Assembly (NCBI GenBank): GCA_951406725.2
Contig: OX597817.1
Location: 66,898,001 to 66,962,000, forward strand
Length of the DNA stretch: 64,000 nt
Source of the DNA: Octopus vulgaris
Lineage: Eukaryota
Reading direction: 5' to 3'
Part shown: in pieces, positions 1 through 64,000 of the stretch
Position numbering within the stretch: the stretch's first letter is position 1
Layout of the letters: the number at the start of each line of letters is the position of its first letter
Position numbers and translations under genes: made by a program
The notes under the pieces: model-generated
Told to the model about the DNA's origin: nothing
Databases searched by the model: none
What the model saw: the letters and a program-made list of their open reading frames with translations, nothing else

Positions 1-314
1 CACTTCAAACAGAGAGGGAAGGGAAGGGGATGGAGAGGAAGAGAACAGAAAGGAGAGAATAAGTAAAGATGCGTTGACGTCAGAAATTTTGTTACATCTT
101 TATCTTCTTCCTACTACCCCTCCCATTTCGTGTTTGAATATACGTTTTACTGTCACTCTTTCTCTTTCACGTTTACTTTGACTCTCCTTGTAAGTCAGGT
201 TTATACTTCTTACAAACCTTTGTCTCACTTTCCCTATCTCTCGTGTTTTCCGTATATATTTCTGCATTGATGCCATTATTTTTGCCTCTCTTTATTCTTT
301 CCCTCTTTCTCACC

Positions 315-370
<56 letters not shown>

Positions 371-1439
371 ATTCGCCATTATTAATACCAACGTCACCGC
401 CAACGCCTTTACCATCGTCACAACCATAAGAGTTCATTCTCTTTTCTCTAATTACTTCCCTTCGCCTTACGTAGCATGTAGTTAAGAACGTTCTAATATA
501 TAGCTTACCAGGAGTAATTACAGTTAGACCATAACTGTTTTAAATACGAATAACGTTGAAGATGATGATACTTTTTTTTTTTTACCTTTAAAGGTTGGCA
601 AAAACATTGGGTGCGATAAAGGTGATATTGCGTGGAGATACCTAAAAGAGCGTGTAAAAAAAGAATAACAAAAGCGTTATAAAGGCAAGTGAAGCCGCAC
701 TATGTTTCATGACTACTGTTGGACTCATAAGAAAGACTTGTCCGGGAAAATGGTAAAATGTCAGAAACTCGTTTGGATTCAGCACCAATAATGCTACATG
801 AATCAGCTACTTATATTTTAGAGACATTTTTTTTGCGGTTTACCAAGTATTACATTTATCGAAAACTTTAAAAGAATTTAGTAAAAGGATAGGGGACATA
901 ACTCTAGTAATTAACTAGCAAGGATTATCGTTCTTGGTTCTATTTACCGTCTGTTTTGTTTTTGCAAACATTACCAAAGGTTCATCATTATAACACAGAC
1001 ACTTCGATGCATGCATAAAACAATTCTAATATGATTGAATTAATAAAGCAGCACAGACTTAGAATATTGACTTCTAAATGAATGTTTTCGAGATAATATA
1101 GAGTTACTTACTCTTACGTCTTTAAAATAAACCGTAAATAAAAAAAAAACTGATTTGTAAAACGAATCGGTTAGTTTGCATGCTTAGATTATTTAATGAC
1201 AAATATAATAGATATTATCATAAATACCTTAAGGTTTTAGGGAGACTGAAACCCCGTTTTCTTTTTCTGCATTTTTTTTCTTTGGCGATAGCAAGCCTTA
1301 AACTGTCAAAGTTATTCTTAGACAAAATTTAATTTCCTTTCTTCTTTTTTCTTTCACCTCTCTGAAAGTTTCTTCTCTCCTACCGACGCACAACGTACAC
1401 AGTTCTTTAATTATTTTACCTAAAACTATTGTTAAATTT

Positions 1440-2081
1440 GGATCTTTACCTTTTGACCGACAGATTTTAAAAAATAATTTTTTGTAACTAAACACTTTCA
1501 AACTTCGTATACTGGTAGAATGTGTCACATAAAACATCTTTTACTCTTGGCGTTGTTGAGAAAATTCTGTATTTTGGAAGTTATTTCTTGTTAAAGTTGT
1601 CGTATTTTGGTAACTTCAACCAATCAATGACGTGTATTCAGCTGAATAAAATTACTGCTGTTGTTTGTCAACAACAACTTCCGGCAGTGTATATTTCGTT
1701 TGTCACAGTTATTTATGACATATTTCATCTCAGTTACGCTTGTATATGGCACCACCATAATCGTTCGTGCTTCATTTTAAATTGTTTCCGTAACTCTAAC
1801 CCTAAAACCCCAACCTTAACCTTAACCCTAATCCTAAAACCTTAACCCTAACCCTAACCCTAAAACCCTAGCCCTAACCCTAAAACCCTAAAACCCTAAC
1901 CCCAAAGCTAAAACCTTAAAGCTAAAACCAGTACAAACACACGAACGATGTCATAAATAACTAACAAACGAAATATATACCGCCGATAGTTCTTGACAAA
2001 CAACGGCAGTAATTTTATTCAACTGAATACACGACATTGATTGGTTGAAATTACTGAAATACGACAAGTTTAACACGAAAT

Positions 2082-2085
<4 letters not shown>
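1440..2085. mobile_element. Non-autonomous DNA transposon (MITE) copy with internal (AACCCT)-like repeats, right end lost at a (CT)n tract
   Basis: Starts GGATCTTTACCTTTTGACCG, the same terminus as 2324-2850 and similar to 6358-6782. Internal arms at ~1575-1705 and ~1960-2085 are inverted copies. Confidence 0.7.
1795..1930. repeat. Degenerate telomere-like (TTAGGG/CCCTAA)n tract inside the MITE
   Basis: Repeated aaccct/aacccta units. A short ttagggttagggttag is also in the related element at ~6458. Confidence 0.75.
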
Positions 2086-2142
<57 letters not shown>

Positions 2143-2323
2143 TCCGTAAAATAAAAGTAGGTGATTCATGTACTATTATTTATGCTGAATCCAAACGAGT
2201 TTCCAACATTTTCATATTTTTCCAAGTTAGATTTATGTTGGGCATGGGATTTTCTTTTTGAAGACCTATATTAAACTACGACTAAAAAGTCAGACAATAA
2301 GTAGTTTAGTTTTAGTTTCTACA

Positions 2324-2850
2324 GGGATCTTTACCTTTTGTCCTACAGATTTAAAAAATAATTTTTTGTAACTAAACACGTTCAAACTTTGGACACTGGT
2401 AGAATGTGCCATATAAAACGTGTTTTACTCTTAGCATTTTTGAGAAAAGTTTCTATTTTCGAAGTTATTTCGTGTTAAAGTTGTCCTATTTCGGTAATTT
2501 TAACCAATCAATGACGTGTATTCAGCTGAATAAAATCACTGCTGCTGTTTGTCAACAACAACTGTCGGCAGTGTATATTTCGTTTGTCACCGCCGGAAGT
2601 TGTCGTTGACAAACAACAGCAGTAATTTTATTCAGCTGAATACACGTCATTGATTGGTTGAAATTACCGAAATACGACAAGTTTAACACGAAATAACTTC
2701 GTAAATATAAACTTTTCTCAAAAACGCTAAGAGTAAAAGATATTTTATATGACACATTCTCCCAGTGTCCGAAGTTTGAAAGTTACAAAAAATTATTTTC
2801 TAAATCTGAAAATTATTTTCTAAATCTGCCGCTCAAAAGGTAAAGATCCC
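2324..2850. mobile_element. Foldback (near-perfect palindromic) MITE, ~527 bp
   Basis: Termini GGGATCTTTACCTTTTG ... CAAAAGGTAAAGATCCC. The two halves are reverse complements around ~2590, which explains the mirror ORFs 2406+ and 2552-. Confidence 0.85.
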
Positions 2851-2936
2851 ATTCTTCGGCTACAAATTTGTTGCGATCTGTACCTTTTGACCAGATCCGA
2901 AGAATGTAAAGGAAGAAATAATGTTCTGAGTAAAAT

Positions 2937-4663
2937 TTATTTCTTTATTGCCCACAAGGGGCCAACATAGTGAGGACAGCACAGCCTGATTGGGGTTAGA
3001 CACTCAAATGCTAATAAAAAATTATAAACGTTTACAATAAAATCGGATGGATTACAGTCGGATGAAATACAATGCAAAAGACAAAATTACTCATGCCCAA
3101 TGAGATAGAAAAACAGGTTACGCTCCAACTCCGCGAGCCCTGATCTGCTACCGGTACCTTTTTCTTCAACCTTATGGCACGTTCACAAGGAATCTTTCAC
3201 ACCCAGCATTCTCGCTACACGCATTCATCTGTCTTTAAACATCCTCACCGACAGGCATCTTCTCTCCAGCCTCACTTTCAGGTGAAAGGCAAAGAATCTC
3301 ACCAACTCGAGACCGGAGATGAAATTGCCTGTCGCCATTCCTTTCATTCTCGTCTTCCATATCGCCTCTTTCGCAATTGCTACTACTGTGTGAAAGCAAT
3401 TCTTTCCTTCTTTCGTGAGGAAATCCGGTGGACCAATTTTTAAAATTGACTCAGACGACAGCTGTACTCTTCTTAAATCCAACAAGTGTTCCGCATAAGT
3501 CCACACTTATGACACTTCTGGACACTGAACAATAGCGTGCAGGACGTTTTCTCTATCCTGCTCACATCCTGGACAGGCATTTGGACCAGGCTGGCCGTGT
3601 CTGGTGAGCTTATTCCGAACGGGTACGGCTCCTCGGTAATATTGCCAGGCTAGAGATTTTTGGAAGTTATCCAAAGTTCCCGGCTCGAATGTCCTTTGGA
3701 ACAGACTGTCTAACCGGTAATCATCGAGACCCAAGGTCTCCCCAGGGCATCATCGTTTCCAGCCTCTACCAACCTGCTATAGAAAGATGCGGTGGTACCA
3801 AAACCGCTGGCACTACCCGAGCGACGGAACAGTAGGAGGGCCTTACGGCACTCCGTAAACCATGTACTCAACCTCGATCTTCGACGAAACCAGCTTCCTC
3901 GTCTACCAAAGCTGGTGAACCTAGGAAACATCTGTTTCGCAAGCGGAGACCCCGTTCACCATCAAGGAGAAGCCAGAGGTGCCTAAACCTCAGCGCGTGC
4001 TTGCGCATCATCATCCAAGACATCCATAGTCGTCCTTTCAACGGCTTCTGACATCAGATAGAAAACCTCACAAGCGGAGTCGAACCCTTCCACAAAAAGC
4101 GGAAGATTTGTGTCTCCAGCCTGCTCAACCACGAATCAGGACAGGGAACGACGGTTAGGCGGTAAATAATGACCAATGCGATAAACACATTGGCAACCTC
4201 CGCCCTCTCTTTCAAGGATAGCCACCGCCAAGACCAGGTCTTGACTATGAGGGTCACCTTGCTCGATACCTCTGCCCAGTTCTTTTCTACCTGGAGGTCT
4301 GGACCAAACCAGACTCCTAGCAACTTAACCGGACCCTCCGCCCAACGTCCCACGACGCTATTCGAAGGCATGGACTTGCCCCTCCAGGTGCCGAGTTGCA
4401 AGCCGACTGATTTTTCCCGATTAATATTTGATCTTGCCACCGTCTCGTAAACATTAATGGTTTCGCCTGCCCTCTGTAGATGTTCCATCTTGGTCACGAT
4501 GATGGTGATGTCGTCCGCATATACTGAAACCAATCCTCCATCAACTGGTTCCCTCGAGATGCCACTTAACTTTCGCAGTAACAGCTCCAGAGCGATGGTC
4601 AACCCTATCGAATACTTTGGATTAGTCTAAATGGACCAAAGCCCCACCCTTGCTAGAATTATA
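2937..4663 (-). mobile_element. 5'-truncated, decayed L1/Tx1-clade non-LTR retrotransposon (RT C-terminal half plus C-terminal Cys motif)
   Basis: ORF 4054-4602 has YADDITI and VKLLGVWFG RT motifs, and ORF 3507-3734 has CPGC...ENVLHAIVQC. An A-rich 3' end lies at ~2937. A 13-bp direct repeat TTCTGAGTAAAAT flanks it (2924-2936 and 4664-4676). Several frameshifts and stops. Confidence 0.85.
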
Positions 4664-5563
4664 TTCTGAGTAAAATATGGTTAGGCTATCAGGAGGTTTT
4701 TATAGTGTTCTCTACCAATGGATTTTCGAAATATTTGCCTCGTGCAAGGAAGCACCAATTATAAGCAGGAATGTCAAACATATAAAGAATAAATGGACAA
4801 CAATTCTGCAAATACAAAAAAGAAAGGGATTTACAGAAATGAATCACATCTTTATTAGAAGAGAAATGTTCCAAGGGTTTCATCCTCTATATTCTTCTTT
4901 TTCCCGCCCGGTGTTACACATTTAACCCATGTAACCGATGTATTAAGCCATTCTGGACTTTGACATAAATACTACAAGAAGATCAAAAAGTCTTTTTGAA
5001 TAGGTAACCAGTACAGTTAACACTCCGCAGATGATAAACAATTGAAATCATATGAAATTCGGTTTAGAAAAGTGCGCCGAAGCAAACTCAAAGAAACAAA
5101 AACTGATAAACGCCATTCGAATATTGTTAAATTAAAAAAGAGGTGTAAAAGAGTTAAACGAAGCAAACTTGCAAATAATAGAAATTTAATATACTAGATA
5201 AACTTTTAATCATATACAAATGTAAGAAGGAAATTAAGATAGAATGTTATGGACGCGTTACATTCATATTCAAAACAGAGTTAAATATTGAAAAGAAAAG
5301 TTAATATGTATTAACGAACAAACTGATCTAGTATAAAAATAGTTGACAGTATCCTGCAAATCCTGTCCTATAATGTAGGACTGGATTTCTAATACATAAT
5401 GCATGTGTAGATACATTTTGCCAGAAAAAATAAATACAGGATCATAGCTATCTTCAAAGAAAGCTGGTTTCACTTGAAATAAGGCAACAAAACAAAATTT
5501 GTATGTGTCTGAATGAGTTCATGTGTGCGTGCATGCAAGTATGTAGGTATGTATCCATTGCAT

Positions 5564-5639
<76 letters not shown>

Positions 5640-6357
5640 ATACGCACGCGTACGTACGTATTCTTTAGCAACCAAACATCTTTGACAGCAGAAATCAATG
5701 GAAAACCGATTTGCGCCGTCTTTCTAGTCTACGTAGTTATCTTGTTCGACTATCGGTGTTTTCATGAAGTCACCCAATCAGACTGCATGCAAATTATTTA
5801 TTGTTTGGAAAGACACACATAGATTTATGGAGCACTTGTCAGTTCAATCCATTTGTAAATTATATTAAGTGTCCAATTGGCCGACAATGAATAAATGAAT
5901 TGAATAAACAATGACAATAATATTTAATTAGTAAGACGCTGAAATATCGTCTACGTGTGACTGTGAAAGCTTATATTTGTTTGGAATGAATTCAAAGCAA
6001 ATGTTAATCATTGAATTCTTCAAACAGCATAACGTTTCAATTTTTATTTCTCTGTATTTATATTTATATCTCAGTAAGGAGTTGAGAAAGAGAAGGTGTG
6101 GGTGTGTGTGCTTGCGCTGTCATTTTATGTGCGTATGAGTGTATACATATATATACATACATGTATACATGTTTGTACGCATATCGACGTGTGTGTGCGT
6201 GCACGCGCGTAAATACATGTTTATGTGAAGGTGGAAGTACATATATAGACAAAACCTCACACATACATATACATACACATAAACACGTTATTCATACATG
6301 CTTGCGCACACACACACTTCAGCCATGTTACTGCTGTTCTCTTAGCATTCTTGTTTC

Positions 6358-6782
6358 GGATCTTTTCGGTTTGAACGGCAGTTTTTTCTAGCGGTGTCAT
6401 ATGAAATTGTCACCCATAATTATGACCCTAGTATCGATCTATTGCATTTCTATCTGTTTTAGGGTTAGGGTTAGTGTTAGGGGTGGGGGGAAGGGTATCT
6501 TTTTTTTTCTTCACAAATGTAAATAAACCCAATCTGTTTCTTAAACGAGGTACATATTCATACGACACAGAATGCTTTTTACCTCAATAGACGTAATTGA
6601 TTGGTTGAAATTGCAGAAATTGAAGAAAAAAAACAACGAATATCTTACAAACTATAGAATTTTCTCAATAAAGTCAAGAGAAAAAGATGTTTTATAAACA
6701 CATTCTACCAGTATACGAAGTTTAAAATTTTTTAGTTACCTAGAAATTGTGTTAAAAACTGCCGCTCAAACCGAAAAGATCC
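6358..6782. mobile_element. Intact MITE with 8-bp TSD (GG termini, Merlin-like)
   Basis: TIRs GGATCTTTTCGGTTTGAACGGCAG / CTGCCGCTCAAACCGAAAAGATCC. TSD CTTGTTTC at 6350-6357 and 6783-6790. The superfamily call is inferred from TSD length and GG ends. Confidence 0.8.
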
Positions 6783-7489
6783 CTTGTTTCCAACCACTTC
6801 CTTCCGGTCAATTCAACATGTGCGGCCGTTAATCCAGAGACATGTTTTTCTTTCTTCGCTTTTCCTTCTCTCTCTCTCCATCTGTTTTCTCCCCTCAGTC
6901 CTTTGTTTAGAATAGCATAGGCTCAAAACGTCAACTCCAATTTTCCTGTGAGATAAATACACCTTAATTGTTGTTCACTCATTTCTTTCTGCCCTTTGTT
7001 TTGGGCTGTTTTTTGTACAATTTCGAATCACCCCCCCCCCCACACACACACTCCTTTCTCTCTCTATTCTTTTTCCACAAGCTCCTACCACAAAATGTCA
7101 TCCTCCATACACATGACACATTCATACAAGTGCAGTCTTGCACACTTCATCTAATTTATGTTATATACATAGTCCTTTCTTTATCTTAGGTCATTTATGT
7201 TCCGACATTCATAAAGACTAACGTTACTCATTCAGTTAAACTTTATAGTATAGGGTAAAACAGAGTGAGGGTTAATGTTGGAATATGAAGATATTAAGGA
7301 GGCGTAAACTCTCACAACAAATCAATTGAGAGAGCATGGTTGATGTACTGGGTGTTCGAGATAAATTTGACAGTTTGCATATAAGGAAACCAAAACACGG
7401 CATCCTATCTTAAAATAAAAGTATTAAAAAAAATCAACAAATATCACCTAGAATATTGTTGTGAGATAACAGTTTACTCAAAGTAGCTG

Positions 7490-8100
7490 TTCTCTAAGAC
7501 CTCAAAACGGCGCCGGAACCTTGCGCATTTGTTCCTCACTATGTTTCTGGGAAGATTTTCGAACACCTCCTTGATCTTGGCCACTAGCTCGGCCTTGGTG
7601 ATGCAGGCAAGGCAGTTGGTGTCTTTCTCAACTGTACCTTACACATAGTAATCCATAGGTTAACAATCGGGGTGAATAGAAGGCCAGAAACTGGGGCTGG
7701 TGAAGCCGTAGAATTTCTCCGACAACCATTTCTGACTCTTTCCGAAGGTATGCCAAGGAGCTGAATACTGCTGTCACACATATGGCCTTCCAGCAGCAAC
7801 TCTCTTTAGCCCGGGTTTGACCATAGTCTTCAACAACTTCACATGGCTATCCAAATGTAGCCTAAGGTCCTATTCAAAGACATGGGAGTGAACTTCGGCG
7901 TGTGGACGCAATCAGAACCCCTATTGTGTCCCTTCCTGCTGGCCACGGCTTCGTCGTTTCCATTGTTGCTGTCCATGTCACGTCTTACAGCGTTTACAGT
8001 GTTCACCCTGCAATGAGCAGCAGTCATGATGTTGGAGTTTTGATACCTGGCACGAATTATCATGATATAGATAACTCTTTTCCATGTCACCTAACTTTTT
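7490..8100 (-). pseudogene. Decayed, internally deleted Tc1/mariner-family transposase
   Basis: Minus-strand translation gives QQYSAPWHT...SQKWLSENF...FWPSIHPDC*PMDYYV*GTVEK...LVAKIKEVFENLP, matching the QQDxAPxH and WPxxSPDLNPxDY catalytic motifs with stops. Confidence 0.75.
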
Positions 8101-8432
8101 CTCAACTCCATCTTTAATCTTTATGCTTTCCAACATCGTTGACTGTTCAACAATACATCAAGATATGACGCAACAGATGTTCAAGATTGATAAATGAACA
8201 GCTATATATTGTATTCTTTTTTCTTTTTTCCCATTGCAGTCAACCCAGCTGGCACTACCACCTGACTATTAGCAGCACCAGAACCAATAGGAAAATTAAT
8301 TTGGTTGTCATGTATTTCCTCTGGACGTGTGTTTATGATCAGCTTACTGAAACATGTTCAGTAAGCTTATAGTATGCACGAGTATATGTAAGTTTCTGTA
8401 ATTAGTCATATAGCTTCTATCTTTTTTTCTCT

Positions 8433-8492
<60 letters not shown>

Positions 8493-8892
8493 CCACACAC
8501 ACACACGCGCGTACATACCCCCACACAAACACACAAACACCAACCCACTCACACACACATACATCTGGTTAAGAAGCTCGCTCCACAATCATGATATTTC
8601 GGGTTTAGTCCCTCTGCACGAAACCTTAGGGTAATGTCTTCCACTATACCCACCCGTAGTTTGCAAGTGAATTTGATTGGCTGAAACCGTACGAAAGCGC
8701 GTTATTTATATATATATGACTCCAAGAAAGTTAAGGGTTGTGGGTCCAACCCACTAAGAGATAATATCTATCCAATATACTGTTGGTATAATACGCAATT
8801 ATTAATACACAAGTGTTTTTTTATTGCATTGCAATTATATTACCTAGTGTACTAAATAGGTGAAGGTAAAGAGATATTTTACCATTAATTTA

Positions 8893-9268
8893 TATTGCAA
8901 ATAAGAAAATGAAGAAGCACAATAGTTGGTTCATCAACTTTAGGACATTAAAATTTTAGCTTATTTAAAATGATAATTATAATAACATACATATAACATA
9001 TTATTCTATGCAAATAAAATAAGAATACAAGTAATTATTAAGAAATTATTAATCATCTCTCGCCACTCCCCGTAAGATTTAAACTACTAAAATATTAATA
9101 AATAACGAAAAGAAAGCTCACAAAGCTTATCTCTCAGTCTGTGAACTTTATTACACCTAAAAATATAATACATTTGTATATTTTAGTATGAGGAAATGGA
9201 AAGAATTATATATGTATTTGTGTATATTTGCGCGTATGTGTATGTATACTTATACATGTGTTTGTTAC

Positions 9269-9311
<43 letters not shown>

Positions 9312-9567
9312 GAATAATATTGAAATAACCATGTTAACTGTATGATATATTGATTGTAAAATTAATATGCTTACATCTTTCATAAACATCTGTTTATATA
9401 TTATATTATATATTTTGTATTTCATATACTATGTATTGTGAATAGCAGAATACACGTAATCTAATATTAATAATAATAATATTAGTAATAAATAAATATT
9501 ATATATGTACTCATGGATATGGATATGTATGTATATTTCAGTATGTATAATTAATTATCTATAACCA

Positions 9568-9639
<72 letters not shown>

Positions 9640-10001
9640 CAAATATGTGTGAAATTTTGTTTTATATTTATATTTATATTTATTATGATTGTATTTTATA
9701 ATCTCTGACGAGGCCTAGAGATATATACAAGTACCTTATTTTCAACTGCCTATTACCGCAATACACTTGACTAATATAGGCAGAATGAGATGCTTTTATC
9801 TATGGGCTGAAACAGCTGTAAGTTATTTTACTAATATATATTCATGTTTTTTAATAATTACTTGTATTCTTATTTTATTTGCATAGAATAATATGCTATA
9901 TGTATGTTATTACAATTATCATTTTGATAAATAAATAAGTTAACATTTTAATGTCCTAAAGTTGATGAACCAACTATTGTTCTCCTCCATTTTCTTATTT
10001 G

Positions 10002-10006
<5 letters not shown>
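8893..10006. mobile_element. Penelope-like inverted repeat pair (~150 bp arms at ~8893-9050 and ~9853-10006) with an adjacent hammerhead-like motif
   Basis: The arms are reverse complements and bounded by (TA)n. A CTGACGA...GAAACAGCTGTA motif lies at 9705-9820. Confidence 0.55.
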
Positions 10007-10037
<31 letters not shown>

Positions 10038-10305
10038 GGGTTGTATATATATGTTTGCATATATGCAATTGGTTAATTGTCTATTAGTCCGGTAAAAAGC
10101 ACACTCTAAAAGAAATTTTGAGCAGTTATATTTTATGGAGACGAGTAGTTTACCCTTGGTATTGGTATGTAACCTGTCAGAAAGTTGCCATTAGTTTCAC
10201 GTCTTACTTTCTGACTCCGGTTATACACCATACCCAAGGATATACTACTCGTCTATTTTATATATTTATGTGCGTGTGCGCATGTGCATGCGCGCGCGCG
10301 CGTGC

Positions 10306-10344
<39 letters not shown>

Positions 10345-10361
10345 CGTATCCCTATATATAT

Positions 10362-10656
10362 TCGTTTATTCTTTTATTCTTTTACTTGTCTCAGTCATTT
10401 GACTGCGACCATGCTGAAGCATCACTTTTAGTCGAACAAATCGACACCAAGACTTATTCTTTGTAAGCCTAGTACTTATTCTATCGGTGTCTTTTGCCGA
10501 ACCGTTAAGTTATGGGGACGTTAACACACCAACATTGGTTGTCAGGCGATGTTGGGGGCAAACACAGACACACAAATACATACATACATTCATACACGCA
10601 TACATACATATATACATACATACATACATACATACATACATACACACAAACATATA

Positions 10657-10718
<62 letters not shown>

Positions 10719-10743
10719 AGAAGAAAATGGTACCTGATACCTA

Positions 10744-10798
<55 letters not shown>

Positions 10799-10900
10799 AC
10801 GGGCTTCTTTCAGTTTCCGTCTACCAAATCCTCTCACAAGGCCCAAGGTTTTAGCAGAAGACACTTGCCCAAGGTGCCATGCAATGAAACTGAAGCCGGA
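10362..10900 (-). mobile_element. tRNA-derived SINE (family 1) with internal microsatellite
   Basis: Reverse complement of the family-1 copy at 51828-52210 (cttttacttgt..cagtcatttgactgcg; gaagacacttgcccaaggtgcca). Confidence 0.8.
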
Positions 10901-11802
10901 AACATTTGCATGTCAAATCCTTTCTTCCCCGACAGATACTCTCACTATTTTCATCATATTTAATATTCTATCATTTCCGGGATCGATATTATGAATTATT
11001 AAATTAACTCTAATGATAAGTTTCCAGAACTAGTTTTTAATACTTTAAGTAAAAAGTAATTTCGACTCCGATAATGCAGTCAAGTCAACTCATAGTTTTA
11101 ATAATTATATGACTGATAATTATCCTGCTTTAGCACCTACTTCTGAGAGCAGGATTAGTACTAATTCTTTTAACCACGAATATCACATACATGTGAATAA
11201 ATGCCTGTGTAAAAACAAAATTATCTGTCCCTTAGAAAATCAGTGTTCAAGGAAGAATATAATGTATCAATGTAATGTAATAACAGGAGATCGTAAGAGT
11301 TATAGCATAGGTTCGTCTGTTACAATATGAAAATCTAGATTTCATGATCATTCTTATTCATTTGAGTATAGAATAAAAGGTAATTCTATGAAAGTTGATA
11401 AATGCTTTTGAGATTTAAAAGATAAGAACGTTAAGTATGATTTTAAATGGTCCTTTATTAGTTATGCACCATCGTACAATACTAGTAATTCTAAATGTAA
11501 ATTTTGCCTTGAGGAAATGTATTTTATAATTACTTCTAAATTAATATTATTAGATTATAAGGGTAATTTTACATTGAAATGTTCTCACAAATATAGAAAA
11601 GCATATAAAAATTTCAATTCTAAACAGCCCATTAATCATAATTGCTGTTCATATGATATAATATGCATAGTCCTTCTAAAAATGTCTAGCATATTCAATA
11701 GATAGATTGTTGTGACGTAGAATCTCTATATATTCTAATTGCTATACTGAAGAATTCATGTGTATATTTTTTATTCTTTCGTTATCCACTGACGTCATCA
11801 AA

Positions 11803-11872
<70 letters not shown>

Positions 11873-11986
11873 ATATATATATATATATATATATAAATTT
11901 GACATTAGCGATTCACGGTCAAACGGCTGGGTGGAATTGTGCGAAAAATTACACAGATGTGTAGAATGATCCGGTGGTGTTGCTGG

Positions 11987-12220
11987 GCTTTGTATTTTTT
12001 CATAGCTCCCATGGTTACCGAGATAATCTACTATAATAATACTCTTGTGTTTATGAAAGAGAAAGGAAGGAGTGATAGATGAATAAGGAGGGCAGGGGTG
12101 ATGTCATATTTTTTCATAGCTTCCATGGCTGCCGAGATAATCTACTATAATAATATTCTTGTATATGAATGAGAAAGGAAGGAGTGATAGATGAATAAGG
12201 AAGGAAGAGGTGATGTCATA
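11987..12220. repeat. Two-copy tandem repeat of ~115 bp
   Basis: tttttcatagct..ccatgg..ccgagataatctactataataat...gaaaggaaggagtgatagatgaataagga...ggtgatgtcata occurs twice in succession. Confidence 0.8.
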
Positions 12221-12758
12221 CTTGGTAGTGGGATGATGAAAATTCTACGTTAAATAAATAAATTAAACAGCGTTTCAACTTTGTGTGAATATATGTGTAT
12301 GTAAAAGGGAGAGTATGTGAATGTGTATGTGTGGCATGATTCATCTTTGTTCGCATAGTACTTCGGCTTACTTTTGATTTGGTTGAATCTTGGTCGTTTT
12401 TTTTTTAGTTGGTCAGTTATTTGTTGCGTATTGACAGAAAAAAGGGCATTCTAAAATTGCCTTTTAACTTAAGCTTGCCCAAACAAGTGTTCATCTGTTC
12501 TAATTTGATTAAATTCTATGTCTTTGTGTAGCTGAAGATTGCTCTGCATTTTAAATTGATGTAATGATTGCATTGTTCAATTAAATGGAGTTGCATGAAA
12601 CGATCGTACTGCATTACCTCTGGATATCCTTGTTACTTATTTTGATTTTAATCACCTTACTTTGAAATTGTATGGATAATACCGTACTAAATTTTGGTGC
12701 CTCAACTTAAGTACCATATTCATCTGAATCTAAATTTTTGCTATACATATATATATAC

Positions 12759-13464
12759 CAGTGGCGACTACGGCACTCAGGCTGCTCGAGCTTAGCCCGA
12801 GTATAAACTTAGTAAAGTGAACGTGTAATAACTCGGGCTCCTTCTACTGAGCCTGGTCGCAGTTCATTTATTTTCGTTCAGGGGATGCCCTGTGTCAAAA
12901 AATATCATTCGTAGCAGACATTCTCTTGACATCGTTCACATGCGCCTAACTCTGGCTAAGAAGTTACAACCCGAGTTATCTATAATCGTAAAAATTAAAT
13001 GTAACTAATATTCAAAATTTTCTTGAAACAGCAAATTTCTATGGAGGTTAGGATTTAAATCCCAATCTATGGAAAGTTTCCGTTCTACAGTATTCTTAAA
13101 TGAACGAAAAATTACCCAGCAACTCGGGCTAATTCGAACGAGCCTGGTAGGTGTAAAAGATAAACTGGCATCTCTTGTCAAGAGTGCAGGTACAGTTAGA
13201 TAGCTGATGTTTGTTGTGGACTCAGCTGTCGTTATTTGATTCCTGTTATTCTGTGCGTTTGTGCATAAAAATTAGTTGTGTTTTGCAGGGTTGCTTTATT
13301 TTTAGACATAACTTAGAAATGGAGAAAATCATAGTGCTAGATTTTGAAAAAATAAGTCATTTAGGGCTAAAAATATTGCGGAAAAACGTGAAATTCTCCG
13401 AGCAGGCATGTCTTATGCGAAGTTTGTGATGAGCCCGAGTGACACTGAAGACCTGGAGTTGCCT

Positions 13465-13465
<1 letters not shown>
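12759..13465. mobile_element. hAT-like non-autonomous element, right end truncated by (CA)n
   Basis: Begins CAGTGGCGACTAC and ends GGAGTTGCC, with recurring subterminal GCCCGAG/CTCGGGC motifs. Confidence 0.5.
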
Positions 13466-13514
<49 letters not shown>

Positions 13515-13587
13515 GTATATATATATATATACATATATATATACACACATATATATACATACATATACACATATATGTATACGTATT

Positions 13588-13645
<58 letters not shown>

Positions 13646-13763
13646 CATATATATATATACGTATATATATACATATACGTATATATATGTATATACATAT
13701 ATATACACACGTATATACATATATATATATACATATATACGTATACACATATATATATTACTG

Positions 13764-13789
<26 letters not shown>

Positions 13790-13794
<5 letters not shown>

Positions 13795-16250
13795 TCTTTC
13801 TGGTTTCCTATATATTCCCTTTTTCTCTCTCCCTTTCTCTTGCTCCTCCTACCTCCCGTCGTGTAGACGGTATTTTCTGTTGCGCCTTCGCCGTTCTCAA
13901 AAATAGCGTCCGTAACACTATCTCGTTCGGCTTAACAGCCCTTCTTGTCTTGTTATTCTCCTTGTCCTGTCTTTTACTGTTTATATGTTGTACTGTCGTT
14001 ACTGTCCTGTTTTTGTTACCATTCTTACCCCTCCGCAAAAAGATCTCAAATTTTATTTAATTTGCTTTTCGCGGGAAGGAAAGTTTCTATCGAAGATACG
14101 TCTCGCCTTCACCTTCGAAACGTAGAGTAGATGAAATCATGGCGACTGAAGAAGGGGAATTTTCCTTGTGTTATTTGTCCTGTACTCTATTTTTTCGTTG
14201 TTTAAGAAAAATGTCCAGTTCCTTGGATTTGTGTTTATGTTTTCGTTTCTCATTGTGTTCGACGTTTTTTTTGTGTCCTGTACCCATATATGCAAGTATA
14301 TATACATGTAGAGGTAGGTAGTACATATATGTATGTATATATGCATATGTTTTATTTATTAATTTATATATATATATATATTAAATATCTGAACGAATTA
14401 AACAGTAGCAGCACGGAATCGTGAAATATATTTGCCAACTAAATGTGGCGGTCCCATAGAAGATTATGCTACTGTTGTTTTTAGCCGCAGGAGGACATAT
14501 TCTCCAGCTGGCTAACGACACACTGCCTGTGCCCGATTAGTATTTGCGAAGGGAAATCCTCGTTTCTATCTCTGGGAGCGATATATATATATATATATAT
14601 AAAATAAGAAAATGGAGGAATACACCTTAATCAATTATCAACTACCAAATAATACCCATTCACAAAATGTATTAACCAACTACATATGAACATCAAGGTC
14701 AAACACAATAATACAGAACTCATTAGTTCTATAAATTAGCTCTTTAGTGTACCCAAGTATAGTGCATTAATTCCTACAGGATAATTACTGCTAGTAAAAT
14801 GGAGAGGATACTGATCAATTCATCAATGAAAGATGTACCCATCCCTACTAAGGACCACTACACTAAAGAGCTAATTTATAGAACTAATGAGTTCTGTATT
14901 ATTGTGTTTGACCTTGATGTTCATATGTAGTTGGTTAATAAATTTTGTGAATGGGTATTATCTGGTAGTTGATAATTGATTAAGGTGTATTCCTCCATTT
15001 TCTTATTTTGTATTATGAATTTGTGGTAAGACATTTTACCTTTGCCCATATAATACCATAAATGAATTAATTGCATCGCAATTCTTAACATTTATGTATT
15101 AACTTTGTTGGGTGCTTTACTGGCAGTATATTGAAAATATGTTATCCCATGGTGGGTTGCACTCACAACCCCTATCTCAATTTGTATATATATATATATA
15201 TTAATAAATGAAATAAAACATATGCATATATATAAACATATATGTACGTACCTACCTCTACATGTACATATACACGCATATATGAGTACAGGACACCAAA
15301 GGGACGTCGAACACAAAGAGAAACGAAAACATAGACACAAACCAAAGGAACTGGACATTTTTTTAAAAACAACAAAATATGGAGTACAGGACAATTAACA
15401 CAAAGAAAAAAACCCTTCTTCAGTCGCTATGGTTTCATCTACTCTACGTTTCGAAGGATAAAAGCGAGACGTATCTTCGACAAGAAACTTTCCTTCCTGC
15501 GAAAAGCAAATCAATTAAAATTCTGAGATCTTTTCGCAGTGGGGTAAAAAATGGTAAAAAAAATGGCAAAAAAACAGGACAGTAACGACAGTACAAAAAT
15601 ATAAACAGTAAAAGACAGGACAGGGAAAACAAGATAAGAAGGGCTGTTGACGCCGAACGAAAAAAGTATTGCAAACGCAGAATTTTTTGTGAACGACAGA
15701 GGAGCAGGAAGAATGTCGTCCAGTTACCTTGAAAGGCCAGGCCAGAAAGACAGTCAGAGCGGAAGTATCGTCGCGGGTGGACGACGGGAAGGGGGGAGGA
15801 GGAGCAAGAGGAAGGGAGAGAAGAAGGGGAATGGCTGCGAGGAAACCGTGAAGAATGGTGAGGGGGAGAGAGAGAGTGAAGAATGAGAGAGAGAGGAAGA
15901 GACAAGTTAAGTAGAGGAAAAAGAAAATCAAAGAATAGGGATGGGACAGAAAGGTGAAGAGTGCGCGTCAGAGTTAATATCAAGACCAAAACTTGATATA
16001 CAGAACAATCTTACTTAAGGGGGTGCGTGCGTTTAGTCATATAATATATTAATAAATAAAATAAAACATATGCATATATATAAACATATATGTACGTACC
16101 TACCTCTACATGTACATATACACGCATATATGAGTACAGGACACCAAAGGGACGTCGAACACAAAGAGAAACGAAAACATAGACACAAACCAAAGGAACT
16201 GGACATTTTTTTAAAAACAACAAAAAATGGAGCACAGGACAATTAACATA
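13790..16250. repeat. Cluster of an interspersed repeat family in both orientations (13790-14365 +, 15200-15960 -, 16040-16250 -), with another copy at 60530-60840
   Basis: Shared core aaaaatgtccagttccttgg..tttgtgt.tatgttttcgtttctc.ttgtgttcgacg. The repeated MSSS(F/L)[13 protein letters not shown] ORFs come from it. Confidence 0.75.
14600..15012 (+). mobile_element. Penelope-like element 5' fragment: inverted arms (~14600-14730, ~14883-15012) around an ORF N-terminal remnant
   Basis: The arms are reverse complements. The spacer translates SSMKDVPIPTKDHYTKELIYRTNEF, which resembles the SxKxIPIP..Y.K.LI motif I recall at the start of Penelope-like RT ORFs. Confidence 0.5.
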
Positions 16251-16803
16251 CATATATGTATTTTGTAAAAGTTCCTACCGATAATGGTTCTCTTTACATA
16301 CCGAAACAACTTGGTAAAATTTATTAATTATTAAATTAATAATACTTTACCCTTATATTTGTAATGAATTTTTTCACTCCCGTATAACAAACTGCAGGTT
16401 TCTTTGCTATCTTGTGACGCACAAGGTAATCTTGGAGGGAAAATACGAATTCACTCGTCTATATAAATTTGGATGTGCTGACTATCTTCTGTTATTTTCC
16501 GATGGCGCTGGATCGGGATGCATAGGGTAGGTTCCCACCATTTTCAAATTTATAAATTATCGAAATATTGTGCTGACGCCGGGAATGAATTTGTATAATT
16601 CTAACCCAGAAACGCGTCCATAATTAATCGAAGACTTTTTGATTTCGTTATTTTACTTCTTTTTGCCTATGTGAGTTACAAATATTGTTATCTGTGGAGT
16701 AACATCTGCAGTAAAAAGGAATGAGCTGTCGTTGGCTGCTATTTCTAAATTTTCGGTATGTAGTGAAGCAACTTGTTGCTTAACCCTTAATTATATATAT
16801 AGT

Positions 16804-17141
16804 GAAGGCGCATGGCTCAGTGATTAGAGCGTCGAGCTTACGATCGTGAGGTTGTGAGCTCGAATCCCGGACCGGGCTACGTGTTGTGTTCTCGAGCAAG
16901 GCACTTTATTTCACGTTGCTCCAGTTCACTCAGCTGTAGAAATGAGTTGCGACGTCACAGGTGCCAAGCTGTATCGACCTTTGTCTTTCCCTTGGATAAC
17001 ACTGGTGGCGTGGAGAGGGGAGGCCGGTATGCATGGGCGACTGCTGGCCTTCCATAAACAACCTTGCCCGGACTTGTGTCTAGGAGGGTAACTTTCTAGG
17101 TGCAATCCCATGGTCATTCATGACCGAAGGGGGTCTTTACC

Positions 17142-17146
<5 letters not shown>
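16804..17146 (+). mobile_element. tRNA-derived SINE (family 2), apparently full length
   Basis: A-box TGGCTCAGTGATTAG and B-box-like GCTCGAATCCC, followed by a non-tRNA body. Inserted in (TA)n. Confidence 0.85.
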
Positions 17147-17176
<30 letters not shown>

Positions 17177-17229
17177 GTTATCCCATGGTGGGTTGCACTC
17201 ACAACCCCTATCTCAATTTATATATATAT

Positions 17230-18113
17230 ACTAGCATTAAAGACCCGTCGTTGCCGGGTCATAGTGCTAGTGCATGTATATATGTGCATATATATGTGTA
17301 CATATTACATGTACATCTATATATATATACATCTACACATAAAATGCAAAATACAAAGTTATATCTTGATATCGCTAGTGATAATAATACTCAAAATATA
17401 TAACAGACTGGAATTGTTAGCTTTTTTCTCTACATTGTATACTTTATAGACAATAGTCTTTTCTTTAATTTAATTTTTTATTATCCATCTAGACTATTCC
17501 ATTTCTGCACGCTAATTTTATTTTTAATTTATTCCCATTCATGTGAAACCACTTATTCAAGTTCAAATCATTGATGCAATTTTAAACCAATTGCTATTTT
17601 TACTTTTGTATGTTACGATTATATTATACTTTAGTTTTATTTTAATTATTACTTACTACATATAATTCAATTGTTATTATTATTTTTATTGTTAAAGTGA
17701 AAGCATCTGACATAAAATAGAGAAATATTTTTGTTTCACTTTTAACACGTAATACTGAAATAGTGGAGAAGATATGATATTGCTATGGGCTCAATCTAGG
17801 CAAGAAGTTGAACATTTTTTTTTGCCCATGAAACTACATGGACCCTAAGTAAGGCATGTGTAAAATTTGAATGAAATTGGTTGTGTAGTTCTCAAGTTTT
17901 AGGGAATCTTAGTGGAGAAGATATGATATTGCTGTGGGCTCGCCCTAGGCAAAAAGTTAAAAAATGTTTTGCCGATGACACTCCTCGGACCCTAAGTAAG
18001 GCATATGTAAAATTTGAATGAAATTGGTTGTGTAGTTCTCAAGTTTTAGGGAAACACACAGACAGACAGACAGACAGACAAACACACATTCTCAGTTTTA
18101 TATATATAAAGAT
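17230..18113 (+). mobile_element. Helentron-associated non-autonomous element (HINE/DINE-1-like)
   Basis: Starts ACTAGCA..GACCCGTCGTTGCCGGGTC..TGCTAGT hairpin, has an internal ~150-bp tandem duplication and (CAGA)n, and ends TTTTATATATATAAAGAT. Same architecture as 46376-46778. Confidence 0.6.
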
Positions 18114-18397
18114 ATATATATCTTTGTATGCGTGGGGGTTAAAGGGAGAGAAAGAGATGTAGAGAGAAATAGAGACACAGAGGGAGAGAGAAAGAACGGA
18201 GAATTATTCAACAATAAACATTGCTGTGGAAATACAATGGCCATTCATCCAAATAATGCTCTTGGCGACTTTCTAAATGCTAAAACATTCCAAGTAATGT
18301 TATGAATAAAACTGACAAGTGTTCCATAAATTTATTTGCAGCACGTGCATTAGATGGCTTTTATTAAAGTGGCTGCAAGGGAACGCGCTCGCCCACG

Positions 18398-18483
<86 letters not shown>

Positions 18484-20234
18484 TCGACAAATGAATGAAA
18501 CAATTTTCTCATTTGTCAGCGATGCTAACAATAAACAGATGTTGGACATAAATTATCAGAGTGAGATGAAATCTACTTGGTGGTATTTTGCAGCTAAGAA
18601 TGATGTGCCTCTATTGGCGTTTACTTTTTAATTAGAAAACGAAAAGATAGGAAAGTTACCTGTCTCTACACAGCTAGAATAGGAGCGGGTTTCCTCAGGC
18701 TTTCAAGACAACAATTAGAGGTAGTTCTTACCGATTTGTGGGAGTGATATGTTCTCTATAGGCTAAGAAAAGAATTACAGTACCGCGTGTAAGTTATTTT
18801 AAAGTTGAAAATGGGATGAAAATGGAGGCCGAATTTGTGCTTCAATACACTTGTGCCTCAATACACTTATCCCTACACTTGTGGTCACCTCTATGTCATC
18901 AATATATGTGGTGTATGCGGGACATTTGAAATAGAGACACCTACCTTCTCTTCGTCGATGTAGACCTCCCTAGCGGTAACGCGCCCTTCCACGTGGCCCA
19001 ATCCGAACGTTAGAAATAGCAGCTGCTTTTCACCTACCTTGACAAAGCGCTCACACGTCCAGCTCTGTCCGCTACCCCGATCGAAAAGGTCCAATCCTCC
19101 CCTGTCTGCGCGTGCGTCAGTCCTGCCCCTTCCTCTTCTGGTCAGCCCCAAGTTCTGGTCAGCTCCCCAGCTGCTGACGTCATCCCACACGCCACCCTGA
19201 TCTTAAAGATCACATTCTCTCTACATAGACAAAGTGTGATTGCTGGGAACGGTATGAATCTCAGCAGATAATGATTCACGAAGATTACAGAACTTTGTTT
19301 GAGTGGTGTCCTACTGAGGGCGCAGAAGGAAAAGCCATGGCACTCGTACTGCGAAGCAGAAGTTCTCGCTATTAGACGAGTGGAAATTAGGGCCATTTAG
19401 GAGTCTTCTGTTCAGGAGAACTTCAATGCGAAAATAGAGAGAGCAACAGGAATCACACCAACAATAGCCGGTCTCGAGAACCCTGTTTCGACATCATCGC
19501 CAAAGATAACTATAACTCTTACCGTCGTCAATTTCAAAATCCGATGACCAAAAAACGGTTGACCAGAAAGTCGAGGGTATTTCCCTGGCTGTGCTGTCCC
19601 ATCGTTTTGTGACAGTGAGTACAGCATGGAAAGTTAACAAAGGTGGGAAAAAAACAATGATGGATAGAGCAAAGAGACAGGAGAGAAAAACGATTCTAAA
19701 TAAGAAAGGTCTATTCCAAGGGAAGACAACTAGAATGTGCAAGGATGGGACTGTACCCCAAGGCTCGAATTTCGCGGCTGTGCGAAGCCCTAATATTTTT
19801 CTAGTTGAAATAGTAGAAGGCTTCAAGAAACACAATGAGCAAGTTACTGTTTTGAAGATGCAGAAATACGGTCAGAAGATTTCAAAAGATACTTCGATAA
19901 TAGACTAATAGTCACGCTATTAAACTTTCATAAGTTGAAAGTCGCCTGTCTGAAGGACTCGGAAGGAAATTTTCCACGCCAAACGAAGTACTTACGGAAT
20001 CTTTTGGCACACCAGGTTCCAATGCACGGAGAAACAAGAATACAAAGTTCTGGGATGCTCTGATCCAGCGTCACTGGTGAATCCACACGTATGAGTGGGT
20101 CGTTTGCGTTATTTTCTTTCTTCATTCTTTAAATAATATCTTTTAAAATTGTATTTATTGTGTGATTAATTTTTTTTATCTTCACATATTTTGTAAAACG
20201 ATTGTATACGTGTCCGTTGCATGAACGGTTAGAC

Positions 20235-20660
20235 TTTGGTGGCAGTAACTGGTAGAATCGGTAAAATGTCGAACATTTCTTCGGGCTCTTTATGTTTTGA
20301 GTTCAATAAAACCGCCGAAGTCGCTTTCATCTTTTGTCCTTTCGGGGTCGATAAAATAAGTACCAGTCAAACACTGGAGTTGATGTAATCGATGTCCTCT
20401 TACCGTCAAAACACTGACGGCCTTGTGTCAAAATTTGAAGCAATTTAAAGCGGTGAATTGGCAGAACAGTCCGCGCTTTGGGCAAATAATTAGCAATGTT
20501 TCTTACGGCTTTATTTCTGAATTCAAATTCCGCCGAGGTGAGCTTTGTTTTCCATTCTTTCGAGGTAGATAACATAAGTGTCAGTCGAGTACTGGGTCGA
20601 TATACTCGACTATCTCTCTCCCCTAAAATTGTTGGCCACGCGCCAAAATTAGAAGAAATA
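20235..20660 (+). mobile_element. Two tandem decayed SINE copies (family 3)
   Basis: Both match the family-3 copy at 23471 (ctggtagaatcg...ttcatccttt cggggtcgataaa..agtaccag). Confidence 0.7.
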
Positions 20661-21739
20661 ATAATAATATTAATAATGATGATGATGATGATGATGATGA
20701 TGAGGAGGAGGAGGAGGAGGGGGTGATGATGATGATGATGATGATCAGCATGGACGTGTGACAGCGAGCTTCCGGGAAGATAGATCAAATCTGAAACAAT
20801 CACGAAGCAGGAATAAAGAATCCGCAAAACAATGAAGGAAAACTATGTTTTAATGTAAGCCATCTCAGGAAACCGAAAGATTTTTCTAATATGGAGTATA
20901 TGTATATAAAAAATAGCTTCCCTCAGATGCCTCACCAGAGCCATACCTCTATACGAAAACTGCATGCCTCTGAGTAAAATTTTAATCACATATTAATCAC
21001 ATATGCATCCATTCATATCTATACAAACCTTCTCTATATTAGCACATTGCTGTTTCTTCTCGCTCTCTCGCTTATACATCAATAATAATCATAAATACGA
21101 GATCAACACATGTCCATGGACGGTGTTTTGTCAAAAAGTAAACGCTGCTAAAACGGACCCATAACAAAACCAACCAAAAAAAGAACGATGGACAGATAAC
21201 CTTAAATACAATTAAACGGTTGATTTATGATTTTCACACACTACTATGCAACACTCATCCTAAAGCATACGGTAATAAACTCATGCAGTGAATACCCAAT
21301 AAAATGAACAAAGTCCACAAGATGTACCATAGAAGTTCGATACCCAACATAAGAACACAACCTGCACAACACAAACAACATACAATACAAAATCTAATAC
21401 TACAAAAATATCAAACCAAACGCCATAACAAAACATACTGATGCAATACAATATTCCTCAACAAATACAAAAAAAAAATGAAGAACAGACCTCACCAGCA
21501 CGAAAGTCAACAAGTGATGCAATAGAAAGTTACATGAAACTATCAAACATCGAAAAATAATAGTGGTGAAGACGATGGTGACGAACGTTTCCTTACTTCA
21601 GTTTATGAGCGACAACATTTCGCCAAGAAACTCTTGTTATAACTGAAAATGAGGTTGGATCTTTAAGAGAAGGCTTCTCGCTTGGCAGTGGTTCAGTAAA
21701 TATGCATACTGACCACAGCTGTTATCCTAAGACAGCATC

Positions 21740-22780
21740 AGCAGATGCTGTCTTAGGATTAAGGAGGAGGAAGTGGACCAGCGAAGAAAACAGGATAGTG
21801 AAGCAGTGCTACTTAGAAAGTGAACCTAAAAGAAGGGGCTATATAAAACGGATGTTAGCACTTTTAAAGTGACTGAGCAGAGACTAGTAGATCAAGCTAA
21901 TGCTATTAAGAGAAGAAAGTGGATAACAGAATTGGAGGTGGAAGAGATCACAAGAGAACTGGGAGAGAAAGATCAAGCAGCAGGAAAAACAAAAAAAAAA
22001 ATCATAAGAGATATATATCAAACCAAAGAACCTAACGGAAAAAATAATAATAGCATTACCAATAAGAAAGGGACAACTGGCACCAGCGATTAAGGTGATT
22101 TAAGTGAAGAAGACCAGAAGATTTTAGATGAGTTGTTGGAAGTAATGAGTAAAGAAGTAAGAAAACGATTGCCAGCATTAAAAGGTACCAACAGAAGGAA
22201 GCTGTTAGATATGACTAGGAAAGTAGATTCTATTATCAGTAGGATAGATATTAAAAATATAGGAGACACTAACTTACTGATCTATGCAGGAGGGGTAGTA
22301 GTTACTAGAAGATTAGATATTCTACAAGGAAAGATTAGGAAAGAGAAAATGTGGAAAACTAGGCTAGAAAATAAAGTAACGAGTTTAAGGCAAGGTCTGA
22401 GTAGAATAGAAGCCTGGAACTGAACAAGTCAGGAAACACAAGATTTAAATCTCTTGAGAAAAGATTCATAGTCAAATAGAAAGGATTTGGGACAGTGATA
22501 GAAGAGTTGAAATCAACGTATCATAACAGTAGCAGGTAAACTTTCCAGATATCAGAAAAGAATAGATCAGTATCAATAGAATAGATTATCCGAGATAGAC
22601 CACAGGAGATTTTATAACCAAAAAAATAATGGAGAAAAAAGTACTGAAGATGAAATACCTAATGCAGAAGAAGCTAGAAAGTTCTGGGGTAATATTTAGG
22701 ATAAGCCAGTCAATCATAATGGAGATGCAGTGTGATTAAAGAAAGTGAGGGAAGAAGTGGTGAGTGAGAAGCAGATGAGG
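21740..22780 (+). mobile_element. R4/Dong-clade non-LTR retrotransposon, N-terminal ORF fragment (decayed)
   Basis: RRKWTSEENRIVKQCYLESEP.RRGY..RM, TEQRLVDQANAIKRRKWITELEVEEI, TNLLIYAGGVVV and KMWKTRLENKV are typical of R4/Dong N-termini. Many stops. Confidence 0.7.
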
Positions 22781-23470
22781 TTGTGTGGCTTTAACAGATG
22801 AGGTTGTGTGTTGGACCAAGTTGAAATGGCTGCACCTTTAGATCGAGGGTAGATGAAGTGGAGAGGATACTTGCCCTAGTCGTTAGGGTGATCGTGTTTT
22901 TTGTGGGATTTCTACGAGCAGCCCTTTGAGTCACCCTCTTTTGGGGTTATACTTGCTATAATTTTTATTGCTATTTCCTTTTTACACGATTCAGTTCCAC
23001 TCTATATACATCGTATTGTCCTGTACCGTAATCAGCCTTTTTTTATATGAAACCACAGTGGTTAATAAAGGATTATCATCATCATCATCATCATCATAAT
23101 CATCGTCATCGTCATCGTCATCGTCATCCTCCTCCTCCTCCTCCTCATCATCATCATCAAAGGATATAACAGAGGATATATATTTCTCTAATTTCTATTA
23201 TACACCCTCTGTTATATATCTATTATATATTCCTTAATATGATAGTATCTCCCTTTGATCGATGAAACCCCACCTATTTTTGCTTTTGTTTTTGCATCTT
23301 TTTTTGTTTTGTTTTGTGTGCTGTAACTCGTCCTTTAATATTGTTCCCCATGCCTTAGGCCCTTGTCGCCAATAAAAGAAATCATTATTACTAGCTGGAC
23401 TCGTGAAAATATAAAAAATGTGTGCTTCTGTAAATTGTGTTCTGGTGCCATGAGAAATGTGACAGTTAAA

Positions 23471-23686
23471 GGCGGCAAGCTGGTAGAATCGTTAGCACGA
23501 CGGGCGAAATGCTTAGCGTTATTTCGTCTGTCTTTACGTTCTGAGTTCAAATTCTGTTTTGGTCGACTTTGATTTCATCCTTTCGGAGTCGATAAATTAA
23601 GTACCAGTTGCGTACAGGAGTCGATCTAATCGACTGGCCCCCTCCCCCAACAAAATTTCAAGACTTGTGCTTATAGTAGAAAAGTA
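23471..23686 (+). mobile_element. tRNA-derived SINE (family 3)
   Basis: GGCGGCAAGCTGGTAGAATCGTTAGC A-box and GAGTTCAAATTC B-box. Many paralogs in the window. Confidence 0.8.
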
Positions 23687-24624
23687 TATTGCAACAGTTA
23701 CAGAATATAGAAAGAAGTGTAAAACCGATAACTATATATAATCCAACCAAAATATCTCAATTACGCAAATGTAAACAGAATTACTATTTAGCCCTAAAAT
23801 ATATCGTACATATTCAGAGAACCCTCTTTAGTGGTACGGAATGTTTTCCTCGTATCCTTTTATTCTTTTACTTGTTTCAGTCATTTGACGGTGGCCTTGC
23901 TGAAGCATGACCCTTTAGTCGAAGAAATTGATTTATTCCCTGTAAACCTGGTGAACATGCTTTCGTCCACTACTTGATACAAGGAAAAAGAAATTGGAAA
24001 AATCCTGACCAAGGCAGAGAAATTTAACAAAAATATAGAAAGAGAAAGAAAAGTTTATATTCGAAAACCAAAAGATGTTTTTTAGCTAAGGTGTAATTTT
24101 ATAATTAAAACAAATTCAAAATTTAGATTTCGGAACATAAGACTTACCATGTTATCTGGTGTATGGCCGAATTCAAATGGGTAGAAGACCTAAAACAAAT
24201 GTGTGTGTGTGTGTGTTGCTGGGCCTTTAATATCCAGGGGTCAATTTCAGTTCAATCGTGCCTATCAACCACTCCGAAAAGACAGTTTCATGCCGTCATG
24301 TCTCTCTTTCTCTCTCACTCTCTTTCTCTTTCTCTCTCACTTCCTCTCTCCCCTGCTCGACACACGCATTAAATTTAAGAATCTTAATTTTTCGCATTAA
24401 GCTGCTGCTTCAGTGGCCCAGTAGGTATGGGTGTTAAGAAGTAATAATACAACGCATAGGTAGTGGTCTCAAATCTCTTACAGAAATTGCATGCGTTCTA
24501 GTTAAAAAATTTTAATTAAGCAAAAAAATTTCTTTCAAAAGTTTCTTTCTCTTAAGCGTGACACACGCGTCAGGAACGTATTAAAACCAATTTGGCGTAT
24601 TAATATTATTCATTATTATTATTA

Positions 24625-26135
24625 TATGCTGGACTTTTGCTTTGCATTCGTACAAGTTGGCTCCAAGTCTCACCCAGAGGCCTCAAGAGACAAGTTAGAA
24701 GTCCATATTGGTGTGATGCCTAGCATGTCATATATCTGGTTTTGTACATCATATTGTTGTAGATAATGTTTAAAAAAACATAAGAAAATTATGAGTTAGT
24801 TTTAAATTTTGAGATTACATAGACAGTATTTTATGTATGATATGGGCAGTTCTCAGGAGCACTATATTTTAAATTTCTGCCATTTTGGGGTTTCCTGGTA
24901 TCTGAGCTAGGTAGCAACCAGTTAGGAATGATAGCCATTTTGCTATCATTCCTAGGGCACCGATGACAATAGGTATTGTTTTAGTCTTCAGGTTCCACAT
25001 TTTGCCAATTTCTATTTCAAGATCTTTATATTTGCTCAGTTTTTTGTAGGTCTTGACATGCATTTATATCGATTGGGACGGTCATATCAATGAGGAGGCA
25101 TAATATTTGTTTGAAGTATTTCAATATAATGTCTGGCCTATTTGCATCTATCTTTCTATCAGTTTGAATGGTGAAGTTCCAAACGAGTGAAATGTGATCA
25201 TTTTCAAGCACTGGAGGTGGTTTGTGTTCCCACCAGTTTTTATCATGGGGCAAGTCAAGGTTTTTACAAATTACCCAGTGAATATATTGTGTTGTTCTAT
25301 CATGCCTGTTGAGATACTCTGTAGGCGCAAGAAGACTGCACATGGAGACAACATGATCAATGGTTTCCTTTTGTTGTTGACATACACGACATGTTGGACA
25401 GCTGCCGTTCTTTAATATGTTGGCCTAGTAGTTTCTTGTAGGTAGGCATTGATCTTGGGCTGCTATAATAAACCTTTCTGTTTCTGATTTTAAGCCAGAA
25501 GCCATTAACCATTGATGGGTAAGGGCTTTGTCAACATCGGCATTATTAGCTTTCTTTGGGTATTTGCCATTGAGATGTTTTTCTTGCCGTTTATCAGTGA
25601 GAACATCTAAGGCAGCAGTTTTAGCACGGGTTTTCATACGCTTAGTTTTTTCTGTGCTTGTTTCTAGTACATCTAATTCTGGAATTTTTGTTGCATTTGG
25701 AATTCACTCGTATAATCCTTTGCCTGTTTTGTTACTGAGTATGATGCTTTCTTGTTTTCATGTTTTGAGACCAGTTTTAATATTCAGTCCTCAGAGTTTT
25801 TCAGGTAGGCGTCTAGGCCAGTTGTGGTAATCTTCATTGTTAATTCCAGTTGTAAAGGTCCACGCCCTTCCTCTTTTCTTAGCAGATAAAGTCGTTCTAT
25901 ATCTGCCTTAGGGTGACGCAGTCTATGCATTGTCAACAATTTTCGTATTTTTCTGTCAAGATTACATATTTCAGTAATTGACCAGTTAATGATACTGGAA
26001 CTGTAAGTCATGACTGGTATGACTAAAATATTGAGCACTTCGATCCTGTTTCTTGCATTCAGCTCTGTCTTGAGTATTGCTCTTACTCTGCGATAACATT
26101 CTCTCCTGATCCTTTACCTCATCACTGATTGTTTG
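24625..26135 (-). mobile_element. R4/Dong-clade non-LTR retrotransposon, 3' part (post-RT, Cys/His motif, restriction-like endonuclease), decayed
   Basis: IIAAQDQCLPTRNY, YLNRHD, NRPDIIL...LIDMTVP and KLSKYKDL...VIGALG give the RHD and PD-(D/E)xK REL signature. Flanked by (TTA)n and (TTC)n. Confidence 0.85.
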
Positions 26136-26137
26136 AT

Positions 26138-26232
26138 TCTTCTTCTTCTTCTTCTTCTTCTTCTTCTTCTTCTTCTTCTTCTTCTTCTTCTTCTTCTTCT
26201 TCTTCTTCTTCTTCTTCTTCTTCTTCTTCTTC
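26138..26232. repeat. (TTC)n microsatellite
   Basis: Pure trinucleotide run of about 95 bp. Confidence 0.95.
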
Positions 26233-26396
26233 TACAAATAATTTCTATACTTGTCGCACATTTTCACTTCAATCTTAGACCATTTATAATCCATATTTCA
26301 TCCTGAATTAAGATTAATTCGCAAAAGTTGCCCTCATTTGCTATGCAGTACTTAATCAAAATGACACTGTATTTATCCTAAACTTTATAAAATACA

Positions 26397-26480
<84 letters not shown>

Positions 26481-26655
26481 AATATTTCCTGTTGAAACCG
26501 AATAGGAATTAGTGTAGGAAAATCTCGAGTAGTTTCAGCCAATAGAAATTCCCGCCATTCTGAATAAAAACTAAGTAGTCTGATATTTTCCAATCACTTC
26601 TGTTGCATTCTTGTCTTTACTTTCCCACAGTTTAATTCTTGTTAATCACAACGAT

Positions 26656-26716
26656 ATGCATTTGCTGATACTTTTCCAAGTTATTCTGATTGCTGGAATT
26701 ACCTGGTCTCAACAAG
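26656..26716 (+). CDS. Micro-exon gene, exon 1: signal peptide MHLLILFQVILIAGITWSQQ (phase 1 end)
   Basis: ATG at 26656, a hydrophobic core and small residues before ..TWS|QQ. Donor AAG|GTACGT after 61 nt (20 codons + 1). Confidence 0.75.
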
Positions 26717-27889
26717 GTACGTTGATTATATTTTGTTATTTTCCAACCTATATTTATTGCAAAACACCCGCCACTGGTAGTTTCAATTGCGTATAAGACT
26801 GATGAAAGTTTCTGCGAATCATATATCTGTTAGCAATGCTGTGCAAAGCTACAATCAAGGGCACTTAACTCTCACTTGATTTGCTTCATATACCTGTAAC
26901 CAGGTATCATATATGGCACAGCGCACTGTTTTAAACGATGATAGTTCTGTACCATAGACTAGTGTTTGGCTAACTTGGAGTAACGATCTGAAGTTGTGCT
27001 ATTAGTGCGACTTGAAGTAGAAATTCCTGCAATCGCGTTTGTTTTAGGCCCCTCTATGCCTGATCGAATAGTGGAGGTACAACCGTAATATAAGGCGTGT
27101 CTTCAGCATTTTTATACCTGCGCTAAAATGGATCACGAGTTCTCTTAGCGGAAAAACTTTTACCAGCTTCTGGGAGCCCACTATTCCCTATGAGAAGGAC
27201 AATTTTCGACTGCTTTAGGTCTTTGGCACTCGCCACTAACCACACACGAATCTCGTCTCTTGCAACGATATCCTTGCACCAGTCACTCTCCGCTCTCATC
27301 ATCTCTATTGCTATATGAAGACCACAGACCAAACACCTGCCTCTACACACCATAAACAGTACGTCAAATGTGTCTACGACAACGACAGTCCATCCTAACT
27401 ACGAAGTTCTCTCACACATTTGAGTTGTAACATGTTATGTTATTTTATTTCATGTATGGCAGCCATTGTATTTTATAACGGAGAATAAAACGTCGCCTAC
27501 CAGTTCATTTCCATCTCACGTTGTATTTATCCTCATTAAACATTTTCGTTATACCCTATTTAATTATTATGGGCCTAATGAATAACCTATCCTGTCTGAA
27601 TGGCTTAATGCCGTTGGTCCAAGTAACTAGTTTGAGAGGGTTTTACACTTCCCTTTCCTCTCGGCTAATCCTACACTTGCCTTTCCTATTGGTTAATTCT
27701 ACACAAAAGAAAAAAAAAACAAAAAAAAACAATATGATTCTGAAAATGCAATCATGAAAAAACAAAACCTCACACATCCCACATGCAGACAGCAAAACTA
27801 GTAACGAAAAGTTACTTACACTATCGTCTATGACATAGATGATAATATCAATTCCAGGACAACGAAAACAACCGTATCAGGAGCAACAA

Positions 27890-28630
27890 AAATCCCTTTT
27901 CGTCAAGATAATATCTCTCCTCAAGGATGTAAAGATAGTGAATCTAAGTGAATTGAGGAGTTTGGATAAACCCCACCCAACGAAACTATTTACAGCTTTC
28001 AGAAGCTAGCACCTCAAATCTGGTATAGATAGAATACATCTACCTCATACACAATGAGGGCAGTGACTGACAAAAACATAAACAGCTACTACAAAATAAC
28101 AACAGTAAAATGAATAAGAAAGAAAAGACAAAATGAAAATGAGATTCTAGAATCTGCTAAAATAAAATGGAAAGAAGAAAAACACTCTATGGCCAATATC
28201 CCACAGGACCCGATGGAAAAGAAACAAGCCTGAACGGAAGCCAACAATGGTTCGAAAGCTCTGGATTAATGTAGAAGCAGAAGCGTCTACACAAAATCAA
28301 AAATAACGTTGCCAAAAATAACTACTGAAATGAAATTGGGAATGATGATAGCATCAAACGCAGACTATGCAACAAGTAGAATGAGATGGTTGACAACATC
28401 ATTTCCGGATTTAAGACATGCTGGAGTACTATACCAACTCTTCGACATGAAATTGGATAAAAAGTGGCATAAACATACGTGAAATACAATATATGACATC
28501 AGCCTGTTCAAAATAATCTGAGACATGCTTGTTGGAACTGATAAGAGGTTCAAGGCAAAACGTCCAGACGTAATAGTCAAGAAGTGGATCGTAAATACTT
28601 GTACGCTGATTGATATCGCGATCCCTCGAT
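27890..28630 (+). mobile_element. Heavily decayed R4/Dong-like 3' fragment in intron 1
   Basis: Remnants resembling WKEE.TLYGQYP, SQQWFESSGL, LRHEIG and KRPDVIV..LIDIAIP parallel the 24625-26135 element. Confidence 0.55.
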
Positions 28631-28988
28631 CGTGATGTCTACCAGTTATGTAGTTAAAGAGCTAATTACTAGTTACCGGATTGATTTTGAATGGGGTGAT
28701 ATTAATGTGGCACAGTATCCAATTCTATGTGTTAGATAATACATGCTTGAAAATATGAAACCAGTATTGAAGATAGGCCCCCGTCATTACATCGAGGCCT
28801 GCTGAAACATTTACCTTATAGAAGGCACAGTAAATGAGATAAAACATATAATAGATATATTAACAACTTCAGAACTTAATTTTAATTATAATTGCAAATA
28901 AAGTTGGATAACATTCGTATCGTATAAATTTTTCTGAAATAAATATTTAATTTAAGAAATATATATTGAAACTATTCCCTGTTTTCAG

Positions 28989-29027
28989 AATATCCGGCAA
29001 CGCAAAAGACTGATTCCTGTAATAATA
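28989..29027 (+). CDS. Micro-exon (39 nt): EYPATQKTDSCNN
   Basis: Acceptor ccctgttttcAG, donor GTAAGC, phase 1-1, no stop. Confidence 0.75.
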
Positions 29028-29830
29028 GTAAGCTTAATTTTCTTATATTTCTCTTTATATAGTGAAGCTTGAAAGAAGCATGCTATTCTTTATTTACAAA
29101 AAACATGCTTATAAAGATATATTTCTTGCTATTTTCTGCTTTAGTTGCTGCAATTGTCTTTGCCTTCACTCTACTTTTGTCTCTTTTGAGATAGTCTATA
29201 TATCAAGGGAAGGATAACAACAAAAACAGAACAGATATTGGAGGTGTGTAACCTGTCGTTTCTAGCGTTGTCTACAGATCAGGAGCAATTTTGAACAACG
29301 AAATTCAGTAAATTGTATAGAGACAGCTCTGGTGGTACAAATGTATGCTGCCTTCTCGCTATGCAAATGAACAATCAACGAGAAATGGAAATACACTGCC
29401 AGTTTTAGTAACAAATTACTATAAGATAATCTTTAATTGCGATCAGAAGCTAATCGTTAAATATATAGTGATCATACGGTATAATCAGAGCAGTGCTTTT
29501 TTTTTTACCTTTATATAATATATATTTACGTATTCAATGACAAATGTTAAATGCATTTACGGGCTCAGAATCGAAAACTTCTTTCTCTAGTTGAACTTAC
29601 AGAATATTCGAATTAAACCTTCTGATGTCACAGAGATGGGTCTCTGTGACATCAGTTTAAGAGGTTAATTGGGTATCAACTTGTAAAGGTAACTTACTTC
29701 ATCACAATTTCATAATAGTCATTTTAAATTCTGTCTCTAACTCCAAAATTTCTGAACTAATTTCAGTGAAGTAATATTCATGTACCTGTAATAATTTAAA
29801 ACATTGTAAGTGCATTCATATCGTTGATCA

Positions 29831-29915
<85 letters not shown>

Positions 29916-30329
29916 ATATGTAGTGGTCCATGCAGGCAAAGCGTGGATTCGATCCTCTTTCGCCAAATTTCACTTAACAGTTCAACAGCACTTTTGTCAC
30001 AGTAAAACAATAGTTGTTCTGTGAGTGACAGCGGTTACATTTGCCGGATGCCTTCGCTAAGTAGAATAATGTCTTTGCTCCTTGACACTTATAACCACTT
30101 TTAGGTCACCTAAAGCTAGAATAGAGATAACATACCGCCAACGAAATCTATTGTTCTCACCAATATGTCTCTTCTTCTAACTAGTTTGGAAAATTATAAA
30201 TACTACCACACCGTAGGAAAAAGTTAGTTGGCAAAAAGATGACGGAGAGGCGACCATAGGCAGAATCCAGTTAGTGAGATAATTCAACTGGGAGAAGGAT
30301 TACTAGTGAGAATGTCAGCTATGATACAG

Positions 30330-30798
30330 TGTCTTATCACAACACTACTGCCGTTTAAATGTCAGGCACCATGAAGGTATCGACTCCTTACGTTTAACAT
30401 TCACACTATCTTCCGCTAATTCCTAGTTGGGCAGCTAGCAGTTGACCAAACATAACCAGCAACAACATACAAGAAAAGATAACTCTATCATTTTTATACG
30501 ATACACACACTTGCCCGTCGAGGCAAGTCATTATGCAAAGTATCAGTAAATAAATATTTCCTTAAGACTTCGATCGCTGTTCTTCCATCTTGCACACTGG
30601 CAACCAATACCTTAACAACAGCCGTTACAATCGGTAACCCTCGACTTCAACTAAAAACATTACCGTTACAAATTGGTGACCTCGTCCAAAAAGAATTGCT
30701 GCCTTCTGAAGCTACATTAGCTGATATCTTTTCCTTACTACTTCAGCTTAAAAAAGAAACCACTGACCCAACAAAAAGGAATTACTGCCTTCTTTTTC

Positions 30799-30873
<75 letters not shown>

Positions 30874-33800
30874 TTTCCAGAGCAAGACGCTCCTGCATCC
30901 TCTTCTTCTGTAGACATGGCACTGCCTCAGGCCACAATTTCAGTAAAGGTGCCTTCCTTCTAGTCTTTCGATTTGGTCCTCTGGTTCGCCCACGTCAAGG
31001 CTCAGTTTGCTTCAAATCGAATAGCGAGCGACGCAGCGGAATTAACACACTTGATTGGTGCTTTTTCACCAGAAATAATGATGGGGGTCAGGGACTTGAT
31101 TATGGCCCCTCCAGGTTCCGTGTCTTACGACACTTTTAAAACTGAACTCATCAAAAGAACCTTCGACTCTGAGCAGTGGCGAATGCACCATCTTTTAATT
31201 TCTGAAGTGTTGGATGACAAAACGTCGTCACAACTATTACGACGGATGGAACAACTGCTAGGAGATCACACTTGCCTGAAACGTCTACCAACACACAAAT
31301 AATATTGGCATCTACTAAGGAATTGGCCTCTGTCGATGAACTGGACGAGATAGCAGATCGAATCGCTGATGCGGCTAACCTGTTCTCGACGATGGCTCCG
31401 ATATCTTCCATTGATCCTTTTGCTGCTTCCTCGGATTCCTCCGAACTGCTGGAGCTACGCGCACTCGTGACTCAACAGACCACGCAGATACAAACACCCT
31501 CGGCAAATTACAAGGGCTGACATGTCGCAGCCCCTCAGTTCACAACTACTACCGACCCCTTTAATAGACGATATTCAAACTATTCGAGTTTTTGCGGGTG
31601 CCCTTCAGTCTCTGTAACGCAGCGTAGACATTCCAGCGCTTTATGGACATCGTCACAAGAGGCTTACTGTTCGTGTACGCTTACATCAGCGATATACTGG
31701 TAGCAAGTAAATCCGAGGCCGAACACGAAGACCATTTACATCAACTATTCCAGCAGTTAGCTGAGTACGGCATCGTAATCAACACCAGTAAGTGTATTTT
31801 TGGTGTCTCGTCTCTTCCATTCCTCGGCCTTATTGTCAACAAGGACGGAATCCGGCCACTACCTAACAAGATGGAGGCAATAGTCAATTTCCCTATTCCT
31901 ACATCCCTTCGGAAACTGCGCGAAATTTTGGGATTAATTAACTTCAACCGGCATTTCCTACCACACTGCGCCGAAACAGCTCAGCCACTTACATATGTTT
32001 TGCGCAACAAAACAAGGAAGAGAAGACTATAACGTTAGGCGACACAGAGCTGGTCACCTTCAATAAACTAAAGGATGTCCTAGCTAGGGCCATGATGCTG
32101 GTCTACCCCAAACCTGGTGCTCCACTCACTTTACTGGTTGACGCGTCCATGTCCGGAGTCGGTGGTGTCCTTCAGCAGTTGGTTGATGCCGTTTGGCAAC
32201 CATTGTCCTTTTTCTCCAAATGACTTCAGCATGCGGAGACGAAATACAGTACTTTTGGACTTGAGCTACTGGCTGTGTATCTGTCCGTTAAGCACTCCCA
32301 CCATTTGTTAGAATGGTCTGTTTTCAGTATCTACACGAACCATAAACCGCTAGTATATGTCTCCAGAAAAAGACCTGACTGCCATTCTCCTAGAGAAGTC
32401 CGTCACCTCGACTTCATCGCCCAATATTCCTCAGATATTCGGCATATCAAAGGCTCAGACAACTCAGCAGCAAACATGCTTTCATGCGTCCATCTTAACG
32501 CCCTGCACGCTCCAGATACTATCGATCTTCAGCTGATCGCGGCAAATCAGGAAAACGACGAAGAGCTTAATAAGTTCCGGAATTCGTCGTCCCTCAAGTT
32601 CCAGCTGTTCCCATTATCTTCTACATGTCAGATATGGTGCGATACCTCCGCTGGTCACGAGCGCCCTTACGTCCCCAAACAATACCGACGGCATATTTTC
32701 ACTACCCTTCACTGCCTATCACACCCCGGCATTCGTTCCACACAGAAAATGATAACAACTCGTTTTGTGTGGACGAACATTAACAAGGACATCCGCGCTT
32801 GGGTTAAGATTTGCATAGCTTGTCAAAAGGCGAAAATTCAAAGACATGTAAAATCACCTCCCGGTACTTTCACAACACCGGACGCATGTTTTTAACACAT
32901 CCACATAGGTAAAGTTGGATCTCTACCACCGTCCCATAACTATACGCAGCTGTTGATCTGCATCGACCGCTTTTTCCGATGGTCCGAAGCTTTCCCTCTG
33001 TACGATACTTCAGCGGAGATCGTTGCTAAAGCGTTGATATACTGGGTATCGCGTTTTGGTGTCCCTGCAACCATCACGACAGACAGAGGATGGCAATTCA
33101 ATTCGCACCTTTTCAGCGAACTCACGCAACTGCTCGGCTCCAAACACTGCCGCACAACGGCATATCATCCAGCGGCAAACGGTATGGTGGAGAGATTCCA
33201 CAGGCAGCTGAAATCAGCCATACCTGCATGTCCAGACCTAATCAGTCGGATGGAATTCCTTCTGCTTATTCTGCTCGGTATCCGTGTATCTATTAAGGAC
33301 GATATCGGTCACTCACAGGCCGAGTTAGCTTACGGCACCACGGTGGCCCTGTCTGGGCAGATGATTGCTCCAGTTCCTCCACGGGCTATTCCTGATCCCA
33401 CAACTTATGTACATCGTCTCTGTGCATATATGTCCCATCTCTTACCAAACGCACCCCGTTCGCAGAAAACCGACACATATGTCCCCTCGGATATTAACCA
33501 ATCGACGCACGTTTTTATCCGGAACGATGGAATACCATCACAAATCCGTCCGACGTATTCTGGACCATACAGAGTACTACAGAGACGGGAGATTATTTCG
33601 TAGTCGACATAAATGGCAAGCGAAATACTATCAGTATCGATCGATTTAAGAAAGCTATCGTCGAATCCGATTCCGCATCATCATCGTCGACCGTGCACCA
33701 AACCAACACAGTCTCGTCAACACCTCATACAAGTACCGCAACTTCTTCACGGCAAACTCGTACAGGTGAGTAGTTTACAGGCACCAATGCCTTAATTTCT

Positions 33801-34230
33801 ACACGAACACCTACAAGACTTATTTGTTTATTTTCTATCCACTGAACTTCACAAGAACCATACTTTTAACGCTTACATGGTCCTAATTCAATTGCCTGTT
33901 TGTTATATTAAATTAAAATTGATTCTGCTTGCATCCTATCAGACTAAAATGAACTGAACATTTTTTCATAACCTGAATTTTTGTTTGCATGCCTTCTCAA
34001 TTTTATTCATATTTTGCACTTCCACTTTCTTTCAGTTACATTGTTGCACGTTGCATTTTGCATGTACATCTTTTTCATTCATTTTGAAAATATTTGTATT
34101 GTTACACACATACATGCTACCACTGTCACATTTATGTACCACACCATGCTTTTCTCCCTTGTATTTCATGTTTCCTGTGCCCTTGTAGACACAACTCGCC
34201 TCTGTAAGACCCTAGGTTGGTCACGTGTAC
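30330..34230 (+). mobile_element. Decayed Ty3/Gypsy LTR retrotransposon in intron 2 (gag remnant, partial RT, RNase H, integrase)
   Basis: PBS-like TGGTGACCTCG at ~30674. gag remnant LWFAHVKAQF..KTELIKR. RT AYISDILVAS..HEDHL and RNase H VDAS..GVGGVLQQ, YTNHKPL. Integrase HHCC (LHCLSHPG..CIACQ), core ([26 protein letters not shown]) and YSGPY. Protease and RT N-terminus are deleted. Outer boundaries are approximate. Confidence 0.9.
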
Positions 34231-34431
34231 ATAGAGAAAGTTGTTTGTCCCTTACAACGCGCCAGCATGCCACACTTTTAGATGAAGCAATATCTGTAGC
34301 TTTAAGAAACATTATTTCATTTGAAACTTAATCCTATTTCTAAAAATTAACAAATTTTAATTATGGACATATGAATTCTACTAAACACAATATATTAAAA
34401 AAATATCGATTGGGCTTCTTCTTGTTTTCAG

Positions 34432-34470
34432 AGCAAAACGTATCAAGAAATCGTGAAACCGATGAAAACA
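34432..34470 (+). CDS. Micro-exon (39 nt): KQNVSRNRETDEN
   Basis: Acceptor cttcttcttgttttcAG, donor GTAAGC, phase 1-1, N-V-S sequon. Confidence 0.8.
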
Positions 34471-35561
34471 GTAAGCTGGTAGATCCTTTTCTGTTTGTTT
34501 TTATATTAAGTCGCTTGCAACAAGTACGTTTTACTGACTTGTAAAAACTATTCTAAAGAAGAGGATTGTGTGTGTGTATGGGTGGGGGTGTATGTGGGGG
34601 GGAACGTATACGTGTGTGTTTCTATTTTAAGAGTGTGGATGGATGTCGCAGTAGGCTGGTTACTATTAAAACATGAAAGGTGTCACTGGTGTCTAACACG
34701 CTTCTAGTTTAGAGTTTTACTGTAGACACGAGACCTTTTGAGACAACTATATATATATAATCTCAACATATATTTAGTTAACATACATTTAGTTAACTCT
34801 AACCTAGTTTTGTTTAGGAAAATTTTCTAAATTTCTGCTTTGACGACATGTATCTTAAAAAATAGTTTTATTGAAACAGCCTGGGTACAGCTAGTTCTTC
34901 ACCTGTTGATGCACTCTAATAGTAAGTATATGCATGATCAAATGAGATTATAATTCTTAAGGTTATATATAATCACAGTTGTTTTTATCATCATCATCAA
35001 TGTTGTTTATTTTTCCATGCTTCCGTGGGTCAGACGAGAACTTCATTAAAGCAGATTTTTCAATGGCTGGATGAGTTTCCTGCCACAAACCCTCACTTAT
35101 TTCCAAGTAAGGTAATATTTTCCCTAGAATATGAAACAAACAACATACCTGGACGTGCTTTCGCAAAGGATGATATAATACTCAGTTGTAATAAGAAGAT
35201 ATAGAGAAGAATTTTTCGAGCAATTCATTGGTTTACTAATTGCAATCGTCTTTTATAAAATAGACAAAGAAATAAGGCAATGACATGAGGTGTACAGGGT
35301 CTTCCAGAATGGTAAAATTGATATTGTCGATGGTAATCTAATAGTTAAGTTGATAATCTGTGGATGAAAGTATGTAAAAAAAAACAACTACAAAAAACAA
35401 AAAATAAACAGTGCTGTCAAGTTGGCTATCTCTCGTTTTCTTAATCGTTTCTGTAGTCCAATGGTTCTCAACCTGTGTGGTACGCGAGGACTTTCCAGGT
35501 GGTATGCGAGCGCTTTCAGGGTGTAGCGTACATTCGAGTGAAATTCCTCTCCTGTTTATTA

Positions 35562-35659
<98 letters not shown>

Positions 35660-35987
35660 CCTACATTGGAATGTAGCAGATAACAGCTAGCCTTTGACTG
35701 CTATTTGGACTCAGTTGTATCCACTACTCTGATTGGTTGGTATTGGCACAATTTGTCTCTTACTTTTTACTTTTTATTCCAAATTACATATTTCGTTACC
35801 AATAAGAGAGTTCAAATATTAAAATAATATTCTAATAATCTATCTGATGAATTGCTAATAAGAGCTATCTTGTATGTGTCTTCCATTTGTATACATGGTA
35901 AAGAAACTTGTAATACGGATCAAATAATATCAAAATTTCCCAGCTTTCTGTTCATGTGTGTGTGCGCATGCGCATGTGCGTGCGTGA

Positions 35988-36077
<90 letters not shown>

Positions 36078-36345
36078 GCATATATATATATAGAGAGAGA
36101 GAGAGATCGGCAAAATACGCTGATCATGACTACAGAAATCAGACTGTTATTTCCAGCAAGTAGACATACTTAGTATGCCCTTTGATTAATTTTAATCCTT
36201 CAGCTAATTTCTGGGTCTGCAATCGTCTATATTATTGATTCTGTTATATCATTTTTTAAATTGTTATACTAGATAATAACAGAGTTAATGATATCTTCGC
36301 AAATTATTTTTTTTGTGAATTATTTTTTCCCGTGAATTATTTGCT

Positions 36346-36403
<58 letters not shown>

Positions 36404-36500
36404 CGGGAAGCTTTATGAAAATAGACAAAAGACGAAGGCAGGTGGAAAACAAACAAACAATTGTATTAGTATGGCGCTCAGGAAATATAAATAAAACAAG

Positions 36501-36538
36501 TCTTTAACGTTTCGAGCCTACGCTCTTCAACAGAAAGA
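36501..36538 (-). ncRNA. Minimal type I hammerhead-like motif with variant core (CUGUUGA)
   Basis: Minus strand reads TCTTT-CTGTTGA-A-GAGC-GTAG-GCTC-GAAAC-GTT-AAAGA, with stems I and II paired. Confidence 0.5.
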
Positions 36539-37220
36539 TACACAGAGAGAAAAAAAACACAGAAAGAAAGAGAGAAAAAAATGCGTGCAGTAACTAACGA
36601 ATCAACATGGCGATCTGATTTCGGCCAGAAGTCAAAGATCAAACATGAGACGCGAGAGCGAAATAAGGGGAGATAATAGGGTTGATAATAGGGTTGAATG
36701 ACCACCTATTAGTGCGTAGGAGGGGTCTGGACGTGTGTATGTATAGGGTTGGTGTATGTATTAGTATGTATAAGGGTGTGTGTGTGTGTGTGTGTGTGTG
36801 TATGAGAGAGTATTAGTGCGTAGGATAGGTCTGGACAGGCGTATGTATGGGGTTGGTGTATGTATTAGTATGTATTAGTATGTATTAGTACGTATTAGTA
36901 TGTATAAGTGTGTGTGTGTGTGTGTGTATGAGAGAGTATAAGTGCGTATGAGGGGTCTGGACGTGTGTATGTATAGGGTTGGTGTATGTATTAGTATGTA
37001 TTAGTATGTATTAGTTGGTGTATGTATTAGTATGGCACATCATATATGATGTGATGTGTAAAGTCGTGTGGTGTAGTGAGGAGAAGAGGGGGGAGAAGGG
37101 GAGGGGAAGAAGAGGGGGAGGAGAGGAGGGGAGGAGGAGGGGGGGAAGGGGAGGAGGAATATATATATATATAATTTTTAACAGTAATATAATAATTTAT
37201 TTCTAAATTTACAATCCAAG

Positions 37221-37259
37221 GTATTGGCAAACTGAAGAGAATCTTGGCAGAGAATCATA
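37221..37259 (+). CDS. Candidate micro-exon (39 nt): SIGKLKRILAENH
   Basis: Same length and phase as its neighbours, donor GTATGT, open frame. The acceptor (tttacaatccaAG) is weak. Confidence 0.45.
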
Positions 37260-37465
37260 GTATGTACAATAATATTTTATTTTTATTTACTTCTACGACA
37301 TATATTTATATTACATAATTAAGAATTATTTACGGTTTTTTATTCAGTCAGGTGGCTATTCGCAATACCAGTGAACTTTTATTCACTGCTTTCCTGTATA
37401 TCGGTGGCTATAAATCTCGTTTAAGCATGTGGCTGGCTGTGAGTATATACATGTCTGTATATATA

Positions 37466-37526
<61 letters not shown>

Positions 37527-37731
37527 ATACATATATATACATGTATATATGTATATATATATATATTTAATCAAAATAAGTAACAGGATCTCAAGTATTA
37601 GTGCAATATGACCGTTTCAAGCGGCTCCATTTAATAGAACAATGCAAGCAATACATCAATTTAAATATAGTGCCTTCTTCAGTTGCAAGAAATATGGATT
37701 TTCAAGACACAAGATTTATTACTCATTTACT

Positions 37732-37896
37732 CTTTTTACTCTTTTATTTGTTTCAGTTATTTGATTGTGGCCATGCTGGGGCACCGCCTTTCGTTGAACA
37801 AATCGACCTCAGCACTCATTCTTTGTAAGCCTAGCACTTATTCTATCGATCCCTTTTGCCGAACCACTAAGTTATGGGGACCAAAAAGTTGCCAAG

Positions 37897-37985
<89 letters not shown>

Positions 37986-38145
37986 CGGGCTTCTTTCAGT
38001 TTCTGTCTACCAAATCCACACACAAAGCTTTGGTTGGCTCGAGGTTATAATAGAAGACACTTGCCCAAGGTACCACGCGGTGGGACTGTACCCGGAACCA
38101 TGTGGTTGGTAAGCAAGCTGCTTACCACACAGCCACTCCAGCCCC
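37732..38145 (-). mobile_element. tRNA-derived SINE (family 1), near full length
   Basis: Reverse complement of 51828-52210. Confidence 0.85.
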
Positions 38146-38814
38146 TATTAATATAATTTTTCTCAAATATTTTATCAGAGCAATAGGATGCCACTATCAC
38201 AGCAAGAATAAACTAAGAGAACAACTACAATTTTGGAGTGACATGGAACACAGTGGGGGGTCATAGGTTTGTAATTAATGTCTAATTTCTTTCTTATCTA
38301 CTTTCTTATCATCAACAAAAATCTAAGGCTAGAGGACTGCGTTTTTTGTGAATAAAGAGTATTGTAAGTTGACAGCACAAAGCTGGCTGGTGTATATTTA
38401 TATATATAAGGTAAAAACACAACAGGAAATCGTCAAAACACAACAAGCAGGAAAAGGACGATAGCACAACAACAGCAAACAGGACAAAACAAGATATACG
38501 GATCATTCGCAGCCAATTGCTTCTTCAGTCGGAGTCTGAAATGTCAAAGTAGTTTTGCCCAATCCTTTCCGATAATACTCGAAACCGGTTGGGCTAAGGG
38601 CTTAAGCTGAAGTCATTAAGCCCTTGGGCAAGCCAAACGATTGTACATATACAAACACAAGGTTACAACAAATAGAAAGGATTTCCGACTATCGGACGAA
38701 CTTAGAATAAGAAATAGTATTATACATATACAATGGACAAAAGCCTTTCGGCTATACAACAACAAAAAATCAAAACAGTCTTTCGACTATCAGACAGTAT
38801 AGTAATCTAGCGCA

Positions 38815-38913
<99 letters not shown>

Positions 38914-39016
38914 AAGTTAATCCAAACATGAAAACGCAAAGAGAAAACACAACAACACGAGGACGTGGAACAAATATAGTATTATTGGACGCTCAGGAAG
39001 GAAGGGAAGAAGGAAG

Positions 39017-39051
39017 GTTTTACGTTTCGAGCGGAGCTCTTCGTCAGAAAC
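39017..39051 (-). ncRNA. Minimal type I hammerhead ribozyme motif (Penelope-type)
   Basis: Minus strand reads GTTT-CTGACGA-A-GAGC-TCC-GCTC-GAAAC-GTA-AAAC: canonical CUGANGA and GAAA boxes, GUA triplet, paired stems I and II. Confidence 0.65.
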
Positions 39052-39124
39052 ATAGGAAGAGGAAAGATCCAGAGAAGGGAAGATGGAGGGAAAAAAATCG
39101 TCAACGGTACACACGCGGTCATAC

Positions 39125-39194
<70 letters not shown>

Positions 39195-39198
<4 letters not shown>

Positions 39199-39482
39199 TA
39201 TATCCTCAACCCGACTAAAGCTTTGTGAGTGGACTTCGTACATGGAAACTGAAAGAAGACTGTCGTATATATGTGTATTTGTGTGTGTGTGTGTGTACCC
39301 CCACCATCGCTTGACAACCGATGTTGCTGTGTTTACGTCTTCGTAACTTAGCGGTTCAACAAAAGACAACAATAGAATAAGTACTAGGTTTACCAAGAAT
39401 GAATCCTGGGGTCGATTTGTTCGACTAAAGGCGGTGCTCCAGCATAGCTGCAGTCACATGACTGAAACAAGTAAAACAATGA
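39195..39482 (+). mobile_element. SINE family 1, 5'-truncated
   Basis: Matches the 3' two-thirds of 51828-52210. Confidence 0.8.
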
Positions 39483-39854
39483 AAAACTATGCTATTTTAA
39501 ATCCCGAGTAACGTCGACTACATCTGCTAGTACAGGATATAGTAGAAGCTGTGTATTTTGATTACTTTGAGATGAAGCCTTTGGATAACTATAACAGCTA
39601 GTAACACTAAGCAAACAATGAGATTAAGAGCTACTAATTCTGATCACAATAACCAGTTGTTAACACTATTGATAATCATGTTACGCAGTTTCTACATTAT
39701 ACTGCATTTAAAGAATGAAGACTGAGTGTTGTGATAACTTAAAAAGAATGATTGTGGAAATAGAAAATATGCATGTCGCACGTAAAACAAATGGTAAAAG
39801 GTGTGCTAATATATTTGATATAGAGAATCAAAATTTAATAATTTAAATTGCACC

Positions 39855-40310
39855 TGTTATAAGGGGAGAACAAAATCATGTAGTGACGCCATCTTGGAAA
39901 TCTCCTGCACGCATGCGCAGAGTTGGATTATTCCGGGAGGCCTGCCGGAAGTTCCCTCGTGTGCATGCGCAGAAAACTAGCAGCAGCAAAATTTCCCTCG
40001 TATCGTCCTCTCGAATGCTGACAGCCGAACAAGACGGTCGTGTTTTAGCGGCTCTCTCAAGCTACCACCTCGTGGCGTTGCTTGAACGGACAGGATTTGG
40101 CTCACTCCACTTGACTACTTCGACGAGCTCCTAGGCTGCCGATCGCCCTGAAGAAGAATGTATATATTGCGATATGCCACTTGGTGTTTATCAATCTTGG
40201 TCTTTATAACATCTCTTGTATCTTGGAGAGACTTTATTACTCCAATAATGTTTACGAAGACTAAACCAGATCTTGAGTTATCACTATAGTGTTTAAAGAT
40301 TACGGTAACA
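39855..40310. mobile_element. Possible solo LTR
   Basis: TGTTA...TAACA termini around a GC-richer block with a TATA-like motif and a reverse AATAAA. The TSD is imperfect (cacc/caac). Confidence 0.35.
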
Positions 40311-41098
40311 CAACCAACTATATTCTATTTCTAATTATTTTTTTAAATTTTAATTCTAGGGTGATATCCCTTGTCTTTTTTTTTTTTTTTACCAGAATTC
40401 ATCCATAACATGACAGTTTGTTTTTTCTTCACAACGGACGTGATTTTTATTAATCAAAATTTCTTGATACACTTTCATTTATCATGCACTTTCATTTATC
40501 ATTTATCATGTCCCTAGATAATTTTCTTCGTTCATTCTCAAGAAGAAGCGTAGCCGAAAAGTTGGAGGCCTGTAATTACAACCGACTCACTGCTGAGTAC
40601 ATGCCCAAGTGACTTAACTTTCAAGTTTAGCTCAGATGGTATAATTCATTGTAAAAATTGACGTGACACTTGCTTCTTGCGTTTGAGAATACTTATTCTG
40701 TTTTTATTTTTTTTATTTTTAATATTCAAAATATCAGAGGAGTGGGTGCCAGCTCTTTCAGAATAATGTGATTGATACGTCGACGATGTACTACTTGCAG
40801 TCTTCAATTTGTTGTGGAGTCTGTAACACGTCTGATTATTAAACATCCTTTCATTACTATCTGTAAGCCCTTTTTGGTGTTCTGAACTCAGCATTGTGAT
40901 CTTGCAAAACTCTTACATCTCTATGTGATATGCATTTTCAAACATTTGATATTCTAGCTCCCTATCGAGAGTTGAAGATCTGAATGTCTTTTTATACGAT
41001 TGAATATAGTAATGTTTTTAGGTGTCCTTTTTGCAGGAATGTCTAAACTAAATGAAGTATTTTTTAAAAAGTACTAATTACTTTTTTACAATTTTCAG

Positions 41099-41137
41099 AA
41101 TACCGTAGATTGATCAGGCAGTTACACTTTTCACGTG
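41099..41137 (+). CDS. Micro-exon (39 nt): KYRRLIRQLHFSR
   Basis: Branch-like TACTAAT, acceptor ttttttacaattttcAG, donor G|GTAAGA, phase 1-1, open. Confidence 0.7.
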
Positions 41138-41787
41138 GTAAGATATTTGTTTTGTATAAATGTATTTCTTGATTTTTAAACAAACATCGAAACTTTTTAA
41201 AATAGTGAATTGGGGGAAAAACATCGAAAACGTATGTATGTATGTATGTATGTATGTATGTATGTATGTATGTATGTATGTATGTATGTATGTATGTGTA
41301 TGTGTGTGTGTGTGCGCGGGCGTGTGTGTATGCATGTGCGTGTGTGGGTGGTGGTGGTGGTGGTGATGGGGGTGAGGTTGCATCTTTCTGCATATACTTG
41401 TTCCCCATCACCTGACAATCGGTGTTGATTTGTTTACGTTCCCGAAATTAGCGGTTCGACACAAGAACTGACAAAATAAGGCTTAAAATAATTACGGTGG
41501 TTGATTTACTTGACAAAACCTTTCAAGACTGAAACGTGTAAGAGAATAAAAGGAGAGTAAAATATTTGTAAAATACAAGAATGTGCGCGTGTGCGTGCTC
41601 ACGGGCCCATATTCTTCTGTGTCGGCAAAAGGCTTTTATGTGGATAAATACAATAGAAACGTCTGGAGAAACGTAAAGAGACATGGATCTTAGGTCGTGT
41701 AGTGTGATCTAAAACAAAATTGTATCTTAAAGTTAGAATATGCTTTGTCCAAACGAAGATTACTCGGAAACTTGCGCGACGCTATAT

Positions 41788-44700
41788 TGGTTTCAAATTT
41801 TGGTACAAGGCCAGGAATTTTGGAGGTGGGGCAAGTCGGTTGCATCAACTCCAGTTTTCATCTGATACCCTTTTTTTTATCGATCCCGAAGGGTTAAAAG
41901 GTAAAGCTGACCTCGGTGAAATTTGAACTCAGAACGTTAAGACGGACGGAATACCGCTAAGAAATTTGTCCGGCATGCTAACGATTCTACCAGCCCACCA
42001 CCCGGTTCATATGACACTATTTTACGTATTTAATCATTTCTAGTTTTATATTAGATTGCGTGGTCCGAGATAATAGCTTGACGCAGTATTCAGTAGTATA
42101 TTTTCATCATATACATACCTGGCCTCTTATGAAACCAGTATTAAACATCAGTCTTCGTCACATATGTTGAGACACAGACACATCTACGCTACCTAAGGCA
42201 GAGTGAATGTAGTTAAAATCAGAAGTTTAGAAAACACGCATATAAGTCTGGAAATAAATGCTGTTTATAAAGACTACCATGTACGTTAGACTGCCATGGA
42301 TATCCGTATGAATTCTTCTAAATAATAAATATTTAAAAAATATATTTTTGCTTTTTTTTTTTCGTGTTTTCAGAATTAGATTCCGATGAAAACAGTAAGT
42401 TTATATTACTTTTTACATTTGGGAGGAAGTATGATTTTTCGATTTACAAAATCTTTGTGTATAATGATGAGTTTGCTTAAATAAGTCTTTCTACAATTCT
42501 TCTTTTCTTTTACTCAACATCCTTCCTACGCCTGCTGTGAGAGGGTGGGTGTTTGAGTGGATTGGTGTCAAAAACAAGTTGCAATGTGGAGCTGTGTAAT
42601 CTGCTACTGGTGAAATGTTTACTTTTTTCTATGGTCAAGAAATATGATTTACAATATAATATAGTTACATATAATTGTGTGATTTGTAGGGCAGAGCTTC
42701 AACTGAACGTATACTGTATGATATTTTTGAGTGTTCTGAATCTTACCAAACTAATCAAGTTTAGCTTTGCTTCGAAACGTTAATTAGTGTTTTACATCAC
42801 AAAGTTGTTGCAATCGACGATGTTGTTGTAGTTAAAAAAATTATATGTGTAGTGTGAAGATTATAATTATTTGTTTTCATATATGTAGTTCGAAACTTTG
42901 CTTCATGTAGATAGTGTTTGTAATATTGTGGTGTTAAAGAGACTATGTTGCAATCTCTTTATTAGTTGATGTTTTCAATGCACTTAGATTGAATAATTAT
43001 CTCTGCTATAGACACACAAAACCTGAAATTTGGCAAAAAGGATGAGTCACTTATATCAACCTTTGTGTGTAAAGCTGGCACTTATTTATCGACCCCGAAA
43101 AGGTAAAAGACAAAGTTGACCTCAGCGAGATTTGAACTTAGAACGTAAAGGAAGAAGAATTGCCGCTAGGTATTTTGTCCGATGCGGTAACGACTCAACC
43201 AGCTTGCCGCCTTGCACTTTGATTTACTAATTCTTTCTACTATAGGCACAAATCCTGAAAATTTATGGGGAGGGGCCTAGTCGATTATATGGACTCAAGT
43301 ACGCAACTGTTATGTATTTTATCGACCTCCAAAGGATGAAAAGCAAAGTCGACCTCTGTGGAATTTGAACTCAGAACATTAGAATGAGGAACTACTACTA
43401 ACGTGCGAGCGATTCTGCAAGTTCGCCATCAGGATTTAGATTAAATAATGATTTTAGATTTTTGTATGAAGCTAGCAATTTCGGGGGATGGGGCCTAGTC
43501 AACTACATCGACCTTAGTATGCAATTGGTACTTATTTTATCGACCCAGAAAGGATGAAAGGCAAAGCCGACCTCGGCGGCATTTGATCTCAGAACTAAGC
43601 TTTTTCTTTTCAGTTTCAAATTAACAATATTCTAGTATTCAACACGACATATTGATTTTAAATTTTGGCACAAGGTCAGAAATTTGTGGGAAGGGATTAG
43701 GTCTATTACATCGATACCAGCGTTCTACTGGTTCTTATCTTATGGATCCCGAAATGTTGCAAAGCAAAATCGACCTCGGCGACATTTGAACTTAGAACGT
43801 AACATTGGAAAAAATGTTGCTAAACTTTTTCCGGCGCGAAAATGACTTTGCCAGTTTGCCTCCCTATTCTATACAATATATTAACAAACCATTAGCTTAA
43901 TATTCAAACGTTTCCTTGTGCTTTAAAATTAAAACAGAGAGCTTGTGCTTACGTATTTATTTACGGTTTGTTGTATTATAGTTACACAGATAATGCAACG
44001 TCAATAATAATTTCTGATTTAGGCACAAAACTAGCAACTTTGACGGGAGCGTTAGTCAATACCACAGTGGTATTACCACCAACTCCAATACTAGATCGGT
44101 ACTTTATTTTATCAATACCAAAAGAGAGAAATCTACAGTTGACCTCAATGGGACTTAAACACAAGATGTAAAGAGCTAGAACAAAGAGCGCAAGGCACTT
44201 TTTTCCGACTCTAATGATTTTGCCTGTCCGCCTCCTTGAATCGCAACATTAATAATCCGTTATGATCAATCAAGAGGTTGCTGACAAACTGACAACTTAT
44301 TAATCTACATTTATCAGAGACTAATCACTCCAATCTATGTATCGAACAGTCTCTTCAGTCACTATCATACAGATGAAGACAAATTAATCGGACAGGATTA
44401 AGGCGAGACTAAATGCTATAAAACATTAAGAGTAGGTTTCTAACATTGTTGCTTTAAATAATAGAAATAAGATTTTGTTAATTTCTGATAAAATAACATT
44501 TTTTAAATTCAAGAATAAAAGATAGCAATTTTAATGGCAATGAAAACTTTCTGGTAGAAAAATTAGTATAAATAAAATAGTGTATTCTATCAAATATTGC
44601 TTCAAATTCTCACATAAGGCCTGCAGTTTTAGGAGGTGGTTAGTCGATTATATCGACCTTGGTATTTAAACTGGTACTATATTTTATCGACCCCGAAATG

Positions 44701-44820
44701 ATGAAAGTGATGAAAGGATAACTTCGGCATGATCTGAACTTAGCATATAGAGAGCCGGAAGAAATGCCGATAGGCATTTTGTCCGACACGCCAACGTTGC
44801 GACCATATCGCCGCCTTTGT
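41788..44820 (-). mobile_element. Cluster of about seven family-3 SINE copies, all on the minus strand
   Basis: Repeated ttttatcgacccc.aaagg.t.aaaggcaaag.cgacctcgg...atttgaactcagaac at ~41790, 43010, 43235, 43455, 43660, 44015 and 44600. The span also contains unique sequence and exon 42374. Confidence 0.8.
42374..42394 (+). CDS. Micro-exon (21 nt): ELDSDEN
   Basis: Long poly-T acceptor ..cgtgttttcAG and donor GTAAGT. The 3' end CCGATGAAAACA and the upstream intron are homologous to exon 34432. Confidence 0.8.
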
Positions 44821-45468
44821 TGGTCAAATATTGATACCTAATCGTTCTCACATTTTTAGTAAATATTCTTATACATCTAAAAAAAAAAAATGGGGGGGCA
44901 GGGTAGCTAAAGTTCCTTTCCGAGTTATGGTCGATTACCCGGTTTCTGTGGCGTAAACATTATCCACTGGAATATATATACACCGCCGCAGGATTACTCA
45001 TTTTTGCCAGGTAGACTGGGGCAACGTGAAATGAAGTATTTTGCTTAAGAACACAACACATAGGAATCAAAACCACTATCTTACGATCATGAGTCAAACA
45101 CCTTAACAGCAAAGCCAGGCACCTCCATTAATATATAGTGTACATATACTGTTCTCTCAACAATGAAAAAATAAGTTCATATCTTGAGACTAGATCAAAA
45201 AGCTTTACTTAGAATACAGTTTATTTGGTCGTGGTTTGTGTGTGGTAATCTTTTATCAAAACCGAGGCAACTGAAAGTAAGGAAACACATCTTTCATTTG
45301 GTAGTTGCCTGCGTGTGTAATGAAGTAAATATCTGATTAACTATTATAATTAAGTCTTATATTCTGTCTGTACTACAATCTAAAGACCGCATTGGATAAA
45401 ATGGAAAATATGGACAATGTTATTCATGTACTTCATCATCAAATGACTGAAATATCATTTTACTACAG

Positions 45469-45474
45469 AGCTAA
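45469..45474 (+). CDS. Possible 6-nt micro-exon (KL)
   Basis: cattttactacAG|AGCTAA|GTAAGT, frame-preserving phase 1-1. Too short to be sure. Confidence 0.3.
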   Translation, partial: S

Positions 45475-45853
45475 GTAAGTTTATTTTCTATGGAAGTTGA
45501 GTTTGTGGATTGAATCTACCTTGCACATTGTTTATGGGAAGAGGAAAGGTAAAATATGATCACTGTTGGTTTATTATAATTCAAGTAATATAATTGAATT
45601 CAGGTAACACTAAACGCCATTTTAATTGTTCAATATTTGTTTAGTAGATACAATATATGAATTTTATAGATTTTACAGCAAACTTGTAAATCACCGTTTA
45701 CATTCATAGAAAGATACTTATCAATCCTTACAATCTTGAGTAAGTCGTCATGTTCAACTTCCTTATTTGTCATACACTAAAAATTCAAGACCAGATATTT
45801 ATGTAATACTTAGTTAAAGTATCATTATAAGAGATATACGTTATATCTTCCAG

Positions 45854-45901
45854 CTACTAAAACTATCTTGAATACAACTGACACAATTGAAGCAGCAAGC
45901 A
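45854..45901 (+). pseudogene. Donor-less older copy of the 48-nt A exon (TKTILNTTDTIEAAS)
   Basis: Acceptor atcttccAG and homology to the A exons are retained. The expected GTAAGT is replaced by TGTTGA. Confidence 0.55.
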
Positions 45902-46375
45902 TGTTGATAAACATGTACATTTCGTTGAGTGTCTTGTGTCTTGAATGTTATGTTGGTTTCACCAATGTAGTTTATTCGATCTCTGTCCCCCCCACCTCTG
46001 TGATTCTCTACGGAGAAGCACTGCAAAACAAAGACGCACCACGTGTCAGTACGACTTTACTTGACGACGTCGGTCGGCAGACTGATGCCCGAGGGTTGCA
46101 TCAAGTGGTTTCTAGCGGCGGAAGCCCGAACTACAACGGGCTTATCCAACAGTGAACACTTCCTCTTAATTTTGGTTACCTCAACGTAGCTGACAGAATC
46201 AACCATTGAATAATATTTGTACATTGTTTATGGAAGGGATAATGAAAGTAAAATACGATTAATTTCAGGCAGCACTAAACACTATCAGACCTTGATGCCA
46301 TTTCTTCCAAATCTTCATCCTAATATTCGTTATTTGATTTTGCAAGGCAAGATATAACTCATTGTTTTATTTTAT

Positions 46376-46778
46376 ACTAGCAGTATCGCCCGGCGTTGCT
46401 CGGATTTGTAAGGGAAATAACTATATAAGCATTTTTAGAGAGTTATAGCCAAAAAATAGCAAAAAAAAAAGCATTAAAAATGGAAAGAAAATGATGGTAA
46501 ATTTTTTTTAAATCGTTGACTCATCGTAGACATTTTTAGAGAGTTACTTCCCTTATATAATAGCGAAAAAATGCGTTAAAAATGGGGAAAAAATGATGGT
46601 AAATTATTTTTAAAATCGTAGACTCATCGTAGACGCGCGCTAATACCCAGAAGGGCTAGATATGAATCACGACTATAAGATACCCGCTTTTGGTTAAACT
46701 GCACCGCAAAATGTGGGAGTAGTTAGGAATCTAAGTCGTAGGAGACAGATACACAACTTCAATTTTATATATAAAGAT
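46376..46778 (+). mobile_element. Helentron-associated (HINE-like) insertion in array unit 1
   Basis: ACTAGCAGTATCGCCCGGCGTTGCTCGG ... TTTTATATATAAAGAT. Absent from the other units, which show the empty T-rich site with no clear TSD. Confidence 0.75.
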
Positions 46779-46979
46779 TTTATAGAACAAATTAGCGATA
46801 ATTTATAGCAAGAAACCTATCAGTAAATATATGTTCCTTACAATTTTGCGAAGACCATAAATACTTAAATTCTTAACTTATCTTACAATTGGAAAGTTCA
46901 GACAATATATTCATGTAGTAAATACTAAATCATTGAAATAATTATCATAATCACAAAACAATAATGTTATATGTTCCAG

Positions 46980-47027
46980 CTACTAAAACTGTATCGAATA
47001 AAACTTCCACGACTGAAGCAACAAACA
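46980..47027 (+). CDS. Array exon A1 (48 nt): TTKTVSNKTSTTEATN
   Basis: atgttccAG / GTAAGT, phase 1-1, Thr/Ser-rich with an N-K-T sequon. Confidence 0.8.
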
Positions 47028-47374
47028 GTAAGTCGATATGCATTTACCAATCATTTAAATATTTTCTATCACATTAAACAACAACTTGTAATTTGCGCCT
47101 ATTTTGAGACAAATGCCTCTTGTAAAATGGTCATACACTAGCTAACGAATACGTACTTCGAATCTGACTAGATGCTATGAAATGAAACTCTTAAGGAGAG
47201 AAAGTTGAATCATTACAGCGTGTTACCAATTTTACCACCGATTGTCCTTGAAAGGATGTTTAATATTAAATAAGCAATGATTTTCAGATTCAACCATTTA
47301 TTATCCTAGGAAGAAACATAATTAGTTATGTGTGTTTTTTTTTAATGTCTTACAATATTTCTTTCGAACTGTCG

Positions 47375-47416
47375 ATATTCGGAAATACACAAAAGATACA
47401 CGTAATGTGGCAAGGT
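47375..47416 (+). pseudogene. Array exon B1 (42 nt), acceptor-dead (CG). Equivalent copies at 49376-49417, 51366-51407 and 53703-53744
   Basis: tttctttcgaactgtCG replaces AG. The donor GTAAGT and open frame are retained. Paralogous to exon C. Confidence 0.6.
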
Positions 47417-47644
47417 GTAAGTTGATATTCATTCTAGCATTTCGGAATAAAGTCCAGTGGTTACCATTTCTACCATCCATAATCGTTAAAAAGAATGCTT
47501 AATATATTAATGTAATTAAAATAACCCCGCAGCTTCATAGATTTAACCATCTACTATACTAAACAGAAACAGTAAAATTAATAATTATTAGCTAAGTGAT
47601 TTGTGATTTTCTTTTCTGAAAAATCATATTTCTTTCGATTGTAG

Positions 47645-47686
47645 ATAATACGATAAATACAAAAGATTCTCTTGAAAAACCAACTG
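47645..47686 (+). CDS. Array exon C1 (42 nt): NNTINTKDSLEKPT
   Basis: tttctttcgattgtAG / G|GTAAGT, phase 1-1. Confidence 0.8.
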
Positions 47687-48994
47687 GTAAGTTGATATTA
47701 AGATATTCTCATCTTCATTAGTTATTATTTTAACATTGTGACTCTTTAGAAGAAGACAAGTTACATAGGTGGACGACTACAGCGAAGACAGAAATATAAT
47801 TAAAGATCGAATACATTTATTAGTCATTATCGTATCCTAGAAAGATATCTTTCATGTAGACTTTGACTTCTTTTCACAAGTCTTGCGTGAAAATTGTGAA
47901 ACGTGATCGGGAATAGATATCCTACAAAAGTTCAAATGAAGTAACTGTACAGATTCTGGTTATCGAACTGAGGAAATTGTTTAATACGGAAGACTGGAAA
48001 TGATTGGCCATAAATAGGATTTACTCTTCTAAGAACGAATGTATGGTATCCGTCATTAGTTGTTTTAGTCGTGAACTTTGCTGATCAGGAATCAACCCAG
48101 TTTAAATATTATTCGAAAACCTCATTTTCGATTGACCGGCGAGATGATGGAAATAACTGTGAATAGTAATAGTAACAGTAATTATTACCACAGTAATATA
48201 TCTATTTCATGATGTTTGACGAAAAACATTATTTTACAGCAGAAGCAGTTGTGTGAATTTTTGTATGAAAATGTATATAAACATATTCATTATGAGATAG
48301 TATTTCTTATAGATTTACGTTTTTTTTAAATCACAAAAATATATCTACTATACGATATACTAGTCCCAGACGATATACCAGTACCTCTTTAGGTCTGGTC
48401 AGTAGAAGTATCCACTGATAATCACATGCTAAACCAAACTCTGCCGTTACTGATAGAACAAACTAATGTTTGTAAAAACCACCGATGTCGCAGTTGACCG
48501 ACAACGTGAATATAAAATTCGTTATGTGCAACGGAAGCAGTATTAGTTTGAAATAGCAATCTGTGTATCACATGCCAACAGATACATAATATAAAAGATG
48601 AATTGAAACGTGACACTGAATATATTCATATTCATAATTGGTTTCATCAAAACAAGATAAACACTTTCGTTTTTACAACAACCACGTAACAATTTACAGT
48701 AATAATATTTTCATAAATAGACGAAAATCATTATCCTAATATTGATTTTTTGATTTTGCACGGCAAGATATAACTCATTGTTTTATTTTATTTTGTATAG
48801 TACAAATTAGCGATAATTTATAGCAAGAAACCTATCAGTAAATATATGTTCCTTACAATTTTGTTAAGACCATAAAATCTTAAATTCTTAATTTGTCTTA
48901 CAATTGGAAAGTTCAAACTCTATATTTACGTAGTAAATACTAAATTATTGAAATATTTATTATTAACACAAAACAATAATGTTATATGTTCCAG

Positions 48995-49042
48995 CTACTA
49001 AAACCGTCTCGAATAAAACTTTCACGACTGAAGCATCAAAAA
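48995..49042 (+). CDS. Array exon A2: ATKTVSNKTFTTEASK
   Basis: AG/GTAAGT, 48 nt, open. Confidence 0.78.
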
Positions 49043-49645
49043 GTAAGTCGATATGTATTTACGAATCATTTAAATATTTTCTATCACATTAAACAACAAC
49101 AAATGCCTTTTGTAAAATAGTCACACACCTCCTAACGAATACGTACTTCGAATCCGACTAGATGTTATGAAATGAAACTCTTGAGAAGAGAAAGTTGAAT
49201 CCTTATAGCGCTTTACCAATTTTACCACCCATTGTCTTTGAAGGGTTGTTTAATGTAAATGTAATTACATAACCTATGATTTCCAGATTCAACCATTTAT
49301 TATCCTAGACAGAAATATAATTAGTTATGTGTGTTTTTTTTTTTAATGTCTTACAATATTTCTTTCGAACTGTCGATGTTCGGAAATACACAAAAGGTAC
49401 ACGTAATGTGGCAAGGTGTAAGTTGATATTCATTCTAGCATTTCGGAATAAATCCAGTGGTTTACCATTTCTACCATCCATAATCGTTAAAAAGAATGCT
49501 TAATATATTAATGTACTTAAAATAACACCGCAGCTTCATAGATTTAACCATCTACTATACTAAACAGAAACAGTAAAATTAATAATCATTCGCTAACTGA
49601 TTTGTGATTTTCTTTTCTGAAAAATCATATTTCTTTCGATTGTAG

Positions 49646-49687
49646 ATAATAAGAAGCAAGCAAAAGACTCTCTTGAAAAACCAACTG
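49646..49687 (+). CDS. Array exon C2: NNKKQAKDSLEKPT
   Basis: AG/GTAAGT, 42 nt, open. Confidence 0.78.
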
Positions 49688-50984
49688 GTAAGTTGATATT
49701 TTTAGATATTCTCATCTTCATTAGTTATTATTGTAACATTGTGACTCTTTAGAAGGACGACTAGTGCCGACAGCGTAGACAAAAATATATTTAAAGATCG
49801 AATCTATTTATTAGTCATTATCGTATCCTAGAAAGATATCCTTCATGTAGACATTGACTTCTTTTCACAAGTCTTGCGTGAAAATTGTGAAACGTGATCG
49901 GGAATAGATATCCTACAAAAGTTCAAATGAAGTAACTGTACAGATTCTGGCTATCGAACTGACGAAATTGTTTAATACAGAAGACTGGAAATGCTTGACC
50001 GAAAATCGGATTTACTCTTCTAAGAACGAATGTATGGTATCCGTCATTAGTTGTTTTAGTCGTGAACCTTGCTGATCAGGAATCAGCCCAGTTTAAATAT
50101 TATTCGAAAACCTCATTTTCGATTGACCTGCGAGATGATGGAAATAACTGTAAGTAGTAACAGTGACAGTAATTATTACCACAGTAATATATCTATTTCA
50201 TGATGTTTGACGAAAAGCACTATATTACAGCAGAAGCAGTTGAGTAAAGTTTGTATGAAAATGGATATAAACATATTCATTCTGAGATAGTATTTCTTAT
50301 AGATTTACGCTTTTTAAAATCACAAAAATATATCAGTGCTAGACGATATACTAGTCCCAGACGATCTACCAGTACCTCTTTAGGTCTGGTCAGTAGAAGT
50401 ATCCACTGATAATCACATGCTAAACCAAGCTCTGCCGTGACTAATAGAACAAATTAATGATTGTAAAACCACCGTTGTCGCAGTTGACCGACAACGTGAA
50501 TATAAAATTCGTTATGTGCAACGGAAGCAGTATTAGTTTGAAATAGCAATCTGTGTATCACATGTCAACAGATACATAATATAAAAGATTAATTGAAAGG
50601 TGACACTGAATATCATCATATTCATAATTGGTTTCATCAGAACAAGATAAACACTTTTGTTTTTATGACAGCCACGTAACAATTTACAGTAATAATATTT
50701 TCATAAATATGCAAAAATCATCATCCTGATATTAGTTATTTGATTTTGCAAGGCAAGATATAACTCATTGTTTTATTTTATTTTTTATAGTACAAATTAG
50801 CGATAATTTATAGCAAGAAACCTATCAGTAAATATATGTTCCTTACAATTTTGTTAAGACCATAATGTCTTAAATTCTTAATTTGTCTTACAATTGGAAA
50901 GTTCAAACTCTATATTTACGTAGTAAATACTAAATTATTGAAATATTTGTTATTAACACAAAACAATAATGTTATATGTTCCAG

Positions 50985-51032
50985 CTACTAAAACCGTCTC
51001 GAATGAAACTTCCACGACTGAAGCAACAAACA
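50985..51032 (+). CDS. Array exon A3: ATKTVSNETSTTEATN
   Basis: AG/GTAAGT, 48 nt, open. Confidence 0.78.
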
Positions 51033-51636
51033 GTAAGTTGATATGTATTTACCAATCATTTAAATATTTTCTATCACATTAAACAACAACAAATGCCTTT
51101 TGTAAAATAGTCACACACCTCCTAACGAATACGTACTTCGAATCCGACTAGATGTTATGTAATAAAACACTTAAGGAGAGAAAGTTGAATCATTTCAGCA
51201 TTTTATCAATTTTACAACCCATTGTCCGTGGAAGAGTGTTTAATGTAAATGTAATTACATAACCTATGATTTTCCAGATTCAACCATTTATTATCTTAGA
51301 CAGAAATATAATTAGTTATGTGTGTTTTTTTTTTAATGTCTTTCAATATTTCTTTCGAACTGTCGATGTTCGGAAATACACAAAAGGTACACGTAAAGTG
51401 GCAAGGTGTAAGTTGATATTCATTCTAGCATTTCGGAATAAAGTCCAGTGGTTTACCATTTCTACCATCCATAACCGTTAAAAAGAATGCTTATTATATT
51501 AATGTAATTAAAATAACCCCACAGCTTCATAGATTTAACCATCTACTCTCTTAAACAGAAACAGTAAAATTAATAATTATTAGCTTAGTGATTTGTGATT
51601 TTCTTTTCTGAAAAAACATATTTCTTTCGATTGTAG

Positions 51637-51678
51637 ATAATAAGAAAAATACAAAAGATTCTCTTGAAAAACCAACTG
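51637..51678 (+). CDS. Array exon C3: NNKKNTKDSLEKPT
   Basis: AG/GTAAGT, 42 nt, open. Confidence 0.78.
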
Positions 51679-51827
51679 GTAAGTTGATATTTAGATATTC
51701 TCATCTTCATGATTTATTATTTTAACATTGTGACTCTTTAGAAGGACGACTAGTGCCGACAGCGTAGACACAAATATAATTAAAGATCGAATCCATTTAT
51801 TAGTCATTATCGTATTCTAGAACGATA

Positions 51828-52210
51828 GGCGCAGGAGTGGCTGTGTGGTAAGTAACTTGCTAACCAACCACATGGGTCCGGGTTCAGTCCCACTGCGTGG
51901 CATCTTGGGCAAGTGTTTTCTGCTATAGCCCTTGTGAGTGGATTTGGTAAACTGAAAAGAAGCCTGTCGTATATATTTATATATATATACATGTGTGTTT
52001 TGTGTGTCTGTGTTTGTCCCCCTAGCATTGCTTCACATCCGATGCTGGTGTGTTTATGTCCCCGTCACTTAGCGGTTCGGCAAAAGAGACCGATAGAATA
52101 AGTACTGGGCTTACAAAGAATAAGTCCCGGGGTCGATTTCCTCGACTAAAGGCGGTGCTCCAGCACGGCCGCAGTCAAATGACTGAAAGAAGTAAAAGAG
52201 TAAAAGAGTA
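51828..52210 (+). mobile_element. SINE family 1 inserted in array unit 3 only
   Basis: GGCGCAGGAGTGGCTGTGTGGTAAG A-box, GGTTCAGTCCC B-box and (GTAAAAGA)n tail. The other units read ctagaaagatatc uninterrupted. Confidence 0.9.
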
Positions 52211-53323
52211 TATCCTTCATGTAGACTTTTCACAAGTCTTGCGTGAAAATTGTGAAACGTGATCGGGAATAGAAATCCTACAAAAGTACAAATTAAGTAA
52301 CTATACGGATTCCGGTTATCGAACTGACGAAATCGTTGAATACAGAAGACCGGAAATGATTGGCCGTAAATATGATTTACACTTCTAAGAACGAATGTAT
52401 GGTATCCGTCGTTAGTTGTTTTAGTCGTGAACCTTGCTGATCAGGAATCAGCCCAGTTTAAATATCATTCGAAAACCTCCTTTTCGACTGACTGGTGAGA
52501 TGATGGAAATAACTGTGAGTAGTAATAGTAACAGTAATTATTACCACAGTAATATATCTATTTCATGATGTTTGACGAAAAATACTATTTTACAGCAGAA
52601 GCAGTTGAGTAAAGTTTGTATGAAAATGGATATAAACATATTCATTCTGAGATAGTATTTCTTATAGATTTACGCTTTTTAAAATCACAAAAATATATCA
52701 GTACAAGACGATATACTAGTCCCAGACGATATACCAGTACCTCTTTGGGTCTGGTCAGTAGAAGTATCCACAGATAATCACATGCTATACCAAGCTCTGC
52801 CGTTACTGATAGAACAAACAAATGATTGTAAAACCACCGATGTCGCAGTTGGCCGACAACGTGAATATAAAATTCGTTATGTACAACGGAAGCAGTATTA
52901 GTTTGAAATAGCAATCTGTGTATCACATTTCAATAGATACGTAATATAAAAGATTAATTGAAAGGTGACACTGAATATCATCATATTCATAATTGGTTTC
53001 ATCAGAACAAGATAAACACTTTCGTTTTTACAACAACCACGTAACAATATGCGAAAATCATCATCCTGATATTCGTTATTTGATTTTGCAAGCTAAGATA
53101 TAACTCATTGTTTATTTTATTTTGTATAGTACAAATTAGCGATAATTTATAGCAAGAAACCTATCAGTAAATATATGTTCCTTACAATTTTGTTAAGACC
53201 ATAAAATCTTAAATTCTTAATTTGTCTTACAATTGGAAAGTTCAAACTCTATATTTACGTAGTAAATACTAAATTATTGAAATATTTATTATTAACACAA
53301 AACAATAATGTTATATGTTCCAG

Positions 53324-53371
53324 CTACTAAAACCGTCTCGAATAAAACTTTCACGACTGAAGCATCAAAAA
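53324..53371 (+). CDS. Array exon A4: ATKTVSNKTFTTEASK
   Basis: AG/GTAAGT, 48 nt, same sequence as A2. Confidence 0.78.
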
Positions 53372-53972
53372 GTAAGTCGATATGTATTTACGAATCATTT
53401 AAATATTTTCTATCACATTAAACAACAACAAATGCCTTTTGTAAAATAGTCACACACCTCCTAACGAATACGTACTTCGAATCCGACTAGATGTTATGAA
53501 ATGAAACTCTTGAGAAGAGAAAGTTGAATCATTATAGCGTTTTACCAATTTTACAACCCATTGTCCTTGAAGGGTTGTTTAATGTAAATGTAATTACATA
53601 ACCTATGATTTCCAGATTCAACCTTTTATTATCCTAGACAGAAATATAATTAGTTATGTGTGTTTTTTTTTAATGTCTTACAATATTTCTTTCGAACTGT
53701 CGATGTTCGGAAATACACAAAAGGTACACGTAAGGTGACAAGATGTAAGTTGATATTCATTCTAGCATTTCGGAATAAATCCAGTGGTTTACCATTTCTA
53801 CCATCCATAATCGTTAAAAAGAATGCTTAATATATTAATGTACTTAAAATAACACCGCAGCTTCATAGATTTAACCATCTACTATACTAAACAGAAACAG
53901 TAAAATTAATAATCATTCGCTAAGTGATTTGTGATTTTCTTTTCTGAAAAATCATATTTCTTTCGATTGTAG

Positions 53973-54014
53973 ATAATAAGAAGCAAGCAAAAGACTCTCT
54001 TGAAAAACCAACTG
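53973..54014 (+). CDS. Array exon C4: NNKKQAKDSLEKPT
   Basis: AG/GTAAGT, 42 nt, same sequence as C2. Confidence 0.78.
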
Positions 54015-55312
54015 GTAAGTTGATATTTTTAGATATTCTCATCTTCATTAGTTATTATTTTAAAATTGTGACTCTTTAGAAGGACGACTAGTGCCGACAG
54101 CGTAGACAAAAATATATTTAAAGATCGAATCTATTTATTAGTCATTATCATATCCTAGAAAGATATCCTTCATGTTGACATTGACTTCTTTTCACAAGTC
54201 TTGCGTGAAAATTGTGAAACGTGATCGGGAATAGATATCCTACAAAAGTTCAAATGAAGTAACTGTACAGATTCTGGTTATCGAACTGACGAAATTGTTT
54301 AATACAGAAGACTGGAAATGCTTGACCGAAAATCGGTTTTACTCTTCTAAGAACGAATGTATGGTATCCGTCATTAGTTGTTTTAGTCGTGAACCTTGCT
54401 GATCAGGAATCAGCCCAGTTTAAATATTATTCGAAAACCTCATTTTCGATTGACCTGCGAGATGATGGAAATAACTGTGAGTAGTAACAGTGACAGTAAT
54501 TATTACCACAGTAATATATCTATTTCATGATGTTTGACGAAAAGCACTATATTACAGCAGAAGCAGTTGAGTAAAGTTTGTATGAAAATGGATATAAACA
54601 TATTCATTCCGAAATACTATTTCTTATAGATATACGTTTTTTAAAATCACAAAAATATATCAGTGCTAGACGATATACTAGTCCCAGACGATCTACCAGT
54701 ACCTCTTTAGGTCTGGTCAGTAGAAGTATCCACTGATAATCACATGCTAAACCAAGCTCTGCCGTGACTAATAGAACAAATTAATGATTGTAAAACCACC
54801 GATGTCGCAGTTGACCGACAACGTGAATATAAAATTCGTTATGTGCAACGGAAGCAGTATTAGTTTGAAATAGCAATCTGTGTATCACATGTCAACAGAT
54901 ACATAATATAAAAGATTAATTGAAAGGTGACACTGAATATCATCATATTCATAATTGGGTTTCATCAGAACAATATAAACACTTTTGTTTTTATGACAGC
55001 CACGTAACAATTTACAGTAATAATATTTTCATAAATATGCAAAAATCATCATCCTGATATTAGTTATTTGATTTTGCAAGGCAAGATATAACTCATTGTT
55101 TTATTTTATTTTTTATAGTACAAATTAGCGATAATTTATAGCAAGAAACCTATCAGTAAATATATGTTCCTCAAAATTTTGCAAAGACCATAAAATCTTA
55201 AATTCTTAATTTGTCTTACAATTGGAAAGTTCAGATTCTATATTTATGTAGTAAATACTAAATCATTGAAATACTTATCATAATCACAAAACAATAATGT
55301 TATATTTTCCAG

Positions 55313-55360
55313 CTACTAAAACCGTCTCGAATAAAACTTTCGCGACTGAAGCATCAAAAA
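55313..55360 (+). CDS. Array exon A5: ATKTVSNKTFATEASK
   Basis: attttccAG/GTAAGT, 48 nt, open. Confidence 0.78.
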
Positions 55361-55691
55361 GTAAGTCGATATGTATTTACGAATCATTTAAATATTTTCT
55401 ATCACATTGAACAACAACAAATGCCTTTTGTAAAATAGTCACACACCTCCTAACGAATACGTACTTCGAATCCGACTAGATGTTATGAACTGAAACTCTT
55501 GAGAAGAGAAAGTTGAATCATTATAGCGCTTTACCAATTTTACCACCCATTGTCTTTGAAGGGTTGTTTAATGTAAATGTAATTACATAACCTATGATTT
55601 TCCAGACTCAACCATTTATTATCCTAGACAGAAATATAATTAGCTATGTCTTTTTTTTTTAATGTCTTGCAATATTTCTTTCGAACTTTAG

Positions 55692-55733
55692 ATGTTCGGA
55701 AATACACAAAAGGTACACGTAAGGTGGTAAGGT
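55692..55733 (+). CDS. Array exon B5 (42 nt), the only B copy with an intact acceptor: NVRKYTKGTRKVVR
   Basis: ttcgaactttAG / GTAAGT. An internal in-frame alternative donor GTAAGG at 55719 would give a 27-nt form. Confidence 0.5.
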
Positions 55734-55961
55734 GTAAGTTGATATTCATTCTAGCATTTCGGAATAAATCCAGTGGTTTACCATTTCTACCATCCATAAT
55801 CGTTAAAAAGAATGCTTAATATATTAATGTAATTAAAATTACCACGCAGTTTCATAGATTTAACCATCTACTATACTAAACAGAAACAGTAAAATTAATA
55901 ATTATCAGCTAAGTGATTTGTGATTTTCTTTTCTGAAAAATCATATTTCTTTCGATTGTAG

Positions 55962-56003
55962 AAAATAAGAAGCAAGCAAAAGGTTTTCTTGAAAAACCAA
56001 CTG
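55962..56003 (+). CDS. Array exon C5: KNKKQAKGFLEKPT
   Basis: AG/GTAAGT, 42 nt, open when joined to A5. Confidence 0.75.
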
Positions 56004-57410
56004 GTAAGTTGACATTTAGATATTCTCATCTTCATTGGTTATTATTTTAAAATTGTGACTCTTTAGAAGGACGACTAGTGCCGACAGCGTAGACACAAAT
56101 ATAATTAAAGATCGAATCTATTTATTAGTCATTATCGTATCCTAGAAAGTTATCCTTCATGTAGACTTTGACTTCTTTTCACAAGTCTTGCGTGAAAATT
56201 GTGAAACGTGATCGGGAATAGATATCCTACAAAAGTTCAAATGAAGTAACTTGTAGGGATTCTGGTCATCGAACTGACGAAATTGTTTAATACGGAAGAC
56301 TGGAAATGATTGGCCATAAATAGGATTTACTCTTCTAAGAACGAATGTATGGTATCCGTCATTAGTTGTTTTAGTCGTGAACTTTGCTGATCAGGAATGA
56401 ACCCAGTTTAAATATTATTCGAAAACCTCATTTTCGATTGACCGGCGAGATGATGGAAATAACTGTGAATAGTAATAGTAACAGTAATTATTACCACAGT
56501 AATATATCTATTTCATGATGTTTGACGAAAAACACTATTTTACAGCAGAAGCAGTTGTGTGAATTTTTGTATGAAAATGTATATAAACATATTCATTATG
56601 AGATAGTATTTCTTATAGATTTACGTTTTTTTTAAATCACAAAAATATATCTACTATACGATATACTAGTCCCAGACGATATACCAATACCTCTTTGGGT
56701 CTGGTCAGTAGATAGTATCCACTGATAAATACATGCTAAATCAAACTCTGCCGTCACTGATAGAACAAACTAATGATTGTAAAATCCACCGATGTCGCAG
56801 TTGACCGACAACGTGAATATAAAATCCGTTATGTACAACGGAAGCAGTATTAGTTTGAAATAGCAATTTGTGTATCACATGTCAATAGATACATAATATA
56901 AAAGATTAATTGAAAGGTGACACTGAATATATTCATATTCATAATTTGTTTCATCAGAACAAAATAAACACTTTCGTTTTTATGACAGCCACGTAACAAT
57001 ATGCGAAAATCATCATCCTAATATTCGTTATTTGATTTTGCAAGCCAAGATATAACTCATTGTTTTATTTTATTTTTTATAGTACAAATTAGCGATAATT
57101 TATAGCAAGAAACTTATCAGTAAATATACGTTCCTTACAATTTTGCGAGGACCATAAATGCTTAAATTCTTAATGTGTCTTACAATTGGAAAGTTCAGAT
57201 TCATCAAAACAAGATAAATACTTTCGTTTTTACGACAAGCACGTAACAATTTACAGTAATAAAATTTTCATAAATATGCGATTCTCATAACGTTGAGATA
57301 AATCATGAATGTTAAATTTCCTTCATTGTCATACTGTGACAAATCCCAGCTTCCACATTTACGCAAGAAATATTAACATTATAAGAAAATTATAACATAT
57401 TATTTTGCAG

Positions 57411-57458
57411 ATGTTCCGAAAATCGCGTACAAAGTTATTTCGACTGAGGTGAAAGATC
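57411..57458 (+). CDS. Micro-exon E (48 nt): DVPKIAYKVISTEVKD
   Basis: tattttgcAG / GTAAGT, phase 1-1. Diverged A-family exon. Confidence 0.8.
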
Positions 57459-57859
57459 GTAAGTCGATATTTTTGATCATTGAATTAGTACCAGAAGATA
57501 TATTTTTTATCATTGAAATAATTCCATCTTATTAAAAGAGCCTTGAAAATTCTATCTGATTTGTCATTCAATTAGCGATAAATACATACTTTGAAACTTT
57601 ATAATATGCGCGTTCTTTCTAACTCAGTTAAATAAGTTAACAAAACTAAATAATTAATTAGTTAATTATGTAGAGGTAACATTGTACATATATTGTGAAG
57701 TGGGTGAGCTGCCACTTCCGTATACTGCTACAAAAGTAGCATTTTTATTGCTAGATCTAGCATTTCTTAGATGTTATTAAGCACATTACACACACACACA
57801 CACACACACACATACTCTTTTAGTCGTTTCAGCTTTGCGGCTGCGATCATGCTGGAGCA

Positions 57860-59440
57860 TCACCGTGGTCTTGCTGATTTCCTCAGTCTGGGGTGTTTCC
57901 CATCACCACTCCTGTATGTGCCTTCGTCCCAGCTGTTGGCCTACTTGGTGTGTAAGAGAGTTTGATTCTGCTGCTCTGGTCTGTACCTCATGTCGGGCTG
58001 TTGGTTCATCCGGTATTGTGGAGAGGAGGATGTCTAGTTCCTTTTTAAAAACATTTACTTCCACCTTATGCAGAATTTTAATTTTTCATGGAAGGGCATT
58101 GAAGAGCTGTGGGCCTTTGAACCCCAGGCTATTGCAGTACTTTGTCCTGAATTTAGATGGAGTGAATGGTACCTTTAGTACAATACAATGGCGTCCAGTT
58201 CTGGCATTTGTATAACACTCAATGCCGAAATTAGTTACTAGCCCTTATCGAGGTTTTAATATGTAGATTATTAAACATCTGTCGCGCCTTTGCTCCAGGG
58301 AGTGAAGTTGCAATTTTATTCAGCCTTTGGCTGTAGCTCATCCGCTGCGCTGTTTCAATCATTTTAGTGTAGTGGCGTTGGACTGCTTCAAGCTCCGCTG
58401 TTAGTTTGGCACTATGTGGTGACCATAACTAGGGCCAGTATTCCAGGCGGCTGAGAACAAAGGTTCCCCATAGGCTCAACATAGTTTTCTTATCCTCTTG
58501 TTTTGAAGAACCTTAGTATCCATCCTGCCAGTTGTCTACACTTTACTACGGTCTTGGTTTAAAAGACTCCGCCGGTTACGACGACGAGGGTCCCAGCTGA
58601 TACGATCAACGGAACAGCTTGCTCGTGAAATTAACGTGCAAATGGCTGAGCATTCCACAGACACGTGTACCCTTAACGTAGTTCTCGGGGATAATCAGCG
58701 TGACACAGAGAGTGACAAGGCTGACCCTTTGAAATACAAGTACAACTCATTTTTGCCAGCTGAGTGGACTGGAGCAACGTGAAATAAAGTGTCTTGCTCA
58801 AGGACACAACGCGTCGCCGGGAATCGAACTCACAACCTTACGATCATGAGCCGAATGCCCTAACCACTAAGCCACGCGCCCTCACGGTCTTGGTAATGTG
58901 CATATGAAATGATGCATCATTGCACATACTGATACCCAAGTTTTTCACTGCTTGTGACTCTCGGTTTGCAGTGCACTCGTGTCCTGTATATGCAGGTTGT
59001 AATGCATTTGTGAGTTGATAGTACAGTGCTTGAAATTTTCCAGCATTAAACTACATGTTATTTACTTCGGCCCACCTATATATCGAATTCAGGTCCCGCT
59101 GTAAGCTTGCGACGACATCTTGATTTTTTATTGCCAGTGAAAATTTTTTATCATCGGTGTTGCTAGTGACAGTTGTTGTCTGAGTGAACTTAGGCATGTT
59201 TAAGAGGGCTATTACGAACAGTAATGGCCCCAGAACAGTTCCCTGGGGGACGCCCCTTAAGATTTGATTTTCTTCGGAAAGGGCACCATTGGCAGCAACT
59301 TCCTGACCTCTGTCTCCAAGAAAGTCATGCAGCCACTCTCCCGGTTTACCAGCAATGCCAAGGTCTCGCAGTTTATGATATATCATGCCATCATCTACTT
59401 TATCAGATGCCTTTGCAAAGTCGAGGTATATCACGTAGCT
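57860..59440 (-). mobile_element. Decayed CR1/L2-group LINE (RT and 3' region)
   Basis: [29 protein letters not shown] (degenerate YADD), LQRDL and downstream VLSRLEYWP.LWSP. Confidence 0.85.
58559..58883 (-). mobile_element. tRNA-derived SINE (family-2-like head) nested in the LINE, with 11-bp TSD
   Basis: TSD ACGGTCTTGGT at 58548-58558 and 58884-58894. Minus strand has GTGGCTTAGTGGTTAGG and GAGTTCGATTCCC boxes. A related decayed copy is at ~44905-45125. Confidence 0.9.
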
Positions 59441-59459
59441 GTAAGAGCTGTGTTAGGCA

Positions 59460-60531
<1,072 letters not shown>

Positions 60532-60839
60532 TTGCTTTTTACGGGAAGGATTGTTTCAATGAAGTCGTGTCTCGTCTTTGCCTTCGAAAAGCGGAGTAGA
60601 TGAAACAGAGGCGGCTGAGGAGGAGTAATTTTCCTTGTGTTGTATGTCTTGTATTCTATTTTTTCGTTGTTTAAGAAAAATGTCCATTTCCTTGGTTTTG
60701 TGTTTATGTTTTCGTTTCTCATTGTGTTCGACGTTTTTTTTTAGTGTCTTGTACCCATATATGCATGTATATATACATGTAGATGTAGGTACGTACATAT
60801 ATGTATGTATATATGCATATGTTTTATTCATTAATTTGT

Positions 60840-60876
<37 letters not shown>

Positions 60877-62066
60877 TATCTGTGTATGTGTGTATGTATA
60901 TGGAAATGTGTGTGTATATATATATACATACATATATATATATATATATACATACACGTTTTTTGTTGTGAATGCGTGCTCCTTTGTTATTTTTTATATG
61001 TTTGTATCCATCCCTTACACATGCACCCTTATGTAAGTGTGTGTGTGGGGGTATGTGCACATGTGTGTTCTTTGTTGTGTATGTATGTATGTTTGTGCTT
61101 ATGTTTTAATATATATTCCTTATGTGTTATGTGTATACGGTCTTTTTCTCTCTCTCTCTATTACTTGTGAATTAATTAATATATATTTTTCTTCATATAT
61201 TAGTCTTTGTTTCTTATCTATTTTCGTTTTTTTTTTTTAATTGCCTCCCCTACCCTTGACCTGAATGAAATCGGGTTATATTAACCAAAATGTGAAAAGG
61301 GGTCTAAATGGGGCTGGAAGGGGATTAAAATTTACAGGAGCGGGTGTTTAGGAATTCTCTGTTACATCAAGCTAAAAACTTTGCGCCAGCCTTTAAATCG
61401 TCAATGTGTTGCCGCCCATGACGAAGAAGTTTTGAATGCTTGTCATGGTGAGTCTACTGTCGTGAGAAAGAATCACTTCTAAACTTGGTGTTTAGGAATT
61501 TTCTTTTACATCAAGTTCAGAATGTTACGCCAGCCGTTAAGCTGTCACTACGTTGCTGTCCGTCGTTAAGAAATGCCAGCCATGGTGACTCTATTATCCT
61601 CAGATTCTATCCCTTCAAACTTTGGTTTCCAATATCTTTTTATTTTTATTCAGCTCGCAAGTTCGTCTGTCCCTTTTAAATGTTAGTGTTTTGCTGTCTG
61701 CCTTGAAGCAGACCTTTCCGTTGTCACTGCCTGATATTTATGATTGATCTTTCAAAATATTTTTCTTTCTCAACTTACTCAAGATCTTTTGTTGTTTATA
61801 AATGGGAGAGAGAGAGATAGATAGAGAAAGATAGAGAGTAAGAGAAAGCGAGAAGATATGTTTTGAGAAGATATGATTACAAAGTTAGATTTTACGGCAA
61901 ATATGTGAAAACTTATAGCTAGAAATCTATCAATAAATAGACGATCCTTTCAATTTAGAGAAAACTTTAAGCATTTAATTTCCTGCTTTGCCTCTCCTGA
62001 AAAACTTAATCCAAAAACATTTAATCATTGAAATGCCTGTCATTATACGAAATCTATATTTTGCAG

Positions 62067-62114
62067 CTTCATATTTCGACATCGATAAAATAATCCCAAC
62101 TGAACCACCACGCG
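62067..62114 (+). CDS. Micro-exon F (48 nt): PSYFDIDKIIPTEPPR
   Basis: tatattttgcAG / G|GTAAGT, phase 1-1. Diverged A-family exon. Confidence 0.8.
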
Positions 62115-62340
62115 GTAAGTTCGATATAAATATTTACGTTATCCTTCAGATATCTTTCGCATTACATTGAATAACATGTTGAAAATTGTTTCAGCTAGGA
62201 CAGAAATATTTCGAGCACAATAATTATTCACCCGCTGACAAACACATATTTAATCTAATCCTGATTGTGGACCAAATTTCGATGATAAATGATCAAAATT
62301 CATGAGTTGAATACAAAAGTAAAATATGCTACATGTAGAC

Positions 62341-63052
62341 CATAGGTTCTCAGAGTGGGCGCTACCGCCCCAGCCCTCAGTAGGCGTTGAAACAGTCCAG
62401 ATGGGCGCTGGTGCTTAAGGAGGTGGAGGGGTTGGAGTGGTAGAGAAAAAGGAGGCGTTGGGAGGACGGCAGTGGATTGGGGGACGCTATGAATTTAGGA
62501 TAGTATTACTCTTTACTCTTTTACTTGTTTCAGTAATTTGACTGTGGCCATGCTAGAGCACCGCTTCTAGTCCAGCAAATCGACCCCAGAACTTATTCTT
62601 TGTAAGCCTAGTACTTATTCTATTGGCCTCTTTTGCCGAACCGCGATATTTGGAGGACAAACACAGACACACAAACATATACACACAAACATACATATAT
62701 ATACATATATACGACGAGTTTCTTTCAGTTTCCGTCTACCAAATCCACTCACAATGCTTTGGTCGACCCGAAGCTATAGTAGAAGACACTTGACCAAGGT
62801 GCCACGCAGTGGGACTGAACCCGGAACCATGTGGTTGGTAAGCAAGCTACTTACCACACAGCCACTCCTACACCTATATTATTATAATATTGTATACAAA
62901 ATATATAATATTATATTAAATATCAAATGATTCATAGTATATATAAATTAGTAAAATATAAAATATTTGTTTATACATAAAACTAGGGGTGGGGGCGCAG
63001 GGGGTATCATGTGGCCATGAGGGGGATAGTTCCAAAAGTTTGAGAAACTCTG
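62341..63052. mobile_element. hAT (Charlie-like) MITE with a nested family-1 SINE (~62508-62875, -)
   Basis: Termini CATAGGTTCTCA ... TGAGAAACTCTG, 8-bp TSD ATGTAGAC / GTGTAGAC. The empty site catgtagac is seen in the array units. Confidence 0.8.
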
Positions 63053-64000
63053 GTGTAGACTGTGGCTTCTTCCCACTAGTCTTGCGGGAATATTTGTCAA
63101 ACGTGATCGGGGATAAAAATCCCACAAATGTTCAACTGAATTAATACGTGTGATTCACGATGTATTGACGCAAAAATGTAATCTATCACAGAAGCAGTTG
63201 AGTAAGTTTTGTATGAAAATGGATATATGCAATTGCGTCCTGAGAGAGTATCTTCTGTAGACGTACGGTGTTAAAAATTGCAAAAACGCATCCGTTCCAG
63301 ACGATACATCAGTCCCACTTTGGTTAGTAGAAATGTCCACCGATAATAGCATGCTAAAACAAAATCTACAGTTACTGATAAACTAAGGATTAAAAAATGT
63401 CTTATGTCGCAGTTGACGACAACGTGAATATAAAATTCGTTATGTGCAACGGAAGCAGTATTAATTTGAAATAGCAATTTGTATCACATATGAACAATTA
63501 CATAATTAAAAGACTAATTCAGCGGGAACACTAAAAATCATCATAATCATAACTGGTTTCATCAAAACCAGATAAACACTTCCGTTTTTACAACCATGTA
63601 ACAATTTACAATAATAAAATTTTCATAAATATACGATTTTCACAATGTTGAGATAAATCATGAATGTTAAATTTCCTTCATTGTCATACACTGACAAACC
63701 CCAGGTTCCACATTTAAGTTAGAGATATTAAACATAAGATAAATATAATATCTTATCTTGTAGATATTTTGATATTTTTGAATAATGTGGTTACGGCTGC
63801 GGTATCTGGAATGAAGTCATATATTTTATCATTGAAATAGTTCCCATCATATTAAAATGTCTTGAAAATTGTATCTGATTGAAGGAATAACTGTCTTTGG
63901 CGTAGATGACATTCAGTTAGTGATAAATACATACTTTGAAACTTGATAATGTGCGCGTTCTTTCCAACTCAGTAGAACAAGTTAACAAAACTAAAGAAAT
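63053..64000 (+). repeat. Older diverged copy of the array unit plus the exon-E flanking region
   Basis: 63053-63600 aligns with the unit's distal intron (aacgtgaatataaaattcgttatgtgcaacggaagcagtatta). 63590-64000 aligns with 57240-57655. Confidence 0.85.
63764..63840 (+). other. Exon-E paralog with intact acceptor but lost donor: dead exon or terminal exon DILIFLNNVVTAAVSGMKSYILSLK*
   Basis: tcttatcttgtAG acceptor. At +48 the GTAAGTC donor reads TGAAGTC, and the frame runs to TAG at 63838-63840. Confidence 0.35.

Follow-up and report, generated by a model that had tools for sequence, protein, structure and literature searches.

A tandemly duplicated 2-kb exon-intron cassette in a putative protein-coding gene of Octopus vulgaris

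The tandem array and its mini-exons

The window, that is, the whole stretch analysed, comprised 64,000 nucleotides of Octopus vulgaris DNA (assembly GCA_951406725.2, contig OX597817.1, forward strand positions 66,898,001 to 66,962,000). It was found to contain a head-to-tail array of five full units of about 2 kb (46309-57006) followed by a sixth, deleted unit, and in each full unit predicted exons are repeated together with their flanking introns (Table 1). The five exon-intron units described in an initial annotation were confirmed by their positions and by a pairwise identity of 91.5-98.8%. The most similar pair, U2/U4 (98.8%), was non-adjacent, and neighbouring units were 92.8-94.7% identical. 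The differences between units were mainly substitutions, with 238 biallelic columns against 20 indel events in the unit alignment. The repetition is far beyond chance; the A motif was matched five times in the sequence and not once in 100 shuffles. Unit U6 had lost A, B, and C by an internal deletion of about 1715 nucleotides, with a 3-nucleotide sequence common to both sides at the junction. A search of the unit junctions in the window found no tandem repeat.

All ten A (48 nucleotides) and C (42 nucleotides) segments were found to contain an AG acceptor, a GTAAGT donor, and an open phase-1 frame, as the annotation had stated, although the A acceptor fell below threshold in a rough matrix scan of splice sites. 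The N-x-T sequon was present in 5/5 A segments and in the older copy A0. A third segment, B (42 nucleotides), is a paralogue of C and was present in every full unit. The GTAAGT donor and the open frame were kept in 5/5 B segments despite a CG acceptor in four of them, and intact-looking signals are therefore cheap at the age of the array. The segments A, B, and C all had a length divisible by three and the phase 1-1, so that a cassette could be gained, lost, or skipped without a frameshift; exon birth and death would thus carry little penalty. The predicted joint of B5 and C5 would create a stop codon. The introns separating the exons ranged between 601 and 1645 nucleotides, long enough that steric hindrance would not keep the exons from being included together.

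The unit alignment placed none of its 20 indel events inside A, B, or C; these events and two insertions agree with the earlier statement that the intervening introns carry indels and transposable elements. The insertion in U1 is presumably Helitron-like, and that in U3 we take to be SINE-like and on the reverse strand; copies related to the latter were found at 39223-39490 and 62507-62877. No open reading frame of at least 110 amino acids was found in the array on either strand, in keeping with the claim that the protein repeats arise from duplicated cassettes and not from one big exon. Each unit would contribute 90 coding nucleotides. The earlier inventory of five units with A and C stood, and it had overlooked segment B, the sixth unit, and the older copies A0, E, and D'.

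The units form part of an extended chain of predicted phase-1 mini-exons (28989-62114), accompanied by older copies both live and dead (E, A0, B1-B4, and D'); dead copies, among them U6, are common at this locus. The chain of 17 exons without B5 contained 229 codons and no stop. No junction stop was found in 152 of the 153 ordered exon pairs, so exon skipping would preserve the frame; this is the part of the claim of per-transcript skipping that was upheld. Within the window, neither a signal peptide nor a start or stop exon was identified. In the A/E pair, with a flank identity of 71%, AG, GT, length, and frame were all kept, for which the simulated neutral chance was 0.04-0.06.

Table 1. Positions of the array, its units, the predicted exons, and the insertions in the window.
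Feature	Position	Strand	Remark
Array	46309..57279	+	five full ~2-kb cassettes and a sixth, deleted one
U1	46309..48724	+	most diverged unit; 65 private substitutions; 401-nt insertion
U2	48725..50714	+	98.8% identity to U4
U3	50715..53054	+	SINE-like insertion (presumed)
U4	53055..55042	+	
U5	55043..57006	+	
U6 remnant	57007..57279	+	unit start and unit end fused at 57199/57200
A1	46980..47027	+	predicted exon, 48 nt, phase 1-1, N-x-T sequon
A2	48995..49042	+	predicted exon
A3	50985..51032	+	predicted exon
A4	53324..53371	+	predicted exon, identical to A2
A5	55313..55360	+	predicted exon
B1	47375..47416	+	CG acceptor, likely dormant
B2	49376-49417	+	like B1 (CG acceptor)
B3	51366-51407	+	like B1 (CG acceptor)
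B4	53703-53744	+	like B1 (CG acceptor)
B5	55692..55733	+	sole B with AG acceptor; basic peptide; candidate alternative exon
C1	47645..47686	+	predicted exon, 42 nt, phase 1-1
C2	49646..49687	+	predicted exon
C3	51637..51678	+	predicted exon
C4	53973..54014	+	predicted exon, identical to C2
C5	55962..56003	+	predicted exon; begins AA, TAA when spliced behind B5
e1	28989..29027	+	predicted mini-exon, 39 nt, phase 1-1
e2	34432..34470	+	predicted mini-exon, 39 nt
e3	41099..41137	+	predicted mini-exon, 39 nt
e4	42374..42394	+	predicted mini-exon, 21 nt; end and upstream intron common to e2
e5	45469..45474	+	candidate micro-exon, 6 nt
30-nt exon	45710..45739	+	candidate, phase 1; counterpart at each unit's start lacks the donor
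A0	45854..45901	+	older A copy, 38/48 identical; donor lost, N-x-T kept
D	57411..57458	+	predicted exon, 48 nt, phase 1-1
E	62067..62114	+	predicted exon; old A paralogue, 26/48 identical, flanks 71%
Old copy	63054..63998	+	distal intron of the unit and D, 75-82%
D'	from 63764	+	older D copy, donor region lost
Insertion in U1	46377..46777	-	401 nt; 5'-TC and CTAG-3' ends, AT site; high-copy in sequencing runs
Insertion in U3	51828..52209 (approximate)	-	~380 nt; U3 only

Exchange between units and evidence from sequencing runs

The units were found to have exchanged sequence in a patchwork manner within this single assembly. In the four-gamete test, 805 of 2485 pairs were incompatible (71 informative sites, one assembly), and the site patterns were clustered, with 33 adjacent identical patterns against 17.3 in shuffles (p=5e-5). 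Over one tract of 250 columns, U1 and U5 differed at 2 positions, against about 20 elsewhere. The annotation had proposed that repeat number changes by unequal crossover; of this, the exchange between units and the loss of exons from one unit by deletion are evident, and unequal crossover with gene conversion may have been the cause of the array. Hybrid contigs in the DNA run X2 were not counted as demonstrating conversion between animals, since variants are lost and similar copies may be fused when contigs are built.

Sequencing runs matching the locus were found for 13 holders in six studies, none of them on record as RNA. Four of the 24 runs listed were compared with the locus as contigs, namely the DNA run X2 and the presumed RNA runs X16, X18, and X24. 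Contigs of X2 were present in 30/30 bins and, at a depth like that of a single copy, covered both the segment unique to U1 and the junction in U6; one contig (57100-57334) crossed the U6 junction with 0 differences, and none spanned a whole unit. Another contig, of 254 nucleotides, had about three times the single-copy depth. It matched no unit exactly, with 2, 5, and 3 differences from U2, U4, and U5, respectively, and its run, one DNA run seen as contigs only, fits three copies of the U2/U4/U5 type, which is the number in the window. The letters of X2 lean to U5 at two places. The array is real, with independent support from X2 that includes the U1-specific and U6-junction sequence.

No exon-exon joint was among the joints listed for these contigs, whose tables of joints, loose ends, and pieces were taken up by interspersed repeats. 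Depth was compared in 18 bins of 526 nucleotides (47260 to 57750), excluding four bins swamped by the two insertions. The A bins had cover in 1/4 (X16), 3/4 (X18), and 3/4 (X24), the B/C bins in 0/4, 2/4, and 1/4, with the C2 and C4 bins uncovered, and the intron-only bins in 2/9, 2/9, and 3/9, respectively. Pooled over the three presumed RNA runs, 13 of 27 exon-bearing bins were covered against 7 of 27 intron-only bins (p=0.16), and since the bins are 526 nucleotides wide the cover cannot be placed on any one exon.

Coding evidence and the predicted product

The annotation had read the intact exon signals beside indel-bearing introns as evidence of selection. We computed the chance of intact signals at the variability of the intron itself (224 of 1783 columns variable). 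The probability was 0.12 that AG and GTAAGT stay invariant (0.34 for AG/GT only), 0.52 that no frameshift arises in 90 nucleotides, and 0.57 that no stop arises; the product of the splice-site and frame probabilities is about 0.03-0.10. The intact splice sites and frames of A and C are not beyond chance, and that earlier evidence carries little weight, since the exons also vary like introns. The A and C segments were not less variable than the intron (17 of 90 columns against 224 of 1783; Fisher p=0.10). Among the five copies pN was close to pS (0.15/0.18 in A and 0.23/0.25 in C), and no signal of purifying selection was found in A or C.

The strand and phase of the candidates (up to 60 nucleotides, strong splice sites, A and C each counted once) were also compared. 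On the forward strand 14 of 22 candidates had a length divisible by three and were open in phase 1, against 2 of 16 on the reverse strand (p=0.0025), where 14/22 overstates independence because the forward candidates are partly paralogous (e2/e4, A/E, B/C). Some forward-strand candidates lay inside transposon remnants. No such excess was found in phase 0 (6/22 against 4/16) or phase 2 (7/22 against 6/16). This strand and phase bias and the older A/E pair suggest coding, and they give better support for it than the intact signals of A and C.

The predicted repeat part contained 32% S+T, 21% K+R, and 3.4% P, with a GRAVY of -1.36 and no hydrophobic 19-mer. The threshold for a PTS domain is about 40% S+T and 5% P in a window of 100 residues. 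The best such window contained 37 S+T and 3 P, and the repeat as predicted does not have the composition of a classical PTS mucin domain. No signal peptide, VWD, SEA, or transmembrane domain was found in the predicted chain seen in the window.

Word searches of the A2 and E frames against proteins gave no candidates, and the upstream-exon alignment used as a protein query gave 18, none at E<=10. A HMMER scan of 1.84 billion representatives gave two matches (E 2e-4 and 5e-4), repeat proteins of a leafhopper and an abalone, which were rejected as unrelated chance matches; in the same scan, a model of the five repeats would have reached E=3e-11. Neither the word searches nor HMMER found a homologous protein with these queries, which were single exons with intron flanks and would therefore miss a relative with one repeat. 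Five exon-spanning frames matched no Pfam family, and U2 had no match in the plasmid collection. In the window no Rfam family reached its gathering score (one match in U2, E=0.61, was far below threshold), and intronic RNA was rejected as a driver of the amplification.

Interpretation and comparison with known systems

We think it rather probable that a block of about 2 kb has been duplicated in tandem, as five copies and a deleted sixth, within a likely coding gene of phase 1-1 mini-exons, each copy adding a repeat of 30 residues. The A and C exons would be included in mRNA, and the repeats would be rich in Thr/Lys/Asn, probably glycosylated, and disordered, in a predicted extracellular protein. 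The N-x-T of each A may be N-glycosylated, and the role could be that of a spacer or mucin-like, in which length and charge outweigh exact sequence. The locus is of value as a compact worked example, in which one gene, apparently absent from public protein sets, combines duplications that are recent (99%), intermediate (92-95%), and old (about 70-80%) with neighbouring exon copies in the intact, dormant, and deleted state. Should its expression and length variation be borne out, the gene would be a candidate lineage-specific variable glycoprotein and, through B (CG vs AG), a natural test of switching an exon off or on by one acceptor change.

It is possible, though unlikely, that the gene is expressed with most cassettes skipped or used singly, as silent pseudo-exons or mutually exclusive exons, giving a protein without five 30-residue repeats. 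The lack of a purifying signal among the copies of A and C, the many dead copies, and the lack of a public multi-A-repeat protein, which the HMMER scan would have scored strongly, favour this reading, as does the link of tandem exon duplicates to mutually exclusive choice in the accessible part of one study (PMC9013439). However, all ten A and C exons have full GTAAGT donors, joint inclusion keeps the frame, and the introns are long enough for it. We regard as quite doubtful a further reading in which an orphan octopus gene serves as a variable tape of mini-exons, the cassette number and mosaic differing by animal, with free in-frame skipping and a switch in U5 between the basic exon B5 and C5, use of both giving a stop; if true, this would be a hypervariable secreted protein, and a single gene would show, at three time depths, how exons arise, fall dormant, are reactivated, and die.

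It is improbable that the chain belongs to a gene that has decayed, or to a non-coding host transcript, with the array as neutral duplicated DNA. The lack of a homologue in the protein searches and of a Pfam family in the five frames scanned would fit, as would an exon divergence at or above the intron level, but the strand- and phase-specific excess of open exons, the 229 chained codons without a stop, the conserved A/E features, and the lack of an Rfam family to account for intron amplification argue against it. An assembly artefact, from read errors or haplotypes placed in tandem, is hardly credible; the near identity of U2 and U4 and the limits of X2 (no contig over a whole unit, no exact match of the 254-nucleotide contig) would suit it, but the differences are mainly substitutions, neighbouring units are not the most similar ones, one insertion is in U3 alone, and X2 confirms unit-specific sequence and a stretch at multiple-copy depth.

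A duplicated cassette that adds protein repeats, the reading we prefer, has an architecture already known from SmPoMuc, LPA KIV-2, and chicken Muc13, as far as the accessible parts of these sources describe them, so the view of repeat-protein growth is unchanged. In SmPoMuc of Schistosoma mansoni, a 27-bp exon and its flanking introns form tandem repeats of about 1 kb that are >93% identical, evolve in concert through conversion and unequal crossover, and vary in number by individual and transcript (PMC2576457). The octopus locus likewise has small predicted exons that are duplicated in tandem with their introns and would encode protein repeats, whereas SmPoMuc has one exon per unit and the octopus two and a likely dormant third. 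Microsatellite spacers, a multigene family, an intronic hammerhead ribozyme, and trans-splicing are described for SmPoMuc (PMC2576457); at the octopus locus no homologue, spacer repeat, or Rfam match was found that would place it in this family. Chicken Muc13 contains at least 12 mucin-type repeats of 20 amino acids, one exon each, and control of its length by alternative splicing was proposed (PMC1552070), much as the annotation proposes skipping for the octopus gene. It is a true PTS mucin with a signal peptide, SEA, and transmembrane domain, none of which was seen in the octopus window, and it has one exon per repeat, whereas two per unit are predicted in the octopus. The contrast with typical mucins drawn in the annotation is thus not new, since SmPoMuc and Muc13 share the layout, with both sources of variation proposed or shown there. 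Frog FIM-C.1 is reported, in the part of the source available, to be polymorphic through alternative splicing (PMC7177656). In the literature on octopus with tandem exon duplication, or with mucin and exon, no such gene was described, as far as our search showed.

Human LPA KIV-2 is a cassette of 5.5 kb with two exons (160 and 182 bp), present in 1 to >40 tandem copies that each encode one protein repeat (PMC4378929). Both loci have a tandem two-exon genomic cassette; in the accessible part of that source KIV-2 is a folded kringle with very little sequence variation, whereas the octopus copies are 91-99% identical and hold 90 nucleotides of low complexity per 2 kb. Tandem exon duplicates are in some cases unannotated (PMC9013439); that source, as far as accessible, stresses mutually exclusive single exons, whereas the octopus array consists of multi-exon cassettes. 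The LRR arrays of Tetrahymena are described, in the part available, as tandem exon/intron units with 90-bp exons and one intron phase, for which spread by unequal crossover was proposed (PMC6564038). They resemble the octopus unit, with its predicted 90 coding nucleotides and single intron phase, and they differ in encoding a folded LRR, in having a single exon per unit in phase 2, against phase 1-1 in the octopus, and in occurring in thousands of genes.

The tandem array and its deleted sixth unit

Self-comparison of the window bore out the five head-to-tail units of about 2 kb (U1-U5) that the initial annotation had claimed. The pairwise identity between units ranged from 91.5 to 98.8%; U2 and U4 were 98.8% identical, whereas adjacent units were just 92.8-94.7% identical. 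The first ~190 nt of a sixth unit (U6) matched the unit start; at 57199/57200 the match switched to the final 80 nt of the unit. U6 lacked ~1715 nt of the unit, and 3 nt were common to both sides of the junction. U6 shows contraction of the array by deletion.

Mini-exons A (48 nt) and C (42 nt) were predicted in all five units, as annotated, each with an AG acceptor, a GTAAGT donor and a frame open in phase 1. Each unit also contained a third segment of 42 nt, B, which is paralogous to C; the B and C flanks were 73% identical. B contained GTAAGT and an open frame in 5/5 units; its acceptor was CG in U1-U4 and AG in U5 only. An internal duplication of 71% identity was present inside every unit (for example 49212-49315 vs 49461-49570 in U2), a mark of the older B/C duplication. 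No open reading frame of at least 110 codons was found on either strand of the array.

Exchange between units and comparison with sequencing runs

Among pairs from 71 informative sites, 805/2485 were incompatible with a single tree, and the site patterns were clustered in tracts (p=5e-5). U1 and U5 differed at 2/250 columns in one tract and at ~20 in others. From these patterns we infer a signature of conversion or unequal crossover. The differences between units were mostly substitutions and the near-identical U2 and U4 are not adjacent; therefore neither read noise nor one haplotype assembled twice explains the array. The array is real.

In one DNA run (X2), contigs were present in 30/30 bins. 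The depth was 55.8 over a segment found only in U1, 46.9 across the U6 junction (0 differences) and 44.5-67.1 in the flanks. One contig of 254 nt had a depth of 177, with 2, 5, and 3 differences from U2, U4, and U5, respectively. Depth, which is not copy number, fits three copies of the U2/U4/U5 class, the same number as in the window. U5 letters occurred on a U2 or U4 background at two places in the contigs (depth 177 and 144), a hint, from contigs that drop variants, that the X2 array may differ in make-up from that of the window. Array words were found at shares of 0.34-0.47 in sequencing runs under four organism labels.

Evidence for a coding mini-exon gene

The intact splice sites and frames had been taken as conservation. 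They are present in all A and C, but barely exceed chance. The variable columns among the five copies were 224/1783 in the intron, 7/48 in A, 6/42 in B and 10/42 in C (A and C together vs intron, p=0.10), and pN was similar to pS. The chance of invariant AG and GTAAGT was 0.12 (0.34 for AG/GT alone), that of no frameshift 0.52 and that of no stop 0.57, with a product of ~0.03-0.10.

Better evidence for a coding gene comes from outside the array. The cassettes are embedded in a longer plus-strand chain of candidate exons. Of the short candidate exons whose splice sites were strong, 14/22 on the plus strand (A and C counted once each) vs 2/16 on the minus strand had a length of 3n and were open in phase 1 (p=0.0025, which is optimistic because the candidates include paralogues and segments within transposons). 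No comparable strand excess was found for phases 0 and 2 in the same candidates. A junction stop occurred in 1/153 ordered pairs of 18 candidate exons, at B5-C5 only; the 17-exon chain without B5 had 229 codons and 0 stops. With flanks 71% identical, the A/E pair retained AG, GT, length and frame, an outcome reached in 4-6% of neutral simulations; A0 and D' were decayed by the same test. We consider it likely that the array belongs to a coding mini-exon gene.

Features of the window
Feature	Position	Strand	Length (nt)	Remark
U1-U5 (starts)	46309, 48725, 50715, 53055, 55043
U6 (start)	57007
Insertion in U1	46377-46777		401	TC and CTAG ends, AT site; presumably Helitron-like
Insertion in U3			~380	presumably SINE-like
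Upstream candidate exon	11236-11292	+	57	open in phase 1, two cysteines
e1	28989	+	39
e2	34432	+	39
e3	41099	+	39
e4	42374	+	21
e5	45469	+	6
A0	45854			old copy of A, donor lost
D	57411	+	48
E	62067	+	48	old copy of A
D'	63054-63998			old copy of distal intron and D (D' itself from 63764), donor region gone
Hairpin	29601-29680			intron after e1
Broken LTR-type retrotransposon	~30500-34200	+		e1-e2 intron
RVT_1 remnant	57800-59452	-		between D and E
RVT_1 remnant	4054-4626	-
(AT)n array	59517-60531		~1 kb	D-E intron, 510 copies
Inverted repeat family	1440-2850, 6583-6784		~250	72-91% alike
Degenerate (TAACCC)n tract	1791-1902			surrounded by the inverted repeats

No exon-exon joints were among those listed for three runs guessed to be RNA (X16, X18, X24), where interspersed repeats dominate. 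Word searches and a HMMER scan found no protein homologue. A five-repeat protein would score E=3e-11 in that scan; therefore the five-repeat form is not among the library representatives, being unannotated, hidden behind a repeat-less representative, or not made.

Predicted product, known systems and other elements

With every A and C included, each unit would add 30 residues. The predicted repeat part contained 32% S+T, 21% K+R and 3% P, with N-x-T in every A; this part was strongly hydrophilic, and no membrane segment was found in the identified stretch. Symmetric exons of phase 1 are a typical feature of extracellular proteins. We read the predicted product as a spacer, glycosylated and disordered, in a secreted or surface protein with ends outside the identified exons; such a spacer would act like a mucin stalk. 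It was not classified as a mucin because the best window (37 S+T, 3 P) fell below the PTS threshold.

The cassette repeat proposed by the initial annotation is a known design. In SmPoMuc, a 27-bp exon and its introns form repeated ~1-kb units that are >93% identical; the units undergo conversion and unequal crossover, and their number varies in genome and transcripts (PMC2576457). LPA KIV-2 is a 5.5-kb cassette of two exons in 1 to >40 copies (PMC4378929); chicken Muc13 has each repeat on one exon, with length control by splicing proposed by its authors (PMC1552070); Tetrahymena LRR genes contain 90-bp exon arrays of a single phase (PMC6564038). No paper on this gene was found in the literature listings searched, which cover few subscription papers. 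The mechanism is already known and the gene appears to be undescribed. This analysis adds the likely dormant B exon, to which U5 is the exception, a sixth unit that has lost its exons, and older copies nested around the array.

The candidate at 11236-11292 could be an additional upstream exon of the mini-exon gene. The hairpin after e1 had a 15-bp perfect stem (-34.3 kcal/mol, z=-6.8, 0/200 shuffles) and no Rfam match; it is possibly a small-RNA precursor or an inverted-repeat remnant. The LTR-type retrotransposon had its RVT_1, RT_RNaseH, Integrase_H2C2 and rve domains split over separate frames, and their order points to Gypsy. The two RVT_1 reverse-transcriptase remnants are probably LINE-type.
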